A stretch of DNA of 64,000 nt, taken from NCBI GenBank assembly GCA_000092065.1, contig CP000589.1. One strand, 5' to 3'. Positions 1 through 64,000 of this stretch are shown piece after piece. The notes under the pieces were generated by a model. The model saw only the letters and a program-made list of their open reading frames with translations. It searched no databases and was not told the origin of the DNA. A program made the translations under genes and the position numbers. The stretch is from Ostreococcus lucimarinus (lineage: Eukaryota). Numbering within the stretch: the first letter of the stretch is position 1; every line of letters starts with the position of its first letter.

Positions 1-346
1 CAGCACGTACGCGTTTCGCTTCGTCCGCCGCGCCGTCACCCTCACCTCGCTCGTCTCCCGCGCGCTTCCCAGCGCGCACCACGCCGCGCACGCCGTCGCC
101 GCGACCGCCATCCCCGCGATCGCCCCTCCCGGCGGTCCCAGCGCCGCCGTCGTCGTCGCCGCGCCTCGCCGTCCCGTCGTCGTCGCGCCTCCTCGCGTCC
201 ACGTCGTCCCGCGCGCCATCGTCCCGCCCCGTCGTCCCCGCGCCGTCGTCGCGCGCCGACGCGGACGCGAGGACGTCACCGGCGTCGCCCGCGCCGCGCG
301 CGCGCGCATCCGTCGTCGCGCGCCGCGCTCTGGCGCGCGGCCGCGC

Positions 347-1597
347 GTGCGACGGTCGCACACTGTTTGCGCACACAGCGGTCGGTCGGACGACCCTCGA
401 CGGCCCCCGTCCGACCGACCGCGATCCGAGCGTATGCGCGAACAGTGCGCGATGTCATTTCGACGACGGCGCGCGCGATTCGAACGTCCCGCGCGCCGCG
501 CCACACGGCGACGCGCGATGGGCGATCGCGACGCGAAGCGCCAGCGCGGCGCGCGGCGTCCGCGCGCGCAGTCCGACGACATGGACGACCTGCTCGGCGC
601 CGCGGGCGTGGACGCGCGCGACGACGGACGCGAGGACGACGACGACCGGGGACGCGCGATCGACGGCGACGACGACGACGACGACGACGGGACGCGCGAG
701 GCGAGCGATGGACGACGAGCGGAAGAAGACGCGAGCGGGAGCGATTCTCGCGCGAAGGGGGCGCGGGACGGCGGCGAAAGCGGCGAGACGCGACGGGAGG
801 ACGACGACGAGGGGGGACGCGATCCGGGGCGCGAAGACGACGACGACGACGACGAAGACGTGATGGACGCGGAGTGCGGGGAGGAGGAGGAGGGAAGCGA
901 TGGCGACGCGCGCGAGGAGGACCAGGGGAATAAGACGAACGCGAGGAAGCGAGGGCGGAAACCGAAGGCGGCGAACGAGGAGGGCGCGCGCGGAGACGCG
1001 GACGCGGAGGCGAGCCTGCCGAAACGGACCGAGGTGACCATCACGGGGAACGCGCGAACGAAGGCGGAGTTGATCGGGATGAAGGGCGTAGTGAAGAAAT
1101 CGTTGCCGTCGGGTGGGTGGCATCGGTTGGTGTTGGAAAATGGGCGCGAAGTGCGCGTGCGAAGAAGCGCGTTGACGGCGTCGGAGACGGGGCGCGGAGA
1201 CGAGGAGGGCGAACAGGGCGAAGACGACGACGACGAGGACGACGAGGATGAGGACGACGGCGACGATAAAGACAACATGGCGACTAGAGCTCGACGACCG
1301 ACGCGCGTTCCTGGAAACGGACCTCCGAGCCAGGCGGCGGCGGCGGCGATGAAGCGCCTGCAAGAACGTCGCCGAAGCGCGCGTCCGAACTGTCAATCGA
1401 ACTTCGAGCGTCTGACGCTTTCAACTTTACAAAAGTACAAGAAAGCGTACGAAATGGAAGCCAACCCGGAGACGGACGGCGATAAGAATGCGCTCGTGCA
1501 CGAGGTCGGCAAGCACTTCATGCAGCAAAAGCTCGACGAACAAAAAGTGTTGCAAGCGTTCATGTGCGCCGTGGCGGACACGACGCAGATTGGATAA
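347..1597 (+). CDS. SAP30-like protein (Sin3-associated p30 C-terminal domain) with long D/E-rich low-complexity region; start could be an internal ATG
   Basis: C-terminal ~60 aa (NFERLTLSTLQKYKKAYEMEANPETDGDKNALVHEVGKHFMQQKLDEQKVLQAFM) aligns with the conserved SAP30 C-terminus (LxxLxTLrrYKrhyklx...LvexVgxHFxsxpvnEketLtxFiy). Upstream KOW-like basic segment. The overlapping minus ORF 455..1396 is low-complexity antisense. Confidence 0.55.
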   Translation: MRRSHTVCAHSGRSDDPRRPPSDRPRSERMREQCAMSFRRRRARFERPARRATRRRAMGDRDAKRQRGARRPRAQSDDMDDLLGAAGVDARDDGREDDDDRGRAIDGDDDDDDDGTREASDGRRAEEDASGSDSRAKGARDGGESGETRREDDDEGGRDPGREDDDDDDEDVMDAECGEEEEGSDGDAREEDQGNKTNARKRGRKPKAANEEGARGDADAEASLPKRTEVTITGNARTKAELIGMKGVVKKSLPSGGWHRLVLENGREVRVRRSALTASETGRGDEEGEQGEDDDDEDDEDEDDGDDKDNMATRARRPTRVPGNGPPSQAAAAAMKRLQERRRSARPNCQSNFERLTLSTLQKYKKAYEMEANPETDGDKNALVHEVGKHFMQQKLDEQKVLQAFMCAVADTTQIG

Positions 1598-1638
1598 TAA
1601 AATTTTAATCATCGAGTCTAGCGGTTTTTCACATTCTT

Positions 1639-2376
1639 CTAAATCCTAAGGTCGGAAGGCACCACGCCGCTCTTGAGAGCGTTCTCCAACCGACTCACTT
1701 CTTCGAGGGTCTCCGCGTTGGCAATCGCCACCTTGAGCGCCGTGAGTTGTTCCGGCGTCGGCCCGCTCGGTTTAGCGTCCTTCTTCGTCTCATCCTTTGT
1801 CTCCTCCAACCCATCGCCCGGGGTAAACGTCTTCGCCCGCTGCGCCGCGCCATCATCCGCCCCGAACGTCTTCTCCGCCTCCTCGCGTTCGCTCGCGCGC
1901 ACCTTTTGAAAATCCAGCGTCTTCAACGCCTTGCACTTGTAAATCACGTACAACCGATAGTTCTCCTTCGCGCACACCGGATTCCCACACAACGTCAGCA
2001 TCTTCAACTTCTTCAGCGAACCCAACCCATCGCAATCTCCCAAGTTCCGCAGCGCGTTATTCGTCAGCGTCAGCGTCGTCAGCGCCGGCGTCGCCCTCGC
2101 CAGTTCCTCCCCGTTCACCCTCGCGATTCGATTATTCCCGAACATCAGCGTCTTACACCGCGGCATCGACGGCAAATTCTCCAGCCTCACGACGTCGTTC
2201 CCCGTGAAATCGTACGCGTCGTACTGATCCCGCGCCGTCGCCAAGTTTTCCAGTCGCCCAATCCTCCGCCCCCGCAGGTCGATTTCGTGCTCGCCGAGCG
2301 GGTTATACCGTCGATCGGCGTCCGCGATGACGTCCGCGGTCAGCCGGTCGCTCGCGGCGTTCGCGTCGGCGTGCAT
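1639..2376 (-). CDS. SNRPA1: U2 snRNP protein A' (leucine-rich-repeat splicing factor)
   Basis: Near-colinear match to U2A' along the whole length (EIDLRGRRI..LENL..DQYDAYDF..N...LENLP..RCKTLMFGNNRI..LTNNAL..LGDCDGLGSLKKLKMLTLCGNPVCAKENYRLYVIYKCKALKTLDFQKVRASEREEAEKTF). The track ORF extends to 2487, but an R-rich extension is implausible and the ATG at 2376 fits the orthologue N-terminus. Confidence 0.85.
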   Translation of the reverse strand: MHADANAASDRLTADVIADADRRYNPLGEHEIDLRGRRIGRLENLATARDQYDAYDFTGNDVVRLENLPSMPRCKTLMFGNNRIARVNGEELARATPALTTLTLTNNALRNLGDCDGLGSLKKLKMLTLCGNPVCAKENYRLYVIYKCKALKTLDFQKVRASEREEAEKTFGADDGAAQRAKTFTPGDGLEETKDETKKDAKPSGPTPEQLTALKVAIANAETLEEVSRLENALKSGVVPSDLRI

Positions 2377-2594
2377 CGCGCGCGCCTCCGCGCGTTCCTC
2401 GCGCGCCGCGCGCGGAGTGCCGACGCCGCGCGTCGATCGGGGCGACGCCGCGCCGTCGTCGCGACCGACCCCGTCGTGTCGAGTCACGACTCGCCGCGAT
2501 CGACAGACCCCCTCGCGTTCGAATCACGACCCGTCGAACGGCGATCGGGGACATTCGGCATTCGTCGCCCCGCGGCACGCGCGCGCGCGGCGCG

Positions 2595-4109
2595 ATGGCG
2601 ACGACGCGACGGTCGAGCGCGGCGAGGCGCGCCGCGGCGGCGCGCGTCGCGAACGACCGCGACGACGACCGCGACGACGACGACGACGAGGACGCGATGA
2701 CACGCGCGGAGGCGACGGAATCGACGGAAATGGAAGACGATTGCGACTTCGTGCGCGAACTCCCGGGCGCGTCGGGAGGGCTCGAGGAGGCGACGCTGGC
2801 GGCGATGCGGGGCGTGTCGCTGGGAGACGCGTGCGCGGCGGCGGGCGTGAGGACGCTGGCGCGAGAGACGCGAGATGGGGACGCGGTGATCGATCGAGAC
2901 GCGGCGGCGGCGACGACGGAGCGGGCGCTGGACGCGGCGATGCGGGAAAAGGCGCTGGTGCTGGAGAGATACGAGGGAAGGACGCACTCGGTGAAGGCGA
3001 AGGAGGGAAGCGTGCAGGGGGCGTTTCAAAGGGCGGTGTTCGCGAAAAAGTTGCACGAGAGGATCACGACGCGCGTGCGGGAGGAGGTGCGAAGACGAGC
3101 GGAGAGCGATTTGAGAACGGCGAGACGAGCGGCGCAGGAGAGACAGTTGAGTGGGAGGCGAGACGCGAAGGCGGCGATGGACGCGAAACGAGAGGCGCCG
3201 CATAAACCGTGGTTCTTGTTGGAGACGCCGAAGGATGAGCAAATGCGATTGCGAAAGGCGGCGATGGTGGACGCGGCGAACGCCGAGGCGGGCGCGGACG
3301 CGGGCGCGGACGCGTCGTCGTCGTCGTGGACGATGCCGGGGAACGTGACGATCGAGCCCGTGCCAGATACCACGGATGAATCGGTGCTAGGTGCGGTGAG
3401 GATGTGCATTTACATGGTCCAGTCGCATCCGAGACCGATTCAGAAGGTTTTGGACTACCTCTTTGGGTACTCGCCCGCGGTGGACGGCGAAGACTTGGAA
3501 GAAATCGACGCGTACTCCAAAGGGCTCCCAGTGTCGCGCGGTCGAATGCCGGCAGATTTGGCGTACTCGTACGCGGCGAATCTCGACAAAACTCTCGGCG
3601 AACGAGACAAAGTGGCGCTCAAGGCGCTCATCAAGGATGTCAAGGAGGAGTGGTCGTCGCACATCAAAGCCGGGTTCGACGCGGTGAAGGAGCTCGAATC
3701 CACCCCGCTCGACTCCGCAGAGGACATTCGCGTGCAGAATCGCGACAGTTGGCTCCGCGCTATGTTCCCAACCCTCGATTGGCCGACGAGAAACGAGAAA
3801 AATTATAAGTTCATGGAGCATTTGCGCGAGCAACAAGCCTTGGACGCTCGCACCGCAGTCTCGACGTCGCGACCAGTTCCCTTGGCTCTCAGTCGCGCCA
3901 ATCGCGCCAAGCAAGCGCAAGAACAAATTCAAACTTATGATCTGGGTGGCTCAAAGATTCACTACAGCAAAGATGGCGTCCCGATCATTGCTCCCGATGG
4001 TTTCTTCCCCAAGGCGAACACCGCGCCTTCGAAACGCGCCGAGACCGCACGCATCCGTCTCGCCGCCTCCGACGCCGAACGAAGGCTCGCCGAGCGGCGA
4101 CGACTATAG
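2595..4109 (+). CDS. hypothetical conserved-looking protein with acidic (D-rich) N-terminus; function not recognised
   Basis: 504-codon ORF. The C-terminal two-thirds is non-repetitive and globular-looking. No confident family match by eye. Confidence 0.5.
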   Translation: MATTRRSSAARRAAAARVANDRDDDRDDDDDEDAMTRAEATESTEMEDDCDFVRELPGASGGLEEATLAAMRGVSLGDACAAAGVRTLARETRDGDAVIDRDAAAATTERALDAAMREKALVLERYEGRTHSVKAKEGSVQGAFQRAVFAKKLHERITTRVREEVRRRAESDLRTARRAAQERQLSGRRDAKAAMDAKREAPHKPWFLLETPKDEQMRLRKAAMVDAANAEAGADAGADASSSSWTMPGNVTIEPVPDTTDESVLGAVRMCIYMVQSHPRPIQKVLDYLFGYSPAVDGEDLEEIDAYSKGLPVSRGRMPADLAYSYAANLDKTLGERDKVALKALIKDVKEEWSSHIKAGFDAVKELESTPLDSAEDIRVQNRDSWLRAMFPTLDWPTRNEKNYKFMEHLREQQALDARTAVSTSRPVPLALSRANRAKQAQEQIQTYDLGGSKIHYSKDGVPIIAPDGFFPKANTAPSKRAETARIRLAASDAERRLAERRRL

Positions 4110-4216
4110 AACACCAAAGTCGATAGCACTAGTCCATCATTGGCCCCTCCTAGCGTTTTAGAAACGAAATTATTCTCTCGACGCTCCTTCGTCGCGTCCC
4201 TCGCTTCGCCCTCACA

Positions 4217-5413
4217 TTGCGCCTCGAGGCGCTCGCCGCCATGATTTACTTCGAGCGCCAAACCTCGCGCCTGTGCGGAGTGCACGCCATAAACGCTCTC
4301 CTCCAAGGTCCCTTCTTTAGCGCCAGCGACCTCGCCGCGATAGCCCGCGCTTTGGACGACGAAGAGCGTTCGTTACTCGACCAATCTTCGCTCCGTCGCT
4401 CGAGCGGTTCGCACGCCGAGCGTTCCGAGAACGTTGGAGACGACGGTAACTTCAGCATACAAGTGTTGTGCAAAGCTTTGGACGTGTTCGGGCTCAGCGC
4501 GCGGTACGCGTCCGCGGATGAAGAGCGCGGGACGGACTCCGCGAAGGAGCTCGCGTTCGTCTGCAATTTATCCGAGCACTGGTTCGCGCTGCGGCGGCTG
4601 GGCGACGCCTGGTGGGACTTGAATTCCATGCACGCCGCGCCGAAAAAAATCGGAACGTTCTATTTGGACGCGTTTTTGAATCAGTTGACCGCGGAAGGGT
4701 ATTCGATCTTCGTGGTGCGGGATTTAGCCGCGGCGGCGTTGCCGGAGATGCTCGGGCAAAACGGCGAATACGGCGAGTGGTTGACGGAGGAGGAATGTCT
4801 GCGGTTGACGAGCGAAGCGGAGACAGCGCAAGCATCGGGACGTGCGCGACTTGCAGCTGAAAGTGCGATGAAGACGCTGAGCGATGGGCCGTCGCGGTTG
4901 GTGGTGGATGGTGGCGTCGCGAGCGACGTCGTCGACTTGACGGCGGATAGAGAGTTGCAAGCCGCTCTGGAGGCGAGCATGGAGGATTACGGCAAGCTTG
5001 ACGCATCGGGTACCGATACCGACGCCGATCTCAAAGCGGTTCTGGCGGCGAGCTTAGAAGAGATCGAAGGTGGCGATGCGTCCATCGAAGCCGCGATCGC
5101 CGCGAGCTTGCGAGACGAAGAGGCGAAGATGGACGTCGACGTCGCGCGATTCGCCGAAGAGCCCGACGCGGGCGACGGAATCGTGTCGCTCGCGTTTCGA
5201 CTTCCCGACGGTGACCGCATCGCTCGTCGCTTCGCGTGCGCGAGCTCGATCGCAGACGTTGAAAAGTGGCTCGAAGTCGCCAAGCGTTTGGACATGCGCA
5301 GCAACTGTCTCGCGCTCGCGTTTCCGCCGCGCGCGCTCGCGGACGCCTCGACGTCCATTCGAGACGCCGGCATCACCGATCGCGAAGTTCTCGCCGTTCG
5401 TCCACGACCGTGA
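4217..5413 (+). CDS. Ataxin-3-like deubiquitinase: Josephin domain + three UIM-like motifs + C-terminal UBX-like domain
   Basis: N-terminus matches the Josephin domain incl. catalytic Cys (QTSRLCGVHAINALLQGPFFSASDLAAIARALDDEER; NFSIQVLCKALDVFGL; CNLSEHWFALRRLGDAWWDLNS...EGYSIFVVRD). Three UIM-like motifs follow (ELQAALEASMEDY / DLKAVLAASLEEI / EAAIAASLRDEE). The C-terminal 80 aa has a UBX-like pattern (LAFRLPDGDRIARRF...). Confidence 0.85.
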   Translation: MRLEALAAMIYFERQTSRLCGVHAINALLQGPFFSASDLAAIARALDDEERSLLDQSSLRRSSGSHAERSENVGDDGNFSIQVLCKALDVFGLSARYASADEERGTDSAKELAFVCNLSEHWFALRRLGDAWWDLNSMHAAPKKIGTFYLDAFLNQLTAEGYSIFVVRDLAAAALPEMLGQNGEYGEWLTEEECLRLTSEAETAQASGRARLAAESAMKTLSDGPSRLVVDGGVASDVVDLTADRELQAALEASMEDYGKLDASGTDTDADLKAVLAASLEEIEGGDASIEAAIAASLRDEEAKMDVDVARFAEEPDAGDGIVSLAFRLPDGDRIARRFACASSIADVEKWLEVAKRLDMRSNCLALAFPPRALADASTSIRDAGITDREVLAVRPRP

Positions 5414-5518
5414 ATTCAACAAATAGTCCCATTCTTTTCAAGTTTCCAAAAACGTTCTCGCGTCTTGTCTTCGCGTCGCTCGCGCGTAGTCCTCACAACG
5501 CGACTGGGGCGCATCGTC

Positions 5519-5939
5519 ATGGGCGCCACCGCCCTCACTGCCGTGTTCGGCGCCGTCTCTGGCGTCGGCTGCGCGGCGTTCGCGAACGGCTTGCGCAAGC
5601 TCCCACCGTTTTCACGTGCGTTGCTCCCCTCGCGCGTCGCGTCGCCGCGCCGAACGCGTCGCGACGCGATCGATCTAGGGTTGGATGTCGCGCACTCGCG
5701 ACGCGACGCCACCGCCTGACGCGCGAATCTCGCGCCGCGCGATCGGACACTGACGAAGTGTTGTTTGTTTACGTCACGCAGAACCCTGGAAGCACGCCGT
5801 GGCGGCGGGCGTCGGTGCGGCGGCGTTAATGTACAACGCGGATTTGGAAACGTCGCTCAAGGAGGACGTGGAGCGCTTGCGGGCGACGCGCGCCGAGCAG
5901 AACGCGGAGTACATGGCGGAGATACGGGCGAAGCGATAA
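5519..5939 (+). CDS. putative small (84 aa) single-TM protein encoded by two exons (5519..5615 and 5782..5939; phase-1 intron 5616..5781)
   Basis: Exon 1 begins MGATALTAVFGAVSGVGCAAFANGL (hydrophobic helix). Donor CAC|GTGCGT, acceptor ...CTGACGAAG...TCACGCAG|AA with a CTGAC branch-like motif, the same motif as in the VHA-E intron. The spliced frame runs through ...VAAGVGAAALMYNADLETSLKEDVERLRATRAEQNAEYMAEIRAKR to a TAA stop. Manual prediction only. Confidence 0.35.
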
Positions 5940-6067
5940 TAGGGAGTTGTGATGATACAGAATGTACAATATATATTCATAAATACGAAGTCTCGATATT
6001 ACCGCGGATGGCGCGCCGTCGGCGCTGAGCGGCGCTTCTCGTAGTTGACTACACCGGTGTACACTTG

Positions 6068-7255
6068 CTAATAGCCAGCCAAGTCCATCAAATTAATTTC
6101 GCTTTGGCAGTGACGCATCTGCTTCGTGCGTCTTAAGCCACTGGGGAGAGGTAAGGTCTCTGGGATCGTGGGTGGATGCAGCGCCGGCGCGCCCGAGTCG
6201 CGAAGAATCTCGTATCGCATCGACTGAACATCCAACTTATCGTCATGCGACGCGTCAGAGTTCGACAAACGATCATCTGAGATGCGCCGTTTAGAGTTTT
6301 GTTGATGTAGCTGCTGATCGTCGAGCGTTGTGTGCTTCATCGGTGCGAAAGATAGGGGCTTTGCGTTGTCCTCATCCTCAACCAACGCCGACAAGTCTGG
6401 ACAGCTTTGAAATGACTTTAGCGCTGAAGTCTTCTCATCCGGATTAGCCTTAACGAAACGACCCTTCACGCGAACGCGCGCGTCTGCGAGCGTTTTACGG
6501 CATTCATAGCGCACCACTTTCTTCAACCCCATCAATCGACGCTCGCGCTTGGCGCGATATCTGTCGAGCTGCGCTTGGCGCTCCTTGCTCACCACGCGTC
6601 GAGGGATGCCGAAGAGATCGCTCGACATCGGCATCATTATGGGTGGAAAAGCCCCGGGTGGATAGGAACCTACCGTCTCTGCGGGCCCACGCTGCGCCGC
6701 GGGCAGTCCCAATCCAAGAGGCGACGGTCGCGGAGTGAAATTATCTCTCGCGCTCTTCGAGACGTACGCCTTGGCGGCGGCTTGATTCGGGCTCACCGCT
6801 TGAATCTGATCCGCCACCGCCTCCAGAGCGGCGGAAATAGACGCCGCATCGCCATCGAATAAAAGCGCCGACTCTGTTTCGGGCATCTCCAGCAAAGAAG
6901 CCAACGGATCGTCGTCCAAATCGAAAATCATCGTGTCGCTATTACTCGACATTCGCGGCGCCCTTGGACTCGTATCCTCTTCTCCGTTCTCACCTAAATT
7001 CAAAAACACGCCCACATCCCACGCACTGATCGTCGCGTCCATGCTCGACGTCGAATCGTGCGTCGTCGTCTTCGCATCGTCCCTCTTAAACAAACTGAAA
7101 CTCTTCTCCCTCAAACTCTCGCTCGTCCCGCGTCCTCGTCCGTCCTCGTCCTCGCGCCTCGCGCTCGCCGTCGCGCTCGCCGCCGCTTTCCAATCCCCGC
7201 ACTCCTTCGCCTCACTCAATCCCGCCTCGAGCGTTCGTTTATACCACTCATCCAC
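6068..7255 (-). CDS. CCT-motif protein (CONSTANS/TOC1-type CCT domain; no B-box or receiver domain seen)
   Basis: RERQAQLDRYRAKRERRLMGLKKVVRYECRKTLADARVRVKGRFVK matches the CCT consensus (R..x.LRYxEKRkxRxFxKkIRYxxRKxxAxxRpRxKGRFvK). Confidence 0.7.
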   Translation of the reverse strand: MDEWYKRTLEAGLSEAKECGDWKAAASATASARREDEDGRGRGTSESLREKSFSLFKRDDAKTTTHDSTSSMDATISAWDVGVFLNLGENGEEDTSPRAPRMSSNSDTMIFDLDDDPLASLLEMPETESALLFDGDAASISAALEAVADQIQAVSPNQAAAKAYVSKSARDNFTPRPSPLGLGLPAAQRGPAETVGSYPPGAFPPIMMPMSSDLFGIPRRVVSKERQAQLDRYRAKRERRLMGLKKVVRYECRKTLADARVRVKGRFVKANPDEKTSALKSFQSCPDLSALVEDEDNAKPLSFAPMKHTTLDDQQLHQQNSKRRISDDRLSNSDASHDDKLDVQSMRYEILRDSGAPALHPPTIPETLPLPSGLRRTKQMRHCQSEINLMDLAGY

Positions 7256-7289
7256 CGTGATCCTCTCGTGTCTCGCCGCGACCTACGGC

Positions 7290-7990
7290 GTTCAACCGCG
7301 TCCCGATCGTCAGTCCGTCGCGTCGTCGTCTCGCGCGCCCAGTCGACATCGCTCGTTCGCGCGCGCGTTCGTTTCGCGAATATCCGCGCGCGCGCGCACC
7401 GCGTTCGCCCCGTGCACGCGCGCGTCGCACGTCGCGCACAGGAACGCCTCTGCGCCGAATCGAAGCGCGATCGCGGGCGTAAAAAATCAGTCCCAATCCT
7501 CGTCGCGCGCGTCTCTCGTCGCGCGCGTCGCGCGTCTCTCGTCTCTCGTCTCTCGTCGTCGTCGTCCATCCGCGTCAGCGCGCATCGTGTCGCCGCGCGC
7601 GCGTCCATCCGCGTCTTTTTCGCGCGTTCGCGACGCGTCTCTCGTCGCGCGCGCGCACCGTCGGCGAGACAAAATATATCGGCGTCGCGCGCGCGACACG
7701 CCGCGCACGCGGGCATCGCGACGGCCGCGGCGTCGTGTCGCGCGCGCGATGGCGCGATGGCGCGCGTCACCGTCACACGGAGACACGCGGATCAACGACT
7801 TTGTCGAGACTCGGATAAACACACGGATCTGTGGACATCGATCGTCGACGCCGCGCCGCGCCGCGCGACTCGACGACGCGACGCGACGCGACGCGATTCG
7901 GGACGCGTCGAATGTCGTCGCGCGTCGTCGCGCGTCCGACGGTCGCGCGCGACGCGCGGCGCGCGCGCGCGGGCGCGATGGATGGGCGAC
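7290..7990. repeat. GC-rich low-complexity block with short direct repeats (CGCGTCTCTCGTC, GTCCATCCGCGTC, CGACGCGACGCGACGCG) upstream of GET3
   Basis: The short motifs are visibly reiterated. All six-frame ORFs here translate to R/A/S-rich low complexity. Confidence 0.5.
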
Positions 7991-9198
7991 GAAGGCTGCC
8001 GACGACGACGCGGGGACGACGCGAGCGGACGCGCGCGGGCGCGGGCGCGCCCGGAATCGACGAGATGCTCGACGGACGCGAGCGGAAGTATTACATGGTC
8101 GGAGGCAAGGGCGGGGTCGGGAAGACGTCGCTGTCGAGCTCGCTCGCGGTGAAGTTCGCGAGCGCCGGGCACGAGACGCTGGTGGTGAGCACGGACCCGG
8201 CGCACTCGCTGAGCGATTCGTTGGCGCAGAACGTCAGGGGAGGGCAGCCGGTGGAGGTGAACGATACGGATGGGATGCTGTACGCGCTGGAGATCGATCC
8301 GGAGAGCGCGAAGGCGGAGTTTACGCAATTCGCGCGGGCGACGGACATGAGCGGGGGGGCGAGAGATTTTATGAGCTCGGTCGGTTTGGGCGGGTTCGCG
8401 GACTCGATCGCGGATTTGAAGCTCGGGGAGCTCTTAGACACGCCGCCGCCGGGGTTGGACGAGGCGATCGCGATCGCCAAGGTGTTGCAGTTTACGAAGG
8501 ATGAGAAATTTAGCAAGTTTACGCGCATCGTCTTCGACACGGCGCCGACGGGGCACACGCTGCGGTTGCTGTCGCTTCCGGATTTCCTCGACGCGTCGAT
8601 CGGGAAGATCGTGCGATTACGTCAAAAGCTCACGAGCGCGACGGATGCGGTGAAGGGGATCTTCGGCGTGGGTGAGGACAAGCAGGACGACGCGGTGGAG
8701 AAGCTCGAAAAGCTCAAGGCGCAAGTCAAGGAAGTGCGCACGCTGTTTCGAAACAAAGACACCACCGAATTCATCATCGTCACCATCCCCACGGTGCTAG
8801 GCGTGAGCGAATCGGGCCGCTTGTTACAAAGCCTTCGCGACGAGGACGTGCCGTGCAAGCGGTTAATCGTCAACCAAGTGCTCAAGGTGAACGTCGACGA
8901 CTTTAAAGCCACCGCCGCCGAGGCGCGAGACGCCCAAGACGCCCTCGTCGCGCGATTATCCGGCGACGACGCGGAGGCGTTACAAAAGTACGTCGATTTG
9001 AACGCCAAAGCCTTGAAAGCGGCGCAGGCCGCGGTGACGTTTTGCAGCGTCAAGGAAAAAGACCAGACGCGCGCGTTGCAAATGTGCGAAGAAGACGCGG
9101 GATTAAACTCTCTCAATCGCACCGACGCGCCGCTGTTTGACATGGAAATTCGCGGCGTTCCGGCGTTGAAATTCTTCGGCGACCAAGTGTGGCGATAG
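7912..9198 (+). CDS. GET3: GET3/ArsA (TRC40) tail-anchored-protein insertion ATPase; start ambiguous (7831, 7912 or 7978)
   Basis: KYYMVGGKGGVGKTSLSSSLAVKFA (P-loop), LVVSTDPAHSLSDS, FDTAPTGHTLRLLSLP and the overall ArsA/Get3 architecture. The R-rich N-terminal extension may be an organellar presequence or a GC-frame artefact. Confidence 0.85.
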   Translation: MSSRVVARPTVARDARRARAGAMDGRRRLPTTTRGRRERTRAGAGAPGIDEMLDGRERKYYMVGGKGGVGKTSLSSSLAVKFASAGHETLVVSTDPAHSLSDSLAQNVRGGQPVEVNDTDGMLYALEIDPESAKAEFTQFARATDMSGGARDFMSSVGLGGFADSIADLKLGELLDTPPPGLDEAIAIAKVLQFTKDEKFSKFTRIVFDTAPTGHTLRLLSLPDFLDASIGKIVRLRQKLTSATDAVKGIFGVGEDKQDDAVEKLEKLKAQVKEVRTLFRNKDTTEFIIVTIPTVLGVSESGRLLQSLRDEDVPCKRLIVNQVLKVNVDDFKATAAEARDAQDALVARLSGDDAEALQKYVDLNAKALKAAQAAVTFCSVKEKDQTRALQMCEEDAGLNSLNRTDAPLFDMEIRGVPALKFFGDQVWR

Positions 9199-9332
9199 TT
9201 AGTCTCGTCGCGCGTCGAGATCGCGCGCGCTGTCATTATTACGCTTTCAATTTGTTTCGTCTCGCCGCCTCGCCGTCGCGCCTCGACCGCACTTTCGCGC
9301 GCCCCGTCTCGACTCCCACCGCGCGCGTCGCC

Positions 9333-10192
9333 ATGAATCAGGCGGACGTGGACAAACAGATCAACCAGGTCCGTCGCGTCTCCCGTCGTCGCGCCTCGAC
9401 GACGTCGCCATCGCGCGCGGCCACCGCTCGTCGATCTCGCGACGGAAACCGAGCGCGCGAAACGCGTCCACGCGCGACGACTGACGGCTCCGTCGCGCCC
9501 GCGCGACGCACGCGCAGATGGTGCAGTTCATCAAGCAAGAGGCGAACGAGAAGGCGCGCGAGATCGCCATCGCGACCGAGGAGGAGTTTAACATCGAAAA
9601 GCTCTCCATGGTGGATGGGGAAAAGATCAAAATAGCGAAGGAGTACGAACGAAAAGAAACCACCGTGGACACGGCGAAGAAGATCGAGGCGTCGACGGGG
9701 CGAAACGCGATGCGGTTGAAGGTGCTGAGCGCGCGGGCGCAGGCGATGGAGACGGTGGTGGAGGAAGCGCGCGCGAAACTGGCGGAGACGAGCGCGGACG
9801 CCGGACGATACCGGACGCTGATGACGGCGTTGATCGTGCAAGGGGCGCGAAAACTCGGCGATGCGAGCGTGCGCGTGCGATGCCGGGAGTGCGATGCGGC
9901 GGTGGCGCGCGAGGCGGTGGCGGCGGCGGCGGCGGAGATGCCCGGGACGACGGTGACGTTGGACGAGTCGTCGAGTCTGCCGGCGGCGCCCGCGTGTTCG
10001 GGCGGCGTCGAAGTCGCGAACTCGACGGGTAAGATCGTGTGCGATAACACCCTGGACGCACGCTTGCGTATCGCGTACGAAAACGGTACCCCGGCGATTC
10101 GGGCGAAGATTTTCGGCGAGTCGAGCGCCGACGCCTCCGCGCGCGAGCGCGCCGCGGTTCCCGCCTCCGCGCCCAATTTAATCGCTCTTTAA
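9333..10192 (+). CDS. VHA-E: V-type H+-ATPase subunit E, two exons (9333..9368 + 9518..10192) with one GT..AG intron at 9369..9517
   Basis: Exon 1 MNQADVDKQINQ plus exon 2 MVQFIKQEANEKAREIAIATEEEFNIEKL... reproduces the canonical VHA-E N-terminus (MNDADVSKQIQQMVRFIRQEAEEKA..EEEFNIEKL). The C-terminus CSGGVEVANSTGKIVCDNTLDARLRIAY matches CSGGVVLASRDGKIVFENTLDARLEVVF. The intron has GTCCGT donor, a CTGAC motif and a CAG acceptor. Confidence 0.85.
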
Positions 10193-10274
10193 CCCCTCGC
10201 CCCTCGCGCGCGCCGCGCGCCGCGATCTCTACACGCATCTCTAGCCATTGTTACAATCCTATCGAATCGAATCA

Positions 10275-10610
10275 CTACTTGAACGTCGTCGGCGCCTTGG
10301 CCAACCTTCCGCTCGCCGTCGTTCTGATTTGCTCCGCCTCCGCCGCCAACTCCTCCACCACCTGCGAGCTCGCGCTGCTCACGCTGAACGTCCGCTCCTC
10401 CGTCTTGAACGGTTTCACCCTCTTCTGCGCCTGCTGTTTGCTCTGCGCCAGCGCCAGTTCGAACCCTCTGAGGACGTTTCCTCCCGAGCTGTGATCGGTG
10501 AGCAGCGACGTCTCGAGGTCGTACACCTGACGCTCGATCTCCGCCGCGTCGGCCTCGATCTTGGCGCGGCGCTGCTTGAGGTGCGTCATCGTCGCGTTCT
10601 TTTCGCTCAT
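10275..10610 (-). CDS. EAF6: EAF6/MEAF6, NuA4 histone acetyltransferase complex subunit
   Basis: LKQRRAKIEADAAEIERQVYDLETSLLTDHSSGGNVLRGFE......KPFKTEERTFSVSSASS matches the Eaf6 signature (LxxLxrQIYxxEgsYLEdtqxyGNiirGwdxYl....rKfKeaeRlFSkSSvTS). Start moved from 10739 to the ATG at 10610. Confidence 0.8.
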   Translation of the reverse strand: MSEKNATMTHLKQRRAKIEADAAEIERQVYDLETSLLTDHSSGGNVLRGFELALAQSKQQAQKRVKPFKTEERTFSVSSASSQVVEELAAEAEQIRTTASGRLAKAPTTFK

Positions 10611-10772
10611 CGCTCGTCGCGTCGCGCGGGCGAGGCGGGCGAGGTGTGCGGAACGCGAATGAATTCGGTTCGGCATGCATTCATTCTCACGCGCAGCGCG
10701 GCGACTCGGCGAGACGGCGGCGGCGCGGCTACGCGCCACGCGTGGACCCGGCGTTGGACGTCTGAGAGGACG

Positions 10773-12305
10773 CTAAGGACCCGGACGCGCGAGTAACACC
10801 CCGACCAAGGCTTCGTGGTAATCGACGCTCGCGGGGGAGGACTTTAAGCGCTCGGGGAGGGCGTCGGCGAGCGCGCGCTGCGCGGCGACGACGGAGACGC
10901 CGACGGGCGGCGGGAGCGGCGGACCACGGCGAGGGGAATCGCACAGACCCAGACGCTGGCGCAGGGCGAGATTTTCAGCCTGCGCGCGCGCGTGCGCGTC
11001 CACCATGTCGGAGGGGTGCCGCGAAGGGAACACGCAGTCGGCGTGGTCGTTTTCAAATTTGACGTTGACGCACACGGCGCGAGGGATTTGAGCGTCGCGA
11101 ACGCACACCAAGCCGTCGCTGGGCTCGCCGTAGCGATTGTCGATGTAGCGCGCGGATGGAAACAAACCGGCCGCGGCGGATTTCGTCGCCGTGGCGAAGG
11201 ACACCACGGGATAGTGACTCGGAATGGGGTGCGCGGCGAGAAAAGCGCGACGTTCGCGATACGTCAAGTCGCGAATAGGCTCGAGCAATCGAGCGCCGTC
11301 GCCTTTGGGCGCGCTCACCAAAATTTCAAGAAGCGAAGCGACGGGGTCCGCCAACGGCGCGCTGAGTAAATCGGTCGCGATGGGTGACCCTCCGAACGGG
11401 CTTTGCACCGCGATTAAACCGCGCACGAGCTTTCGTAGTCTGTCGTCGTGCAACGCGAGCGCCGCGCCTCCGTCGACGCCGCCCTTCGAGTGTCCAATGA
11501 TCACGACACGTTTCCCAGTCTCGGCGTGAATATCTTCAATCTCGCGCGCCAGTGCCTTTGCGTTCGTTACGACCGCGCCTTCGCCATCGACCAAACGCGA
11601 GATGCGACACTGCGCTCCGCGGTCTCGGAACGCCTGCTCAACGTCGGCGTAGTATCGCGGATAGTACGATCCAAACAAACCTGGCACGAGCAGATAAAAG
11701 TACTCCGCACCCGTCGCGAGCACGCTCCCAGGACGCGCTAAAACTCCTTCCAAAGCTTCCTCGAACGCCGATTCGCCGTCGATCGTCGTTTCCGCCGCCT
11801 CGTCGTCCAACCATCCGACGTCGCCTCGACTCGCCGCCGTGCTCGCGAGCGCGTTCGACATCTGCCGCATCAAATCCGCCGGCACCTCCGTCCAAGACGC
11901 TCGCGCGTCGACGAACGCTCTCGCTGCCTCGCGCGCCGCGCGTAGTCTCGCGACGCTGTCGCCCGCGGCGGCGTCGAGCCACTCCGCCGCCGCCGCCGCC
12001 GCCGGCAAGTCGCGCGCGCGTCGCAGCGCCGCGAGCGCCTCGCCCAGCGCCTCCGCGTCGACGAACGCGCCGCTGTCGACGAATGGAAACCGCGACCTCG
12101 CCGGTGGCGCCGCGACGTCCGTAGCTTCCGTCGCGTCCGTCGCGTCGTCGTTTCCGTCGTCATCGTTCTCGAGCGTGTCTTCGCCAAGTTTCGACGACGA
12201 CGACGTCGCGACGTCGCGTCGCGCGGCCGCGCGCGACGAACGAGCGCGTTGCGGTACGTTCGCTCGGACTGGTGCGAGGCGCGCGCGCGCGAGGGCGAGG
12301 CGCAT
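10773..12305 (-). CDS. alpha/beta-hydrolase-fold lipase-like protein (GHSKGG nucleophile elbow) with R/A-rich N-terminal presequence
   Basis: LVPGLFGSYYPRYYADVEQAF...KRVVIIGHSKGGVDGG shows a lipase-type GxSxG. The track ORF reaches 12728, but that part overlaps the upstream gene and is S/P-rich. The ATG at 12305 (MRLALARARL...) is the first plausible start. Confidence 0.65.
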   Translation of the reverse strand: MRLALARARLAPVRANVPQRARSSRAAARRDVATSSSSKLGEDTLENDDDGNDDATDATEATDVAAPPARSRFPFVDSGAFVDAEALGEALAALRRARDLPAAAAAAEWLDAAAGDSVARLRAAREAARAFVDARASWTEVPADLMRQMSNALASTAASRGDVGWLDDEAAETTIDGESAFEEALEGVLARPGSVLATGAEYFYLLVPGLFGSYYPRYYADVEQAFRDRGAQCRISRLVDGEGAVVTNAKALAREIEDIHAETGKRVVIIGHSKGGVDGGAALALHDDRLRKLVRGLIAVQSPFGGSPIATDLLSAPLADPVASLLEILVSAPKGDGARLLEPIRDLTYRERRAFLAAHPIPSHYPVVSFATATKSAAAGLFPSARYIDNRYGEPSDGLVCVRDAQIPRAVCVNVKFENDHADCVFPSRHPSDMVDAHARAQAENLALRQRLGLCDSPRRGPPLPPPVGVSVVAAQRALADALPERLKSSPASVDYHEALVGVLLARPGP

Positions 12306-12351
12306 GAGGACGACGGACGCGATGTGACGACGCGACGCGACAGTTACTCCG

Positions 12352-14688
12352 TTACACGCGAAAGGACTTTGCGATCGCCTCGATCGCCTCGATGGCGCTA
12401 GATTCCACCCGGTCGTTGTGTGCGATCGATTGCTTGAGGGCACGGATGATATCGCGCGCGGGCGCGACGGCGGGCGGCGCGGCGCGGAGCCAGTCGGCGG
12501 GGAGGACGTCGACGACGGCTTGAAGCGACGCCGCGCACGCGGCTGGATCCACGAGCTGTAAACGCACGTAAGGGATGACTTGGGCGCCGATGATGCCGTC
12601 GGCGACGATGCGCTGAAGCGCGGCGCGGTCGACAATATCTTCAAACGCGAATGCGCTTCGAACGAGATCCAAAGCGAGTCGGAATTGAGCTTGGGCGTGA
12701 CGTGCGGCGTTTGGCGCGCACGTGGCAACTATTGGCGAATACGTCGGTACCGCGCATTCCTCTGCGCATCGCTTCAGTCGACGTTGTAACGCGATGACAA
12801 TCTCCTTTGCCTCTTCGTTCGCGCTCGGTTCGACGTAGACGAAGATATCCTTGAGCGTAGACGCCAGAGCGCGCGATTGCGCCGGATCTCGCGGTTCCCA
12901 CCACTCTTCCACAGCCTCCGATGCGATCGGTAAAACGACGTGCTGCACCATGTTGGGCAACAAATTCGCATCTTCGTCACCTTCGTCGATTTTTCCATCA
13001 ATCACGCCGTAGTCGAACAGTTGTCCGTACCAAGACATTGCGTCCAACGCGCCTGGCGCAGTTTTCCCAGCGAGCGGAAACAACGGAGACCATCCAATCA
13101 GTTCCAATCGCACGAAAGGAGCGAAGAGATTAGGGACGGAGACCGACATATACGTGCTCTTATACGAACCAAGGTGCGTGCGCTTCCATTCCTCGGCGTG
13201 CCTTTTCACCGCGCTGAGCGTCGAGAACTCTTCTGACGCGTCCTTGAGCATCGAGCTCGCCGCGTCTCTGGCGTCCGCCCAATCTTTGTGAAGCAATCCG
13301 ACCTCGCGTTCGTCCTCAGCGACCGCCATTGCCGTGTCGCTCGACTCACGTCGCTTTGATCGCGCCTTGACTTTTTCCCGCATCGCGATGTTCAAGTCTC
13401 TGCCCATGTCGTCCAACTTTTCACCGTGCAAACCTTTGGCGTTGAACACGGCGTCCCGAATAGCCGTCACCGCAGTCGCCTTCGCCTCGGTCTGCGAACC
13501 GCTGCGTTGTAACACTGCGTTCACCGCTTCCGCCGCGGCTTCCGCTTCGATCGCGCTCTCCTCGAACTCGGCATTCATCGCCTGCGTCAGCGCTTGCGCT
13601 CGTTCCGCGTGGAATTTTCTATAATGCTCCTCGAGCTCGTCTAAGATGAGCTTCTTTTCGTGCAGCATGGCGCACGCGTCTCTAAAGTAATCGCGCAACT
13701 TTTGAGTGAACACGTATCGCTCACTCGCATCCTTGAGCTCCTTCTCGTAAAACGCCAAAGCCTCTTGACTCTTCACCGCGTTTTCGTCGGCGCGAGTCGC
13801 CTCCCTTCTCGCCGTCTCGCTCGACGACTCCGCTGCCTCCAACGCGCGTTTCAAACTTTCGAACGCTTCCATACCACCTCGTTCGATCGAAACCCCAGTA
13901 CCCGCCCGCTCCATCGTCGCTCGCGCGTCCCGAGCGCTTCGACGCATCTCCGGCTCGTCCCTGAACACGCGTTGCAACTGCGCGCGCTCAAACTCATCGT
14001 CGTCGCTCCCCGGCAAGATATCACCCTCCACGTACCCCGCATACCTATCTCGCGCACCACCGTCTCGCACGCTCTTAAACGCCACGCGCTCTCGGCGTCC
14101 GCCGCTAGAATCTAAGTCGACGTAATCCGCCGCCGTCGATTTCGCCCTCGCCGCCTCCCGCTTCGCCTTCGCCTCCGCGATCGTCTTCGCGTCCGGAATC
14201 ACCGTTCCCACCCCCCCCGCCGTCTCGCGCGCCGGCGGCGGCGGCGTCCACGCCTCCGCGCTCGTCCCTCCGAAGACGTCGCTCGCCGACCGTCCCGCCG
14301 TCCCGCTCGCCGCCGCGCCCCCCCTGTCCTCCGGTCGATCTCGCAGCGTCGCCTGCTCGCGCCGCAGCGCCGCCAGCGCCGCCGCGTCGTACGTTCGCGT
14401 CTCCCCCGTCGTCGTCGTCGTCGTCCCTCGTCGCGCGTCCATCGCCGCGACGCCTCGTCGTCTCGTCGCCTTCGCCGCGCGCGCGTCGCCGCCGCCGCCG
14501 CCGTCGTCCTCGTCGTCGTCGCGCGGCGCGTCGTCCTCGAACGACAGCAGCGCGCGCGCGCTCGACGCTTTCTTTCGCGCGCGCGGCGTCGTCGTCGCCG
14601 GCGTCGCGTCGTCGCCGTCGCGCGTCGCGTCGCCGTCGCGCGTTCGATTCGCCGACGACGATTTCGTCGCGCGACGACGGAACGCCAT
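12352..14688 (-). CDS. GCFC-domain protein (PAXBP1 / GC-rich-sequence DNA-binding-factor-like; probable splicing/intron-lariat factor)
   Basis: N-terminus MAFRRRATKS...ALLSFEDD...DDDEDD resembles PAXBP1 (MFRKARR...SLLSFQDEEEE). The C-terminal half has GCFC-like motifs (YMSVSVPNLFAPFVRLELIGWSPLF; WWEPRDP). Start moved from 14844 to 14688. Confidence 0.6.
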   Translation of the reverse strand: MAFRRRATKSSSANRTRDGDATRDGDDATPATTTPRARKKASSARALLSFEDDAPRDDDEDDGGGGGDARAAKATRRRGVAAMDARRGTTTTTTGETRTYDAAALAALRREQATLRDRPEDRGGAAASGTAGRSASDVFGGTSAEAWTPPPPARETAGGVGTVIPDAKTIAEAKAKREAARAKSTAADYVDLDSSGGRRERVAFKSVRDGGARDRYAGYVEGDILPGSDDDEFERAQLQRVFRDEPEMRRSARDARATMERAGTGVSIERGGMEAFESLKRALEAAESSSETARREATRADENAVKSQEALAFYEKELKDASERYVFTQKLRDYFRDACAMLHEKKLILDELEEHYRKFHAERAQALTQAMNAEFEESAIEAEAAAEAVNAVLQRSGSQTEAKATAVTAIRDAVFNAKGLHGEKLDDMGRDLNIAMREKVKARSKRRESSDTAMAVAEDEREVGLLHKDWADARDAASSMLKDASEEFSTLSAVKRHAEEWKRTHLGSYKSTYMSVSVPNLFAPFVRLELIGWSPLFPLAGKTAPGALDAMSWYGQLFDYGVIDGKIDEGDEDANLLPNMVQHVVLPIASEAVEEWWEPRDPAQSRALASTLKDIFVYVEPSANEEAKEIVIALQRRLKRCAEECAVPTYSPIVATCAPNAARHAQAQFRLALDLVRSAFAFEDIVDRAALQRIVADGIIGAQVIPYVRLQLVDPAACAASLQAVVDVLPADWLRAAPPAVAPARDIIRALKQSIAHNDRVESSAIEAIEAIAKSFRV

Positions 14689-14804
14689 CGCGACGCGCGC
14701 GCGCGACGACGGCGCGAAAACGACGGAATCGGCGTCGCGCGTCGCGTCGCGAGAGCGCGTCGCGCGCGCGCGTGTGGCGCGTTCATGAATGAATCGATGC
14801 GTCG

Positions 14805-17800
14805 ATGGCGCGCGCGCGTTCGACGAAACGGCGTCGCCGCACACCGACGCGCGCGCGCGGCGTCGCGCGCATGGAGCGCTCGAGCGCGCCGTCGCGCGCC
14901 GTCGCGTCGACGCGCGCGCGCTCGCGCGCGTCGAGCGCGTCGAGCGACGTCGACGCGTCGCGCGCGGTGTCGAACGCGCTCGCGCGTTTGAAAACGCTCG
15001 CGACGACGACGACGGCGCGGGAATCGCGCGCGCGCGGCGCGGACGTCGCGCGCGCGATCGTGGACGCGTTCGAGGCGCTGGCGCGCGCGGAGGCGCGCGG
15101 AGGACGACGGGCGGAGGGAGACGCGGTGGAGGCGGCGCGACGCGCGGCGCTCGGACGCGCGGCGGACGACGACGAGGGGAGGGAATCGGACGGCGAAAGC
15201 GAGCGCGACGCGCGCGCGGTGGACGCGCTGTATGGATTGCGGCGGGCGGTGCACGCGGAGGGGTGTTCGGGGGACGTGCGGGTGAATTGCGCGCGCGTGG
15301 TGGAGGCGTTCGCGCGCGAGCCGGCGTCGACGACGACGGAGGCTCGGTGGCGCGCGCTCGTGGATTGCGTGCCGAACACGCCGAGGTCGGGACGCGAGAT
15401 CGTGGCGATGGCGTCGCCGAACGCGCGCGTGGGCGTCGGATCGCGGGATTGGGCGTTGAGCGTCGGCGCGGCGTTGGCGACGGCGGCTCGATGGAACGAC
15501 GTCGCGGCGACGGAATTGTTTGAACTCATCGACGATAAGATTCAGGGAGGCGCGGGCGAGCGCGTGGTTGGGTTGACGCTGCTTCACGCCGCGCTCGCCG
15601 TCGATGGTTTAGTCGCGAGCGATGATTTAGTCGTCGCCGTGCACAAGGCGTTGACGGCGGTGAGCGGCGCGCCGGTGGAGAATGGATTCGCGTGCGCGAG
15701 CGTCGGCATGCGTTGCGTGTGCGCGGCGGCGAGGAACCTTTCCATGGGCGACGTCAGGACGTTACGAAGCGCGTGGCTCGAGCCGAGACTGCGTGCTCAA
15801 GGATTTACCTGGCACAGCGCGCAAAGCGACGAGTCGCGCGCGACGCTTTCGCTCATTGAATATTTAAAAATCCCGCGAGACGAGCGGCTCGGCGCGACGG
15901 CGATGTCGGCGTTTTTGATAGCTGATTTGGATCTCGTCGGTTACGTCGACGCCGAGGAGTTCAAACGCAAAGTCGTGCACGGGTCGGTCGATCTGGATAG
16001 TCCGGCGTTTCGCGCGCTCGCGGCGAGCGAACGCGCCGTCGGACGAACCGTCGCGGCGGCAATCATCGCCACGCAAATGAATCTCATTCACACGCTTTAC
16101 GTCGCACCTGGTCAAGAAGATGACGCGGACGAGTTACGGATGAAAGTAGCTACTGAGGGTGGAAGGATTCTGTGCGGTAAAGCTCTCGATTTACTTCGAC
16201 TGGAGCGCGCGAATACGGCGAGTTTGACAGAGAACGCGCAGATGAAGGTTGAGGAGCTGACCACGGATGCTCAACCGAGCACGTTCTTCGGGGTTTTGAG
16301 CTACGCACTGACGACGAACGTGATCGATATCGATGAAAATGAGCGCGCAAAGCTCGTTTCGTGGTGCTGCGACAAATTGAGTGAAAAATTCGTCACCGCG
16401 ACGGATGCTTCGATGCGCGCGATGATCACCTCTGGCTGCTTGAGCGCTCTCTTACGCCTCGCCGAGACATCGGAGAACGCAGCGATGGCGGACGCATGTA
16501 TGCAGTGCGTTTCGGTGCTCATCGATCTGATATTGGTACCTAGCACACTGTACGACTTTGTCGAAATCATAGCCTTCAAAACACCGTCGTTGGATTTACT
16601 CGGCGTTGAGAGCAAGTCAGAGGACGACAAACGAGCGACTTACGTGGTGGCGGCGCTGAATTGGTCGGTGTCTCGTATTCGAGCCTCATCGACGGTTGCA
16701 CAAGCCGACAAATCACTCAACTTATTCAGAAGATTATTTGTCTTGCTCCCGGAAACGGAGCACACGACTTGGTTGGAATATTTCACTGACGCGTACGCGA
16801 GCGCCGCGTTGTGGGCGGGCTGCGTCGAAAAAGAAGTCGCGGTGGATACTGACCGCGTGCTCGCAGATGACGCGGCGCGCAAGTGTGTAGAGTCGTTCGA
16901 AGCTGATATCTCACGCGAGACATCGAAAAAGACGCCAGAGTGGTTGGGAAATCTTCAAACGCGCGCGAGATGGTTGAATGAAGCGTTTGCTGCGCTCGGC
17001 GAAGACGCCTACCTTAGAGCACACTTCACCGCAGACCTCGCCGCAATCGTGTCAAAGTCTGTGGATGTCGGACTCCAAGGTTCGACCGACCCGAAAGTCA
17101 ATGCATCGTACTGGCCATATGAAAGCAAGCGTCCACTCATCGTCCCTCGCGCGCCGCTGGGACCGGGTGGTATTTTGGCGACGTCGGCTGCGACGTTTGA
17201 TCTCATCGCCAAGCAGCTTGAATCGCAATTTCTCGCGATCGAGACGAGTTTGCAGAAATCACTGATGGAACACACTGGTCTAATTCACATGATGACCACG
17301 GTAACATCAGCCGTCGCCGCCGCTGGCGTCGCCATCAAGACACCGGGCGGCGCGAGCGCGGGGCGCGTCGCCGCCGCCGCCGCGCGAGCGCTCGTCCTAG
17401 TGGCGCAATCCATCACGCATCTGCACGTCACTGTTAACTGCAGTGAGATGCAATTGAGAAACGAAGAACGGGAGCTCCTGTTGCTCACCAAACAGTTACT
17501 CGAAGCGTCCAACGTTATGGAGCAAAGGAAGACGCTTGAAGCCGCGCCGGGGGTGCATCGCCGTCGCTACGCCGCGGCCCGCGCGGCGTTGGCTCGCGCC
17601 CTCAGTCTCACCGATGCCTCCTCCGAAGACATCAAATTCGAGCTCAACAAAATTCGCAAGCGTCGACACTCAAAGCGCTGGACGGAAAAGCACCAGCGTC
17701 CACCGACCGCGCCGCGTCCCGCCTCCGCCGTCAACTTCACCGCTCGCGAAGCCGAGCCCGACGACTTCGTCGACGAGGACGGCGTCTCCATACTCGAAGC

Positions 17801-17894
17801 CTTCGAGCCGAGCACGGACGAGGAATCCGACAGCGGCGATAACGACGACGACGCCTTCGTCGTGCGCGGGATGCAGGACTTCGACGAACCATAG
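14805..17894 (+). CDS. large hypothetical protein (~1000 aa), helical/ARM-like with acidic C-terminus; function unknown (possibly a Rix1/PELP1-type scaffold, unverified)
   Basis: A single 3.1-kb ORF. The 5' ~700 bp is extremely GC-rich and the 3' half is ~50% GC. No confident family assignment. Confidence 0.6.
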   Translation: MARARSTKRRRRTPTRARGVARMERSSAPSRAVASTRARSRASSASSDVDASRAVSNALARLKTLATTTTARESRARGADVARAIVDAFEALARAEARGGRRAEGDAVEAARRAALGRAADDDEGRESDGESERDARAVDALYGLRRAVHAEGCSGDVRVNCARVVEAFAREPASTTTEARWRALVDCVPNTPRSGREIVAMASPNARVGVGSRDWALSVGAALATAARWNDVAATELFELIDDKIQGGAGERVVGLTLLHAALAVDGLVASDDLVVAVHKALTAVSGAPVENGFACASVGMRCVCAAARNLSMGDVRTLRSAWLEPRLRAQGFTWHSAQSDESRATLSLIEYLKIPRDERLGATAMSAFLIADLDLVGYVDAEEFKRKVVHGSVDLDSPAFRALAASERAVGRTVAAAIIATQMNLIHTLYVAPGQEDDADELRMKVATEGGRILCGKALDLLRLERANTASLTENAQMKVEELTTDAQPSTFFGVLSYALTTNVIDIDENERAKLVSWCCDKLSEKFVTATDASMRAMITSGCLSALLRLAETSENAAMADACMQCVSVLIDLILVPSTLYDFVEIIAFKTPSLDLLGVESKSEDDKRATYVVAALNWSVSRIRASSTVAQADKSLNLFRRLFVLLPETEHTTWLEYFTDAYASAALWAGCVEKEVAVDTDRVLADDAARKCVESFEADISRETSKKTPEWLGNLQTRARWLNEAFAALGEDAYLRAHFTADLAAIVSKSVDVGLQGSTDPKVNASYWPYESKRPLIVPRAPLGPGGILATSAATFDLIAKQLESQFLAIETSLQKSLMEHTGLIHMMTTVTSAVAAAGVAIKTPGGASAGRVAAAAARALVLVAQSITHLHVTVNCSEMQLRNEERELLLLTKQLLEASNVMEQRKTLEAAPGVHRRRYAAARAALARALSLTDASSEDIKFELNKIRKRRHSKRWTEKHQRPPTAPRPASAVNFTAREAEPDDFVDEDGVSILEAFEPSTDEESDSGDNDDDAFVVRGMQDFDEP

Positions 17895-17959
17895 CTTAAA
17901 TTGTATTATACGCCCGCGCGTCCCGACCGACGCCCCTCCGCCTCGCCTCACAACCGCCC

Positions 17960-18922
17960 ATGCCCTTCACCTCCCCGCCCCTCCAGCGCGCCTTCGCCGC
18001 CGTCGTGTACGTCAGCGAGGGTCGTCGCACCGCCGTCCTCGACGTCATCGAGCGCGTCGCGCGCGAGGCGACCGCGCCTCGTCGTCCCGTCGCGCTGGTG
18101 AACGTCTTCAGGGACGCCGAGTACAACAGGACTGGGTTCACCCTCGCCGGCCGCGACGTCGATGACGTCCGACGAGCCGCGCTCGACGTCGCCCAGGTGT
18201 CTCTGCGCGAGGTGGACATGCGCGCGCACGACGCCACGCACCCGAGAGTGGGCGTGGTGGACCACGTGAGTTGTCACGCGTTGGCGGGCGAACGCGCCGG
18301 CGCGGCGAAACTCGCGAAATCCATCGGTGAAGGCTTGGGAACGCTGGGCGTGCCGGTAAAATTATACGGAGACGCGGCGAGCGATGGGATCGGGCTGGAT
18401 GAGATTCGGCGACGGAGTGGGTACTTTAGCGGCGCCGCGGGCGGGCGGTGGACGGGGGAGTTCGCCGTCGAGCGCGGGTTCGCGTTCGATTACGGCCCGA
18501 GCGACGTGCCCGAGCGCGAGGGGTTCGGCATGGTGGGCGCGGTGCCTTGGGTGTGTAACTATAACGTCCCTCTGGCGTTCACGTTCGCGGATGAGGGTTT
18601 GGATGCGGAGACGAGGATGACGCGCGCGATGGCGTTTGGACGCGCCGTGGCCAAGCGCGTATCGGCGCGCGGCGGCGGTCTACCCTCGGTGCAATCCATG
18701 GCGTTGCCACACGGCGGAAAAGTCGAGGTGGCGTGTAATTTATTAGACGTCGACGCGTCGTCCACGGCGGACGTGCAGCGCGCGACGGCGGCGGCGGTGG
18801 CGGAGACGGACGCGCTCAAAATTCTAGGCGCCGGCGCGTCGGCGATGGTGGAAGACGGTTACGTCACCAATCAAACCCCAGAGAGCATCATCCGCGCCAT
18901 CGATGCGATCGACGCGCGTTAG
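17960..18922 (+). CDS. formiminotransferase-domain protein (FTCD N-terminal transferase domain only, no cyclodeaminase domain)
   Basis: Matches FTCD-N blocks: VVYVSEGRRTAVLDVIERV / LVNVFRDAEYNRTGFTLAG / HPRVGVVDHVSC / VPVKLYGDAA / DYGP / GMVGAVPWVCNYNVPL. Confidence 0.8.
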   Translation: MPFTSPPLQRAFAAVVYVSEGRRTAVLDVIERVAREATAPRRPVALVNVFRDAEYNRTGFTLAGRDVDDVRRAALDVAQVSLREVDMRAHDATHPRVGVVDHVSCHALAGERAGAAKLAKSIGEGLGTLGVPVKLYGDAASDGIGLDEIRRRSGYFSGAAGGRWTGEFAVERGFAFDYGPSDVPEREGFGMVGAVPWVCNYNVPLAFTFADEGLDAETRMTRAMAFGRAVAKRVSARGGGLPSVQSMALPHGGKVEVACNLLDVDASSTADVQRATAAAVAETDALKILGAGASAMVEDGYVTNQTPESIIRAIDAIDAR

Positions 18923-19040
18923 TTCGCCCCGCGTTCGCTTTAATGCATTCATCTCATTCGCGCGACGCTTCGGCGCGTTCCATCGGCGCGCGCGTCTCGG
19001 ACGCCTCGACTCGTCCTCACACCTCGACGCGCCGGTCGAC

Positions 19041-20039
19041 ATGCCCGACGCCGAATTGGACGATCGCGACTGCCTCACGCGCTTCGCCGCGCACCACCGC
19101 GACGTGTTCAACAAGGAGATTTTGTCCAAGATGAAGACGCCGCGTCGCGCGTGCCCGTGCGGGCGCGCGAACGAAGTGCCCAGTTGCAGAATTCACTACG
19201 CCGTTTTGCGGTGCGTGAACCGCACGTTCAGGAAGTTGCTGCCGCCGTACGAGGAGGTGATGGCGAAGAAGAACGAACTGCTCGTGTGGGATCGCGTCAC
19301 GGGTAGACCAGGGGTTTCGAAAAGCGAATTACAACGTTACGTCTGCATGCACGCCGCGCCGAAATTGATGGAAAAGACGATTCGCGCGCGCGACGAGGCG
19401 GGCGACAGGCTGTGGTGGGCGGTGAAAGAAACACTCGATGATATGGCCGCAGGTCGAGATAACCCTAAGTATGAGTGCGAGGTGTGCGGGAAGTTCGTAT
19501 GCGTCTTCTGTGGCGCGGCTTGTGCGTGTCCAGAATGCAACGACGTGCGAACGTGCCGAGAATGTGCCGAGACGTATGAAAACTTTACGTTCTGCAAGTC
19601 TTGCAAAATCGCGTACTGCAACGATGGCGATGAGTACGACGATGAAAGTAATTGTGACAAAGACATAGTATACTGCTCAGAATGCGATAGATTCCGTTGC
19701 TCGGACGATTGTCAGAACGACCTGATGTTCTGCGAAATATGTTCCGACGCGGACCCATTTTGCTTGGACTGCACATGGCGCCATCATGTCAATTGTGACG
19801 GGTGCGGTGGACATCTCATGTGTGAAGGACACAACGAGGTCGATGAATATCTAACATACGTGGGCGACGACGACGATCAACCAGAAGGGTACTGGTATCT
19901 GTGCGATAGTTGTCTGAATCCACGCCCGTGGAAGCCGCCGATCGAGAAACCTCCACGAAAGGCGCCGATCAAGAAACCGAGAAGCCCAAGCGTTTCGCCT
20001 CGCATGTCGTTCTCAAGCTGCACGGACGACATCGACTGA
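19041..20039 (+). CDS. cysteine-rich protein with ~20 CxxC pairs (putative multi-zinc-binding domain); unclassified
   Basis: ORF starts at the ATG right after the FTCD stop. Central region CEVCGKFVCVFCGAACACPECNDVRTCRECAETYENFTFCKSCKIAYCNDG...CSECDRFRCSDDCQNDLMFCEICSDADPFCLDCTWRHHVNCDGCGGHLMCEGH. Confidence 0.6.
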   Translation: MPDAELDDRDCLTRFAAHHRDVFNKEILSKMKTPRRACPCGRANEVPSCRIHYAVLRCVNRTFRKLLPPYEEVMAKKNELLVWDRVTGRPGVSKSELQRYVCMHAAPKLMEKTIRARDEAGDRLWWAVKETLDDMAAGRDNPKYECEVCGKFVCVFCGAACACPECNDVRTCRECAETYENFTFCKSCKIAYCNDGDEYDDESNCDKDIVYCSECDRFRCSDDCQNDLMFCEICSDADPFCLDCTWRHHVNCDGCGGHLMCEGHNEVDEYLTYVGDDDDQPEGYWYLCDSCLNPRPWKPPIEKPPRKAPIKKPRSPSVSPRMSFSSCTDDID

Positions 20040-20089
20040 AGGTGAATATGGAACTATCATCACGATTCAACGACGTAGCATTACAATTT

Positions 20090-20824
20090 TCATTGAAAGC
20101 ATTCGACTAACTCGCAACCGAGGATTTGCCACCCGAGCGACTCTCGAATCCTACGCAACCGCTTACTCTGCTCGCCCAAATCGCTCACGGGCGTCATGAA
20201 AGGATAGACATACTTCACATCCATCGCGAACGAGCGATACAACACCAACGGCCCATTGCCTTCGTCGCCACTCCAGTTTCTATCGCTCACCGGCTCGTTC
20301 TTCACCCAAAATTCGACGACGTCGTCGCCGAGTTTGCCCGGCACGGAAAATCCAACGAACGAGCCCTCCGCCCGATCCTCTCGCATAATTAATTTAGAGT
20401 TCTCCACCGATTCCAACGTCGCGTCCACGAGCGCGTTCGCGGCGTCCTTCGCGTCGCGAAACGTATTCGGCGCCGTCCAAGGCGACGCGTACTTGTCGCT
20501 CTCGCGCGACGACGTGCTCACGCAGTTGTGTTCGCGCGGACAGCCACGCACGCGCCCCGGAGGCTGTAAACCGAGCTCAAGCTCGCCCTCGGGCTCCATG
20601 ATCGTGCGCGCGTTCGTTTGCGCGCGCGCTGTGGGCGCGAACGCCGTCGCGACGAGCGCAGCGCTGGAAAACAAGATGGATCTTCTGTCGCGACGTGCGA
20701 GCGTCGATGGCGTCGACGCCGACGATGTGACCGGCGATGTGACGGACGACGAAGCGCGCGTCGAGTTTTGTATCGCGCGTAGTGCGCGGTCGCATCCGGG
20801 GACGGTCGCGAGTTGGGCGCGCAT
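20090..20824 (-). CDS. DUF1499-like protein with transit peptide and twin-arginine (RRDRRSILFSSAALVATAFA) lumenal-type signal
   Basis: N-terminal S/T-rich presequence followed by an RRxxxL + hydrophobic + AxA TAT-like signal. The C-terminus has a DUF1499-like pattern (FRDAKDAANAL...DDVVEFWV...VLYRS...SDLGEQSKRLRRIRESLGW). Confidence 0.5.
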   Translation of the reverse strand: MRAQLATVPGCDRALRAIQNSTRASSSVTSPVTSSASTPSTLARRDRRSILFSSAALVATAFAPTARAQTNARTIMEPEGELELGLQPPGRVRGCPREHNCVSTSSRESDKYASPWTAPNTFRDAKDAANALVDATLESVENSKLIMREDRAEGSFVGFSVPGKLGDDVVEFWVKNEPVSDRNWSGDEGNGPLVLYRSFAMDVKYVYPFMTPVSDLGEQSKRLRRIRESLGWQILGCELVECFQ

Positions 20825-20893
20825 GGCGAGTGTCGCTGTGAGGGGTGGCGGCGAATTTGTTTCTTACACTGTACAGTACACTGTTTCATCGCT

Positions 20894-23800
20894 TCATTCG
20901 TTGTCGCGGGGATCCACGAGCTCGTACGATGCGTCCGCCTCTTCGTTGAGCATGCGATCGATTTCATCGAGACGCTCGGCGAGCGTTTCGTCTCCATCTT
21001 CGTCGCCCATCGGCGCCGACGGTTTTCCATCGAAATCGCATCCAGTATACGAGTCATTCAACCGGCAGTAATCGATGAGACTCCTCCAGTGCACGTCGTG
21101 GCTCAAGATGTGAGGATTACCCACGATGATCAAGAGTGACATTGCGCGCGTCACGGCAACGTTGAATCGCTTTGGATTCGCCATGAAACCGAGGCGATGG
21201 CGAGCGTCAAACTTCAAATGGGCAGTGTCGCTGCGAACGGTTGATAAGATGACTACGCTAAACTCTTGTCCTTGCAAGAGTTCAGTCGAACCCACGGTGA
21301 CTCCAGAAATCTTTTTCGCTTCGAGGTGTTTCATCATCTTCAGTTTTTGCTTGTGATACGGTGTACAGATGGCGATGTCTTTGGCTGTCAAACCCGTGTT
21401 CTTTCGGTCCAAAATTTTCGTGATCCACGAGCTCACTCGAAGTATCTCGTCGGGATTAAACCAAGATGGCGAATTCGCCTCTCGGAGTTCTTCGCCCATG
21501 ACACCGTCGAAAACGACTGGAAACGATGGATTCGGAAGCTCTTCCCATCCCTTGAAAATGTTCGTCCGCATGGGATCGGCGCAACATTCCAGCCTGTCAA
21601 AGTAGAATAACTTCGACGGAATTTCGATGATGCACGCGTGCGAGCGATAATTTTTCGTGAGCATGCACACTTTACTTGGCTCAAACGTACCGTCCGCGCG
21701 AACGCTATACGGAGTCTCAGTGTACGGCGCCGGAGGTAAGCACAGACGCTCGAGCATACTGACTTCCAAAGCTCTCGATTCCTTGGCTTGCACCAGCGGT
21801 CCCAGCTGTCGGGCGTCGCCGGCCAGAACCAGACGCCCTTTTTTTGGCTCTAATACGCTGACGATGGCGGTGAGAAGTTCGGGCTCCGATGCATGACCTG
21901 CTTCATCGATGATGACATTTTCAAAGCGACGCTCCGGCGATAAAATGAACACTTTCCTCGCTTTCCCTTTTCCGTACTCACCAGAGTCTCGAAACGTCCG
22001 CGTGAGTCTCTGCGCCGTAATCGGTGTCATGGCAACCACTCGAGCTCGCATGAATCTCTCAACAGTCGGCGGACAAAAAACGTTTGCAGTACTATCGTAG
22101 TTTGAGACGTCTAAGAGCTTCGATGGCACCTGATCGGGCATTCGAGAGAAATTGTAGACGCGATACGCTTCGCTCTTTGGAACGCCACCGTGCTCGATGA
22201 CGCGTGAGATGAACAAGTCACACGCCGCGTTACTTGGAGCCATCAACAAGACTCTTCCGCCAGTTTTATACATCTGCGCCGCTATCTCCACGACAGTAGT
22301 CGTCTTACCAGTACCAGGAGGTCCAAAAATGATGAATGGAGATTGTGAACGCGGCGCCATCGCGTTCGCAACTGCGAGCTTTTGTTCCTCGTTTAAGCGC
22401 CGATTCAACATTTTCAGATCTGATCTGCCAGTCGCGTCTACGTCGAGATCGTCGCCAAACTTTGGAAGCAAAAATGACTCATACGACGAAGATTTCAGAG
22501 AGTCTTTAATCGCGCCATGCATGAGTTCTATCGCGGTGCGCGACACTTCAAACGACACGTCAGCCTTGACCCCATTGATGTATGCTTTCGTGAAACCAGG
22601 ATGGAATCGGCACACGATGTGCTCAGCTTCCACGAATTCAACTTTCCCTCGAAATGAGCTTTTAGCCGTGGACAAATCGACGATGATCGAGTCGCCACGA
22701 AGCACCGATGGACGAGCTTCAGCGAGGCCTGGGACGAAAAGTCTATACATGGCTTTGGAATTGGTCTGCGAGAGCGCGACGTTGTGCATATCGTACAATC
22801 TCACGTTTTTGGTCGCCTGCACTTCTTCCATCATGAGCAGCTGACGAAAGAACTGAGCGTAATTCGTCTTCGAGAGATACTTTTGTCCGGTTTCTAGCAT
22901 TTCAGTAACAGAAGATGCCTGTGGTTCCTCGCCGTCGAGCGCTTTCCGAATGTCAGCCATGGGAACGGAAAGCGGAGCCGGCCAGAAGAACTTTGTCTTC
23001 GCGTTTAAAACCTCTTTCGAAGGGCCTGGATCGACGACTTTCTTCGACCCCTTCACCAAACTCGAATTTTTCTGCTGTTTCGGATACGCGAACGCGCTCG
23101 TCGGCCCGAGCGCGATTCGTTCCGCGCTCTCCTGCGCGCTTTCCCTCGCTCGAAGACGCAGCACGAGCACCGAGAGCGTAATCTCGCCCGACTCGACGTC
23201 GTCTTGATACGTTCGATACGAGAAGACGAGTGAAACGTCGTGCACCCCCGCCTTCAAATCCTTCGCCCAATCATCTCTCAAACACACGGCGTTCTCCACC
23301 TCCAGCATTCCTCCCTCCTTCACCTCTCCCTCGAACGTTTTCAGCGTCGGCTCCTCCAACACGCGATCGCCCAAATCGTCTCGGGCGAGCCCGAACGCGC
23401 CGAACAAAACCGTCACCTTCTCCCCCGCATCGATCGGCAATTTCAGCACCACCGACGCGCTTTTCAAATCCGACGCCGACGAGATCTTTCGCGGCACCAG
23501 CGTCTCCTTCGGCGTCGCCTCCGCGCCCGCCTCCGCGCTTCGTCGAAACGTCGCCGCTCGATGTTTCGCGCCGCGCTCGTGCTCCTCTCGTCCGCACGCC
23601 GGCACGTCCACGTCGCACACGTCGCATCGATACGCCCCTAACAGCGCGTCTCGCGCGTCTCTCGCGTTCGAGCGGTGCGCCCTCGTGCGCTCGTGCTCGA
23701 ACCGCGCGCGCGCGGGCATCGACGCATCGCACGCGACGCATCGCCAGGTCAACGAGTCGCGCGTCCGCAGCTTGGCGCGATGCCGCGCGCCGCGCTCGTG

Positions 23801-23938
23801 CGTCGGCATCAAGCGCGCGGGAACGTCGCAATCGCACACTTCGCATCGCGTCGGCGCGCGCGCGCCGTCGACGGGCATGACGCGCGCGCGCGGCGCGATG
23901 TGACGAGTCTCGGAGATCGACGCGACGAGGGGTGCCAT
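20894..23938 (-). CDS. SF1 (UPF1-like) RNA helicase of the MOV10/SDE3/Armitage type, preceded by three C2H2 U1/matrin-type zinc fingers
   Basis: Motifs I GPPGTGKT, II DEAGHASEPE, III VLAGDARQLGP, IV KNYRSHACII, V STVRS...GFMANPKRFNVAVTRA. The N-terminal CEVCDCDVPARLMPTHERGARHRAKL, WRCVACDASMPARARFEHERTRAHR and YRCDVCDVDVPACGREEHERGAKHRA are C-x2-C-x12-H-x5-H fingers. Start moved from 24067 to 23938 (MAPLVAS...). Confidence 0.85.
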   Translation of the reverse strand: MAPLVASISETRHIAPRARVMPVDGARAPTRCEVCDCDVPARLMPTHERGARHRAKLRTRDSLTWRCVACDASMPARARFEHERTRAHRSNARDARDALLGAYRCDVCDVDVPACGREEHERGAKHRAATFRRSAEAGAEATPKETLVPRKISSASDLKSASVVLKLPIDAGEKVTVLFGAFGLARDDLGDRVLEEPTLKTFEGEVKEGGMLEVENAVCLRDDWAKDLKAGVHDVSLVFSYRTYQDDVESGEITLSVLVLRLRARESAQESAERIALGPTSAFAYPKQQKNSSLVKGSKKVVDPGPSKEVLNAKTKFFWPAPLSVPMADIRKALDGEEPQASSVTEMLETGQKYLSKTNYAQFFRQLLMMEEVQATKNVRLYDMHNVALSQTNSKAMYRLFVPGLAEARPSVLRGDSIIVDLSTAKSSFRGKVEFVEAEHIVCRFHPGFTKAYINGVKADVSFEVSRTAIELMHGAIKDSLKSSSYESFLLPKFGDDLDVDATGRSDLKMLNRRLNEEQKLAVANAMAPRSQSPFIIFGPPGTGKTTTVVEIAAQMYKTGGRVLLMAPSNAACDLFISRVIEHGGVPKSEAYRVYNFSRMPDQVPSKLLDVSNYDSTANVFCPPTVERFMRARVVAMTPITAQRLTRTFRDSGEYGKGKARKVFILSPERRFENVIIDEAGHASEPELLTAIVSVLEPKKGRLVLAGDARQLGPLVQAKESRALEVSMLERLCLPPAPYTETPYSVRADGTFEPSKVCMLTKNYRSHACIIEIPSKLFYFDRLECCADPMRTNIFKGWEELPNPSFPVVFDGVMGEELREANSPSWFNPDEILRVSSWITKILDRKNTGLTAKDIAICTPYHKQKLKMMKHLEAKKISGVTVGSTELLQGQEFSVVILSTVRSDTAHLKFDARHRLGFMANPKRFNVAVTRAMSLLIIVGNPHILSHDVHWRSLIDYCRLNDSYTGCDFDGKPSAPMGDEDGDETLAERLDEIDRMLNEEADASYELVDPRDNE

Positions 23939-24030
23939 GTTTTTTTGACGCGACGGGACTGGACGCGTCGACGCGACGAGGGGTGCCGTGGTTTTTCGAC
24001 GACGCGACGGGACTGGACGCGCGCGTCGAG
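23921..24030. repeat. tandem duplication (~52-bp unit x2) in the helicase 5' region
   Basis: GACGCGACGAGGGGTGCC(A/G)TG(T/G)TTTTT(T/C)GACG...CGACGGGACTGGACGCG occurs twice in tandem. Confidence 0.7.
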
Positions 24031-24040
24031 ACGAGCGCGG

Positions 24041-24177
24041 GAGAGAAGAGAAAATTGCGTCGATCACACGAAGGAAGCGCGCGCGCGCCGGGTGCTCGAG
24101 ACGCGAGCGAAGCGACGCGCGCTCAACCGAGGGCGGTTAAACCGCTGGTGCCGAGCGTCTCGAGCTTTTCGAACGCT
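24041..24177. repeat. direct-repeat copy 1: duplicate of the last 6 codons + stop + 3' flank of the ascorbate peroxidase gene (partner at 27355..27462)
   Basis: GAGAAGAG..TGCGTCGATCACACGAAGGAAGCGCGCGCGC...GACGCGCGCTCAACCGAGGGCGGTTAAACCGCTGGTGCCGAGCGTCTCGAGCTTTTCGAACGC is shared by both loci. Copy 1 carries a 27-bp internal insertion. Confidence 0.8.
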
Positions 24178-24249
24178 TTTCGAACGATGGTAGATTTCCC
24201 GGTACGAGCCAGACCCTTGACGTAAAACACGACGTCCCAACCGTCATGA

Positions 24250-26904
24250 TTAAGAAAACGCGAGTAGATTTTCAACGGTCACACGGCGCGTCTTGACAAT
24301 CGCCAACAACTCAACTGAAGCGATGGACACCAAAAGGAAGAAAAACGCGGCGTTACCACCCGCTTGAGACAAAACTTGAAGCGGAGGTAGCTTGTACTTC
24401 CGTGTACACGAGTATGGGAAATTTTCTTTAGTCCAGGCACACATTCGATCGCGACCGATTTCATCAAAAATTGTGCGGAACGTGTTCAAGACGAGCGCGT
24501 CATTTCGATCCATCACTGCCGTATAGCTCACCGCGATGCCGCCCGCTTTATATTCATCTGTTGTGAGTATCAAGGAGCCATGTACTGTTCCGCTGATGTG
24601 GTTGGTAAAATTGGTTTGCTGATTTTGAAAAAAGGTGTCGAAAGTAGCGTTCACCGTGCCCATCATATTTGCGTAGTACTTGTATGAAGGACCAAATCTG
24701 CCCCACGGACGGAGGTAAGCCGATGGCTGCCGCCCATAATCCGCGTCACTATAGCTCAATATCCCTTGGCCAGGTCCAAATGAAGGCGTGGACTGCTCAA
24801 GCTCGCTTAAACCCGAGTTCGTCAGCGATGGTTCTTCGATTTTGGCTAAACATTCATCGTATGTCCAATTCTTGCCATACCAGATAGCGTCCTTCAATGG
24901 ACGACACGTGAAACCTTCCTTTTCGAGGACATTTTCTACCACCGTTTCCGTAAACTCCTGAGTCGCGTAAAACTGCAGGAGCAACGCAAATACAATCAAA
25001 GAGGCTGCCCCGAGAACAAAGCACACTAAAAGTGTGCGTATAGGTGACATGACGAGGTCCAGATCGGTCACTCGGAACCACTTGTCCTCCATCGGTAAAC
25101 GTGCCTTCCAGCCCAGAGGATTGCTCGCGGGGAGGCGCTTGATTATGATGGCCACTATCCACATGAGGCTTGCGGCGATGAACTGAGCGTTACCATATGA
25201 GAGAGAGAGGCGCGTGAGTGTATCGGGCGGGCCTGACTTTTTGCACTCGTACGGCGAGTTTTCCTTCGTGAAAAGGCACACCTCGTCGCCTGCGACATCC
25301 ATCATGGCTTTCCACACCTCGACTGCATCCGCCTTGAGTGCGTCTGTCCATGAGTTGGAAGGTGCATTGATTAGAATACGAGTCGACTGGGGTTTTCCTC
25401 CAACGAGAAACGAAGCCGGATCTTCCCAGTGATCGAGATCGGTCGTCGCGCTGTATTGAGTCAGCGTAGCGTTTGGGCGTTCTTTGCCCCAAAACGCTTG
25501 CGATGAAACGCCTTCTTTGGATGCATTAAACGGAACATATTTCGCTTTGATTGGGACCGGATTCGGCATGTTCAATGGATCGCCCTGCCAGGATTCGAAA
25601 TTAATATTATCCACCGTGATGTCCTGTAAAGCAGCCTTGCAGTCGTCGAACGTATATCGCACACCGTAACCGAGGTTGTCTGTCGTCAACGGCGTGCAGT
25701 TGTATCCAGGCATTGCCCAAGAACCTGTGATTTGAATATCGGTGATGTACTGCGAAGTCGACGAAAAGTACTGGTAAAACCATGCAAACGTTCCTACACC
25801 GACGGCACAGATGGTAAGCGAAAAGAAACCAACGACCAGCGTGTTCGACACGAATTCGAGCGGCTCCTCGTCGTAAAATTCGGGAGGAAAAGATAACTTT
25901 TCAATCCAGGTTTTCTCATTGGTAGCCTTTGGAGCTTTGCGGAAAAAGCCTATGAAGGTGGGTAAAGTAGCAAGGAACACGGTGATCACGAGCCCAGCAT
26001 TATTATTCGACAGACCAATCATTTCTAAAGCAGTCATTCTTTTCGACTTCAAACACTTGTACGGCAAGTTGTGCTTGGTGAATTCGCACACGTCGCCTCC
26101 ATTGACGTATTCAATCGTCTTGCTGAACAACTGCAAGAAATGAGCCGCGCTGGTGTTAAAAGTCTCGCAATCGCCGACGATTCCATTGGTGCTGCCACCT
26201 CCGGAACGCCTGATTTGGCCCGCGTTGCACGTCGCGCCAGACGGGTTTGGGTACTGCCTGCAGTCGCCGTTGTTTACAACTTGATTGATGTATGTTTCAA
26301 TTTCTGGCGTACGTGATTCCGGAAGCTTTGGCCAAATACCTCGATGGGCTTGAACACTACCGAACGGATTGTAATACACCGAATTCTTCACCGAGCAGTT
26401 ATAGGGTATAGTGCCCCCGTTACTATAGTCAGTACGTGTCAGGTAACCTCCAGCGGCGATAGCCTCTGCATTGGCGATATCAAAGCCAATTGCACTCTCT
26501 GTCAATGGCACTATCTTCGTTAAACACTCTTCGTACGTATAGTTTAACCCGTAAAATTCATCCGGGCTCAACGGCGCGCAGTCGTAGCCAGCGATCGCCG
26601 TGGAGTCGCTGATGATCGTATCCGTCACCCAGCGCGCTTCGTCCGCGTAGTAAAACAACGACCCGATGAATGCCAAGGTAGCGAGCGTGTGCATCGTCAC
26701 CGCCCCGCCGTAGGCCATCCACACTGGTCCTTTGAATTCGAGATACCGCTCGCGCGCCCAATAAATTTCAGGTACTGGAAGTCTTCGTATGAATCGCTCG
26801 ACGGAGCCCCTCGCCTTGCGCGCGCGCTGCTTGATCGACGAGGGCGCCGGGGCCGATGCCGACGCGTGCGTCATGATGAACGACGGGCTTCCGCGCGCGG
26901 GCAA
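24250..26904 (-). CDS. novel six-TM membrane glycoprotein built from three tandem [juxtamembrane motif - TM - ~190-aa Cys-containing ectodomain - TM] modules; no recognisable family
   Basis: Uninterrupted 884-codon ORF. Three internal repeats each carry Y(D/N)C(A/T)PL...Y(T)(Y/F)(E/D)(E/D)C(L/K)..I near TM-a and C-x-(F/W)TKEN-x-PY-x-C before TM-b. Six hydrophobic helices. At least 10 NxS/T sequons lie in the predicted ectodomains. The 5' end is GC-rich and the body is ~50% GC. Confidence 0.7.
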   Translation of the reverse strand: MPARGSPSFIMTHASASAPAPSSIKQRARKARGSVERFIRRLPVPEIYWARERYLEFKGPVWMAYGGAVTMHTLATLAFIGSLFYYADEARWVTDTIISDSTAIAGYDCAPLSPDEFYGLNYTYEECLTKIVPLTESAIGFDIANAEAIAAGGYLTRTDYSNGGTIPYNCSVKNSVYYNPFGSVQAHRGIWPKLPESRTPEIETYINQVVNNGDCRQYPNPSGATCNAGQIRRSGGGSTNGIVGDCETFNTSAAHFLQLFSKTIEYVNGGDVCEFTKHNLPYKCLKSKRMTALEMIGLSNNNAGLVITVFLATLPTFIGFFRKAPKATNEKTWIEKLSFPPEFYDEEPLEFVSNTLVVGFFSLTICAVGVGTFAWFYQYFSSTSQYITDIQITGSWAMPGYNCTPLTTDNLGYGVRYTFDDCKAALQDITVDNINFESWQGDPLNMPNPVPIKAKYVPFNASKEGVSSQAFWGKERPNATLTQYSATTDLDHWEDPASFLVGGKPQSTRILINAPSNSWTDALKADAVEVWKAMMDVAGDEVCLFTKENSPYECKKSGPPDTLTRLSLSYGNAQFIAASLMWIVAIIIKRLPASNPLGWKARLPMEDKWFRVTDLDLVMSPIRTLLVCFVLGAASLIVFALLLQFYATQEFTETVVENVLEKEGFTCRPLKDAIWYGKNWTYDECLAKIEEPSLTNSGLSELEQSTPSFGPGQGILSYSDADYGRQPSAYLRPWGRFGPSYKYYANMMGTVNATFDTFFQNQQTNFTNHISGTVHGSLILTTDEYKAGGIAVSYTAVMDRNDALVLNTFRTIFDEIGRDRMCAWTKENFPYSCTRKYKLPPLQVLSQAGGNAAFFFLLVSIASVELLAIVKTRRVTVENLLAFS

Positions 26905-26949
26905 TTTTGCGATGACCGTGCTCTCCGATCTGACGTGTCGACGTAATTA

Positions 26950-27175
26950 CCCTAACGACTCCTCACTCGGTCCCCCCTAATTGAATGCGAATGGAGAGGA
27001 AGTGACTAACATATAATGTGGTTTTTAGAGGTATCATATCAGTATCGAGCCCTGGCTCAAGGGCACGCTGGACTGAGTTACCGTGCGCAATGATACATTA
27101 ATTGCATTACTAGGGATTTCGAAAATAATGTATGAGGGTAAAATAGTGAATTTAATTAACCTAGAGACGTCTTGT
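26950..27175. promoter_or_regulatory. AT-rich (~35% GC) island immediately upstream of the 884-aa membrane-protein gene; putative promoter
   Basis: Sharp compositional drop (…TAACATATAATGTGGTTTTTAGAGGTATCATATCAG…GAAAATAATGTATGAGGGTAAAATAGTGAATTTAATTAAC) in an otherwise ~70% GC intergenic context. Confidence 0.4.
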
Positions 27176-27354
27176 CGCGCCGGCGCGCGCCACTTCGCGC
27201 CGCGCGCGCGTCCGGGCGGCGCGGAGTCAACCGATGTTTCCGTGTATCGTGATATCCGACCGTTTAAGTTTGAATTCCACGCGTGGGTGTTGACGGAAGA
27301 CGACCGTTGGAGCTCGATGGGCACGTTAACTTTTGGGCCAGATTCTGTCGCGAC

Positions 27355-27462
27355 GGGAGAAGAGAAGAGTGCGTCGATCACACGAAGGAAGCGCGCGCGC
27401 GACGCGCGCTCAACCGAGGGCGGTTAAACCGCTGGTGCCGAGCGTCTCGAGCTTTTCGAACG
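27355..27462. repeat. direct-repeat copy 2 (native 3' end of the ascorbate peroxidase gene); partner of 24041..24177
   Basis: Same sequence as copy 1. Here it encodes ...AFEKLETLGTSGLTALG* of APX and its downstream flank. Confidence 0.8.
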
Positions 27463-28477
27463 CGGCGGCGAAGTCTTCGAAGAAAACCTTCTGACTCTTG
27501 GCGTAGACGTCGACGTACTTCTTGAAGTCGGCGTCTTCGATGAGCGCGATGTCGCTCGGAAGCATCATCAAGTTGCCGCTCGGGTCTTTGTATTGGAACT
27601 TTTTGGCGTCCGGATTCGGCTCCCACTTCAAGCCTTTGAGGAGGACGAAGTAGGAGTTGTTGAACAGCAACGGCGTCCCGCTCCACGGTCCGACGTAACC
27701 GGACGCGTCGGCGTGACAACGACCGAGGGCGTGGGCGCCGCTCAACGCGACGATTTCTCGATCGTCGAAACCCATGCGGTAGAAGACGTCGCGCAAGCCT
27801 TGCCTCGTCTTCGGTCCAGGGCCGTCGCCCTTGTCGGCGTCGGGCAAGCGCCCGTCGGGGGTGACCGCCTCGGGATCCATCTCGTCGACGCGACCGTACG
27901 AAAACTTCAACTTCGGCCCGCCCATCTCTTCGATCGCCACGACGCCGACGAACGCGATGAGATCGGCCCACGATACGTCCGGGTGCCGCTTCTTGATCGG
28001 CTCGAGCTTCGCGATCGCCTTATCCAGTCCCGCGTTCCCGCCGTGCGCGAGTTCCTCTTTAAACCGAATCGTCCCGCCGCCGCTCCCACCAGTCTTGCCC
28101 ATCCGGTCGTACGTCCCGGACGAGTGCCACGCGAGTCGCACGAGCGTCGGCCCGAAGTCCGCGTCGGCGCGCGTCAGCTCGACCGCGTCCCGTCGAACCG
28201 ACGCGAAGCGTTCCTCCGCCGTCGCCGCGCGCGCGGGCGCGACGTCGAACGCCGCGAAGAGCGCCGGCGCGAGCGCGATCGACGCGAGCGCGCGTCGTCG
28301 CGGCGTCGATGAATCGGATGGCGATTCGTCCGAAACGACGTTTCGGACGACCGTCGCGCGCGGACGCGGACGCGTCGCCGCGCGCGTCGCGCGAGCGCGC
28401 GTCGAAGCCGACCCGATCGCCGCGCCGAGCTTCGCGCGCGCCGTCGTCGTCGTCGTCGTCGTCGTCGTCGCGCGCAT
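27410..28477 (-). CDS. APX: ascorbate peroxidase (class I haem peroxidase) with Ser/Thr/Arg-rich organellar transit peptide
   Basis: LVRLAWHSSGTYD...GGSGGGTIRF..EL.HGGNAGL...PDVSWADLIAFVGVVAIEEMGGP...SGAHALGRCH...GPW. Start moved from 28672 to ATG 28477 (MRATTTTTTTTTARAK...). Confidence 0.85.
   Translation of the reverse strand: MRATTTTTTTTTARAKLGAAIGSASTRARATRAATRPRPRATVVRNVVSDESPSDSSTPRRRALASIALAPALFAAFDVAPARAATAEERFASVRRDAVELTRADADFGPTLVRLAWHSSGTYDRMGKTGGSGGGTIRFKEELAHGGNAGLDKAIAKLEPIKKRHPDVSWADLIAFVGVVAIEEMGGPKLKFSYGRVDEMDPEAVTPDGRLPDADKGDGPGPKTRQGLRDVFYRMGFDDREIVALSGAHALGRCHADASGYVGPWSGTPLLFNNSYFVLLKGLKWEPNPDAKKFQYKDPSGNLMMLPSDIALIEDADFKKYVDVYAKSQKVFFEDFAAAFEKLETLGTSGLTALG
28441..28470. 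repeat. (GTC)n microsatellite encoding the poly-Thr run in the APX transit peptide
   Basis: CGTCGTCGTCGTCGTCGTCGTCGTCG. Confidence 0.8.
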
Positions 28478-28534
28478 GATTAAAACGTGCGAAAAAGTGC
28501 GGTTGTGTCGTAACCGTCCGCCGAATTCCGCAGA

Positions 28535-29701
28535 ATGTCGCGCACCGCGCGCGCGCCATCGACGCGCGTCGCGCGCGTCCCGACGACGAGAGCGTCGACA
28601 TCGCGCGCGCGCGCGTCGGCGATGCGCGACGTCGCGGGCGTGTACGCCGTCAGTGACGTGCACGTCGATCACGAGAAAAACGCCGCGTGGGTGCGCGCAC
28701 TTCGACGTCGCGATGACGTGGACGTCGCGTGCGTGTGCGGAGACGTGAGCGACGATTTAGACGCGCTCGAGGAGACGCTCGAGGGATTCAAGCGCGCGGC
28801 GTTCGCGGAGGTGTTTTATACGTTCGGAAACCACGAGCTGTGGTTGGGCGAAGCCGACGAGACGCGCGGGACGAAGGATTCCAAGGCGAAGATCGAAGAA
28901 GTGTTCGCGATGTGCGCGAGAATAGGGGTGCGGACGTCGCCGATGAAGGTTTGCGATGGGCTTTGGATCGCACCGGTGCACTCGTACCATCATAAGGCGT
29001 TCGACACCGAGCCCGAGGTCGCAGAAGCGGTGCCGCCGGTGGAGCGCGTCATGAACGATTTTCGGTTCTCGAAGTGGCCCGATGGGATGGACGATCGCGA
29101 TTCCGACGACGTCGCGCGATATTGCGATTCACTGAACGATGGCGCGGCGTGGGAGACGTTCTTGCGATCGATCGAGCGGGGCGATAGGGTCGTTAGCTTC
29201 TCCCACTTTCTTCCTCGACTCGAGCTGTTGCCGGAGAAACGCATGCTTTTTTATCCGAAACTCGCGCAAGCGAGCGGTTCGGTTCATCTGCGCAAACGCG
29301 TGGAAGAAATTAAGTCACGCATTAACGATGGTGATATGACGCACGTGTTTGGGCACACGCATTTCGGTTGGAATACGCAAATCGACGGAGTCAGATACGT
29401 CCAGGCGTCGTTGGCGACACCGAAGGAGTGGCAAAAACGCCCGCGTAGTTTAATCATAGGCAACTGGACGAACGCACAACCCGAACCTATGTGCGTATAC
29501 ACGAAAGCGCGTTCGCTGGGGGTCGTCGACGACGCGAAGGCGATGTGGAGCGAGTATTACGCGAAGAATCGTAGAACGCCGGAAGACGTCGAATTGGCGC
29601 CGCACGCGCGCGAGTTCGTTCAAAGGCGCTGGGGCGATCGTCGATTAGAGTCGAACGGCGCTGATGCGCCGTTACCAGGCGCGACGGGTCGGGTCAAGTA
29701 G
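28535..29701 (+). CDS. calcineurin-like metallophosphoesterase (MPP superfamily); start 28535 or 28622
   Basis: VYAVSDVHVDHEKN...VCGDVSDD...TFGNHELW...FSHFLP...GHTHFGWN gives the GDxHx(n)GDxxD..GNHE metallophosphatase signature. Confidence 0.7.
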   Translation: MSRTARAPSTRVARVPTTRASTSRARASAMRDVAGVYAVSDVHVDHEKNAAWVRALRRRDDVDVACVCGDVSDDLDALEETLEGFKRAAFAEVFYTFGNHELWLGEADETRGTKDSKAKIEEVFAMCARIGVRTSPMKVCDGLWIAPVHSYHHKAFDTEPEVAEAVPPVERVMNDFRFSKWPDGMDDRDSDDVARYCDSLNDGAAWETFLRSIERGDRVVSFSHFLPRLELLPEKRMLFYPKLAQASGSVHLRKRVEEIKSRINDGDMTHVFGHTHFGWNTQIDGVRYVQASLATPKEWQKRPRSLIIGNWTNAQPEPMCVYTKARSLGVVDDAKAMWSEYYAKNRRTPEDVELAPHAREFVQRRWGDRRLESNGADAPLPGATGRVK

Positions 29702-29806
29702 TTTAGCATATAGCATATAGCGTTGGATGATATTTATACGTGATGTCGGTCTCGAAAATGAACAAGACGTGAAATAATGGGCGGTGGTTGGTGCTTTGGA
29801 GGGATT

Positions 29807-30556
29807 TTACGCTACGACGCGCGCCTCGCCGCCTAACAATCGTCGATGGTTGAGAACGATGTGTAGGAAATACCCAGCGAGCACGAGATTGAGCGCAGTA
29901 CACAGCGTTTGCACGCTGCGCGTCTTAAACGTCATCACAAACATCCAAAACGCGGGAATCGACGCCGCGAGCTTCTTGTCGAGCGTGTGCACGGTGTCCA
30001 TGTCGTGAAAATACAGCAACATCACCCCAAGCAGCGCGGTCGTCAAGTACACGCCCCCACTTCCCGTTTCTTCCTTGCCTTTTGAAAACTTTCCCTGTGC
30101 AAAATTCGCCGCCCGTTCGCGCTTGAGCTCGTCGCGAGTCGCGTTCAACTGCTCCCTCAACCGTTCCCGAATCTGTTCCTCTTCCTTTAATTTCGCGCAC
30201 GCCGCGATGAATTTCTCTCGTTCGATCTCCGACATCTTTCGAAACGCCTCAATCTTCTCGCTCGACGACCGCGAATACTCGCGAAATATCTCGCCGTCGT
30301 CTTTGATTTCCGCCGCGCACGCCGCCGCCAGGCTCGGCTTCAACGCCAGCGCGTACAACCCGCGCAACAGCGCCCGCACGTCCGTGCCGCGAGACATCGT
30401 CAATTCGCGCAGCATCGCGCTCGCGAGCTGCATCGGCAGCGCCGCGAACGCCGCCGCGTGCGCGACGACGCCGAGCGGAAGGACGAACAATGCCAGCGTA
30501 ATCGTTGTGCTCAGCTCTTTCGCGCGTCCGAGCGCGCGCGTCGCCGCGTCCGTCAT
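29807..30556 (-). CDS. hypothetical membrane protein with N- and C-terminal hydrophobic segments and a central K/E/R coiled-coil
   Basis: 249-codon ORF, divergent from the MYST gene. No family recognised. Confidence 0.45.
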   Translation of the reverse strand: MTDAATRALGRAKELSTTITLALFVLPLGVVAHAAAFAALPMQLASAMLRELTMSRGTDVRALLRGLYALALKPSLAAACAAEIKDDGEIFREYSRSSSEKIEAFRKMSEIEREKFIAACAKLKEEEQIRERLREQLNATRDELKRERAANFAQGKFSKGKEETGSGGVYLTTALLGVMLLYFHDMDTVHTLDKKLAASIPAFWMFVMTFKTRSVQTLCTALNLVLAGYFLHIVLNHRRLLGGEARVVA

Positions 30557-30726
30557 CGTTCGAGCGCGCTCGATTCGTGCGATCGGTGTCCTTCGTCCTT
30601 CGCGCGCGTCTCGGCGCCCGTTCGCGGCGCGCGACGCGCGTCGGGCGTCGACGCGCGTCGACGAGTAGCGCGACGGTTCAACGAGATCTGCATTCCCACG
30701 CGCGCGGGCGTCGCGGACGAGCGACG

Positions 30727-32070
30727 ATGGCGCGCGATGACGCGGGGCGGCGCAAAAGCGAGTCCACGTCCGATCGCGCGGGCGCGCTGGACGTCGGCGC
30801 GCGCGTGTGGGCGAAGGCGTCGTTCGATGAAAAACGACGGCTCGGGGAAATCGTCGACGTGCGTCGCGAGGACGGCGTCGCGGTGGCGTATTACGTGCAC
30901 TATAGCGAGTTGAATAAACGCCTGGACGCGTGGGTGCCAGTGGAGGACGTGGAGACGCGTAAGGAGGGCGAGGGCGAGGGTAAGGGCGAGGGCGGCGACG
31001 GTCGAGGCGGCGACGGCGACGGCGGCGGCGCGGGGAGCGCCGACGACGCGCTTGGGGCGCACGGTAGAGTGAACGGGAAGCAGCCGAAGACGTTGACGCG
31101 GAATTCTAAGCGGAGATATAATGAGATACACAACGTGGACGCGCCGGTGGAGGATTTGCCGCCCATGGATCAAATGTTTGAGCGCATGCACGAGGAGAAA
31201 ACAAAGGTGAAGAACGTGCACTCGATCGAGCTCGGGCGGCACGAGATGGACACGTGGTATTATTCTCCGTATCCGGATGACTTCGGAAAGTGTTCCAAGC
31301 TGTACTTGTGTCAGTATTGTTTCAAGTATATGCGAAAGGCGAAGACGTGCGTGCGGCACAAGGCGGAGTGCGAGATGAAGCATCCGCCGGGAAAGCGGGT
31401 TTATCGACATCCACAGGGCGAGGGCGAACCGTTGTTGAGCTTTTGGGAAATCGATGGCGCGCACTTCAAAATGTACTGCCAGAATTTGTGTTTGATGGCG
31501 AAACTATTCTTGGACCATAAGACGCTGTACTTTGATGTCGAACCGTTTATGTTTTACGTGCTCACTGAGTCAATGGATGGAGACGAAACGCACGATATCG
31601 TGGGTTACTTTAGCAAAGAAAAGGTTTCAGTGGACGATTACAACTTGGCGTGTATTTTGACGCTGCCGGCGTATCAACGCAAGGGATATGGCTCATTCTT
31701 AATATCGATGAGCTACGAGCTGAGTCGACGCCAAGGCGTGTACGGCACCCCCGAACGGCCGCTGTCTGATCTCGGACAAGTGAGTTATAGAAGCTATTGG
31801 AGTCGAGTCGTTTTGGACGTGCTCCACAAGCACAGAGGAAACCTCAGCGTGAAGGATCTGAGCTCGATGTTGATGTTTCGCGAGGCAGACATTGTCAGCG
31901 CGTTGCAGTCGCTCAATCTGGTCAAATACTGGAAAGGCCAGCACATCATCTCTTCTTCGCCAAAAATTGTGGAAGAACACTTGAGTAGTTTTGAAAAGAA
32001 ATCCGCTATAGCGGGTACGAGGCTCGAATTCAACCCGGAGTACTTGAATTGGACGGCGCCGCCGATGTAG
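30727..32070 (+). CDS. MYST-family histone acetyltransferase (Esa1/Tip60/MOF-like): tudor-knot chromo-barrel + C2HC zinc finger + MOZ/SAS acetyltransferase domain
   Basis: VGARVWAKASFDEKRRLGEIVDVRR...YYVHYSELNKRLDAWV (chromo barrel). LYLCQYCFKYMRKAKTCVRHKAECEMKHPPG (C2HC). FWEIDGAHFKMYCQNLCLMAKLFLDHKTLYFDVEPFMFYVLTE...VGYFSKEK...NLACILTLPAYQRKGYGSFLISMSYELSRRQG (acetyl-CoA site). Start moved to ATG 30727. Confidence 0.9.
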   Translation: MARDDAGRRKSESTSDRAGALDVGARVWAKASFDEKRRLGEIVDVRREDGVAVAYYVHYSELNKRLDAWVPVEDVETRKEGEGEGKGEGGDGRGGDGDGGGAGSADDALGAHGRVNGKQPKTLTRNSKRRYNEIHNVDAPVEDLPPMDQMFERMHEEKTKVKNVHSIELGRHEMDTWYYSPYPDDFGKCSKLYLCQYCFKYMRKAKTCVRHKAECEMKHPPGKRVYRHPQGEGEPLLSFWEIDGAHFKMYCQNLCLMAKLFLDHKTLYFDVEPFMFYVLTESMDGDETHDIVGYFSKEKVSVDDYNLACILTLPAYQRKGYGSFLISMSYELSRRQGVYGTPERPLSDLGQVSYRSYWSRVVLDVLHKHRGNLSVKDLSSMLMFREADIVSALQSLNLVKYWKGQHIISSSPKIVEEHLSSFEKKSAIAGTRLEFNPEYLNWTAPPM

Positions 32071-32199
32071 CTTTTAAAAACAATACCGTGAAATGTGAGT
32101 TACAAAGACGAAATGCATTAATACAGAAAGAATTATTTTAGAATACTGCCAGACGCCAGACAAAGCACCGAGTGGTGTGCAGTGGGAACGAGAAGACAT

Positions 32200-33510
32200 C
32201 TACGATGAAATCTCGACCCGTCCCTGTCGTTGCAAGCGCCGAATGGCGCCATTTGAGACCACTGATCGAACGGCTTTGGTCGCCGACGCGGCGACCGCGG
32301 GAAGTGTGAGTGAGGATGGAGACACTCGAAGTCCGATTTTCAACGGCGACGAGTCCTCAACCGACTTCGCGCGCGTCAACTTGGCACCTCTCGGCATTGG
32401 TAGTTTCCATCTCGTGCGTAAAAGTTGCGCCTCGACGCCTTTGGCGATACTTTTTGTGACGCTATTTTGTGCATCGAGAGCTAACGACAGCGCCGACCTC
32501 CCGGTCTCCACGAGAAATCCTCCGAACGAAAGCACTTCGCGAACGATGGGGACGTTTTCGGAAGTTCCCGCCACGACGCCCGATCCCCACGTCACGAATC
32601 GTTTAGCCGGAACAAATGGCATGAAGCGAGTGCCCATGCCGAACATGAGCGTCGCGCTGGCGAATCGCCCCGCCTTGTTCCAATTTTCTACGTTCTCGAC
32701 GTCCGTCAAAGCCTTGGTTAACCACAGGTGATGCTCCCAAATTCGTCCCTTATTCTCCTCTAGTCTCTTCATGATGCCGTGCTTCACAAACTTACTGCTC
32801 ACCGCGGTTTCTCGCGTCAAGTAGTAGCACAAGTCGTTGAGGTAATGCCGGCAATCGTTCACGTGTAACTCGTACACCATGTCGCGAGCGTCGTTGAAAC
32901 CGCGAATATCGTCGAGCGACAAGTGTGTCGTCCCCACGAGATATGCTCCATCGGGTAACGAACGCACTTTGTGATCTCTAATCTCCCCCTGTACGCACGA
33001 CGACTTCCTTCGCGCTCTGTGCCTGCCCACGCGACCTCTCGTCATCGCGTACACCGTTTCCCGCGCGCCTTGTTCGCTCGATCTCAGCGTCTTCCCGCCC
33101 GCCAGCGCCAACCAACGATCGTGCACGTCTCCACCCACCGGTCCGAAATCAAACTGTCGCATCTCACCCGTTTTCAAATCTCTGTACACCAGCATGAAGT
33201 GCGCCACGCCCGCTGTCAACAGCGCCTCTCTCGCGCCTCGCGGCAACGCCGAGAATATCCCCTTCCCCCACTCTTGAAACGGTCGACTCACGCAGTACAC
33301 CTCCGCCTCCTTCGTCCCCGAGCGTTCGCGCGCTTCGAGTTCGTCATCGATCGCCTTATCTTTCTCGCTCGCGAATCCCAACCGCCGCGCCGTCGGTCGT
33401 CGTCGGTCGTCGCTCTTTCCCGAGAGACCCGCGCTCGTCGCGACTTTCCCTCGCCTCGCGCCGGGGAACAGCGGTTCGCGCGTCTCGCGCGTCGGCGACG
33501 CGTGCGTCAT
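32200..33510 (-). CDS. hypothetical protein; weak PPPDE/LRAT-like thiol-hydrolase motif (ELHVNDCRHYLNDLCYYLT), unverified
   Basis: The ORF runs to 33840, but that part is R-rich. The internal ATG at 33510 (MTHASPTRE...) is taken as the start. The globular C-terminal 400 aa are non-repetitive. Confidence 0.45.
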   Translation of the reverse strand: MTHASPTRETREPLFPGARRGKVATSAGLSGKSDDRRRPTARRLGFASEKDKAIDDELEARERSGTKEAEVYCVSRPFQEWGKGIFSALPRGAREALLTAGVAHFMLVYRDLKTGEMRQFDFGPVGGDVHDRWLALAGGKTLRSSEQGARETVYAMTRGRVGRHRARRKSSCVQGEIRDHKVRSLPDGAYLVGTTHLSLDDIRGFNDARDMVYELHVNDCRHYLNDLCYYLTRETAVSSKFVKHGIMKRLEENKGRIWEHHLWLTKALTDVENVENWNKAGRFASATLMFGMGTRFMPFVPAKRFVTWGSGVVAGTSENVPIVREVLSFGGFLVETGRSALSLALDAQNSVTKSIAKGVEAQLLRTRWKLPMPRGAKLTRAKSVEDSSPLKIGLRVSPSSLTLPAVAASATKAVRSVVSNGAIRRLQRQGRVEISS

Positions 33511-33836
33511 GATCGTCGCCTTCCCCGCGCCGGTTTCGCGCGCGGTCGCTCGCGCGTCGTCTCGCGCGCGCGCGCAAGATGCGTTGCGTCGGCTCGATCG
33601 ATCGCTTTCTGCGTCCAGGTCAACGCGCGTCGCGCCTCGGCGTCGCGGTCTTCGCCGCGCGCGCGCGCGGTCTTCGCCGCGCGCGGTCTTCGCCGCCGTC
33701 GCCTCGCCGCGCGTCCGTCGCCGCGCGTCGCGGTCTGCGACGCGCGCGTCGAAAGTTCTCGATGCGCCGCGACTCGTGGCTACGGTGCGATCTAAAATGA
33801 TTATTGATACACTATTGATTCCTAAAGCACAACGTA

Positions 33837-34469
33837 TCACGTCGCCGCGCGTTCGCGGCGGCGACGGTCGACGAGCGCGCGCGCGTCCTCGACGAGCGCG
33901 AAAGCGTCCGATGCGAATGCTTCCAACACCCGGTTCCGTCTGGCGGCTTCGTTCGCCTCTTCGGCGAGGGCGGCGCCTTCGGCCGCGTACTGTCTCAACA
34001 ACCCGTCCGCGTCGTCGCAGCGCCGCCTCAACAGCGCCTCCTCCGTGATCCGCGACGCGTCCTCGCCGCCGACTGGCGTCTCTACGGATTCCTCGCGCGC
34101 GCGCGGGGCGACCGCGCGCTCGAGCGAGCGCAACGCGTCGTCGCGTTCGCGCTCCGCGACGCGCGCTCGCTCTCCGAGCCGTCTCGTCTCAGCCTCGAAA
34201 GCCGCTCGAATCCCCGCCGTCGCGTCGGTGTTCGACGTCGACGTCGACGTCGTCGCGCGTTCGACGCGCGCGCGCAGCTCATCGATCGTTCGCGCGTCCT
34301 CCTCCGACTTTCGCTCGACTTGCTCGAGTCTCGATTTCATCGCGCCTAATTCTGCAGTCGCCGTTTCCGCGTACGCCATCGCCGCCGCCGTCGCGCGTCG
34401 CAGCGCACCGCGCAGACGCGCTATTTCTTCGTCTTTATCGTCGTCGCCGCGCGCCATCGCGCCCGCCAT
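33837..34469 (-). CDS. hypothetical coiled-coil protein (A/E/R-rich)
   Basis: The ORF runs to 34697 but overlaps the divergent plus-strand gene. The ATG at 34469 (MAGAMARGDDD...) is taken as the start. Low-complexity composition lowers confidence. Confidence 0.3.
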   Translation of the reverse strand: MAGAMARGDDDKDEEIARLRGALRRATAAAMAYAETATAELGAMKSRLEQVERKSEEDARTIDELRARVERATTSTSTSNTDATAGIRAAFEAETRRLGERARVAERERDDALRSLERAVAPRAREESVETPVGGEDASRITEEALLRRRCDDADGLLRQYAAEGAALAEEANEAARRNRVLEAFASDAFALVEDARALVDRRRRERAAT

Positions 34470-34676
34470 CGCGCGTCGGTGTGCGGATAGAATTTTCGCG
34501 CCAAAAGCGTTGACATCTTCGCGGTGAACACGCGTCACATCGCGAACGAGATGCCGGGCGGTGCGGAGGACGCCGCGTGCGCCGCGACGCGCGTGCGCGG
34601 TGAACTTAACGCCTCGTGGCCGCGCGGAAGAACGCCCGCGAGCGGGTCGACGCCGCTCGTCGCGCTCGCGAAGAAT

Positions 34677-35975
34677 ATGTCCTCGGTGCTTCAACATTTT
34701 GAAGCGGTGAAGACGACGGATGCCGACGACGAGACGACGCAGGTGGCTTCGCTGCGCGCGTTTAGCGAGCGAGAGGTCGTGGTGGATGTGTACGATCGAT
34801 CGGGCGGGGCGACGCGAGCGGTGCGTGAGAAGTTGGGCGCGGTGGGCGGGACGCGGGTGCGGGAAGCCAGAGACGCGAGCGGCGACGGCGACGTCGGGTT
34901 GGTCGTCGTCGACGGGCAGGAAGAAGAGAGTTTCGAAGCGATCGGCAAAATTTTGAAGCAGTCAGGCGTGGCGTCGACGCGAGTGATCGTGCTCGTGTAT
35001 GGGGCGGCGGTGGGGACATTGGAGGAGGCGCGAGCGCGAGCGGCGCGAGAGACGCGAGCGCCGATTGAAAACGTCTTTGCGACGTTTGGGATTTTAGACG
35101 AGTCGACGAGCGAGCGGTTGGATTCGTTGTTGAAGAATCCTCCGCTAAGATCGACGTTGGAGACGTCCGCTGAAGTGAGAGTGTCTGTGCCAGAACCGGT
35201 GTCGGCGTTCGCCTTGGACGACGAAGACGAAGACGAAGACGAAGGTTTGACTTCGATCGCGTTGTCGGACGCGAAGGTCGAGCGTGAAGAATGGGAAACG
35301 ATCGTTCGTGAACACGCGGAGCGATGCTTCGAAGATGCCGTCGACGCCACTATGGAGCAGACGCGACAGTTTTGCTTGCGACGCGCGGAAAAGTTGGCTT
35401 TGCAGTACGAACCGCTGCGTAGTTCTTTATATCAACGGATTAGAGGCGAGCGTTCGAAGACAAAAATCGTGGAGCCGTCGATACAGGCTCGCGTGGCGCC
35501 GCCATCGCAATACGTCGAAGAAATGACGACGACACGTCCGTATAAATTGAATTCCGCGGCGTCGCAACCACTCGGTATCGATATGATCAAGCTTCAATCA
35601 GTGGCGATTTCTGGTGTCGAGCAAGGCGCCGTCGTTGCGTCGCAGGCGGCTGAAAAGGTTGGCTCGTTCCTCAACTGGATCGTAAGCGAGAATGAAGAGA
35701 GCGAGGACGAGCGTAGACGACGAGTTGAGCACGAGCGCGTCTGGCACGAAAGGCGCCAAAAGTTGTGGGATGCCGAGCGCGCGCAACGTGTGGAGACGCA
35801 AAACCGAGGCAAACACTCACCGACGGCGTCCTTCGTCGAAACGACGTCCAAGCTCGTAGACATCATAGACGGTTCGCTTGGCGGCGAATCTCAGCTCGAT
35901 CAAGCCAACGCGAGGATTCGCGCGCTCGAGGCTGCCCTCGCGCGATACGACCCGTCGCACGAGCTGTTGCGCTAA
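34677..35975 (+). CDS. hypothetical protein with acidic stretch and C-terminal coiled coil
   Basis: ORF in frame from ATG 34677 (MSSVLQHFEAV...). No family recognised. Confidence 0.45.
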   Translation: MSSVLQHFEAVKTTDADDETTQVASLRAFSEREVVVDVYDRSGGATRAVREKLGAVGGTRVREARDASGDGDVGLVVVDGQEEESFEAIGKILKQSGVASTRVIVLVYGAAVGTLEEARARAARETRAPIENVFATFGILDESTSERLDSLLKNPPLRSTLETSAEVRVSVPEPVSAFALDDEDEDEDEGLTSIALSDAKVEREEWETIVREHAERCFEDAVDATMEQTRQFCLRRAEKLALQYEPLRSSLYQRIRGERSKTKIVEPSIQARVAPPSQYVEEMTTTRPYKLNSAASQPLGIDMIKLQSVAISGVEQGAVVASQAAEKVGSFLNWIVSENEESEDERRRRVEHERVWHERRQKLWDAERAQRVETQNRGKHSPTASFVETTSKLVDIIDGSLGGESQLDQANARIRALEAALARYDPSHELLR

Positions 35976-36011
35976 ACTAGTATTTGTATTTAACATCCGC
36001 CCGCTTTGCTA

Positions 36012-36683
36012 CTACGTGTCGTCATCCATCAACGCCCGCACCGCCTTCAACTCGCTCAACAACACGCGAAACTTCTCCTCACTCATCTCCATATCCAAGC
36101 GTCCATCATCTACCGTATCCAACGTCAATCGCACCCCCAAGCTGTCTCCCGGCGCTCGATTCTCGTCATCGCCGTCGCTGCTTCCAAACGTCACTCCCCA
36201 CCCTAAATCCCTCAGCCCATTCACTCGCACCGTGGCTCCGAGCGCGGCTCGCCGTAACCCATCTCTGTCTTTCCCATACGACTTACACATCGCCTCGGCG
36301 TGCTCTTTCGGCAATCCAAGCTGCTCGAGCTCCCGACCCAGCGTCGTTTCGTCGACGTCGAAGCGCGTGGCGTTCGCGATCGCGTATTCCAACGCTGCCA
36401 CCACCGCTTCCGCGTCCTCGGGCGTGATGGCGTCGTCGACAACTTTGCGGAACTTGGAGTAATCGACCTGCACGCGCGGCGTCTCCGCGGGTGCCGTCGC
36501 GTCGTTGTCGTCGGTCGATTTCAATGTCCCGAACGGTTGCGCATTCGACGCCGCTGACGCGCGAACGGCGACCAAGTGCGAGCACAACAGGCGGACGCGC
36601 ACGCTGGAAAGCTTGGAGACGGTGAAGATCTCGGCGAGGAACCAATCTGGGGCGTCGCGGTCGCCGAAGATTTTAAACTTCAT
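36012..36683 (-). CDS. COMMD4: COMM-domain protein, COMMD4-like
   Basis: MKFKIFGDRDAPDWFLAEIFTVSKLSSVRVRLLCSHL... is colinear with COMMD4 ([37 protein letters not shown]). ELEQLGLPKEHAEAMCKSY vs ELQQLGLPKEHAASLCRCY. C-terminal COMM domain (EKFRVLLSELKAVRALMD). Confidence 0.8.
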   Translation of the reverse strand: MKFKIFGDRDAPDWFLAEIFTVSKLSSVRVRLLCSHLVAVRASAASNAQPFGTLKSTDDNDATAPAETPRVQVDYSKFRKVVDDAITPEDAEAVVAALEYAIANATRFDVDETTLGRELEQLGLPKEHAEAMCKSYGKDRDGLRRAALGATVRVNGLRDLGWGVTFGSSDGDDENRAPGDSLGVRLTLDTVDDGRLDMEMSEEKFRVLLSELKAVRALMDDDT

Positions 36684-36727
36684 CGCGCCGACGAATGCGG
36701 GCGAGCGACGCGACGTTCACTACAAAG

Positions 36728-37903
36728 TTATGCTAATTTACCTTTTGAATCCTTCGAATCGACGTCGCCGATGGATTCTAAAATCTCACGCGTCTTTTCG
36801 AGCAAATCGTACATGTTCTCGCCCGCGTCCGCGCGGCGCGCGCGCTTGGGACCGATGACGTCGAGCGCGGCGTAGGCGAGCGTCGGGAAGAAACGCACGC
36901 AATACGTCAACGCCATGATGGGCTGTGGCGCCAAGACGAGCTCGTCGACGTCGGCGAGCGCAGAGCGTACGATGCGCGCGGCGACGTAATCGACGTTCAT
37001 GCGACCTTTCGTGGACGGCGGTCGCGCGGCCGTTCGCGAAATTGCCGTTTTTGACGCGCTCGGCGACGGCGTGGAATCCGCCATATTCTTGCGAAATATG
37101 ACGCGCTCTTGGCCGTTCATCCCCGTCGCGATCGGACCTGGGTACACACACACCACCTTCACGCCCGTGTTCGCGATTTCAGAGCGCAACGAGTTTAAAA
37201 ACGCAGCATACGCCGATTTCGCCGCGGCGTACACGGACTGGCCCGGCGCCGGAACTTTGCTCGCGACGCTACACACGCCGACAATCTTCGGCGCGATCGA
37301 GCCCGCCTTTCGCCGACGCGCCGCGGCGACCATTCGCTTCGCGACTTCCTTCGTCAGAGAAATCGCCCCGATCGCGTTTAATTGAAACAACGCCTTGTCC
37401 ACGTCTTCGTCGTCGCCCGCCAAAGCGCTGCACGCCTGCGACCCGCCCGCGGCGTTCACGAACACATCCACCGTCCCACCCGCCGCCTCGAACGCCCTCT
37501 CGCACGCTTCGCTCAGCTCGCTCCGCGTTCCGCACACGTCAAACACCACGCATTTCGCGCTCGCCGCTCCCAACCGCGCGCACTCCTCCGCGACTTCCGC
37601 GCACCGCTCGGCGCGTCGTCCCGACACCACCACCCTCGCCCCGAGTCTCGCGCACGCGCGCGCCGTCGCCTCTCCGAGCCCCTGCGACGCCCCCGTGATC
37701 CACACCGCGCGTCCTCGAAGCGCGCGCGCCGGTCCCCGTCGCGCCGTCGCCCGCGCGACGACCGCGCGCGCCAGCCACGCGAGCGCGAGCGCGAGCGCGA
37801 GCGCGACGCGACGCCGCGCGCGCGCGAGCGCGACGACCGCGACGACGGGCGCGAGCTCGCGCGCGATCGCCGCGCGACGTCCAGCGCGCGCGAACGCCGA
37901 CAT
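36728..37903 (-). CDS. short-chain dehydrogenase/reductase (SDR) with N-terminal hydrophobic anchor
   Basis: VWITGASQGLGEATA (TGxxxGxG), NAAG, and catalytic YAAAKSAY (YxxxK). Confidence 0.8.
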   Translation of the reverse strand: MSAFARAGRRAAIARELAPVVAVVALARARRRVALALALALAWLARAVVARATARRGPARALRGRAVWITGASQGLGEATARACARLGARVVVSGRRAERCAEVAEECARLGAASAKCVVFDVCGTRSELSEACERAFEAAGGTVDVFVNAAGGSQACSALAGDDEDVDKALFQLNAIGAISLTKEVAKRMVAAARRRKAGSIAPKIVGVCSVASKVPAPGQSVYAAAKSAYAAFLNSLRSEIANTGVKVVCVYPGPIATGMNGQERVIFRKNMADSTPSPSASKTAISRTAARPPSTKGRMNVDYVAARIVRSALADVDELVLAPQPIMALTYCVRFFPTLAYAALDVIGPKRARRADAGENMYDLLEKTREILESIGDVDSKDSKGKLA

Positions 37904-38046
37904 CCCGCGTCGCGCGGTGCGGCTGGTCGGCGCGCGCGCGGCGAACGCGAGAGGCGAGAGGCGAAGCCGCGCGCGGTCGTTCGTGAGATTACGATCACAA
38001 GCCGTCGGACGACGAACGCGACGCGCGCGATGAAGATCGATCGCGC

Positions 38047-39128
38047 TTAATCGAGCTTAAAACCGGGGATCGGGGCGTACAAGAAGGGCTCGCGGGCGAG
38101 CGGCATGCCGAGGAGCGCGAAGACGCCGCCGGCGGCGGCGCCGACGAGAATGATCGTGACGCCCCATTGCACGCCCTTGCGCACGAATTGAGCGACGACC
38201 TCGGGATCGTTTTCGTTGGCGGTCGCGTTCGTCGTCGTGAGCTGACGCCGGACGTCGATACCGAGAAGCTTGCGCTCGGCGGCTCTCGCCGTTTGCTCGC
38301 TCGCTCGACTCGTCAACGCCAGGGCGTTAAATTCGATACCCTTCTCGGCGCGCATCGCGCGCAACACTCTAGCCACGCTCGCTCGCGTTTCGACGACGGC
38401 CCATTTTGCGATTTCGCTCTTCGAGCCAAACTTCTTCGACGCGTACGTCGCCCCCTCCAACGCGACGTACGCGAATTCCGCGCCGTCGCCGCCCTCGAGC
38501 GCGAACGCCCGCGCCCCCTCCTCGAAACACCGCAACTCTCGCTCGACGTACCCTTTCGCCCGACCGAGCGCATCGACGTCGCTCTTCTTCAAAACTTTCA
38601 AGTCGTCGCTCCCGAAGCACGCCTCACGATCGAACAACGCCTTCGTCTTCGCGCGTTCGCACCCGTCGCCTTCGCCGTCGGCGATCGCCTTCGCCGCGTT
38701 CGACAATCCCACCGCACCTTCGACCCGCACCTCCCGCCGCGTCACCCCTGGCACGTCCCAAACATCTGCACCGCCATCCGCCACGATCGCGTCGTGCGCG
38801 AACGTCAAGAACCTTCCCTTTCTCGTCCCCGCGCCGTCGCTCGAGCGTCGCGCCGCGAACCAAATCTTCTCCTCGTCCACCGTCGCCCGCACGACGTCGT
38901 CGCGCGCCGAGACGCCCTCCGCGACGAGTCCGAGCGACGCGCGCGCGATGACGGCGAGCTCATCGAGCGTGATCGCGCGCTTCATCGCGTCGTCGCCCGT
39001 CGAGAGCCATCCATCGGTCGTGGCGTCGAAAAACGTCCCGGCGGTCTCGCGCGTCGCGCGCGCGACGTCGCAGCGCGCGACGAGCGCGACGAGCGCGATC
39101 AGCGTCGCGGCGACGCGCGCGCGAGGCA
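38047..39128 (-). CDS. hypothetical type-I membrane protein (cleavable signal peptide + C-terminal TM)
   Basis: MPRARVAATLIALVALVARCDVA signal. C-terminal GVTIILVGAAAGGVFALLG helix. The track ORF extends to 40170, but that part is low-complexity antisense of VPS18. Confidence 0.5.
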
Positions 39129-39217
39129 TGGCGACGTTCGACCGACGCGCGCGCGCGGCGTCGCGGTTTGACGATAGATTCCGCGATTCACGACACTCAT
39201 CCGCGCGCGGTCGCGCG

Positions 39218-42200
39218 ATGTCGCGTCCGTTACCCGCGGGTGCGGCGCTGTTGGACGATCCAAACGCCAGGGCGTCGTTCGACGCGTTCGCGCGCCGCGA
39301 CGGGGTCGCGCGCGATGAAGAAACAGACGAAAACGCGCGCGATGTTGATTTGGATGCATCGGCGTCGCGGCCGAAATTCGCGGCGCTGAACGTCGGCGCG
39401 ACGTTGATGACGCCCGGAGTGGAGTCGGATGATGTGGACGATCGCTTAAAGGCGTTCGTGTTGGGTGGGGGTTCGAACGGGCGCGCAGTCGTGAGCGACG
39501 GCGGCGGCGGCGCGTTCGTCGGGCGGTTGGGCGACGGCGCGCGCGACGGCGTCGATGACGACGCGATCGCGCGGAAGATCTCGAGCGAAAACGCGGAAAC
39601 GTCGACGAGCTTGATCGTCGTGGACGATTGGTGCGGCGAACACTGCGTGATCGGGGTGATGGGTCGAGGCGACGGCGCCGGGGACGGGGCGCGATATTGG
39701 CGGCGAGGTTGGGCGGCGGCGCGGCCGCTCGCGGGTTTGCGTGGCGTGCACTGCACGTGCGCGACGTTCGTCAAGGGGAAAGACGGCGACAACGATGGGG
39801 CAAGGATCCTCTTGGGCTCGAGCGATGGGCGCGTGTTCGACGTGCGCGTGGACGCAGCGGACACGCGACGGTTTGAAAAATCGTGCGAAGTGGCGTTAGA
39901 GTTGCGAGACGGGAAAGCCATCACGGGAGTGTGCGCGACGAAAGATCGCGCGAGCGATGGTAGTGAAAGGTTCGGGGCACTGATTACGACGCCGTCGAAA
40001 TTGTACGCGTTCGTGGGGTCGTATTCATTAGAGTCCGTGCTCGCCATGGCACGCGCCCGACCGAGCGGTTTCGAGGCGGCGGTTGAGATGCCCGTGGAGA
40101 GCGATAGGAGTAAGCTGTGCGTGTGGCGAAAGCGGCGATCATCAACGCCTGATCGCATGGCGTGGCTCACCGGGGCTGGGGTTTATCGCGGGAAGCTGAA
40201 TTTCAAAGTCGACGACGCTTCAAGCGTGTTGGAGCAACACGGCGCGCTCCCCTTTCCAAAACTAGAAGACGACGAATCGGGGAACGACGCCCCGATTTCG
40301 CTTGCGATGACGGAGCATCACATTTTATTGCTATACTCGACGCGTTTGGTGGCCATGAATTCAATCACGGGAGATGTGGAAGGGACGATTAAACTACCCC
40401 TAGGTGGCGCGTCGACATTCGCTTTCACCGATCCTGCGACGTCTGTTCCGTACGCGGCGAACGCAGAGAATTTGCTACAAATCGTCGTTACAAACGAAGA
40501 TGCAAACATGTGGCGAGTGTACTGCGACCAAAATGATTACGACCAAGCGATTACGGCGTGCAAGTCTGATTTACAGCGGCAGTTCGTGTACACTGCTCGA
40601 GCAGAACGCGCGTTGAAATTGAAACGCTTCGACGAAGCCGCGACGGCGTTTGCCAACGCCGGCATCGCGCACGCAATCGAAACGATCGCAAAAACGTTCG
40701 TTGACTTGAACGCAAAAGACGCACTGTATGCGTACATGGAAGGGCGGTTACGCGGCTTACCGCAAGACGATGCGGCACGACGTTTGATCATCGCCATGTG
40801 GTTGCTTGAGGAGTACGTCAAGATTGCGAGCTTCTCTCGCAACGAGGCGAACGACTTCAAGGTTCGAGAGTTTTTGCGAGAAAATTTCGAGAGCCTGGAC
40901 GAACGGGAAGCGTTGCGAATTTTAAGCGAAGCTGGTCGTATCGATGACGAAATTTACTTTGCCGAACTGTGCGGTGATTACGACAGGGTATTGGATCATT
41001 TCATGCAAATCGGCGACGCGAGAAAAACTTTAGAAATCGCGGCTTCGCCTAAAGTACCGCGTTCAACGTTGAATCGAGTGTTGCCGACACTCATTAAGGC
41101 ACTGCCAAAAGACTCGATCGATTTCATGCTATCACGCCCGAAGACGGATGACGATGTGAAAATTATAGAGGCTTTGGCTCGCGACGATGCGTCCTACGCG
41201 GCGTCAGAGACGAGTGAATCGCTGGCTGCATACTTGACGAGATATTTAGAGTCCATCACGGCGAAACCGGACGGCGCAGCTCGCGGCGACGCCACGGTGC
41301 ACGATCTTCTGCTCGATGTGTACATCAAACAGCTAGAATCCTCACCCACCGTGGTGGCAACGTTGAACAAGTACATACTCGACGCCGTGGATGAAAGCAC
41401 TAATGCGCCGTACTACGACGTACATTATGCGATTCGTATGTGCGAAAAACATGGCGCACATCGAAGCGCTGTGTACGCATACTGTGTATCTCGGGATTTT
41501 GACATGGCCATGCACGTCGCGTTGACGACGCTTCAAGATGTGGAGTTGGCAAAAACCGTGACGAAAAAAGCCGCCGAGTCGAAATCAGATGATCCAAACG
41601 AAGACGAAATCACGCAGAAAAAACTGTGGATTGAGATTGCAAAGTGGTCGATTCGCAAGTCTGGTGCACTGGACAAGGCAATGGCATCGATGGACGAAGA
41701 CGAAAAGCGCACCGCGATTCGCAGCGCGCTGAGCTTTTTGAATGAAACCAACGGCGCGTTGCGTGTGGAGGACATTCTTCCTCTCCTTCCCGACTTCACC
41801 ATCATCGACGACGTGAAGGACTTGGTGCTGCAGTCTCTCACAGAGCATCGAACGGAGATCGAACAATTGAAAGAAGGCCTAGAAGAGATCACCGCCTTCA
41901 CGCAAGACGTCCAGGACGATATCGAGGAGATGGAACAGAAAACCATCGTCATCTCCAAGGATACGAAGTGCTTTGAATGCGGCAAGCCTGTGGTGCGTTT
42001 GCGTCTGATGGAGACGGCGGATGATCCAAACTTACTCGCCCCTTTCTATGTCTTTCCGTGCGAGATGGCGTATCACACTGAGTGCCTACTCCGACGCACG
42101 CTACCTCTCATGCTCATCGATCAACGCAAACGAGCGTTGGCGCTCATGCGTGCGCTCAAGGTGCCGCTCCCGCGACGGCTCAAGCCCGAGACAAAGTTTT

Positions 42201-42514
42201 GGGGCGCGCCGCCGAAATCTGCCACCGGTCTCACCACCGCCGAAGCCGTGAGTGAGCTCGAAGACATCTTATGCGCAGACTGCCCAGATTGTGGCGCGCA
42301 CGATTTACGTCTCATAAACCTCCCAATCTTGACACCAGAAGAGGAAGCCTTGGACGAGGAACTCGTGCGTTTGCTCCCGCCCGAGTGGTTCGAGCCCATG
42401 CACGCAGCCATCAACATGAACGACCCCGCGGAGACGTACCTGACCATGGAAGATTTCAAAAAAATAGATCTCGGCGAGGGATGGCCCGATCACGACTTCT
42501 TCCGCACGTTTTAG
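39218..42514 (+). CDS. VPS18: VPS18 (Pep3/deep-orange) HOPS/CORVET subunit with C-terminal RING-H2
   Basis: C-terminal CFECGKPVVRLRLMETADDPNLLAPFYVFPCEMAYHTECLL matches the Vps18 RING (C..C........PFY.FPCgH.FH..CL). Long alpha-solenoid/clathrin-repeat region upstream. Start moved from 38270 to ATG 39218 (MSRPLPAG...). Confidence 0.75.
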   Translation: MSRPLPAGAALLDDPNARASFDAFARRDGVARDEETDENARDVDLDASASRPKFAALNVGATLMTPGVESDDVDDRLKAFVLGGGSNGRAVVSDGGGGAFVGRLGDGARDGVDDDAIARKISSENAETSTSLIVVDDWCGEHCVIGVMGRGDGAGDGARYWRRGWAAARPLAGLRGVHCTCATFVKGKDGDNDGARILLGSSDGRVFDVRVDAADTRRFEKSCEVALELRDGKAITGVCATKDRASDGSERFGALITTPSKLYAFVGSYSLESVLAMARARPSGFEAAVEMPVESDRSKLCVWRKRRSSTPDRMAWLTGAGVYRGKLNFKVDDASSVLEQHGALPFPKLEDDESGNDAPISLAMTEHHILLLYSTRLVAMNSITGDVEGTIKLPLGGASTFAFTDPATSVPYAANAENLLQIVVTNEDANMWRVYCDQNDYDQAITACKSDLQRQFVYTARAERALKLKRFDEAATAFANAGIAHAIETIAKTFVDLNAKDALYAYMEGRLRGLPQDDAARRLIIAMWLLEEYVKIASFSRNEANDFKVREFLRENFESLDEREALRILSEAGRIDDEIYFAELCGDYDRVLDHFMQIGDARKTLEIAASPKVPRSTLNRVLPTLIKALPKDSIDFMLSRPKTDDDVKIIEALARDDASYAASETSESLAAYLTRYLESITAKPDGAARGDATVHDLLLDVYIKQLESSPTVVATLNKYILDAVDESTNAPYYDVHYAIRMCEKHGAHRSAVYAYCVSRDFDMAMHVALTTLQDVELAKTVTKKAAESKSDDPNEDEITQKKLWIEIAKWSIRKSGALDKAMASMDEDEKRTAIRSALSFLNETNGALRVEDILPLLPDFTIIDDVKDLVLQSLTEHRTEIEQLKEGLEEITAFTQDVQDDIEEMEQKTIVISKDTKCFECGKPVVRLRLMETADDPNLLAPFYVFPCEMAYHTECLLRRTLPLMLIDQRKRALALMRALKVPLPRRLKPETKFWGAPPKSATGLTTAEAVSELEDILCADCPDCGAHDLRLINLPILTPEEEALDEELVRLLPPEWFEPMHAAINMNDPAETYLTMEDFKKIDLGEGWPDHDFFRTF

Positions 42515-42595
42515 AATTTTAGACATCCATGTTGAAATCGACGGAGCCGTCGCTTATCCACAGCCCGTGCGCGCGCAGAGTCTCCACAGCGCGAC

Positions 42596-43876
42596 GTGAT
42601 GCATCGCGCCCTCGCTCGAACTTCTCTGCGGGTATCGCGTCACGACTTAACGACATCAATCTCCAGTCCCGCGTCGCACGCGCGTCGTCGCGCGATGCCC
42701 GCGCTGTCGTCCCGAGCCGACGCCGACTCGAAATCTGTCCCCACCGGGTCGCGAGAGCCACACTTTCGGTTCGGTTTGCTCGCCGACATACAGTACTGCG
42801 ACGGCGACGACCGCAAAAACATCACCGGAACGCAAATGCGGAGGTACAGGAACACGCTGAACGTCGCGGAACGGGCGGTGGAGTATTTTAACACGCACGA
42901 GTGTGACTTTTTGGTGCACAACGGAGACATCACCGACCACCAGTGCGCGTTTGATTTCGCGAGCGATGATTTTAAGCCCATCGAGCGCGGAAGAGAGGAT
43001 TTAGGGGCGGTGATGCGGATATTGAGCCGAGCGAAGTGCGCGGAGTGGTTGTTCACGGTTGGGAATCACGAGCTGTATAATTTTACGCGAGAGGAGTTGC
43101 GCCAAGGCGTGGCGAGTCCTGGGAATTCGTTGAATTTGAAATGCTCGAACGCGGATGGGGAGTTTTATTACTCCTTCAAAGCCGGACCGGGATGGCGAGT
43201 GATGGTGCTGGATCCGTACGCGGTGAGTATTTATCGCAAAGGTCGCCAGCAAGGGCTGTGCGAGGAAGCGGTGGAGCTGTTGCGCAAGCACAACCCAAAC
43301 GTCGACTTGTTCGTCAAGGAAAATCCAGACGTGATAGAGACCGAACGCATGAGCGGGACTTTTCCGTACTTCAAAGACATCGAGGGGCTGGCTGGGCGAT
43401 GGGTGCCGTTTAACGGAGGATTGGGGAAAGAGCAAATCGCCTGGGCTCGCGAGACGATTCGCGCCGCGAGCGCCGCAGACGAAAAGGTATTAATCTTCTC
43501 TCACTTGCTCATCCACCCGCACTCCACGGCGAAAAGATCGGGCAAGACTTTGATGTGGGACTACGACGAAATTTTAGAAATTATCGAGGCCGAGGAAACG
43601 CGAGGGTGCGTGAAGTGCGTAGTCTCCGGCCACCAACACGAAGGCACAAAGTGGCAGTGCGAGAAAACGGGCGTGCATTACATCGGCATGGAGAGCCCGA
43701 TGCTAGCCATGGACGTGTCCCCGGGACCATTTGCCATCGTTGAAGTCTTCGATGATGAAATTGTATTCAAAGGGTACGGGCGAAACGAGGACTCGCTCTT
43801 ATTCCCTTTCGATCCAGAAGAACCACCGACGGAGCCGTTGTTGTGCAGTCTTCGTGTGAATTCGCATGATCCTTAG
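42596..43876 (+). CDS. ADPRM: Mn-dependent ADP-ribose/CDP-alcohol diphosphatase (ADPRM-like metallophosphoesterase); N-terminal presequence possible
   Basis: FGLLADIQYCDGDD...RRYRNTL / FTVGNHELYNFTREEL / LLRKHNPNVDLFVKENP / FNGGLGKEQIAWARETI...EKVLIFSHLLIHP are colinear with ADPRM blocks (FGVIADIQFADLED / HTWGNHEFYNFSREYL / ILREHNPNTELNSP / FNGGFSQEQLNWLNEVL...EKVVIVSHLPIYP). Confidence 0.8.
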   Translation: MMHRALARTSLRVSRHDLTTSISSPASHARRRAMPALSSRADADSKSVPTGSREPHFRFGLLADIQYCDGDDRKNITGTQMRRYRNTLNVAERAVEYFNTHECDFLVHNGDITDHQCAFDFASDDFKPIERGREDLGAVMRILSRAKCAEWLFTVGNHELYNFTREELRQGVASPGNSLNLKCSNADGEFYYSFKAGPGWRVMVLDPYAVSIYRKGRQQGLCEEAVELLRKHNPNVDLFVKENPDVIETERMSGTFPYFKDIEGLAGRWVPFNGGLGKEQIAWARETIRAASAADEKVLIFSHLLIHPHSTAKRSGKTLMWDYDEILEIIEAEETRGCVKCVVSGHQHEGTKWQCEKTGVHYIGMESPMLAMDVSPGPFAIVEVFDDEIVFKGYGRNEDSLLFPFDPEEPPTEPLLCSLRVNSHDP

Positions 43877-43879
43877 AGC

Positions 43880-43930
43880 GCCCATCACACCACGTGTTGT
43901 ATTACTTTTACAATCCTTGTTAGTCATATT
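43880..43930 (-). ncRNA. weak candidate SECIS element in the MsrA 3' UTR (AUGA ... AAAA ... UGAU, 36-nt spacing)
   Basis: The minus-strand RNA ...AUAUGACUAACAAGGAUUGUAAAAGUAAUACAACACGUGGUGUGAUGGG has the core motifs at the right spacing and a UUGUA/UACAA apical stem. Helix I/II pairing could not be confirmed by eye. Confidence 0.2.
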
Positions 43931-44064
43931 CTGTCGCTTTGCGATCGTCGCGCGCTTTCATCGGACGAAATCTCAGACGCAATGGCGTCTTTTGCGATTT
44001 CGTCGTCACGCGCGCGCGGACGTCGCTGCGCGAAAACAAATCTACTACTTTGACGCGACGAAAA

Positions 44065-44673
44065 TCACCACCCGAAACGCGACACGCGCGGTTTATTGTA
44101 GTACTTTTGATGGTACTCTTCGGCATCCCACCACGGTGTCGCTAAAGAGACCTCCGGCGGGTAGATATCGGTGAAGAACTTTCGCTGCACTTGCTTCTCG
44201 CGCGCTTCCTTGGACGCCACCGCTTTTTCGTACTGCTCGGGCGTCTGCGCCCAAATAGCGCTCTTATACTGCGCTTTGCTTTCGTACGTGGGTTGATGCT
44301 CGCTCCAAAACTGTTCCAACAGCTTATCGAAGCTCGTCGTCGCCGCGTCGTACGCCACGTAATACCCCTCCGTGTGCCCGGTTCCTCCGGCACACACCGC
44401 TGAATACGTCGGGAAATCGCTCTCGCCTCCTGTGTACCCGACCCTGACGTTCTTCACGCCCTTGAGCGCGCTGAACGAGGCGTCGGGCCCCCAAAATCAC
44501 CCAGAGGCGAAGACGGCGAGTTGGCAATTTTCCGGGACGACGAAACCATCGCCGCGGTCGGTGCGCCGCGCGTCCTTGCTCGCGGGCATCGCGGCGAGCG
44601 CGCGGACGTTTCTTTTGTTCGCGGACGCGCGCGAGGGAGCGGCGACGCGCGCGGTCGCGACGGCAGCGCGCAT
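44065..44673 (-). CDS. MSRA: peptide methionine sulfoxide reductase A, selenoprotein form (TGA = Sec at 44497..44499, replacing the catalytic Cys)
   Basis: Two track ORFs (44497..44934 and 44065..44457) are in the same frame separated only by TGA. Read through, they give ...AVFASG-U-FWGPDASFSALKGVKNVRVGYTGGESDFPTYSAVCAGGTGHTEGY..., the MsrA active-site motif GCFWG with C->U. The downstream segment starts with GTG, not ATG, so it cannot be an independent gene. Start ATG 44673 (MRAAVATARV..., presequence-like). Confidence 0.75.
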
Positions 44674-44845
44674 CGGGACGCGCGTCCCGGTGTGACGTGG
44701 CCGCACAGATTTCGACCGCGCGGGCGCGCGCGGTCGAAATCTGAGGCGCACACCGGCGCGACGCGACGCGCGCGCGAGACGAAAGCTAGAGATATGATGA
44801 GTAAAAATATTAATCTCGCGCGCGACGACGACGGCGAGCGCGCGA

Positions 44846-45400
44846 TCAGCGCAGGATGACCAGAGACCAATCCGGGAACTTTGCGTTCCAGTATCGAACG
44901 CCCATCTGCGCGAGCGTTCGCGAGTTATCGTCAAACTTCTTCCCCGCGTACGCCAAGCGCACGAGCCCCGGCATGACTCCAGTTTTATCCGCGATGAGCT
45001 TTTTCACCTCGTTCACGCGCGTGGTGTCCGAGACGTCGATCCAGAACGGCCCTCCGTACTCGCAGTCGACGTGCAGCATGCTCGTGACGAGCAGACGCAG
45101 CGTCTTCGGCGGCTTTCTCATCGCCGCCACTTTCGCGTCGATGAAGCTCCCGAGCGGAATCCCTTTCGCCACGGCCTCGGCTTTATCCTTCAAGTATTCC
45201 TCGCGCGTCGGATCGTACATGGGCGTCCACTCCGAGCTCACCCCTCCCTCCCCGCGCGTCGCCGGCGCGTACCTCTCATCCTCCTCGTACCACGGGTACC
45301 CACCGTTCGGCGGGATCGTCGCCGTCGCCCCCGACCCCCCGGTCCCGGGCGCGTTGTTATACTTTGAAAACGCGAGGTCCGAGCTTCGATACGTCGGCAT
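44846..45400 (-). CDS. ubiquitin-like-domain protein (C-terminal beta-grasp Ubl)
   Basis: C-terminal FWIDVSDTTRVNEVKKLIADKTGVMPGLVRLAYAGKKFDDNSRTLAQMGV matches ubiquitin-fold spacing. Confidence 0.55.
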   Translation of the reverse strand: MPTYRSSDLAFSKYNNAPGTGGSGATATIPPNGGYPWYEEDERYAPATRGEGGVSSEWTPMYDPTREEYLKDKAEAVAKGIPLGSFIDAKVAAMRKPPKTLRLLVTSMLHVDCEYGGPFWIDVSDTTRVNEVKKLIADKTGVMPGLVRLAYAGKKFDDNSRTLAQMGVRYWNAKFPDWSLVILR

Positions 45401-45581
45401 CGCGTCCGTCCGCGTCGTCCTGTGCCGTTTTTCGCGGCCGTTTTTCTCGAGAGATCCAAACCGTTTTTTATCTGACGCGACCGCGCGAGGCGACGTCGCG
45501 CGAGTGGATAAGGCGCCTCACCGCGCCGCGCGCGCGCGCGACGCGCGCGGAGGCGCCGAAAAGCTAGGACCGCGCTCGAGA

Positions 45582-46628
45582 ATGACGCGCGCGTCGATCT
45601 GTCGCGCGGTGCCCGCGCGCGCCGCGCGCGCGGCGCCGCGCGCGCGCGCGAACGCGCGACGTGCGGGACGCATCGCGACGACGACGCGCGCGGCGTCGAC
45701 GACGGACTTCCCGAGCTTCTTCCCGCCCGAAGTGCGCGAACTCGAGGAACCGGCGGCGATCGCGATGGCGCGGCGGTGCCGATCGGTGTCGGTGGACGTC
45801 CCGGGGCGGGCGAAGGCGGTGCTGACGTCGTGCGCGGGCGACGCGGGGCCGGCGGGGAGCGACGCGGCGCCGTTCGTGCTGCTGCACGGATTCGATTCGT
45901 CGTGTTTGGAGTACAGAAGGTTGTTTCCGAAGCTCGCGGCGAAGGCGGAGACGTGGGCGGTCGATTTGTTGGGCTGGGGGTTCACGGACGCGCAGGATGG
46001 AGGGATCGGGGATTACTCGCCCGAGGCGAAGCGAGCGCACTTGTACGCGTTTTGGAAGGCGAACGTCGGGCGGCCGATGGTGCTGTGCGGTGCCTCGCTC
46101 GGGGGAGCCGCGGCGATAGATTTCGCGACGAATCATCCGGAGGCGGTCGAGAAGCTCGTGTTGATCGACGCGCAAGGTTTCATCGAAGGTCTCGGGCCGA
46201 TGGGCGCGTTGCCGCGGCCGGTGGCGAAGATGGGCGTGAACATTTTGCGCACGACGGCTTTGCGCAACGCGGCGAATCAAATGGCGTATTACGACAAAGC
46301 GACGTTCGCTACCGATGATGCGCTTCGCGTCGGGCGCTTGCACACGTTTGCGCCGCAGTGGTGCGACGCGACTTTGTCGTTCATGCAATCCGGCGGGTTC
46401 AAGGTGAGAAACTCCATCGCGAAGGTGCCGATGGAGACGCTCGTGTTGTGGGGTCGTGAAGACAAAATCTTGGAGCCCAGCTATGCTGAAAAGTTCATGA
46501 AGGAGCTACCGAACGCACGATTGGTGTGGGTCGAAAAGTGCGGGCACGTCGCGCACTTGGAGCAACCCGAGTTCATGTGCCAGACGCTTTGGGATTTCGC
46601 GGGAAAGACGAGCGCGGCGACGGCGTAG
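45582..46628 (+). CDS. alpha/beta hydrolase (GASLGG nucleophile elbow) with R/A-rich presequence
   Basis: FVLLHGFDSSCLEYRRLFPKL...MVLCGASLGGAAAIDFA...LIDAQG...WGREDKIL...CGHVAHLEQP. The track ORF from 44856 is antisense of the Ubl gene until the ATG at 45582. Confidence 0.75.
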   Translation: MTRASICRAVPARAARAAPRARANARRAGRIATTTRAASTTDFPSFFPPEVRELEEPAAIAMARRCRSVSVDVPGRAKAVLTSCAGDAGPAGSDAAPFVLLHGFDSSCLEYRRLFPKLAAKAETWAVDLLGWGFTDAQDGGIGDYSPEAKRAHLYAFWKANVGRPMVLCGASLGGAAAIDFATNHPEAVEKLVLIDAQGFIEGLGPMGALPRPVAKMGVNILRTTALRNAANQMAYYDKATFATDDALRVGRLHTFAPQWCDATLSFMQSGGFKVRNSIAKVPMETLVLWGREDKILEPSYAEKFMKELPNARLVWVEKCGHVAHLEQPEFMCQTLWDFAGKTSAATA

Positions 46629-46716
46629 AACTGAAATTTCCATAAATTGCGTTGAAATATATATTGCATCAGATCGTTAGTGCATAAACGCTTTTCTTAT
46701 TCGAATTAAAGTCGAA

Positions 46717-47838
46717 TTAAACGACTTGCAACGGCATCGTCGTTTGCGGCTCGCCGACGAGGATAAAGCTCACGGTGTATACCGGAGCGGCGCCGATCGG
46801 CACTTGCAGCGCGCCTCCAAACATCGACATTCCGGGCATTGCGTACATTTTCCCCAGGAAAACGCCCGGGTAAATCGGTCGCAACTCATCGCGGAAGTAC
46901 GTAAAGTCGTGATTGAACGAGCTGTAATCGACGACGACAGCGTTCGTGCCCGGCTGAAAGTTGGAAGAACTGATTTCGGCTCGGCCCGGGTAGAGTTCGA
47001 TTGGCTCCGCCAGTCGTGGGAAGACGCTGTTCAGTAAGGTGCCGTAATTCAACTGAATCAGATTCCTTACTGACGCAGGATCGATTTGATCAAAGACTTT
47101 GCCGCGCCAGCTGTCGAAATTGAATGTTCTACGAACGCCGTACGCGCGGGCGATCGCTTCGTACGTCCCGGTACCGAGGATACACCCCTCGTAGCGACCT
47201 CGAGGAATTTCTGTGCCGGAAAAGTCCGCGGCTTGCCAGTACGCGTCGTCCATCGCCGTGTCGTCGAGATTCGCGCGCAAGAAATCAGAGCCACACACAT
47301 CGTTTTCGACAAATTTACTCACGTTCAACGGGTTGTATCCAAACTGGCCGTCGTCATCGACGTACGAATATAGATTTTGGGCAAAGGTTGAGTTCCAGCT
47401 CGTCGGCGCGAGCGCCGCTCTCGCGCTTTCATCTGACTGGCGCTCGACCGTGGCTGTCAAATTGAACCGCAAGAGCTCAGAAAAGAAAAAAGTCGTGGCG
47501 CGATTCACCACGCGCTCGACGAACGTCGTCGGCCCGAAGAGGGTGTTATCGGTCGCAAAGTCCAGAAAGTAATCTAGCACGGGCGTCGACGTTTCCTCGC
47601 CGCTTTGTCGCGCGAGAATCCAATCCAACACTGGCGTCGCAGTTTCCTCACCGCTTTGTCGCGCGAGAATCCAATCCAACACTGGTGTACCGTCGCCCTG
47701 AGATCCCAAGAGCTTTCGTCGAGCGATCGCGCTGGTGTACTCCGAATCCGACGTCCGGTCGTCGAGCGTCCTCGCGCTCGCCGCTGTCGCGCAGCCCAGC
47801 GCCGCCAAAACCAGCAGCGCCGTCCCCGCCTTCTTCAT
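46717..47838 (-). CDS. hypothetical secreted protein (signal peptide MKKAGTALLVLAALGCATAASA) containing an in-frame 17-aa tandem duplication
   Basis: ORF trimmed to the signal-peptide ATG at 47838. TPVLDWILARQSGEET(A/S) is repeated twice and then degenerates to TPVLDYFLDF. Confidence 0.55.
   Translation of the reverse strand: MKKAGTALLVLAALGCATAASARTLDDRTSDSEYTSAIARRKLLGSQGDGTPVLDWILARQSGEETATPVLDWILARQSGEETSTPVLDYFLDFATDNTLFGPTTFVERVVNRATTFFFSELLRFNLTATVERQSDESARAALAPTSWNSTFAQNLYSYVDDDGQFGYNPLNVSKFVENDVCGSDFLRANLDDTAMDDAYWQAADFSGTEIPRGRYEGCILGTGTYEAIARAYGVRRTFNFDSWRGKVFDQIDPASVRNLIQLNYGTLLNSVFPRLAEPIELYPGRAEISSSNFQPGTNAVVVDYSSFNHDFTYFRDELRPIYPGVFLGKMYAMPGMSMFGGALQVPIGAAPVYTVSFILVGEPQTTMPLQVV
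47585..47686. repeat. 51-bp tandem duplication (x2) inside the secreted-protein CDS
   Basis: GTCG(A/C)(C/A)GTTTCCTC(G/A)CCGCTTTGTCGCGCGAGAATCCAATCCAACACTGG occurs twice back-to-back. Confidence 0.8.
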
Positions 47839-48071
47839 CGCACATCGCGCGCCCTTCACGAACCGCACGTTCACGAAGAATTTTCGCGTCATTTTCCGTC
47901 GCGTTCGTCTCGCGTTCGTCGTGCGCGTCGCGTAATGCCGCCGCCTCGAAACGCTCAATGTGACGGTTAAAATCCATTCGCCTCGAAACGCGCGACTTCG
48001 CGCCTCGAAACCATCGACGGTGGCGTCGCGCGTCCGAGTCGACGCGCGGCGCGCGAGCGCATTCGCACTCC

Positions 48072-49103
48072 ATGTCCGCGTCGCCCGCGTCGCTCGTCGC
48101 TCTCGCGCGTCGCGTCGCGCAGTGGCGCGCCGTCGACGATGACGCGCGTGGCGGCGGCGTCGTCGCGCGCGCGAATCCCAAGGCGTCGCGCCGCGCGCGC
48201 CAGCGGAGAGAACCGAACGAAAGCCACCCCAAACGCAAGTACACGATCGAGGAGCGTTTGAAGCACAAGGGCGTGGACGTCGAGCGGGCGCGGATGGGCG
48301 GCGCGCGGGACCGGGACGACGCCGGCGGCGGGGCGGCGTCGAGCGCGGCGGTTTCGACGAGTGGAGACGTCCCGAAGGGCGAAGACGTGTGCGAACGCGT
48401 GGCGGAGTTGGCGTTCAGGCAAGACGCCGAGGGGTGGCCGGCGCAAAAGACGGAGGCGTGGGCGTTCGCGCGGGCGAGCGCGTTGACGGCGAGCGACGTC
48501 GGGCGAGTGTTGAGCGGCGACGGCGCGAAAGTCTTGATGCGCAAACAGCGCACGCGAGCCGCGGAGCAGGCGTTAGAGCGCGACCGTGCGACTTCGGCTT
48601 TGGTGCGAGAGGTAACAGAGGCGCCGGTGGCGACGGGGTCGTCGAAAAAGGAAAGGAAAGGGAAGGGCGGAGGTACGTCTCCCGCGATTCGACACGGTAA
48701 CGAATTTGAATCCGAAGCCTTGGCGCACTACGAAGCCGTATTGGGGACAAAGTGCCTGGAATTCGGACTCAAAATACATGACGTGCACTACTGGCTCGGC
48801 GCTTCGCCCGATGGCGTGCATCCCAGCGGTCGCATCGTCGAGATAAAATGTCCGTACTCTCGACCAATCATCGCGCGTCGGCGCGCGATGGAGCACTATG
48901 CCCAAATTCAAACCTTGTTGGAAGTCTTCGACCTCGATTATTGCGACTTTGTGCAGTACAAGCCCGCGGGACGCGGCAAAGGCCGTTCGGGCGACCCTGA
49001 CGCTCCGGAATTCCTCTGCGAAACCATCGCTCGAGACGCCGAGTGGTGGTCGACGCACTTCGACGAGCTCCAAACTTTCGCCGCGAGCCTTCCTTCGCCC
49101 TAG
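48072..49103 (+). CDS. YqaJ-like / lambda-exonuclease-type PD-(D/E)XK nuclease (phage/virus-type recombination exonuclease fold)
   Basis: EGWPAQKTEAWAFARASALTASDVGRVL...GNEFESEALAHYEAVLGTKCLEFGLKIH....WLGASPDGVHPSGRIVEIKCPYS follows the YqaJ pattern (W...R.g.iTaSd ... G.e.E..a...y....g......g........lgaSPDGlv....gllEiKCP). Confidence 0.65.
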   Translation: MSASPASLVALARRVAQWRAVDDDARGGGVVARANPKASRRARQRREPNESHPKRKYTIEERLKHKGVDVERARMGGARDRDDAGGGAASSAAVSTSGDVPKGEDVCERVAELAFRQDAEGWPAQKTEAWAFARASALTASDVGRVLSGDGAKVLMRKQRTRAAEQALERDRATSALVREVTEAPVATGSSKKERKGKGGGTSPAIRHGNEFESEALAHYEAVLGTKCLEFGLKIHDVHYWLGASPDGVHPSGRIVEIKCPYSRPIIARRRAMEHYAQIQTLLEVFDLDYCDFVQYKPAGRGKGRSGDPDAPEFLCETIARDAEWWSTHFDELQTFAASLPSP

Positions 49104-49302
49104 CGCGCTGTGCACGCATGTAAACATTTATTGGTTTCTCGCCGCACTCCGGACGTCGAGCGCGCTCGTCGACGCGCGCGCATTCATCCGCGCGTCGTCG
49201 CGCGCGCAAAAATTTGAAATTTCCCACAGCTCGAGCCGTCCCGTCGTGCCCATCGCGCCGTCGCCAAACCGCGCCTCGCGCCCGGGGCGTCATCCGCTCG
49301 CC

Positions 49303-52300
49303 ATGGATTGGGCGTGTCTAAACGACGCCTCGCAACCCCCCGACGACGTCGAACGCCTCGCGCGTCGCACGGCGGAGGCGGAAGAGTCGCGATTGATTTC
49401 CTCGTACGAACACGCCGTGCGGAGAGCCGCGTCCGGAAACGCGCACGAAGCGATCGAGAGCCTGCGCGCGGTGCTCGCGCACGCGCTGACGAATCGCGAG
49501 GACGTCTCCGCGCGATTGCTCCGGGTGAAGTTTCTGTCGCTGAAAAATCTCGGGCGATTGCTGGATGAACGCGGGACGGCGGCGAGCGAAGACGACGAGG
49601 CGGCGCGAACGGATCGAGAGGAGGCGGTGCGGTGCTACGCGAGCGCGGTAGAGATAGACGACACGGATGCGTTGGTGTGGGGAAGATTGGGACGCGCGGC
49701 GGTGGCGGTGGGCTCGATGGCGGTGGCGAGGATGGCTTACGAGAGAGCGGTGAGCGCGAGCCCGCGGAATCAGCTGTTTTTGGAAGACTTGAGCGAAGTG
49801 TGCCTGAGCGCGGGGGATTTTGAAACAGCCAAGGCGTTGGCCGGGGCGGTGATGGAGATTGACCCTGGAAATGCGCGCGCGCGAGCGATGAAACGCGCGC
49901 CGGAGGCGCTGGAACCGACTCGGGCGATGAAGGTGGCGAGAGAAAGAGCGGCGTCGGCGGCGTCGACGAGGGATGAGGGAGAAATCGCGATTCGGTTGAG
50001 CGCGGACATGGACAAGAATTGGGGGGTGATAACCGCATTATTAGCGCGCCTCGGTGGTGCTCCGACTCCGGAATCGATCACGAGGAGCGGCAAAGCGAAG
50101 GATGCCGCTGAGCCCGAGACGCCCGCTGAGGCGGAGAATGCCGACGCACCGGCTACACCGACGCAGTCAAAAGAGGTGGACGTGGTGCCAGGATCGGCAA
50201 CGGCAGACGACGAGGATGTTTCGGAAGATGATGTGATTTCTTCTTCATTCGCAAAGTATATGCGCCACGTGCGAGACGTCCACATCCCGAGAGATGTGAT
50301 AGGGAGAAAGGTTCGATTCGTGTTTGATTCGCCGTCTTCGATGCCGATGGAATTAGGAACGACTGATGTCGTCGATCTGACGGACAAAGACGTTTTGACA
50401 CAACCATCTGTGGACACGCCATCTACATCCCAGCCGGTGAGCGAAGTGAGTGCAAGCCAAGCCAACAAAACGCCCTCCAAGGCGGCTGCAAAGGCCAAGG
50501 CGGCTGCAAAGGCGCAGAAAGATGTCGCTACAATTCGGAAATCGCGACGTCAACTGGAATTAGACGAGAAAAAAGCGCTCGAAGACGAAAAGATGCGCAT
50601 TATCGCCGAACAGGAAGCCATTCAAAAAGCGCTAGAAAAGGAGGAGAAGAGAAAAGCTGCCGAGGCAAAGGAATGGAAACCGGAATCGAACATCTCTCGC
50701 GCTCTGTTGAATTTGATAGGCGCTGAAGACCCAGTCGTGTCAGCGGTAAAAAAAGCAACTACCGACGTCGCGGGTGCCAGAGATCGTGCGAATACCATCA
50801 AAAAGCAACATCAGAGAGAATTGAAGGAGGCAGCTGCGAAGAGGGCGAAAGAGGAGCGTGAAATGAAGACGCATAAGCGAGTTTCTTCATTCGTTAACGC
50901 CATTGACGATGTGCATGCAGGCGCCGCGCACATCGCTTGGCGATTCTTATCTACAACAGCTGCTCGCTGGCGACCGGACACTGAAGATGATTGCTCGCCA
51001 CCTCCTTGGTCGATCATTTACCTGTATCACATCTTTGGCGTTGGACAGGGAGACGAGCTCGCGCCCGTGGCGCGAATATTGTTGTGCATCGCTGACACCG
51101 CAATTCTTGCGGCGCGCGAATGTGCGCTTGGACATCCGGGGCGCACGTACTTCAGAAACATGGCAGTCGGGTTGTTAGACGAGGTATCTTTAGTGATGAA
51201 CCGTGATCCGAAACAAGACTTTCACGCAGAGAGCCTGTTCTTACGTCATAAGCTTGTGGATCTAGATGGCGAAGATCGAAGTGTGAGCATGTTCTACCTT
51301 GAACGGGCGCAAGAAGTTGCTCCGGATGATGCAGATCTCCCGCCGGCACCTGCCTCAATCGAAGATGCCGCACCCGCACGTTTCAGTAAGCAGTCATTAC
51401 GTGCCGCGATGGACGCAATGAAGGTGAAGGAAGTTGTCATTGGCGCCGCGGCGAGATTTGCCAAGGGGCAGACTACCGAAGTAGTATCAACGTTGACACC
51501 TCTACTCTTACCCGATGAAGATCAGGAAGAATCGACCGATAATTTGGACGCGCTTTGCTTGACGCAATCAGAAAAGCAAAATGCACTTAAGGTGCTCGCG
51601 GCGGCGGCGAAAAGGCAAGGTCCATCGTGTGTCGTTATTCAGATAAAAGCTCTCAAGATGGCTTACGACTTGGACGTAACGAAACATCACTCGATGCTGA
51701 GACTCATCGCTGAGGCACTGGAATCCACCGACCGCGCACACACAAAGCAAGCGCTCGAAGTCGTTGAATCTATGGGATTAGCGGCGATCGCGGCGTCGCT
51801 GTTTGAGGCGCATTACACCGAGTTCGCGATGGCACCTGGAGTGAAGAAGAAAAACAAAGCTTCGCGTTATGCTGCCGCAAGCTTGGAGGCTTCAGCACTA
51901 CTAATCTCCGCTATCCAGCGAGCTTCAAAGCCAAAAGATTTGGAACTCATTGAGTTGCATGAGAAACTTCATGATCGCCTCGCGGACTGTCGATGCTGTT
52001 GCGGCGACTATCGGAAAGGAGTGTTTCTGAAGTCGTCTCTTGTCCAGTTGGCCAAATGCAGAAATCGTATTACAAAGGCGCGAGATCAACGACACGCTAC
52101 TGAACCCACAAAAAAGCGGACAACGAAAGTCACCATCGAAAACCGTAGCAAGGACACTTCCGATAAGGTGAAAAGGAAAAAGAAGGTGGATGCGGATGAT
52201 GAGGGTGAATTCCGCCGACGTGTGCGTCGTCAGCGTAGCAGCATCAGTAGCATCGAAGACGACGATAGAACACCGCAAGACAAGGCTGATCGTAAACTTC

Positions 52301-55300
52301 TAGATCGGTTGGATAAACTCATAATCCAGCTGTGTCACTGCGTGTATGGATTTACATTGGATCAGCCCACTCGGAATTGCCGAGAAGAATATGGCGCATG
52401 TACGACCACACTTCATATTTCGAACGAAATGGAAGCCGCCAACCTTTGGTTGGCCATTCAACCTTACGCCATGGTGAACAAGGAAAGTATTCCCAGCGCC
52501 GTCATTGAGGAGATCCGCAAGAAAATATCCGATCCACCGAAGACCGAGCAAGCTACACTTATCGAGAAGTACTTGTCCACAGGCTCAGACGACCTTGCGT
52601 GCTCGTCTATCGCAAACTTTGGAGAGATAACCGAGCAAGATCGACAGCTCGCTCGAGAGCTAATCAGCACGCCGACCGCAGATGAAGTCATCGTTGCTCG
52701 ACAAGGAGGCTCGACTCCGAAGAACGGCCCCAGCGCGCCGCCGACTCCGGTTGTCACTACAGACGTCATGCATTATCTCACGAGTACTCCAACTACAGAC
52801 CGTGCGCTTCGCACCGTTCAATCCGATGAGAAAATTTCGTTGTTTGCGAGCTTTTACAAAACTTTCTTGCAATTTTGTGCAGACATGGACGTTGTTGCGC
52901 TCGAAACATTGCTCGAGGACGAACAAACAGATTATGATCAACTTCATGCGTTGCTTGGAAGTGTTGCATCGTCGACTCCCACGGCGCAGCAATCTGCTGT
53001 GGCGGCCAAGAGCGAGGAGGTGACGAAGCTGTACAAGTTTGACGTCGAGTACAATCCCACGCGCCCGCAAAGTTGGATCGCGCTGGCCGATCACCTGGAT
53101 AACATCAAAGATATCGTTCTTAACGATGCCGCCAAAATCTTGGCAGTCGGCACCTTCCGCGCGTCTCCAATGTTGACAATGCTTCAGTCGACGCAGCTGG
53201 CGATTCGACGGGCGTTGATTGCGGCGGAAGAGGCTTTAACAATGACTCATTATCCTGGACACCCGGAGACGGAGTGGGTGCGGTCACAAATTTACGAGCG
53301 CCTCGGCCAAACTGCGTACGAGCTCGTACAGGATGCTCCACCAATATACGACTCTCGCAAGTTTGCTTTGGTCAAAACTACTCCTACGTACGCATCCACG
53401 CTTGCGTTGTGCAAACAAGCGTTCACGAAAGCTTCCGAAGCTTATCCCGACAATTGGATATACCCCCACTACCTGGCGAAGATCGCGAAAAAAGATGGCC
53501 AACCTTTATCACACGTTCTCGAAACCCACGCACAGGCGCTCGCGATAAAGCCGGGCTGTTTGGAAGCAATCTATCAAGTGACGAATATTCGTTTGCACAT
53601 GCTCTTGTCCATCGAGGTTAGCGGAAGAAAGAAGATGACTCCAGAGTCACAAGCAATCACGCTTTGCGTACTCAAGCAACCGTTTAACCCAGGAGACATG
53701 CAAAATAGTTGGATCGGTGCATATCGAGATTGCATCGTAGCGTTGCTCTTCATCAACAAGAATTATCCCAAGTTCCACAAGGCGAGCTATCGTCTTGCGT
53801 GGGCTCGCTTGAAAAAGTCTCCGGGAGAACTCGGGCACTGTCAAAAAGCTTTGGAGTACCTGAACCCTCTATTCAAAAGTCCTCGGACTGGAACGTTCAA
53901 GATTTTCATGACTGAAATCGATGACACAAATTTGGGCATCAAGACTCCCGTGGAGACGGTCGACGGAAATATTGCGTATGAGTGCGGTATCAGCGAATCT
54001 CGACGACGCTTCATAGCGAACGTTCGCCGTACGCTTCGCTTGTACTTGACGTTGCTTTACACAAACGAGGACATGGGTACACTTGCGGCGGTAGTTTCTT
54101 ACATCACGGACTATTCCAAAACCGCCACGAAAACGCGTCTGCCAATCATCGCGAACTCACAAGACGTGCGCTTCTTTGCTTTCGGACTTTTGTTGCGAGC
54201 CCTTGCGGCAAGGCTCTCGGTTGTGGGTCGAAGAATTCAAGAATCATTGCAGAAAGAACAAGCGTCCATGCTCGCTGGAAAAGAAGGCGCGAATACAGAA
54301 GCGGGTACGCCACAAGCGGCGTCGGTCGCATCGACCAAACTAGATGTGTACCTCGAACAAGCGTACAATGTTTGGTTTGACTTCGCGGTTCCCGCTCGAG
54401 GAAATATGTTGTCTTGGGAGCAAAATGTCGACGAGGCTTTCACACAACTTGAAGTCGAGGAAAGCCGCACCGACGAAGGCCCTGATCTCGTCAAGGAACC
54501 TTACAAGACGGCGTTCAGTAGCGCGAGCAAGTTCACGAAGTCATCACCAGAGATGAATTTCGAACAGTACGCTCTCGAGTGCATAACCGACTTGGAAGCC
54601 AAATCTGACTTGAATACGCTCGCCGCACGGCTATCCCTCTGTCAAAAACGTTTCAGGGAAATCGAACCTGAAGCCGACGCGCAAGTGAAAGAATCAGGCA
54701 TGAATCGTTTGAAGATTCTTGGTAACGCGTTGAAGGATGCGTTCATCAGATGCTCTGCGCCGACGATTGAACTCTTGGCAAAAGGGGAAATCAAGTTATG
54801 CCCGGGTGGTTTAGAAAACGTCGAAGAAGAGACCTCGAAGAAGGACAACGATGCTGTCGTCGACGAAGCGAAAGAAGGTACCGAGGCTGTGAATTCGCCG
54901 CAAAAGTCTACGCCAACCAACTTCACCGAAATCGTCCTCGTCACTGCGCGGCGTCTTCATGTGGTAACGAAGACAGAATCTACGGCACGACTGTACGAGT
55001 TCGCTGTCCAACGACGCAATTCATTGCAAGCTCTGATCGATGCGATTGATTCTGGTAGCACACCAACGGACATGGAAGACCCGAGCGTGCCTGTCGTCGC
55101 TAAACTTCACGCGGAAGTCACCAAGCTAACGGCAAAAATTGCCGAGCTGAAAACAAAGCACAGCAATTTGGTCGAAAGCGCGCTCGTCGCCGAAGGCCAG
55201 ACGACCGATCCAGAACAACTAAAGCTCGTCAAGGAAACGTACGAGGAGCTCACCACTACGATTGTTCGATGTGAGAAACTCAAGGCGGATCACGCCTGTG

Positions 55301-55571
55301 AAGTGGTCAATTACCGCAAAGAGACGAGCCAGCTCGCGGATGAAATGGGCAAGCGCGACATTGGCAACGCTGATTCGACAGAATACATCCTGCGCGTGAT
55401 GAGCGCCGTGCTCCAACGTGAAGTGACCGATATCGATGAAGCCGAACGCGAAGCCGAAATCGCCATCGGAGAGCTGAGAAGGTTGCGTTCGGACGTCGCG
55501 AAAACGAAACGCGCGAAAGTCAGTCGCGGTCGCTCAAAAAAATCCGCGGCGACAAACGCGACGGAAGCCGT

Positions 55572-55609
<38 letters not shown>

Positions 55610-55716
55610 TCGAACCTCGCCAAGAGCTCGAGCCCCCTCGGCCCGAGCCCGAGCCCACCTCTGACGTCACCATGCTCGTCGCCGACGCCGTCGCCGACGC
55701 CGTAGCCGACGTCTGA
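49303..55716 (+). CDS. giant (2137-aa) intronless protein with N-terminal TPR repeats and C-terminal (Ala-Asp)n tract; possibly CABIN1-like (HIRA-complex scaffold), unverified
   Basis: Single ORF from ATG 49303 (MDWACLND...). TPR-like helical pairs in the first 300 aa. Ends with ...AVADADADADADADVEP...ADAVADAVADV. The rest is largely helical with coiled-coil stretches. Confidence 0.7.
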
Positions 55717-55758
55717 GGTCCCCGTTGTAAAAACATCCCCACTCGCCCACTCGGGCGC

Positions 55759-57840
55759 ATGCGAACGACCACCTCTCTGTTCGCGCAACGTTTGACCCTC
55801 ATCAGTGGCCTACGCGCGTTCACCACCACGCGCTCCGCGCCCCGTCGCGCGCTCCACGCGTCGTCGTCGTCGATCGTTTTCGCCGCGCGCGCGACCCCGG
55901 ACGCGAATCGCGACATGTTTCGCGACGGTCCCGACGCCGGTGGGCGCGGACAACCGCGCAAGCGCCCTCGAGGCGGTCGAGGCAACGGCGGCGCGCCCCG
56001 TCCGCGCAGCGATGGCGCTCGAACGCACGTGAACGATCGACTCGAGAAGCCGTGGGAAGGTCAGGACGACGCGCCGAGATCGAGCGCGCCGCCACCGCGA
56101 CCGAATTTGATGAAAAACACGCACGGAGGCGCGCTCGCGCAGGCGCAGATCGTGGAAGTCGCGACGGGGAACGCGCCGAGCACGACGGCGGCGTTCGCGA
56201 ACATGGGACTCACGGAGGCGTCGATGCGAGCGATTCACGAGGTGATGGGATTCACGCACGCGACGGCGGTGCAAGATTCGACGCTGCCGCACATCATGCG
56301 AGGATTGGATGTGCTCGCGCGCGCGAAGACGGGAAGCGGGAAAACGGTTGGATTTTTGTTGCCGGCGATCGAACGGTTGGCAAAACAAGGAGCGCCGCGA
56401 AAGGGGGACGTGTCGTGCCTGGTAATTTCGCCGACGAGAGAGTTGGCGTCGCAAATCGGCGAGGAGGCGAAGAGTTTGTTGACGTATCATCCGTTCAATT
56501 GCCAGGTTGTCTTCGGTGGGACGAACATTAACAGCGAACGAAAGCGATTGACGTCGCAAGGGGTTGAATTTTTGGTCGCTACTCCCGGACGGTTGATCGA
56601 TCACTTTGAGTCGAGCAACTTGGCGCGCGCGTGCCAAAACCTCGACGTCTTGGTGCTCGACGAGGCGGATCAGCTTCTCGACATGGGTTTCCGACCGAGC
56701 TTGGAAAAAATTTTGTCTTATTTGCCTACGCAGCGACAGACGTTGTTGTTCTCCGCCACGGTGCCGAAAACGGTGCATCAAATCGCTGCCAACGCTTTGC
56801 GACCGGGTCATCAGTACATCGACTGCGTCGGCGACGACGCACCGGCGACGAATTTGCAAGTTAAGCAATCGCTCATCGTCGCCTCGTTTCACGACCACTT
56901 GACGCTGATGACGCAAGCTATTGAAGAACATCAGGCGGAGGAACCAAATCACAAGATCATGGTATTCTTTCCCACCGCTCGTTCGACGCAACTCGCGTCA
57001 GAAATGTTCGAGGCGTGCGGCAAACCCGTCTTTGAGATTCACAGCCGCAAGTCTCAGGCTGTTCGTACGAAGGCGGCGGATAAGTTCCGCGAAGCCCGCG
57101 CGGCGGTCATGATGTCTTCTGATGTCACCGCACGCGGTATGGACTTTCCAGACGTGACGATGGTTATTCAAATCGGTGTTCCGTCTGCTCGCGAGCAATA
57201 CATTCATCGTCTTGGTCGAACCGGGCGCGCAGGCAAGACGGGCAAAGGCTTGCTCATGCTCGATCCCGCGGAGAAGTTTTTCCTCAACGGCGTTCGTGAC
57301 TTACCCATCGAAGTCTTAAACCCTGCGATTGATTCTCAAGTCGACCAGCGCGTGCGCAAGGCCATCAGCAGAATCAATCCGGATACCAAGGCGCAAGCAT
57401 ACAGCGCATGGTTGGGCTTTTACAACGGCTCGAGCGGAAAGATGAAGTGGAGCAAGGACGATTTGATCTTTGCAGCCAACAACTACGCCTTGGAGACCTT
57501 GCAGTGCGAAAGTTTGCCCGGTCTTTTGAAGAAGACTGTGGGTAAGATGGGTCTCAAGGGGTTCACCGCGAACTTGAACATTGTCTCCGAGTTGGGCGGC
57601 GGCGGCGGCGGCGGTCGCGGCGGCGGCGGCGGCGGTCGTGGCGGCGGTGGCGGCGGTCGCGGTGGCGGCGGCTTCGGTGGTGACCGCGGCAGTGGTGGAT
57701 TCGGCGGTGGTGGCGGTGGTCGCGGTGGTCGCGGCGGTGGTCGTGGTGGCGGCGGTGGTCGCGGCGGCGGTCGCGGCGGCGGACGCGGCGGTGGCGCCAA
57801 CGCGACGAGCATGAACTGGCAACAGCAAAGCTTCTATTGA
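55759..57840 (+). CDS. DEAD-box ATP-dependent RNA helicase with mitochondrial-type presequence and C-terminal RGG/GAR repeat tail
   Basis: Q-motif region, AKTGSGKT (I), PTRELA (Ia), DEAD (II), SAT (III), ARGMDFPDV (V), HRLGRTGRAG (VI). The tail is (GGGGRGG)n from a GGC/GGT/CGC microsatellite at ~57590..57810. Confidence 0.85.
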   Translation: MRTTTSLFAQRLTLISGLRAFTTTRSAPRRALHASSSSIVFAARATPDANRDMFRDGPDAGGRGQPRKRPRGGRGNGGAPRPRSDGARTHVNDRLEKPWEGQDDAPRSSAPPPRPNLMKNTHGGALAQAQIVEVATGNAPSTTAAFANMGLTEASMRAIHEVMGFTHATAVQDSTLPHIMRGLDVLARAKTGSGKTVGFLLPAIERLAKQGAPRKGDVSCLVISPTRELASQIGEEAKSLLTYHPFNCQVVFGGTNINSERKRLTSQGVEFLVATPGRLIDHFESSNLARACQNLDVLVLDEADQLLDMGFRPSLEKILSYLPTQRQTLLFSATVPKTVHQIAANALRPGHQYIDCVGDDAPATNLQVKQSLIVASFHDHLTLMTQAIEEHQAEEPNHKIMVFFPTARSTQLASEMFEACGKPVFEIHSRKSQAVRTKAADKFREARAAVMMSSDVTARGMDFPDVTMVIQIGVPSAREQYIHRLGRTGRAGKTGKGLLMLDPAEKFFLNGVRDLPIEVLNPAIDSQVDQRVRKAISRINPDTKAQAYSAWLGFYNGSSGKMKWSKDDLIFAANNYALETLQCESLPGLLKKTVGKMGLKGFTANLNIVSELGGGGGGGRGGGGGGRGGGGGGRGGGGFGGDRGSGGFGGGGGGRGGRGGGRGGGGGRGGGRGGGRGGGANATSMNWQQQSFY

Positions 57841-57958
57841 GCGCGGTGTCACCCTTTTTTCAAATAAATTCGCAGTAGATTACATTCTTTTATCCGTCGT
57901 GTGGACTAGAACCCTATTCGACTAGAACCGTGATTGTATCAAACGCCTACTCTCCTCT

Positions 57959-59419
57959 CTATTTCACGCACTTCTTTAGATGCCTCAGGACGTCGCCGAC
58001 CAAATACAGACTGCCAGTGACGAGGACGTTGACGCGCGCCGGCGCCACCTCTCGCGCTCGATGTCGAATGAGACTGAGCGCTTGATGAATGCTCGAAACC
58101 ACGACACCTCGAGTGTCTTGAGCTTTTTCTGCGAGCACGTTCGCACGTTTGACGATGATATCGTCCCACGTACGCGCACACCTGTCTTGCCAAGAGGTCG
58201 CCTTTGCGTCCCCGCACTTGTCTAACCCGCTCGTGGTGCTATCCGGCGGGCTAAAAATAGCGCGCTCTAACTGTACGTTTGAAGTCGTGTGGAAAACATC
58301 CGCGACCGGTTCGAGTAAATCCTCCGGTTTGCGATCATCCATGCAGTTGAAAAGCATGATGTTGTGCTCCGCCGTCACCGCTCGCGCGGTGCTCGTAAAC
58401 CATTCGGCGCTGTGGCGCATGGATTCGATGGTGTGCGCGCCGTCGAGATAAAACGTCAAGTTCATCACATCGGGATCGTGCATCACCTGCGATCGACCCG
58501 GCCACGTCGTCTTCTCTAACCCGACGCGAAAGCTCTCCGGTAACTCGTTTCGCGCGAACGAAGCCTCCATCTCCTCCGCCCACGGCTGGTTCGTGGCGTT
58601 CGCCCACTCCCGCACCAACTCCACGGCGACGGCGGCGTTGACGCGTTGGTGCGGTCCCGCCAACCCGACTTCGATCTCACTCCCGCCCTCATAGCTGTCT
58701 AAATCTCTCGCGACGACTAACGGCGAACCAACCTCGGCGGCGCGACGCTCGAGCGCGACCATCGCCTCGGGTTTTTGCGGCGCCGTAAACGTTCGCACGC
58801 CCGGCTTCATGATCCCCGCCTTCTCCGTCGCGATTTTCCCCAAAGTATCCCCTAAAATATCCACGTGATCCATCCCGAGCGACGTGATCCCGCACGCCGC
58901 CGGCGCGCGCACCACGTTCGTCGCGTCCAGGCGCCCCCCCAACCCCACCTCCAGCACGCACGCCTCCACCCCCGCGCTCGAGAAAATTCGCAGCCCCAAC
59001 AGCGTCAAAAACCTAAAGTACGCCGGCATCCCCAGATCTCCGCACCGCGCCGCGATCGCGTCCCGCGTCCACCAAAACTCCCTCGCGAACGTCTCCTCGT
59101 CCACCATCGCCCCGTCGATCCGAAATCGTTCTCGCACGTCCATCAAGTGCGGGCTCGTGAACGTCCCCACCCGCGTCCCGCTCGCCCTGAGCATCCCCTC
59201 CACCATCGCGCACGTCGATCCCTTCCCCTTCGTCCCCGCCACGTGCACCACGTCGAGCGCGTCGACGCGCCCTCGCAGGTCCAGCCTCGAGACGTACGTC
59301 TCCAGCTGCGCGAACTGCGCCTCCCACGTCACCGCGCCCGGGTCCGCGCGTTTTTTACCCGTGATCGTCTTCGCGAGCTCGCGCACCGCCGCGTCGTACG
59401 TGCGGTCGTCGTCGCGCAT
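57959..59419 (-). CDS. FPGS: folylpolyglutamate synthase / dihydrofolate synthase (Mur-ligase family)
   Basis: VVHVAGTKGKGSTCAMVEGMLR..GTRVGTFTSPHLMDVRERFRIDG... Start moved from 59740 to ATG 59419 (MRDDDRTYD...). Confidence 0.85.
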   Translation of the reverse strand: MRDDDRTYDAAVRELAKTITGKKRADPGAVTWEAQFAQLETYVSRLDLRGRVDALDVVHVAGTKGKGSTCAMVEGMLRASGTRVGTFTSPHLMDVRERFRIDGAMVDEETFAREFWWTRDAIAARCGDLGMPAYFRFLTLLGLRIFSSAGVEACVLEVGLGGRLDATNVVRAPAACGITSLGMDHVDILGDTLGKIATEKAGIMKPGVRTFTAPQKPEAMVALERRAAEVGSPLVVARDLDSYEGGSEIEVGLAGPHQRVNAAVAVELVREWANATNQPWAEEMEASFARNELPESFRVGLEKTTWPGRSQVMHDPDVMNLTFYLDGAHTIESMRHSAEWFTSTARAVTAEHNIMLFNCMDDRKPEDLLEPVADVFHTTSNVQLERAIFSPPDSTTSGLDKCGDAKATSWQDRCARTWDDIIVKRANVLAEKAQDTRGVVVSSIHQALSLIRHRAREVAPARVNVLVTGSLYLVGDVLRHLKKCVK

Positions 59420-59635
59420 CGTCGTCGTCGTCGCGCGGGTCGTCGTCGTTCGATTCGTTTCGATGTTTCGTTTCGATTCGACGCGTTCGTCGCCTTCCGC
59501 GCGCGAGTTCGACGCCGTCGAATTCCGCGGATTATTTTTATCTCGCGATTCGCCGCGTCGGCGATCGCGGCGCGTTCGCGCGCGCGCGCGTCGCGCGATC
59601 GCGCGCGCGGCGCGCGGTCGAGGCGGCCTCGTCGT

Positions 59636-59665
59636 TTTATATAGCGAAAGTGTCGTATTTAAGGA
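59636..59665. promoter_or_regulatory. TATA-like elements (TTTTATATAG / TATTTAAGGA) in the divergent FPGS-DHHC intergenic region
   Basis: The only AT-rich patch in an otherwise CG-dinucleotide-dense 400-bp bidirectional promoter region. Confidence 0.3.
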
Positions 59666-59814
59666 GTCTCTCGTTCGCGTTGAGTCACGACCCGTCGAGA
59701 GAGTCGTAACACCCCCGCGATTGTGACGGCGCGCGCACACCGCGACGCGCGCGGTCGCGTCGCGCGCGCGTCGCCGCGGTCGCTCGGACTCGATTCCGAC
59801 GACGCGCGCGCGCG

Positions 59815-60855
59815 ATGGCGTCGCCCGCGCGACGGACGCGCGAGACGGACGACGCGACGGTGAACGCCATGGGTGGCGATCGAAACGTGTTCGCGTCGCG
59901 CGCGTGCGACGCGTGCCGCGCGCTCGGGTCGTTCATGGTGCTCGTCGTGCTGGCGATCGTCGGGCTGACGTACTACGCCACGGTGGTCGTCGTGTACGGA
60001 CCGTTGGCGGCGGAGGGGGGGGAGGACGCGGGCGTGGCGACGGGGGCGCTGTGCGCGTATCACGTCTTCGCGTTCATGCTGCTGTGGTCGTACTTTGCGT
60101 GCGTGCTGACGGCGCCGGGAGACGTGCCGAGGGGGTGGACGCCGGCGCCGGAGGATCCCGAGGAGGCGGCGTCGGAGGCGAAGAAGTCGAACAGCGAAAA
60201 GAGACGGCGGTTTTGTAAAAAGTGCGCGGCGTGGAAGCCGACGCGGACGCACCACTGCTCGGTGTGCAAACGATGCGTGTTGAAGATGGATCATCACTGC
60301 GTGTGGGTCGCGAATTGCGTGGGGGCGTATAACTATAAATTTTTTCTGCAGTTTTTGGCGTACACGTTCTTGGCGACGGTGCTGGATGCGATTTTACTGT
60401 TGAGCAATTTTATAGATTTCTTCAAAGACGTCGAGGAGAGTCAGGCTGCGGGAAGCCAAGGGGCGGACGCGAAGGTCGATCCGGCGGAAGGAACGGAGTT
60501 AGCGGTGGTGTTTGTGACGTTTATAGTCAACGTGGCGTTCTCGGCGTCGTTACTGGGCTTTTTAGTGATGCACGGTAACTTGATCCTGAGCAACATGACG
60601 ACGATCGAAATGTACGAAAAGAAAAAGACGCTTCCGTGGAAGTACGACTTGGGAAGGTTCAGAAACTTCAAGGAAGTGTTTGGAGAGAACGTTTTCATGT
60701 GGTTCCTCCCCGTGCATTCGAGCTCGCACTTGGAAAAGATGCGCGTGAACACGGGGATTTCAGACGGGGAATGTTTAGAAGGCGCCGCGTACGCCAGGGC
60801 GTGCGAAAGCGCGCAACGAGAGGCGACGATCGGGAATAGAAAAGGTCGAGCGTAG
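59815..60855 (+). CDS. DHHC-type protein S-acyltransferase (palmitoyltransferase), 4-TM
   Basis: CKKCAAWKPTRTHHCSVCKRCVLKMDHHCVWVANCVGAYNYKFF (DHHC-CRD) flanked by hydrophobic helices. Confidence 0.85.
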   Translation: MASPARRTRETDDATVNAMGGDRNVFASRACDACRALGSFMVLVVLAIVGLTYYATVVVVYGPLAAEGGEDAGVATGALCAYHVFAFMLLWSYFACVLTAPGDVPRGWTPAPEDPEEAASEAKKSNSEKRRRFCKKCAAWKPTRTHHCSVCKRCVLKMDHHCVWVANCVGAYNYKFFLQFLAYTFLATVLDAILLLSNFIDFFKDVEESQAAGSQGADAKVDPAEGTELAVVFVTFIVNVAFSASLLGFLVMHGNLILSNMTTIEMYEKKKTLPWKYDLGRFRNFKEVFGENVFMWFLPVHSSSHLEKMRVNTGISDGECLEGAAYARACESAQREATIGNRKGRA

Positions 60856-60999
60856 ATTTATTGGATGCAAGCATAGATTTGTCGAGCGCGCGTCGCGTCC
60901 ATGGAGATGTCGACGTCGCGAGCGATACAAGTGACTAGAAAGACGAAGCGCGGGACTATTGTGTAGTATACATGCACTCGCTACTGTCTGCGTCTTTCG

Positions 61000-61227
61000 C
61001 TACCCTCGCCTCGGTTTGCTCATGATTTCTTTCAACATCTGCCGCCTCGCCAGCTCTCTCGGCGCGTTCGCCGCCTCTATTTTCTTCTCCAGCGCCAACT
61101 TCTTCTCGCTCAAATTCTCCAACAACTCGTATCGCAGCTGCGGCATCGCTCGCGAGCGTCTATCGTAATTCTCAATCGCCGTCTTCGCGCTCGAACTGCG
61201 CGTCATCCGAAGCGCACGTCGACGCAT
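61000..61227 (-). CDS. possible small helical protein (MPQLRYELLENLSEKKLALEKKIEAANAPRELARRQMLKEIMS...), unverified
   Basis: Short ORF of non-low-complexity composition. No homology recognised. Confidence 0.25.
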   Translation of the reverse strand: MRRRALRMTRSSSAKTAIENYDRRSRAMPQLRYELLENLSEKKLALEKKIEAANAPRELARRQMLKEIMSKPRRG

Positions 61228-61254
61228 TCGTCAGTCACCCGCGCGCCTTCGTCG

Positions 61255-61620
61255 TTACGCGTCGCCGTCGAGTCCTCGCGCGCGCTCGCTCGGCTCGCAA
61301 CACCAATCGCACCTCATCGCCTTCACCGCCCGCTCGAGCGTCGGCAAATCGCTCGTCGCGCTCGCCTCGCTCTGTATCGCCGCGTTCAGCGTCGTCGTTC
61401 GCAGCACCTCCGCCGCGTCTCGCACGTTCGCCGCCGTCGCGTCGACGCACGCGCGCGCGAACCCATCGACGAAGTGCGTCCCGCGCTTCGCGATGAAACT
61501 CGCGACTTCGCCCCCCCCCGCGCCGTCGCCGCCGCCGACGAGCGCGTGCATCGCGCCCTGCGTCACCGTGTCGCTCACCGCGGACGCCGCGGTGGAGAGC
61601 GTGGACGAGAGCGCGTCCAT
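61255..61620 (-). CDS. possible small protein (MDALSSTLSTAASAVSDTVTQGAMHALVGG...CDWCCEPSE), unverified
   Basis: ORF trimmed to an internal ATG. Divergent from the next ORF. Confidence 0.25.
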   Translation of the reverse strand: MDALSSTLSTAASAVSDTVTQGAMHALVGGGDGAGGGEVASFIAKRGTHFVDGFARACVDATAANVRDAAEVLRTTTLNAAIQSEASATSDLPTLERAVKAMRCDWCCEPSERARGLDGDA

Positions 61621-61901
61621 GGCGCGTCGCGATGTCGCGCGCGGGGCGCGACTCGACGCGCGCGGCATTTCGCCGCCGTCGGCGCGTCATGCGCGCCGTC
61701 GTCTCGGCGCGCGCGCGAAGCGCGCGAAGCGCGCGCATCGAGGCGTCGACGAGCGGCGCGACGGCGCGAGGACTCGCGGCGCGCGCGCGCGGCGCGAGGA
61801 TTCGCGATCGGTGTGGAACGGTTTCGACGACCGTCGAACGACGCGCCGTCGCGCGCGCGCGCGGCGGACGCGAAAGCGACGGGACGGACTCGTTCGACGC
61901 G

Positions 61902-62429
61902 ATGTTTCGCGATCTCGAGCGAGAGACGCGGTGGATGTTCGAGCGCGCGGCGCGCGAGTCGAGGGCGCTCGAGGGACGCCGGCGCGAGGCGCTCGAGCGG
62001 CGGCGAGCGGCGCCGCGCGACGCGGGAATCGGGGACGATTGGCGACGAGAGGAGCGCGGAGAAAAGCTTCTACCCGGAGGTGGGGTGCACAGGTATTACG
62101 TCAGCGAGCGGGTGACGACGTACGGAGGCGCGCCCGCGCGAGGCGCTCGCGTCGGCTCGGCGGTCGGCTCGAGCTCGGGGTTCCTCGCGACGTGCCTCGC
62201 GCTCGGCGTCGCGGCGACGTACGCGAGCCTGGGGAGAAAGTTTTTCAAAGGCTTCGACAGGACGTCGTACAAAGAGGACGCGAAACTCGGTCTCACAGCG
62301 CGCTGGCCGCTGTTGTACGCGTCTTCAAGCAGGTTTCGGGACGAGTTCGCCGCGGCGACGGCGGACCCACCGCGCGACGACGACGATCGCGGCGCGAAAA
62401 AAGACGTCGACGTCGACGTCGACGAGTAG
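61902..62429 (+). CDS. possible small membrane-associated protein (MFRDLERETRWMFERAAR...single hydrophobic helix...acidic tail), unverified
   Basis: ORF 61632..62429 trimmed to the first non-R-rich ATG. Confidence 0.25.
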   Translation: MFRDLERETRWMFERAARESRALEGRRREALERRRAAPRDAGIGDDWRREERGEKLLPGGGVHRYYVSERVTTYGGAPARGARVGSAVGSSSGFLATCLALGVAATYASLGRKFFKGFDRTSYKEDAKLGLTARWPLLYASSSRFRDEFAAATADPPRDDDDRGAKKDVDVDVDE

Positions 62430-62634
62430 CTCACGTAGCGTTCAGACGTGTCCATTTCAACACTTTGTGCGATTCAAAAAACCATCCGGGCGTCGGTTCA
62501 AAAAACCATCCGCGCGTCGGTCGCCGCACAGTCAGCGTCGTCCGCGGAATATCTTTCTAGAAAGTCGACCCCGACCCCGGCAAACCTCCGCGCGCGCGCG
62601 CGCCGCCGGACGCGCGCGCGCGCGCACGAGCGCC

Positions 62635-64000
62635 ATGGACGCGACGTCGGCCACCGCGCGCGTCGCGACGCGCGCGCGCGGCATCGGCGTGCGAAACGCT
62701 GCGCGACCGGGTGTCCCCGCGCGCGCGCACCGCGCGACGCGTCGCGCGCGACGCGACGCGACGGCGAGAGCGTCGGAGCGCGCGGACGACGAACGCACCG
62801 CGGGACCCGACAGTCTGCGCACGCGGGCGCGAACGGCGGTGGACGCGGCGAACGCGGCGCTCGGGACGGGCTCCGCGGCGCGTTCGCGCGAGAGCGCGGC
62901 GGGACGACGGCGCTCGAGCGAGCCCGCGCGCGTCGAGGCGAACGATGGGGTGGAGTACGACGTTAAATTAATCGTCACTGATGTCGATGGAACGCTGTTG
63001 GACTCGAAGCAGCGGTTGAGCGAGAGGACGGCGGCGGCGCTGCGGGAAGCGGCGGAGTTGGGCGTGCGCACCGTCGTCGCCACGGGGAAGACCAGAGGGC
63101 CGTGGGCGCGCAAGCTGTACGACGAGCTCGGGCGGGATAACAAGAAGATGCCTGGGTTATTCATACAAGGTCTCATCACGTGCGACGGACTCGGGAAGAC
63201 GATCAAGAGTCGGACGCTGGATAAGGCGTACGTGAAGGATATTTTGCGCTTTGCGCAAGCGCGAGACTGCACGATTGTGGCGTTTTGCGACACTAAGATC
63301 GTGTGTTCGACGCGAAATGAGCTCACGGACAAAGTCTTAGACTACGGCGAGCCAGAACCGGTGGAGTGCGGAGATTTATTGGCCAAGAGCGATGAGTACG
63401 ACGTCAACAAGTTGTTACTCTTTTGCGACGACGCCGACGTGCAACGATACCGCCTCGAGGTGCGCGGAAGCTCGCTCTCCGACGCATGCGATGTTACCGT
63501 GGCCGTGTCCGGTATGTTAGAATTCTTACCGAAAGGTGCGAGCAAAGGCGCCGCTGTTCGCGAGCTGTGTGAGTCGTTGGAAATCGATTTAGCCAACGTC
63601 CTGGCGCTGGGCGACGGTGAAAACGACAAGGAAATGCTAACCTACGCGGGTGTCGGCGTCGCCGTCGGAAATGCGAGCGACGCCACGAAAGCGGTGGCGG
63701 ATATTGTTTTGGACGAAACGAACGATGATGACGCCGTGGCTGTGGCTATAGAAAGGTACGTGCTTCCGGTATTGAGACGCGAAGCCAAAGCCAAGGCGGA
63801 GGCAGAGGCGGAAGCAAAGCGCAAGCTGAAAGAAGAAGCTAAAGCCAAGGCCACAGCAAAGGTTCAGGCAGCGAAAGAAAAAGCGGAGTATCAAGTGCTT
63901 TTAAGACAAAAGACCGAAGACGAGCGCAGAGAGGCGGAAGCTGAGCTCGAGGCTGAGCTCGAGTTGAAGGTCGAAACTGAGGAAAAATTGCTCGGATTGG
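62635..64000 (+). CDS. HAD-superfamily hydrolase, Cof-like (subfamily IIB), with presequence; 3' end runs off the window
   Basis: KLIVTDVDGTLLD (motif I DxDGT), VVATGK (motif II), LALGDGENDKEML / GVAVGNAS (motifs III/IV). This frame has no stop before the window end, so it is absent from the ORF track. ATG at 62635. Confidence 0.7.
   Translation, partial: MDATSATARVATRARGIGVRNAARPGVPARAHRATRRARRDATARASERADDERTAGPDSLRTRARTAVDAANAALGTGSAARSRESAAGRRRSSEPARVEANDGVEYDVKLIVTDVDGTLLDSKQRLSERTAAALREAAELGVRTVVATGKTRGPWARKLYDELGRDNKKMPGLFIQGLITCDGLGKTIKSRTLDKAYVKDILRFAQARDCTIVAFCDTKIVCSTRNELTDKVLDYGEPEPVECGDLLAKSDEYDVNKLLLFCDDADVQRYRLEVRGSSLSDACDVTVAVSGMLEFLPKGASKGAAVRELCESLEIDLANVLALGDGENDKEMLTYAGVGVAVGNASDATKAVADIVLDETNDDDAVAVAIERYVLPVLRREAKAKAEAEAEAKRKLKEEAKAKATAKVQAAKEKAEYQVLLRQKTEDERREAEAELEAELELKVETEEKLLGL

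Follow-up and report, generated by a model that had tools for sequence, protein, structure and literature searches.

UPF1-like SF1 helicases of the MOV10 family are known from RNA silencing in animals and plants, where MOV10, SDE3, Armitage and ERI-6/7 act; transposons as well as viruses are silenced by homologues of MOV10 (PMC8161014). Zinc fingers occur in other UPF1-like helicases. HELZ2 is a UPF1-like SF1 helicase whose N-terminal JAZ/SF3a60-like C2H2 fingers, proposed to be dsRNA binders, alternate with CCCH fingers, and whose two helicase cores flank an RNB exonuclease; both HELZ2 and the zinc-finger helicase ZNFX1 are antiviral (PMC10516660). dsRNA binding is also known for JAZ-type fingers (PMC5100589). 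In the MOV10 literature covered here, including a study dedicated to MOV10/MOV10L1 evolution (PMC9319325), a zinc finger is not mentioned.

Here, we analysed a window of 64,000 nucleotides from Ostreococcus lucimarinus that contains a gene for a helicase with three N-terminal zinc fingers (Table 1). Its reading frame runs uninterrupted and intron-free from an ATG at 23938 to a TGA at 20894-20896, and a metagenomic protein (P0001) is identical to the 1014-aa product. The genes around it (DUF1499, FTCD, peroxidase, Vps18, MYST acetyltransferase and DEAD-box helicase) are unrelated housekeeping genes, and a functional gene cluster was therefore rejected. The product of the adjacent gene is identical to O. 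lucimarinus XP_001419526.1.

Table 1. Coordinates of the helicase gene and of the features predicted in its product (window positions; aa, residues of the protein).
Feature	Position	Strand	Evidence
Complete single-exon CDS, MOV10-family helicase, 1014 aa + stop	20894..23938	-	ORF list and translation
Three-finger array (aa 29-137), each beta-hairpin, helix, kink, second helix; pitch 35-38 aa	23528..23854	-	
Finger 1, CEVCDCDVPARLMPTHERGARH (aa 32-53), lineage-specific duplicate	23780..23845	-	Regex; MOV10-finger HMM 7.8 bits
Finger 2, CVACDASMPARARFEHERTRAH (aa 67-88), lineage-specific duplicate	23675..23740	-	Regex; MOV10-finger HMM 10.2 bits
Finger 3, CDVCDVDVPACGREEHERGAKH (aa 105-126), ancestral MOV10 finger	23561..23626	-	Regex; MOV10-finger HMM 15.6 bits, best of three
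Beta-rich middle region and linker (aa 190-343)	22910..23371	-	hhalign; low-confidence full-length model
Helical segment ahead of barrel (aa 344-381), equivalent to Mov-10_helical	22796..22909	-	hhalign collinearity; model helices aa 344-382
MOV-10 beta-barrel domain (aa 382-463)	22550..22795	-	Pfam PF21634 E 6.1e-19, 67.7 bits vs cutoff 23.6
UPF1-like SF1 helicase core (aa 515-942)	21113..22396	-	AAA_11/AAA_12, motif scan, PDB likeness
Acidic C-terminal tail (aa 965-1014), ends ASYELVDPRDNE, without GW/WG repeats	20897..21046	-	Inspection and motif scan

Pfam detected AAA_11 (E 1e-26) and AAA_12 (E 4e-40) in the protein, and a motif scan found helicase motifs I-VI intact (Walker A GPPGTGKT at 539, DEAG at 678, GDARQLGP at 707, YRSH at 764, TELLQGQE at 885 and TRA at 930). 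The PF21634 beta-barrel lies directly upstream of the helicase core and is found in all 26 aligned relatives. Frog MOV-10 (P0076) was among the top matches, with 42% identity over aa 355-973 and ~390 bits, against 113 bits for a UPF1-like protein. The Mamiellales and animal MOV10 alignments were collinear in hhalign (E 1e-146, probability 100%), and a neighbour-joining tree, the only type of tree built and one that left out reference SDE3, Armitage, HELZ and ZNFX1 sequences, supported the MOV10 placement with a bootstrap of 91/100. As judged from these comparisons, the gene is the MOV10 (SDE3/Armitage) orthologue of O. lucimarinus and an ordinary member of this family of UPF1-like SF1 RNA helicases, which occurs throughout the eukaryotes. 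The first-pass annotation had placed it in the MOV10/Armitage/SDE3 clade of SF1 helicases, and the beta-barrel, AAA_11/AAA_12, the intact motifs and the MOV10-nearest scores bear this out.

The searches behind this assignment differed in yield. A word-indexed search with the O. lucimarinus protein returned 12 relatives, to which a rerun with a 26-sequence profile added none; the productive searches were exhaustive HMMER and a search seeded with starfish MOV-10. The sequence search of the PDB matched the UPF1 helicase core (E 8e-31) and returned UPF1, IGHMBP2 and SEN1 helicase cores only, with no MOV10 structure. NCBIfam gave generic SF1 matches only, and its FlhF and FtsY matches were dismissed as P-loop noise. 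UPF1 proper was rejected, as its CH domain (UPF1_Zn_bind, PF09416) went undetected and the alignment to UPF1 structures is confined to the helicase core. A HELZ2-like identity was rejected as well, as just one helicase core is present and Pfam detected neither a CCCH nor an RNB domain. For the O. tauri orthologue, the annotation reads merely 'P-loop NTPase' or 'RNA helicase'. The cluster of the O. lucimarinus protein counts 383 members, metagenomic Ostreococcus variants, and of those looked at, none bears the name MOV10. Our analysis corrects this annotation: the O. lucimarinus and O. tauri proteins are MOV10 orthologues with a genuine array of three fingers, predicted to bind RNA.

Between the fingers and the barrel, the same hhalign comparison aligns the protein collinearly with animal MOV10 from ~aa 231, starting in the final part of the animal MOV-10 Ig-like domain. 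The full-length AF2 model (5 sequences) has beta strands at aa 198-263; it is poor, with a mean pLDDT of 51, and was kept out of the fold search. A Pfam scan of the 1014-aa protein detected none of MOV-10_N, MOV-10_Ig-like and Mov-10_helical, the last of which is found in 15 of the 26 relatives. As the fingers begin at aa 32, there is no space for MOV-10_N. The sole GW is that of a conserved FKGW at aa 797, within the core, and the C-terminal tail contains no Trp.

Three fingers had been proposed for the N-terminal 200 aa with the spacing C-x2-C-x12-H-x5-H. Three are indeed present, but the spacing of each is C-x2-C-x11-H-x5-H, one residue short of the x12 consensus of U1/JAZ fingers. When the N-terminal 200 aa were shuffled 20,000 times, just 2 of the shuffled sequences contained at least one such motif. 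In five orthologues (48-55% identity), all 12 zinc ligands are invariant, against 8 of the 107 other positions in aa 22-140 (Fisher p 1.3e-11); ~93% of the positions around the ligands thus vary. Fingers 1 and 3 share 57% of their non-ligand residues. A finger HMM built solely from non-Mamiellales MOV10 proteins recovers all three (E 1.6e-7) and finds nothing else among the 694 six-frame ORFs of the window, where the next best match has an E of 0.26.

The Pfam models zf-met, zf-C2H2_jaz and zf-U1, run on the whole N-terminus and on single fingers, all stayed below their gathering thresholds. The best score was that of finger 3 against zf-met (16.2 bits vs 21.2, E 0.013), while zf-C2H2_jaz reached 13.6 bits vs 22.6 and zf-U1 13.3 bits vs 22. 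Finger 3 matches, column for column, the fingers of relatives that score E 6.9e-11 with zf-met, 1.5e-5 with jaz and 1.3e-4 with U1, and PF12874 is precomputed on the MOV-10 homologues of Asterias, Lytechinus and Owenia. Recovery by HMMs depends on the model: the fingers are sub-threshold in Pfam, and the MOV10-finger HMM finds every one. Homology to passing fingers and the AlphaFold fold argue for the U1/matrin/JAZ type first given to them, and the sub-threshold Pfam scores and x11 spacing fit that type less well. Homology and structural modelling together indicate that the three predicted fingers are genuine despite these Pfam scores.

A homologous finger lies ~430 aa ahead of Walker A in MOV10 orthologues from echinoderms, hemichordates, molluscs, an annelid, a nemertean, an insect, an amoebozoan, basidiomycetes and chlorophytes; finger 3 lies 434 aa upstream of it. 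The distance is 405-460 aa in 35 of the 40 finger-bearing relatives, and the columns of C105, C108, H120 and H126 show no variation in an alignment of 26 MOV10-like proteins from algae, animals, fungi and an amoebozoan. The x11 spacing is also seen in fungal and other MOV10 fingers. In the sampled vertebrate and amphioxus MOV10 proteins, the finger is absent. These comparisons show finger 3 to be the ancestral MOV10 finger, held at a fixed distance from the core in many lineages, and fingers 1 and 2 to be duplicates that arose within the Mamiellales, in place of the animal MOV-10_N. On the sequence evidence, an N-terminal finger is an old and common part of the MOV10 family that was lost in vertebrates and tripled in the group of O. 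lucimarinus. The suggestion that the fusion of fingers and helicase is foreign to canonical MOV10 is thus not borne out, although it does hold for vertebrate and amphioxus MOV10. As the U1/JAZ-type finger is widespread over eukaryotic supergroups and missing in the sampled chordates, the well-studied vertebrate MOV10 may be a derived form.

AF2 predicts all three fingers confidently. Their best structural matches are the JAZ/ZNF346 and U1-C fingers, with SF3A2, PRP11, ZMAT5 and Bud20 as further neighbours; the predicted fold is bb-a plus a second helix, with long linkers that are not of the TGEKP type. We consider it reasonably probable that the protein is a MOV10 orthologue whose three U1/JAZ-type fingers serve an RNAi-independent 5'-3' RNA helicase acting on structured or duplex RNA. 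RNA binding, zinc binding, helicase polarity and cellular role would carry over by analogy with its homologues. The fingers, on long helical linkers as in dsRNA-binding JAZ and ZFa, would bind A-form duplex or structured RNA independently of sequence and hold the enzyme on that region. The ATP-driven helicase would then translocate 5'-to-3' along the adjacent strand, unwinding structure or stripping proteins. As Dicer and Argonaute are reportedly missing from O. lucimarinus and O. tauri (PMC4014436; a statement of the literature, not a genome scan), its job would probably be RNAi-independent RNA surveillance, that is, mRNA/RNP remodelling and decay, possibly with restraint of retroelement or viral RNA in addition. 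Such a role may be likened to what mammalian MOV10 does in connection with UPF1 and independently of Argonaute.

The protein could instead be an innate-immunity or genome-defence factor, in which the finger array senses duplex RNA of viruses or retroelements (prasinovirus, LTR elements) and the helicase restricts them, replacing lost RNAi. The antiviral and transposon-silencing activities of MOV10 homologues, HELZ2 and ZNFX1 described above are in keeping with this, and multiplied dsRNA fingers would increase avidity for long duplexes. Divergence between the Ostreococcus species also appears fast (54-55% identity), and there are 3 to 4 fingers. However, the gene lies among ordinary housekeeping genes, and prasinoviruses are dsDNA viruses. 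We regard a dedicated defence role as unlikely. A broader form of this idea concerns picoalgae that gave up Dicer and Argonaute but kept MOV10, with its dsRNA-type finger multiplied to three or four copies. By itself, the protein would both sense and act on long duplex or structured RNA that stems from retroelements, viruses or antisense transcription, an RNA-based genome defence without RNAi. On this view, the finger would already have guided the ancestral MOV10 as a helicase of dsRNA, and the chordate enzyme, which lacks it, would be a derived exception. We offer this as a distinctly speculative proposal with a low chance of being right.

dsRNA is not the sole candidate ligand, because U1-type fingers also serve protein contacts and snRNA-duplex recognition. 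The fingers may be mainly a module for protein interaction or for binding DNA or RNA:DNA hybrids, with a role in the nucleus, in chromatin or at R-loops. RNA:DNA hybrids are among the ligands of JAZ-type fingers, and matrin-type fingers are capable of DNA binding. U1-C, SF3A2, PRP11, ZMAT5 and Bud20, all among the structural neighbours, work in RNPs through joint RNA and protein contacts, and the finger region is only mildly basic (24 K+R vs 19 D+E), which is consistent with such a module. Yet a JAZ finger that binds dsRNA is the top match in structure, the long helical linkers suit the ZFa/JAZ class, and the attached enzyme belongs to a known family of RNA helicases, which makes a finger array that does not bind dsRNA quite unlikely.

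The first-pass annotation had further suggested that the fusion marks an RNAi-related factor in this lineage, with fingers that would recognise siRNA duplexes or their precursors. The action of MOV10, SDE3, Armitage and ERI-6/7 in silencing and the dsRNA binding of JAZ-type fingers speak for such a role, but it is unsupported, as the host is reported to be without Dicer and Argonaute and the protein carries no GW Ago-hook repeats. Moreover, no PAZ, Piwi or RNase III domain was found in the large window ORFs scanned, and the finger is an ancestral trait of the family and not a lineage-specific gain. Among the other sources, PMC2287173 holds no usable statement on Ostreococcus RNAi genes and PMC3446292 covers Coccomyxa only. 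A small-RNA role is very improbable. Finally, that the fingers are decaying, functionless relics whose degeneration keeps them under the Pfam thresholds is hardly credible: vertebrate and amphioxus MOV10 do without the finger and the gene model of a Mamiellales-like relative (P0048) has none, but the ligands are invariant amid variable surroundings, the finger number rose instead of falling, and AF2 folds all three confidently.

The persistence of MOV10 in an alga reported to be without Argonaute and Dicer provides natural evidence for an RNAi-independent core role of the family. O. tauri, in which homologous recombination can be used, is genetically tractable enough for testing the role of MOV10.

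The closest described counterparts of the O. lucimarinus protein are invertebrate MOV10 proteins (Patiria miniata XP_038054523.1 'putative helicase MOV-10', Lytechinus, Crassostrea and Bacillus rossius). In these too, a U1/JAZ-type finger lies ~430 aa ahead of Walker A. The Ig-like, helical and beta-barrel regions and a UPF1-like SF1 core come after it, and the O. lucimarinus protein is collinear with them from within the Ig-like domain onwards. They carry a single x12 finger after MOV-10_N, whereas the alga has three x11 fingers and MOV-10_N is undetected. Vertebrate MOV10 has the helicase family, beta-barrel domain and motifs in common with the algal protein, with a Cys/His-free linker at the position of the finger. 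Arabidopsis SDE3 and Drosophila Armitage are of the same helicase family. SDE3 reportedly carries a GW Ago-hook, as the title of a 2012 paper by Garcia has it, and an SDE3 subtype with Ago-hook was rejected for the O. lucimarinus protein, which has no GW/WG repeats. Unlike this protein, the dsRNA-binding proteins ZNF346/JAZ and Xenopus ZFa consist of fingers with no enzyme attached; sequence identity is just ~14%, and their spacing is x12 as against x11 in O. lucimarinus. A similar arrangement is found in MOV10-like helicases of basidiomycetes (Auriscalpium vulgare KAI0048937.1, Tulosesus angulatus KAF6757614.1 and Clavulina KAF8320843.1), which have two or three N-terminal fingers, several of them x11, no MOV-10_N, and a last finger 422-434 aa before Walker A. 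As basidiomycete and O. lucimarinus fingers have 14% non-ligand identity, compared with 43% among O. lucimarinus's own, finger multiplication in basidiomycetes appears to have occurred independently.

The MOV10-type gene is an uninterrupted minus-strand ORF that runs from a first ATG at 23938 to a TGA at 20894-20896 and encodes 1014 aa, in exact agreement with the coordinates in the first-pass annotation (20894-23938). Three domains of the protein score above threshold against Pfam (MOV-10 beta-barrel, AAA_11 and AAA_12), and a motif scan found all SF1 motifs intact. An exhaustive HMMER search with the protein retrieved 1,400 proteins with E-values of 1e-30 or lower. For the best 150, identity is ~37-56%, and most alignments begin near query aa ~345 and extend to the C-terminus. 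These best 150 include a frog 'helicase MOV-10' (P0076), scallop and acorn-worm 'putative helicase MOV-10' (P0079 and P0150), starfish and stick-insect MOV-10, and a sea-cucumber 'putative RNA helicase SDE3'. When the profile of five Mamiellales sequences was compared with that of 16 animal MOV10 homologues, nearly all of which carry the MOV-10 name, the probability was 100% (E 1e-146) and the match was collinear over aa 231-972, from the end of the Ig-like domain through the helical domain and beta-barrel to the helicase. In a neighbour-joining tree (826 columns), the protein falls within a Mamiellales clade (100% support) adjoining the chlorophyte Edaphochlamys; this clade lies inside the MOV10 ingroup, and 91 of 100 bootstraps split that ingroup from UPF1-like and other SF1 helicases. 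The beta-barrel, the profile-profile match and this tree, which contains no reference SDE3, Armitage, HELZ or ZNFX1 sequences, bear out the assignment to the MOV10 family. The nearest solved structures by sequence are UPF1 helicase cores (E 8e-31), with the alignment limited to the core.

Domains, helicase motifs and zinc fingers of the O. lucimarinus MOV10-family protein
Feature	Position (aa)	Evidence
Finger 1	32-53	Cys2-His2 motif
Finger 2	67-88	Cys2-His2 motif
Finger 3	105-126	Cys2-His2 motif
MOV-10 beta-barrel	382-463	Pfam E 6e-19, 67.7 bits (cutoff 23.6)
AAA_11	starts 515	Pfam, above threshold
GPPGTGKT	539	helicase motif
DEAG	678	helicase motif
GDARQLGP	707	helicase motif
YRSH	764	helicase motif
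TELLQGQE	885	helicase motif
TRA	930	helicase motif
AAA_12	to 942	Pfam, above threshold

The protein is an under-annotated new member of this family. Its orthologue P0002 is 54-55% identical and clusters with O. tauri OUS47729.1 and XP_022839118.1, whose annotation goes no further than 'P-loop NTPase' or 'RNA helicase'. A metagenomic sequence identical to the protein is flanked by the same neighbour genes. The C-terminus (aa 1002-1014, 20897-20935; ...SYELVDPRDNE) ends in an acidic D-P-x-(W)-R-x-E-like motif, and similar endings (e.g., DPEWRxE) are found at the C-termini of algal, fungal and animal MOV10; human MOV10 is reportedly controlled via an acidic degron at its C-terminus, which CRL4-DCAF12 recognises (PMC8161014).

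The formiminotransferase (FTCD) neighbour, 17960..18922 (+), has a product identical to XP_001419526.1 of O. lucimarinus CCE9901. Its end overlaps by 20 bp the start of a gene for a 378-aa protein (18903-20039, +) with no Pfam match, whose cluster members examined all derive from metagenomes or sequencing runs; the C-terminal half is dense in CxxC pairs (~40 Cys) and looks like a multi-zinc-binding module. Upstream of the helicase gene, 24250-26904 (-) encodes a predicted 884-aa membrane protein, also without a Pfam match, with three internal repeats of conserved Cys motifs (G-Y/F-x-C-x-P-L ... Y-T-Y/F-D/E-E/D-C ... C-x-F/W-T-K-E/H-N-x-P-Y-x-C), each followed by a hydrophobic segment. GC content peaks locally at 0.716 in 14001-16000 (about 0.55-0.65 elsewhere), covering the start of a 1029-aa ORF with no Pfam match (14805..17894, +). 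An ordinary DEAD-box helicase gene (55759-57840, +; DEAD and Helicase_C) and an ordinary MYST-family histone acetyltransferase gene (30505-32070, +; Tudor-knot, zf-MYST and MOZ_SAS) are not linked to the MOV10 gene.

The spacing of the three fingers is C-x2-C-x11-H-x5-H, one residue less than the x12 first read, and their recovery by Pfam HMMs formally fails, with best scores of 16.2 bits for zf-met (finger 3; gathering cutoff 21.2), 13.3 bits for zf-U1 (cutoff 22) and 13.6 bits for zf-C2H2_jaz (cutoff 22.6). Four lines of evidence show that the fingers are genuine. When the N-terminal 200 aa were shuffled, only 2 of 20,000 shuffles contained at least one such motif. All 12 zinc ligands are invariant in five Mamiellales orthologues (48-55% identity), versus 8 of 107 non-ligand positions in aa 22-140 (Fisher p 1.3e-11). 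An HMM trained on 58 fingers from non-Mamiellales MOV10-family proteins only matches finger 3 (15.6 bits), finger 2 (10.2) and finger 1 (7.8), each with a one-residue deletion relative to its consensus, and among 694 six-frame ORFs of the window its sole significant match is the helicase ORF (E 1.6e-7; runner-up 0.26). Finally, AlphaFold2 models aa 22-140 with confidence (mean pLDDT 83.5) as a beta-hairpin, helix, kink and second helix repeated three times, at a pitch of 35-38 aa. Fold and homology support the U1/matrin/JAZ-like type proposed earlier, of which the fingers are, by sequence, a divergent x11 variant.

The first-pass annotation considered this fusion unusual, a view contradicted by its distribution. 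Of the best-150 representatives, 112 have 460 aa or more ahead of Walker A, and in 39 of these the region N-terminal of the helicase contains one or more C-x2-C-x9-14-H-x3-6-H motifs. In 35 of 40 finger-bearing proteins the distance from the last finger to Walker A is 405-460 aa (434 aa here), and C105, C108, H120 and H126 are invariant columns in an alignment of 26 sequences (animal, basidiomycete, green algal and one amoebozoan). Pfam detects MOV-10_beta-barrel in all 26 of these relatives, Mov-10_helical in 15, MOV-10_Ig-like in 10 and MOV-10_N in 3; the relatives' fingers, scanned singly, reach E 6.9e-11 (zf-met), 1.5e-5 (zf-C2H2_jaz) and 1.3e-4 (zf-U1). Finger number ranges over three in Auriscalpium and two in Tulosesus and Clavulina (basidiomycetes), two in the chlorophyte Edaphochlamys, and one in the amoebozoan Soliformovum and the insect Bacillus rossius. 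With starfish MOV-10 as the query, 120 animal homologues were retrieved, mostly named. A single finger of canonical x12 spacing with an H-x2-G-x2-H signature occurs in 35 of them, from echinoderms, hemichordates, molluscs, the annelid Owenia and the nemertean Lineus; its distance to Walker A is 387-449 aa (418-449 in 34 of the 35). A complete C2H2 motif is absent from the other 85, nearly all vertebrate (shark, teleost, frog, reptile, bird) or amphioxus MOV-10, in which the finger position, where inspected, is a Cys/His-free linker. Strongylocentrotus purpuratus (P0277) is also motif-less, keeping the CxxC and last His with the first His replaced by Tyr. The architecture is thus largely the standard one of an orthologue group, except that its well-studied vertebrate member has no finger. 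No zinc finger is mentioned in the MOV10 literature examined, which includes a paper devoted to the evolution of MOV10/MOV10L1 (PMC9319325).

The simplest reading suggests that one U1/JAZ-type finger was ancestral to the MOV10 family, was lost in chordates and multiplied independently in Mamiellales (3-4 copies) and basidiomycetes (2-3 copies). At non-ligand positions the O. lucimarinus fingers are 43% identical to one another (fingers 1 and 3, 57%) but only 14% identical to the x11 fingers found in other lineages; fingers 1 and 2 therefore arose by duplication within Mamiellales. They sit where animal MOV10 has MOV-10_N, which Pfam does not detect in this protein. Close relatives differ in finger number (3 versus 4): in the Ostreococcus-like orthologues P0003 (aa 31-52) and P0046 (aa 9-30), a fourth finger, whose second half is the variant H-C-A-S-x-E-H, precedes the other three. 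The 868-aa gene model of the Mamiellales-like P0048 has no finger and may be truncated.

The title of a paper cited in PMC8161014 calls MOV10 a 5'-to-3' RNA helicase, translocating along 3' UTRs and contributing to the degradation of UPF1 targets. Fingers of the ZFa, JAZ and wig-1 type have elaborated C2H2 folds, long linkers and a preference for double-stranded RNA (PMC5100589), and the array described here matches the ZFa/JAZ-class fold. From this fold and the finger pitch, and from MOV10 being a UPF1-like SF1 helicase described as 5'-to-3', we infer that the three presumably zinc-bound fingers would hold the enzyme on structured or double-stranded RNA irrespective of sequence, while the motor would load on the adjoining single strand, travel 5'-to-3' and unwind structure or displace proteins. 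The setting would be RNAi-independent RNA surveillance, through mRNA/RNP remodelling or decay, and possibly also restraint of retroelement or viral RNA. The analysis establishes the structure of the gene, its family, the fold and type of the fingers, their conservation and their evolutionary distribution; zinc and RNA binding, the polarity of the helicase and its function in the cell are inferred. That the protein is a dedicated antiviral or anti-retroelement sensor replacing RNAi seems unlikely. We hold it slightly less probable that the fingers are protein-interaction or DNA/hybrid-binding modules. In favour of this, spliceosomal and ribosome-biogenesis fingers, which make mixed RNA and protein contacts, are common among their structural neighbours, and the finger region is only mildly basic (24 K+R versus 19 D+E).

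A role in RNAi, as first suggested, is very improbable. The MOV10 homologues SDE3, Armitage and ERI-6/7 are known best from RNA silencing (PMC8161014). The link is unsupported here, because Dicer and Argonaute genes are both reported absent from O. tauri and O. lucimarinus (PMC4014436), the protein has no GW/WG Ago-hook repeats (its sole GW is a conserved FKGW inside the core), and the large window ORFs scanned contain no PAZ, Piwi or RNase III domains, 64 kb saying little genome-wide. The C-terminal tail has no Trp. With RNAi genes reported absent, the O. lucimarinus gene shows that the MOV10 family persists without RNAi. That the fingers are non-functional relics is scarcely credible given their invariant zinc ligands and gain in copy number.

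The first-pass observation of a helicase with three fingers is confirmed, with the spacing and Pfam result corrected; its interpretation holds for family and finger type, and is not borne out for the unusual architecture and the RNAi link. What sets the protein apart is a tripled ancestral finger, kept in an alga reported to be without RNAi. The proposed finger-anchored helicase has a partial counterpart in HELZ2, an antiviral enzyme that degrades structured RNA and likewise combines JAZ-like C2H2 fingers with UPF1-like helicases; unlike the algal protein, HELZ2 has C2H2 fingers that alternate with CCCH fingers, a pair of helicase cores and an RNB nuclease (PMC10516660).

Follow-up and report, generated by a model that had tools for sequence, protein, structure and literature searches.

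A segregating gene insertion in Ostreococcus lucimarinus flanked by long duplicates of its landing site

Introduction

In the reference genome of the minute marine alga Ostreococcus lucimarinus CCE9901 a gene for an 874-aa membrane protein lies between two direct copies of the 3' end of its neighbour, a peroxidase (APX) gene, and the locus is a segregating presence/absence insertion, with empty and filled alleles both present in environmental populations. We regard it as probable that the segment was captured during break repair or by template switching, with a long target duplication of variable length, and not by canonical transposition.

Mamiellales genomes are very compact, with intergenic spacers of ~200 bp, and any insertion into such a spacer may disrupt terminator or promoter sequence. 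Discussions of gene gain in these genomes are usually confined to the 'outlier' chromosomes (PMC13390643). Duplication of the landing site is a way to add a foreign gene to a standard chromosome while leaving the neighbours unharmed, and here it can be followed at base resolution with the empty allele still segregating at sea. The locus also keeps a series of intermediate alleles that records later trimming, and the remnant of a viral-type primase-helicase is a direct trace of the donor. That this gene is flanked in the same way at other loci, and an unrelated gene likewise, suggests a general route by which genes are gained; taken singly, the case documents a structural polymorphism well but establishes no new principle.

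The locus and its flanking repeats

The window, by which we mean the whole 64-kb stretch of CCE9901 DNA that was analysed, carries the APX gene, the membrane-protein gene and a MOV10-like helicase gene, all three on the minus strand; the outer two are housekeeping genes. The features of the locus are as follows.

27410..28477, minus strand: APX, a class I haem peroxidase (APX/CcP-like) gene by its Pfam peroxidase match; reading frame intact, 3' end duplicated
27354..27463, minus strand: repeat copy B (r_B), comprising the 17 C-terminal codons of APX, the stop and 56 nt of 3' flank; serves APX
27278..27353, minus strand: filler of 76 nt between r_B and segment S
26875..27277, minus strand: upstream (promoter) region travelling with the cargo gene; 27277 is the left limit of segment S, common to the alternative site in contigs L018 and L023
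24250..26874, minus strand: cargo gene, open reading frame for the 874-aa triple-repeat membrane protein (ABO98038.1 / XP_001419745.1)
24186..24245, minus strand: primase-helicase remnant, D5/P4-type by homology, 60 nt or 20 codons (DGWDVVFYVKGLARTGKSTI) including the Walker A motif
24175..24185, minus strand: templated insertion of 11 nt (GTTCGAAAAGC) that repeats the initial 11 nt of r_A exactly and in tandem, at the junction of a 218-bp deletion relative to contig L008
24038..24174, minus strand: repeat copy A (r_A), a defunct duplicate of the 17 C-terminal codons of APX with their stop, then spacer running into the helicase promoter
24088..24114, minus strand: 27-nt stretch present in copy A and in every empty site, absent from copy B
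20894..23938, minus strand: MOV10-like SF1 helicase gene, 1014 aa (Pfam)
20868..20877, minus strand: palindrome ACTGTACAGT just past the helicase stop, the start point, in contigs L018, L023 and L024, of a large island that also contains the membrane gene

The APX product matches PF00141 over profile positions 1-237 of 237 (E = 2.6e-44), and this full-length match assigns it to the class I haem peroxidases of the ascorbate or cytochrome c type. Its 17 C-terminal codons within copy B read AFEKLETLGTSGLTALG and are followed by the stop. Copy A begins 76 nt downstream of the membrane-gene stop and occupies the interval 100-236 nt upstream of the helicase ATG, and the 184-nt upstream spacer of the helicase gene is kept whole downstream of the insert.

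A repeat search of the window recovered the pair in two parts, an exact direct repeat of 65 nt (24112-24176 = 27399-27463) and a 55-nt direct repeat of 91% identity (24043-24097 versus 27357-27411). Gapped BLAST joins them in a single alignment of 24043-24176 with 27357-27463, in which 105 of 107 aligned bases are identical (E = 1e-30), interrupted by one 27-nt gap with the extra bases in copy A at about 24088-24114. The initial annotation had described two direct copies of the APX 3' end differing by a 27-bp indel, and the alignment bears this out. Self-comparison of the window, which it had also proposed, shows that no long-range repeat of high identity other than the A/B pair exists in the 64 kb; neither BLAST nor self-comparison found a third copy of the APX 3'-end block there, which speaks against the dispersed repeat that the annotation had named as a reason to abandon its reading. 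Direct repeats of this kind, those of low complexity set aside, are rare, numbering 4 in 210 kb.

Empty and filled alleles

The site is empty in nine independent metagenome contigs (10-121 kb, ~99% identical), which come from O. lucimarinus-like populations in at least eight samples and from three assemblers. In each of them APX, exactly one copy of the duplicated stretch and the MOV10-like helicase follow one another across a 184-nt spacer, and the single copy includes the 27 nt. This is the arrangement that the initial annotation had suggested looking for, with the APX 3' end directly before the helicase promoter. The filled site, with both copies and both junctions, was found in at least 13 other contigs as well as in the reference, and in the reference and the at least 13 independent filled contigs both junctions agree base for base. 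The comparison of nine empty with at least 13 filled contigs supports the earlier proposal of an insertion into an old APX-helicase spacer accompanied by target duplication.

Assembly collapse does not account for the empty contigs. Several were assembled with k = 141, which exceeds the 65-nt identical run; all of them, but none of the environmental filled contigs, have a linked indel allele of 9 nt within the helicase gene; and six carry a SNP state of the repeat, GCACTTTTC, that is seen in neither filled copy. The flanking haplotypes of empty and filled alleles are intermixed, with 0-20 differing sites per 3.3 kb, so the polymorphism is real and old enough for recombination to have acted on it.

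Compared with the empty site, copy B lacks the 27 nt, a deletion bounded by short GCGC repeats, and differs by one substitution and a 1-nt deletion; all of these differences fall in the insert-proximal (junction-side) 75 nt and none in the distal 109 nt. Copy A is identical to the single copy of two empty alleles (L031 and L035) and one SNP away from the others. Judged by this identity, L031 and L035 could be revertants produced by recombination between the copies. The locus of the closest outgroup Ostreococcus has no membrane gene beside APX, but the helicase gene is absent there too, so the outgroup is silent on the APX-helicase junction and leaves the polarity unproven.

The insert and its donor

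The insert in the reference is 3,179 bp long and single copy in the 64-kb window. Its cargo is, as had been claimed, a triple-repeat membrane protein, built of three units that each comprise a transmembrane segment, a four-Cys ectodomain and a second transmembrane segment; the 874-aa protein matched no Pfam family and no transposase family. The initial annotation had further stated that the segment between the copies holds exactly one gene, and here only part of the statement stands: there is one complete gene, but the segment also contains 60 nt from a second gene, the filler of 76 nt and the templated duplication of 11 nt.

The 60-nt fragment carries the Walker A motif GLARTGKST. A contig that is 98.8% identical to the window (L007) departs from it exactly at 24186 and continues into a P-loop ORF, and a full-length relative (P0063) matches PHROG DNA-primase families with a best E of 3e-12 and Pfam DUF5906 with E = 5e-5, the latter under the gathering score. 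Together, the SF3-type P-loop and the family-level match assign the remnant by homology to the D5/P4-type primase-helicases. The presence of this remnant at the end of the insert shows that the segment was copied out of an island of viral or transposon origin; what was inserted is one piece of such a larger island, mobile or viral in type, and not a free-standing element. The donor locus was not found among the fetched loci, and the source of the 76-nt filler was found neither in the window nor in any fetched locus. A weak GIY-YIG match, sub-threshold in Pfam at E = 0.008, travels nearby.

At the edges of the insert neither inverted nor direct repeats exceed 9 nt, inverted matches between its first and last 300 nt reach at most 8 nt (the level expected by chance), and the inverted-repeat list of the region contains no arm pair at the edges. 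DNA transposons with terminal inverted repeats are recognised by those repeats, by a short fixed duplication of 2-10 bp and by a transposase or many same-ended copies, and none of these was seen in the insert or, as regards further copies, in the 64-kb window. A LINE-mediated retroposed copy would have poly(A), carry no promoter and be flanked by a 7-20-bp duplication; here there is no A-tract at the 3' edge, ~400 nt of upstream sequence were carried along with the cargo gene, and the duplication is long. An att-type element would contain an integrase and use the same target in independent insertions; ORF and Pfam searches of the 3.2-kb insert found no integrase or recombinase gene, and the insertions described below lie at different targets. 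What the insert does resemble is an arbitrary piece of another locus, with a right end that falls in a pseudogene at allele-specific points, a 76-nt filler and a microhomology of 0-1 nt. Since it lacks the features of a transposon, its 'target duplication' is best read as a product of repair or replication, not as the footprint of a transposase.

Probable later trimming of the insertion

The alleles form a nested series in the length of the primase-helicase remnant, which measures 60 nt in the window, ~110 nt in L023, 206 nt in L018, 243 nt in L008 and at least 712 nt in L012. The remnant of L008 adjoins an APX copy that is longer and starts at TACGCCAAGAG; the r_A of this allele is 181 nt long, its insert 3,346 bp, and its right junction shows 0-1 nt of microhomology. 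The duplication accordingly spans 152/181 nt in L008 and 107-137 nt in the window. The reference allele equals L008 minus 218 bp plus the duplicated GTTCGAAAAGC: the original duplication was at least 181 nt long and the 137-nt copy A of the reference is probably a later, trimmed version.

Two contigs depart from this simple picture. L012 holds two tandem copies with a middle repeat that is an exact A-left/B-right hybrid, and may be a chimeric scaffold; in L017 the start of APX is fused to the helicase ORF. If these long-remnant alleles are real, the right junction of L008 may itself be a secondary deletion, in which case the original duplication could have exceeded 181 nt and the original insert could have been larger.

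The same gene and geometry at other loci

The membrane gene occupies at least three different sites among close relatives. In L018, a diverged haplotype, and in L023 and L024, the segment 27277..24186 is found after the helicase stop, and the APX-helicase site of these contigs is empty. The island at this alternative site has the same 28-45-nt terminal sequence at both edges in inverted orientation.

The initial annotation had also proposed searching for further copies of this gene family flanked by duplicated host sequence, and two were found. In a sister lineage a 93%-identical copy of the gene lies at an unrelated locus, between an RsfS gene and a minus-strand ORF adjoining a mitochondrial ATP-synthase gene, and is flanked by an 82-nt direct repeat, one copy of which holds the last 5 codons and stop of the neighbouring ORF. 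In another species a 38%-identical homologue (L001) is flanked by a short 37-nt repeat with 22 exact bases. Moreover, an unrelated aspartyl-protease gene (L016) is flanked by a 75-nt repeat of 89% identity. The repeats that flank the genes at these other loci consist of unrelated host sequence. The inner flanks, too, vary from site to site, L051 sharing only the coding region plus 46 nt with the locus described here.

We tentatively raise the idea, which we consider rather doubtful as it stands, that a single process, as yet undescribed, repeatedly relocates gene-sized Ostreococcus segments to the 3' ends of resident genes, duplicating 40-180 nt of the target, with the membrane gene as a frequent passenger. 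If so, each newcomer would land between two working copies of a terminator/promoter spacer, and the membrane gene, whose product may be a cell-surface protein and evolves almost neutrally in the species, would shuttle between core chromosomes and variable islands of viral or transposon origin, making its presence or absence part of host-virus dynamics.

Mechanism of insertion

In the reading that we favour, a fragment of ~3.3 kb would have been captured, in an ancestor of the reference strain, within the 184-nt APX-helicase spacer, 86 nt past the APX stop. The fragment would have comprised the membrane gene together with its upstream region and the beginning of a neighbouring D5-type primase-helicase pseudogene that was already truncated, all copied from a virus- or transposon-derived variable island, and host break repair or replication could have effected the capture without a transposase. 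Along one route, a double-strand break with ends staggered by ~180 nt would be filled in on both sides and the fragment joined between them; along the other, replication would switch template to the donor and return ~180 nt behind its point of departure. Either would leave the insert flanked on each side by a 181-nt stretch made up of the last 95 nt of APX and 86 nt of spacer. As the duplicated stretch holds the APX C-terminus, its 3' flank and the helicase promoter, both neighbours stay intact and the newcomer has a copy of the APX 3' flank behind it; copy A may have a terminator role. Later, a 27-nt microhomology deletion and two point changes would have altered the junction end of copy B, and a 218-bp deletion sealed by the 11-nt templated insertion would have left 60 nt of the remnant and 137 nt of copy A. 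The present copies should be able to recombine, with removal of the insert or tandem duplication as the outcome.

Several known processes leave scars of this kind. 'Patch-mediated' repair of staggered double-strand breaks, with fill-in and end joining, reportedly yields tandem duplications and insertions. As in that process, a direct duplication whose length depends on the event abuts the joint between offset breaks, there is little or no junction microhomology, filler DNA is present and no element-encoded enzyme is needed; in contrast to it, a 3.3-kb gene-bearing fragment appears to have been captured between the filled ends, the duplication of at least 181 nt lies at the long end of the described range, and the mechanism is deduced from scars in a haploid picoeukaryote. 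Staggered breaks that are filled in are known to give tandem duplications (Schimmel et al. 2021, PMC8355091).

The locus shares with template switching two junctions, a return point behind the departure point that duplicates the target, point mutations and small indels near one breakpoint and a microhomology of 0-1 nt, and one haplotype has a possible donor in cis at a distance of only 3 kb. Such FoSTeS/MMBIR switching is said to produce insertions flanked by duplications; the present locus differs in having no inverted or triplicated segments, and the 76-nt filler is unexplained by it. Polymerase-theta-mediated end joining, for its part, reportedly proceeds with templated insertions. These have been called a hallmark of the pathway (PMC7368036), and the 218-bp deletion of the reference is sealed by 11 nt identical to the adjacent 11 nt; the likeness would fit the secondary deletion and not necessarily the primary insertion.

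Integrative islands of bacteria, with an att core in a tRNA or protein gene, are likewise flanked by direct repeats of a gene 3' end, one of which completes the target gene. Here, however, there is no integrase, the repeat is host sequence duplicated at insertion rather than an element-borne mimic, and independent events use different targets. Class II transposons also leave a direct target duplication around the insertion and an empty site in relatives, but the duplication at this locus is 10-60 times longer and not fixed in length, and terminal inverted repeats and transposase are lacking.

Alternative explanations

The insert could instead have arrived by Campbell-type integration, in which a circle already carrying the APX 3' end and spacer enters the empty site by a single crossover and leaves by the reverse reaction. 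The geometry of such pop-in and pop-out is identical to that observed; a pop-out would leave the repeat identical to copy A, as in L031 and L035, unequal recombination would give the A-left/B-right hybrid of L012, and once present the insert could be spread between strains in this way. Efficient homologous recombination is reported in Ostreococcus tauri. Yet the origin of the arrangement is left unexplained, as the circle must first gain the APX end; the filler and the junction-clustered scars of copy B are unexpected from a clean crossover; and the gene's other loci, flanked by different host duplications, would need a new patch of homology each time. We therefore judge this route unlikely.

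Still less probable is that the filled state is ancestral, all empty alleles being deletions by copy-copy recombination and nothing having been inserted in the sampled history. The 65-nt identical run (109 nt in L008-type alleles) is a good substrate for deletion, filled alleles outnumber empty ones among the fetched contigs, and the segments at the two sites diverge by 0.9% in coding sequence, the same order as the flanks. Against this, the GCACTTTTC state of six empty contigs is not producible by crossover between the sampled copies A (GCAATTTTC) and B (GCACTCTTC, minus 27 nt), a single-copy state must at some point have preceded the truncated piece of APX coding sequence that lies upstream of the helicase gene, and the diverged haplotype L018 is empty here and has the gene elsewhere.

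Canonical transposition or retroposition would make the insert a 3.2-kb non-autonomous element and the repeat its target-site duplication, generated in trans by an element-encoded enzyme. The presence of the gene at several sites in close relatives, the inverted terminal sequence of the alternative-site island and the nearby D5-type remnant and sub-threshold GIY-YIG match would suit such an element. We consider it very unlikely, and for this insert largely refuted: the edges have no terminal inverted or direct repeats or poly(A); the duplications of 37, 75, 82 and 181 nt vary in length and by far exceed the fixed duplication of any transposase; the inner flanks vary by site, down to the 46 nt beyond the coding region shared with L051; and the right end is an arbitrary, allele-dependent point in a pseudogene.

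An assembly artefact in the reference or the metagenome contigs is scarcely credible, for although short-read assemblers can loop or collapse at 65-nt repeats and L012 and L017 could be chimeras, the base-for-base agreement of the filled contigs with the reference at both junctions, and the linked private variants of empty contigs that include k = 141 assemblies, attest to both alleles.

The insertion locus

In the initial annotation, two direct copies of the 3′ end of the ascorbate peroxidase (APX) gene, differing by a 27-nt indel, were described on either side of the gene for a triple-repeat membrane protein. A repeat search of the window and a gapped alignment agree with this description: the former returns an exact direct repeat of 65 nt (24112-24176 = 27399-27463) and a second block of 55 nt at 91% identity (24043-24097 vs 27357-27411), and the latter merges both blocks into one match with 105 of 107 bases identical, a single 27-nt gap and E = 1e-30. 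A chance or low-complexity origin, which had been denied from the outset, is ruled out by the 65-nt exact run, the sole such repeat in 64 kb. The gapped search found no third copy within the 64-kb window, and BLAST of the 64 kb against itself, as had been proposed, leaves the APX pair as the only high-identity long-range repeat. Nor is the block a dispersed repeat, since in every fetched locus it is confined to the APX-helicase locus, occurring once where the site is empty and twice where it is filled. Exact protein matches assign the window to Ostreococcus lucimarinus CCE9901. The features of the locus are as follows.

28477..27410, minus strand: class I peroxidase, APX/CcP-like (PF00141, E = 3e-44)
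27354-27463, minus strand: copy B, comprising the final 17 codons of APX with their stop, and 56 nt of flank
24175-27353: insert, 3,179 bp
26874..24250, minus strand: ORF of the 874-aa membrane protein (ABO98038.1 / XP_001419745.1), without Pfam match
24038-24174, minus strand: copy A, between the stop of the membrane gene and the helicase ATG
23938..20894, minus strand: MOV10-like SF1 helicase (Pfam)

The start of the helicase gene contains a 51-bp tandem pair (23917-24001; 34 nt at 91% identity) with ATG in one copy and ACG at the same place in the other. At the APX N-terminus, a poly-threonine tract (28430-28475; ACG/GTC-repeat) varies in length between strains, resulting in APX proteins of 352-355 aa.

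Empty and filled alleles

We gathered 52 loci via the helicase N-terminus, the neighbouring DUF1499 protein and variants of the membrane protein. An empty site, with the APX 3′ end abutting the helicase promoter, is present on nine independent contigs of 10-121 kb that are ~99% identical to the window (L018, L025, L026, L029, L031, L033, L034, L035 and L049; L025 and L028 are one contig); here the order is APX, one repeat copy and the helicase gene, with a spacer of 184 nt. The filled allele, with both junctions matching base for base, occurs on at least 13 contigs and in the reference. With empty alleles in hand, the main interpretation of the initial annotation, the insertion of a segment into the APX-helicase spacer with target duplication, holds.

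The empty contigs might be suspected of being collapsed assemblies. Several of them, however, derive from assemblies with k = 141, which exceeds the 65-nt identical run; collapse is further contradicted by the linked helicase allele NARDARDALLGAY, which all empty contigs carry and environmental filled contigs lack, and by six empty contigs whose repeat state GCACTTTTC is neither that of copy A (GCAATTTTC) nor that of copy B (GCACTCTTC). The linked allele reflects a 9-nt indel in the helicase N-terminus (window 23600-23700, codons ~90-100; NARDARDALLGAY vs NARDPLLGAY) that is perfectly associated with the empty vs filled state among environmental contigs. As a marker separating all filled from all empty alleles it fails, because the reference strain breaks the rule; the reference is a recombinant for this indel. 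Filled and empty alleles are intermixed in their flank haplotypes, which differ at 0-20 sites per 3.3 kb, and hence the polymorphism is old enough for recombination to have occurred.

The direction of the change, an insertion, is indicated by the truncated APX fragment, which is necessarily derived, by the SNP state of the six empty alleles and by L018, a contig with an empty site, and not by an outgroup. In the nearest syntenic species (outgroup Ostreococcus contigs L036 and L037; APX 73% identical) APX is directly followed by an FTCD_N gene; the whole MOV10-helicase / DUF1499 / 378-aa block is missing and an ABC transporter lies upstream instead, which makes this outgroup uninformative for the APX-helicase junction. 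Other APX homologues are not syntenic. The gene content of the two outgroup contigs identifies the region downstream of APX as a hotspot of gene-content change between species.

Composition and origin of the insert

In the orientation of the membrane gene the insert consists of five parts.

Part 1, 76 nt: filler without detectable source
Part 2, about 400 nt: upstream sequence of the membrane gene
Part 3: membrane gene
Part 4, 60 nt, beginning 5 nt past the stop codon: encodes DGWDVVFYVKGLARTGKSTI
Part 5, 11 nt (GTTCGAAAAGC): exact repeat of the first 11 nt of copy A

The insert edges carry neither inverted or direct repeats above chance nor poly(A), and no source of the 76-nt filler was found in the window or the 52 loci. 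The 60-nt stretch is the beginning of a longer ORF seen in other contigs: L007, for instance, is 98.8% identical to the window, departs from it at 24186 and continues into this ORF. The full-length relative P0063 (299 aa) matches PHROG DNA-primase families (E = 3e-12), with Pfam DUF5906 below threshold, which assigns the remnant to the SF3-helicase part of a D5/P4-type primase-helicase. Such enzymes are hallmark proteins of viruses and mobile elements. In a related genome, a full-length, frameshifted copy lies close to the end of a 579-kb contig (L016), without the membrane gene. Since the remnant continues elsewhere, the insert is an arbitrary piece of another locus, a donor in which the membrane gene had come to adjoin a truncated primase-helicase gene. 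Scans of IMG/VR found no relatives of the membrane gene or the helicase remnant.

The length of the remnant differs between alleles.

Length of the helicase remnant kept after the membrane gene
Window: 60 nt
L023: about 110 nt
L018: 206 nt
L008: 243 nt
L012: at least 712 nt

In the filled 53-kb contig L008, a longer APX copy beginning at TACGCCAAGAG (codons YAKSQKVFFEDFAAAFEKL...) directly follows the remnant, such that copy A measures 181 nt, copy B 152 nt and the insert 3,346 bp. Removing 218 bp from the L008 allele and adding the 11-nt templated duplicate gives the reference allele, and templated-insertion scars of this type are described as a hallmark of polymerase-theta end joining (PMC7368036). 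Compared to the empty site, copy B has lost 27 nt between GCGC repeats and, elsewhere, a single nucleotide, and it carries one substitution; these changes all fall within the 75 nt adjoining the insert, and the distal 109 nt have none. In another filled contig (L022:1080-1130; VMHT01110763.1), an unrelated 35-nt stretch takes the place of the final 30 nt of copy B at the left junction.

Rearrangements may also be present in two scaffolds. L012 (790-7372) contains the whole 3.3-kb unit twice in tandem, the middle repeat being a hybrid with A on the left and B on the right, and at least 712 nt of the primase-helicase ORF come after the second unit; L012 may be a product of unequal crossover or else an assembly loop or chimeric scaffold. 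In L017 (2460-3298), 10 nt from the start of the APX coding sequence are joined directly to the middle of the primase-helicase ORF (ATGCGCGCGA|AATAAAAGC), which may represent either a chimera or an allele from which APX and the membrane gene have been deleted. Should the alleles with long remnants at the APX-helicase site be real, both the primary insert and its duplication would have exceeded those of L008. The two repeat copies are substrates for insert loss and tandem amplification, and the empty contigs L031 and L035, with a repeat identical to copy A, and the L012 hybrid are what loss and amplification would give.

Other positions of the membrane gene

In three contigs (L018, L023 and L024) the APX-helicase site is empty and the segment 27277..24186, which spans the upstream region, the gene and the remnant, is found directly after the helicase stop, 98.3-98.7% identical and preceded by 122 nt of other sequence; in L024 the upstream region of this copy differs. 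At the post-helicase position begins an island that extends for at least 8.4 kb (L018:11273-11400, L023:2710-11147) and contains unnamed ORFs, pieces common to L016 and a weak GIY-YIG match (E = 0.008). Its first ~28-45 nt (…CAGTAATCTACCCCCGCCATTGCGCGGGATGA) reappear inverted just upstream of DUF1499 in L041, where at least 10 kb including a giant PAN/TSP1-repeat gene lie behind the inverted terminus (L041:1-9950). The island edges coincide with the palindrome ACTGTACAGT (window site 20868-20877), and longer copies of the terminus occur at L016:4510, L016:18521 and L023:7060. This suggests one large element with inverted termini between the helicase gene and DUF1499, with L041 probably its right-hand end, although we infer the link between the two ends. 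All other alleles have an uninterrupted helicase-DUF1499 junction.

A sister lineage (L051 and L052) harbours the membrane gene at 93.4% nucleotide identity (pS = 0.14, pN/pS = 0.28) between an RsfS gene and a minus-strand ORF that adjoins a mitochondrial ATP-synthase gene. Homology to the window is limited to 26920..24249 and ends at the stop codon; the helicase remnant is thus absent there.

Recurrence of the flanking duplication

A search for other loci at which this gene family is flanked by duplicated host sequence had been suggested. Among the fetched loci, flanking direct repeats occur in the sister lineage and around a homologue from another species, and the same geometry surrounds an unrelated gene.

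Further genes flanked by direct repeats
L051 (also L052), 2134-2215 and 5708-5788: membrane gene, 93% nucleotide identity; 82-nt direct repeat, 82% identity, E = 1e-18
L001-L006 (L001:6534-6570 and 9463-9499): homologue, 38% identity, another species; 37 nt, 22 exact
L016, 11138-11212 and 12866-12937: unrelated aspartyl-protease gene, related genome; 75 nt, 89% identity

In L051, the final five codons and the stop of the adjacent minus-strand ORF lie within the second repeat copy. The homologue in L001-L006 is located between a Myb gene and an unnamed gene. In L016, one copy lies directly past the stop of the upstream gene and the other constitutes the last 15 codons and stop of the protease. 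BLAST E-values are no proof of flanking repeats because of their high background, 11 of 33 windows giving GC-rich, low-identity matches. In their place we used a scan for exact, non-low-complexity direct repeats (length at least 20 nt, spacing 1.5-6 kb). Such repeats are rare, with four in 210 kb: three gene-flanking cases and the terminus of the island. As it has no exact run of 18 nt or more, the L051 repeat is detected by BLAST only.

Mechanism of insertion

The long, variable duplications of unrelated host sequences, the arbitrary insert ends, the filler, the scars near the junctions and the lack of element features together fit a DNA fragment captured through break repair or replication in the host, and speak against transposition, retroposition and site-specific integration. 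Two known processes could be responsible. A replicative template switch that returns behind its departure point leaves an insertion and a target duplication. Alternatively, a double-strand break with ends offset by the length of the duplication would be filled in and subsequently joined; fill-in of such offset breaks creates tandem duplications (PMC8355091). Both leave exactly this picture, and the evidence fits either. What the locus shows is an event of a known kind: a well-resolved gene insertion that segregates in nature, has a foreign origin that can be traced, and is accompanied by a target duplication of unusual length.

The duplication covers the final 95 nt of APX together with 86 nt out of the 184-nt spacer, so that both neighbours lost nothing, which may be why the insertion survived in so compact a genome; copy A may act as the terminator of the membrane gene. 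If the recurrent geometry is general, it would constitute a route of gene gain in these algae.

The membrane protein

The protein is a true triple repeat, each unit consisting of a transmembrane segment, a four-cysteine ectodomain and a second transmembrane segment. Neither it nor ten relatives belong to a Pfam family, and its 105 representative relatives among 1.8 billion proteins are mostly unnamed. The AlphaFold model of one repeat unit reaches a pLDDT of only 65, and a PDB search gave no match. A Foldseek search of BFVD with repeat unit 3 (window 24253-25089; low-confidence model) returned a single strong match, E5ERE8 (413 aa; E = 4e-6, prob 1.0, TM 0.33), the only structural lead and a candidate resemblance to what, judging by its accession range, may be a prasinovirus protein.

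Within the species, 20 non-synonymous and 4 synonymous changes separate the versions of the gene found at the two insertion sites, numbers that are compatible with neutrality. In one filled haplotype (L032:3965-6584) the membrane gene carries a premature stop at codon 706.

Follow-up and report, generated by a model that had tools for sequence, protein, structure and literature searches.

Evidence for the Sec codon and SECIS element of the published selenoprotein MsrA in Ostreococcus lucimarinus, a gene split by gene calling

MsrA, peptide methionine-S-sulfoxide reductase A, is an enzyme of protein repair. The first eukaryotic MsrA found to contain selenocysteine (Sec) was that of Chlamydomonas reinhardtii (AAN32904), reported by 2002. 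MSRA is counted among the most widespread Sec-containing families of algae, and a Rhod-MSRA selenoprotein gene cluster has been reported in some Mamiellales (Jiang et al. 2020, PMC7539508). The closest description concerns Ostreococcus itself: MsrA is one of 29 selenoproteins assigned to O. lucimarinus, with the location Chr_9 [236068, 236619], and an MsrA of O. tauri is listed too (Lobanov et al. 2007, Genome Biol 8:R198, PMC2375036). The passages of that paper on SECIS structure state that a G immediately precedes the core in all O. lucimarinus elements except one, that Ostreococcus elements typically have long mini-stems and that none found in O. lucimarinus was of type I. Labelling of O. 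tauri cells with 75Se is also described there, in an account that apparently assigns no band to MsrA (Lobanov et al. 2007, PMC2375036).

The window analyzed here is a 64,000-nucleotide stretch of O. lucimarinus DNA, and the preliminary description of it had proposed that a Sec-containing MsrA of a Mamiellales alga is split in two by ORF callers at positions 44,065 to 44,673. This proposal is correct but not new, since the gene is the O. lucimarinus MsrA selenoprotein published in 2007 (Lobanov et al. 2007, PMC2375036). The O. lucimarinus row of Additional file 2 of that paper equals the read-through translation over the residues shown, apart from machine-reading errors (matching printed rows: MRAAVATARVAAP..SRASANK, R-NVRALAAMPASKDARRTDRG-DGFVVPENCQLAVFASG[U]FWGPDA..FSALKGVKNVRV and GYTGGESDFPTYSAVCAGGTGHTEGYYVAYDAATTS.DKLLEQFWSEHQPTYESK). 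The published interval also fits: Chr_9 [236068, 236619] is 184 codons long and, after subtraction of an offset of three 64-kb tiles (192000), falls on window positions 44068..44619, in frame, from the last sense codon to codon 19 of the gene in the window. The offset is itself deduced, and this in-frame fit is good evidence that the window is chromosome 9, 192001..256000, of O. lucimarinus. The published protein and the one read here are the same, and nothing biological differs between them.

On the minus strand, a single frame of 202 codons extends from 44673 to 44065, and its only internal stop is one TGA (44499..44497). As had been described, the two minus-strand ORFs of the mechanical list (44497..44934 and 44065..44457) lie in one common frame and are parted by this TGA alone, at which the list splits the gene. 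The complete coding sequence (44065..44673, 202 codons and a stop), supported by the translation, the Pfam PMSR match and the published MsrA, begins with an ATG at 44671..44673; an in-frame 'MRA' stands at the matching place in every orthologue that reaches far enough upstream. Residue 59 corresponds to the internal TGA (44497..44499), at the catalytic position of G-C/U-F-W-G, and the true terminator is a second TGA at 44065..44067, which is TGA or TAA in the orthologues. The downstream ORF is as the preliminary description gave it, but the argument attached to it, that a GTG start prevents it from standing alone, is weak by itself.

The context of the internal TGA is AVFASG-TGA-FWGPDASF...GYTGG (translation ...ENCQLAVFASG*FWGPDASFSALKGVKNVRVGYTGG...), and the codons on either side of the Sec site give LAVFASG-U-FWGPDASFSALK. 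The N-terminal extension, up to about residue 45, is rich in Ala, Arg and Ser and by its composition is probably an organelle-targeting peptide. The C-terminus ends with ...KYYNKPRVSRFGW and has no C-terminal Cys.

When Cys was placed at the TGA, the read-through protein gave one uninterrupted match to Pfam PMSR (PF01625) over residues 53-195 (E = 1.3e-38; 133 bits, the cut-off being 23.7). This match covers profile positions 2-147 of 153 and assigns the protein to the family over the whole domain. MsrA chains in the PDB were matched at E-values down to 6e-31. The cysteine of the GCFWG column is catalytic throughout the MsrA family, and in the alignments this is the column occupied by the TGA: it corresponds to Cys51 of E. 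coli MsrA (1FF3, FAMGCFWG; printed numbering), to the GCFWG Cys of bovine MsrA and to a Cys in 6/6 full-length homologues aligned (from bacteria, archaea and fungi). The motif thus reads G-[UGA]-F-W-G with the UGA at the catalytic nucleophile, as had been claimed from the letters alone, and homologues carry the catalytic Cys, not a non-catalytic residue, at this point. Sec stands at the same column in the published MsrA of Chlamydomonas, O. tauri and Thalassiosira (Lobanov et al. 2007, PMC2375036), so that the site forms a Sec/Cys pair, with Cys in six homologues, UGA in the seven orthologous loci considered below and Sec in the published MsrA.

The same alignments bear on the idea that an intron removes the TGA, or that the two ORFs are separate genes, which would agree with the shortness of the region 5' of the TGA and with the two ORFs returned by ORF finders. 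Both the Pfam and the PDB alignments are gapless and continuous over the TGA, and no intron is needed because the family match does not break there. Removal of the TGA would moreover take the catalytic residue out of G-C-F-W-G, and the downstream piece by itself would be an MsrA without its active site. We consider this explanation close to negligible.

In comparison with the Cys-containing MsrA proteins of E. coli (1FF3), cattle (1FVA) and poplar (2J89), the window protein has the same PMSR fold and the common GCFWG, GYxGG and GHxE motifs, together with, close to the C-terminus, a motif of the AEEYHQ type, which the E. coli and bovine chains have as AEDDHQ/AEDYHQ. It differs from them in having Sec where they have Cys at the catalytic position, and 6 residues are missing from the loop that follows 'PT'. 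The C-terminal resolving cysteines of the E. coli enzyme, Cys198 and Cys206, have no counterpart in the window MsrA. Alignment with the Chlamydomonas MsrA, which had been suggested as a check, showed that the two proteins belong to the same family and that Sec occupies the catalytic column in both (...FALG-U-FW... in Chlamydomonas); they also have VCAG..GHTE and the shortened PT...SK region in common. The Chlamydomonas protein, from another green-algal class, has neither the long N-terminal extension nor a Cys at position -9 relative to Sec, and reads UFWH where the window protein reads UFWG.

The closest relatives in the databases (P0001-P0007) have 71-97% identity and about 125-144 aa, and all of them start just past the TGA column, which suggests the same cut in their genes. 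Remoter homologues with 49-54% identity (P0017, P0023 and P0036, one of them an MMETSP transcript) show a similar picture: the predicted proteins begin right after the Sec column and have the signatures QYKSAIW and WWDAEEYHQKY in common. From this, they are probably further Sec-MsrA genes cut short by gene prediction.

Orthologous loci were collected from marine metagenome contigs. Loci L001-L009 represent seven distinct sequences (L004 and L005 repeat L003), and their gene order is kept across related loci: α/β-hydrolase, ubiquitin-like protein, MsrA, metallophosphoesterase and Vps18. With the frames extended upstream, an in-frame TGA was found at the identical position, VFA(S/L)G-TGA-FWGP, in all of L001-L009; it is invariant in 7/7 distinct syntenic orthologues, while adjacent third codon positions vary. 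Residue conservation continues 5' of the TGA (GDGF.VP..C.LAVFASG) back to the MRA start. Within the 18 codons upstream, pairwise differences at codon positions 1/2/3 numbered 42/48/218 (169 synonymous and 66 non-synonymous), and within the 18 codons downstream 94/74/191 (120 synonymous and 109 non-synonymous). These counts indicate that both flanks of the TGA are translated in one frame, and the codons upstream of it in the orthologues are under purifying selection in that same frame.

The terminal stop behaves differently, being TGA in L006, TAA in the near-identical L007 and TAA also in L003 and L008. This drift between TGA and TAA, beside a fixed internal TGA, implies that UGA still serves as a terminator in these genomes and that the internal one is constrained in another way. 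The terminal codon in this way offers a neat internal control, the constraint being confined to the internal TGA.

These data weigh on two further explanations. The first is that MsrA is a pseudogene, inactivated when its catalytic Cys codon, TGC or TGT, mutated to the nonsense codon TGA: a single base change turns a Cys codon into TGA, and gene callers treat the TGA as a stop. However, none of the seven distinct orthologues, even at 71% identity, has lost the TGA, purifying selection acts on both of its flanks in one frame, and every lineage has a covarying SECIS behind the gene. Nor does the window hold a Cys-containing paralogue that could compensate, since tblastn found in it only the MsrA gene itself. 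Loss of the gene by mutation is in our judgement extremely unlikely. The second is a sequencing or assembly error, the real codon being TGC or TGT, which has nothing in its favor beyond the general possibility of such errors. Against it, the exact 130-aa C-terminal piece, preceded by the same stop, is called on contigs in 30 blocks of independent metagenome assemblies, the neighbouring locus occurs in 703 blocks, where the gene calls show the same split, and the same TGA is present in divergent species; Sec was also read here in the published genome analysis. An error of this kind is barely credible.

One further locus was left out of the orthologue set on account of a frameshift. L010 (positions 84-722) carries an MsrA orthologue near L003, whose frame is shifted 5' of the conserved C-terminal half, although the SECIS remains whole and scores 67 bits with a covariance model built from the MsrA SECIS elements. 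The cause is either an indel introduced by the assembly or the recent decay of the gene into a pseudogene.

A SECIS element of type II was located in the 3' UTR at 43948..44018, on the minus strand like all of its parts. It begins 47 nt past the stop, inside the distance of about 1 kb downstream within which the preliminary description had expected such a structure, and its core lies about 490 nt past the Sec codon. The convergent metallophosphoesterase gene, which ends at 43876, leaves room for only a short 3' UTR. The 5' core, GUGA (44006..44009), consists of an unpaired G and the UGA of the non-Watson-Crick quartet, and TGAC is invariant there in the 3' UTR alignments. It is followed by the 5' arm of helix II (GACGAAAUC, 43996..44004), which was found both by folding and as an inverted repeat and pairs over 9 bp with the 3' arm (GAUUUCGUC, 43964..43972), compensatory changes being present in 9/9 helix pairs. 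Between helix II and the mini-stem an internal loop holds the unpaired AAAA of the AAR motif (43990..43993), 12 nt after the UGA and with an invariant AA. The apical mini-stem, or helix III (AGACGC/GCGUCU, 6 bp, loop CAUU; 43975..43990), covaries in 4/4 modelled pairs. The 3' core is CGAU (43960..43963), whose GA forms sheared G.A/A.G pairs with the 5' UGA and in which GAT is invariant; helix I is GC-rich according to folding. The element has the features of a eukaryotic selenoprotein gene, namely a UGA...GA core, helix II and an unpaired AA 10-13 nt from the core. It agrees with the published O. lucimarinus type in its G before the core, its type II form and its long mini-stem.

The 101-nt region 43930..44030 (minus strand) folds at -49.5 kcal/mol (z = -4.15), and none of 200 shuffles was equally stable. 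A SECISearch-like pattern (RTGAN, a helix II of 8 or more pairs, AA after 9-13 nt and a 3' GA), run over both strands of the window, gave one match, which was the 43948..44018 element. Markov-random sequence of the same composition gives about 1.5 pattern matches per 128 kb, and the chance of a match in a 190-nt UTR on the right strand is on that basis roughly 0.002. No further SECIS emerged in the window: a covariance model from the seven MsrA elements gave matches at chance level (E-values of at least 0.09), and the pattern scan had no second match.

An equivalent SECIS was present 21-67 nt past the stop in all orthologues, with GUGA in all but L002 (AUGA). RNAalifold, applied to a plain MAFFT alignment, recovered helix II and the mini-stem, and 13/13 pairs showed compensatory changes. 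In the alignment fitted to the covariance model, 87.5% of the cells were paired, against 26-41% when the partner was slid by 1-3 columns; all 13 of the 13 modelled pairs had changed on both sides, and the observed covariation was reached by 0/500 shuffles, counts that come from only 7 sequences and from an alignment itself fitted to the structure model. Over the whole 3' UTR alignment, the SECIS kept its TGACG core, its AA and its GAT without any change, and invariant columns elsewhere were only scattered.

The preliminary description had placed a weak SECIS candidate elsewhere, at 43880..43930, and this candidate did not survive. Its fold is weak (-11.8 kcal/mol, z = -1.14; 24 of 200 shuffles were equally stable), the pattern scan did not match it, its motifs are unconserved and its 3' TGAT is already gone in L001, the 97%-identical orthologue.

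A scan of 43600..44700 with Rfam at E ≤ 10 returned no SECIS family (SECIS_1, RF00031, included), and its single match, fiv_FSE at E = 8.9, is attributable to chance. The element has in common with RF00031 and its relatives helix I, the UGA/GA non-Watson-Crick core, helix II, the unpaired AA and the apical stem-loop, but differs from these families in its G (not A) before the core and in its 6-bp mini-stem. The miss is ascribed to model coverage and not to a missing element because the other SECIS tests gave positive results; it is likely that the seed alignments hold no elements of the Ostreococcus type (G before the core, long mini-stem).

The SECIS and the terminal stop also bear on a selenium-independent decoding, in which a near-cognate or suppressor tRNA would insert Cys or Trp at the UGA. 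Cysteine can indeed enter at Sec codons in other eukaryotes, where the Sec machinery is able to insert it under selenium deficiency. Yet UGA is also the real terminator of MsrA and swaps with TAA in the orthologues, which argues that UGA is not reassigned, and a conserved SECIS would be pointless without Sec machinery. A selenoproteome of 29 genes has in addition been published for O. lucimarinus (PMC2375036). Decoding of this kind is very unlikely, although of the four alternatives it is the least remote; even all four taken together are very improbable. We conclude, with a probability of about 0.96, that 44673..44065 is an intron-less nuclear gene predicted to encode MsrA with Sec in place of the catalytic Cys, by SECIS-dependent decoding of UGA.

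If the established eukaryotic Sec pathway operates here, SBP2 would bind the kink-turn core of the SECIS (GUGA/GA) and recruit eEFSec with Sec-tRNA[Ser]Sec, upon which the ribosome would decode the internal UGA as Sec, and the second UGA (44067..44065) would end translation of MsrA. Following the known chemistry of MsrA, the selenolate of Sec59 would attack the sulfoxide of Met-S-O to give a selenenic acid. A resolving Cys might then form a selenenylsulfide, and thioredoxin or a similar reductant would regenerate the enzyme. Candidates for this Cys are Cys50, nine residues before Sec, and Cys94, both of which are invariant in 7/7 orthologues. Residue 196 (44086..44088) is Asn in the window and in L001, L002, L008 and L009, and Cys in L003 and L006/L007. 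A C-terminal resolving cysteine at residue 196, if there is any, is possibly lineage-specific. The lack of a C-terminal Cys (YYNKPR, against YYCKPR in two sister lineages), together with the invariant Cys50 and Cys94, suggests a lineage-specific resolving Cys or direct reduction of the selenenic acid. It is a tentative and rather doubtful proposal that the Sec-MsrA of Mamiellales may recycle its selenenic acid in a way unlike the textbook three-cysteine MsrA.

Two genes flank MsrA in the window. On the plus strand, a metallophosphoesterase resembling the Mn-dependent ADP-ribose/CDP-alcohol diphosphatase (42695..43876) is convergent with it, with about 190 nt between the stop codons, and on the other side a ubiquitin-like domain protein is encoded at 44846..45400 (minus strand). 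The Rhod-MSRA cluster of some Mamiellales is absent at this locus. No tRNA genes (tRNA-Sec included) and no component of the Sec machinery were found in the 64-kb window.

A perfect 17-nt inverted repeat (CAGATTTCGACCGCGCG / CGCGCGGTCGAAATCTG, with a 4-nt loop) is situated 33 nt 5' of the MsrA ATG (44706..44743), in the stretch that separates MsrA from the ubiquitin-like gene. Five orthologous loci, including L001 (with an MsrA 97% identical), were searched and have no equivalent of it, and the hairpin was dropped as a regulatory part of the MsrA system because of this absence.

The metallophosphoesterase neighbour is indexed with the exact sequence of the window in 703 metagenome blocks, Tara Oceans assemblies among them, which indicates that the organism is very abundant. 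At loci L001-L010 and L011-L022, the metagenome orthologues of window 43876..44850, every gene call splits MsrA, leaving a C-terminal piece of 97-144 aa, with or without an N-terminal piece of 58 aa or a similar length. Gene calling of the prokaryotic style, like calling based on Rfam, thus overlooks MsrA in all metagenome records examined.

Biologically, the locus adds nothing new, as Sec-MsrA had been known from Chlamydomonas and this exact gene of O. lucimarinus catalogued. Its practical value lies in placing the Sec codon and the SECIS of MsrA at exact coordinates and in two failures of annotation that it documents: standard gene calling breaks an abundant marine MsrA into pieces of 58 aa and 97-130 aa in every metagenome record examined, and the SECIS of the Ostreococcus type goes undetected by the Rfam SECIS models. 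As the case of MsrA shows, a recoded gene of this family can be recovered by a reader from the raw sequence.
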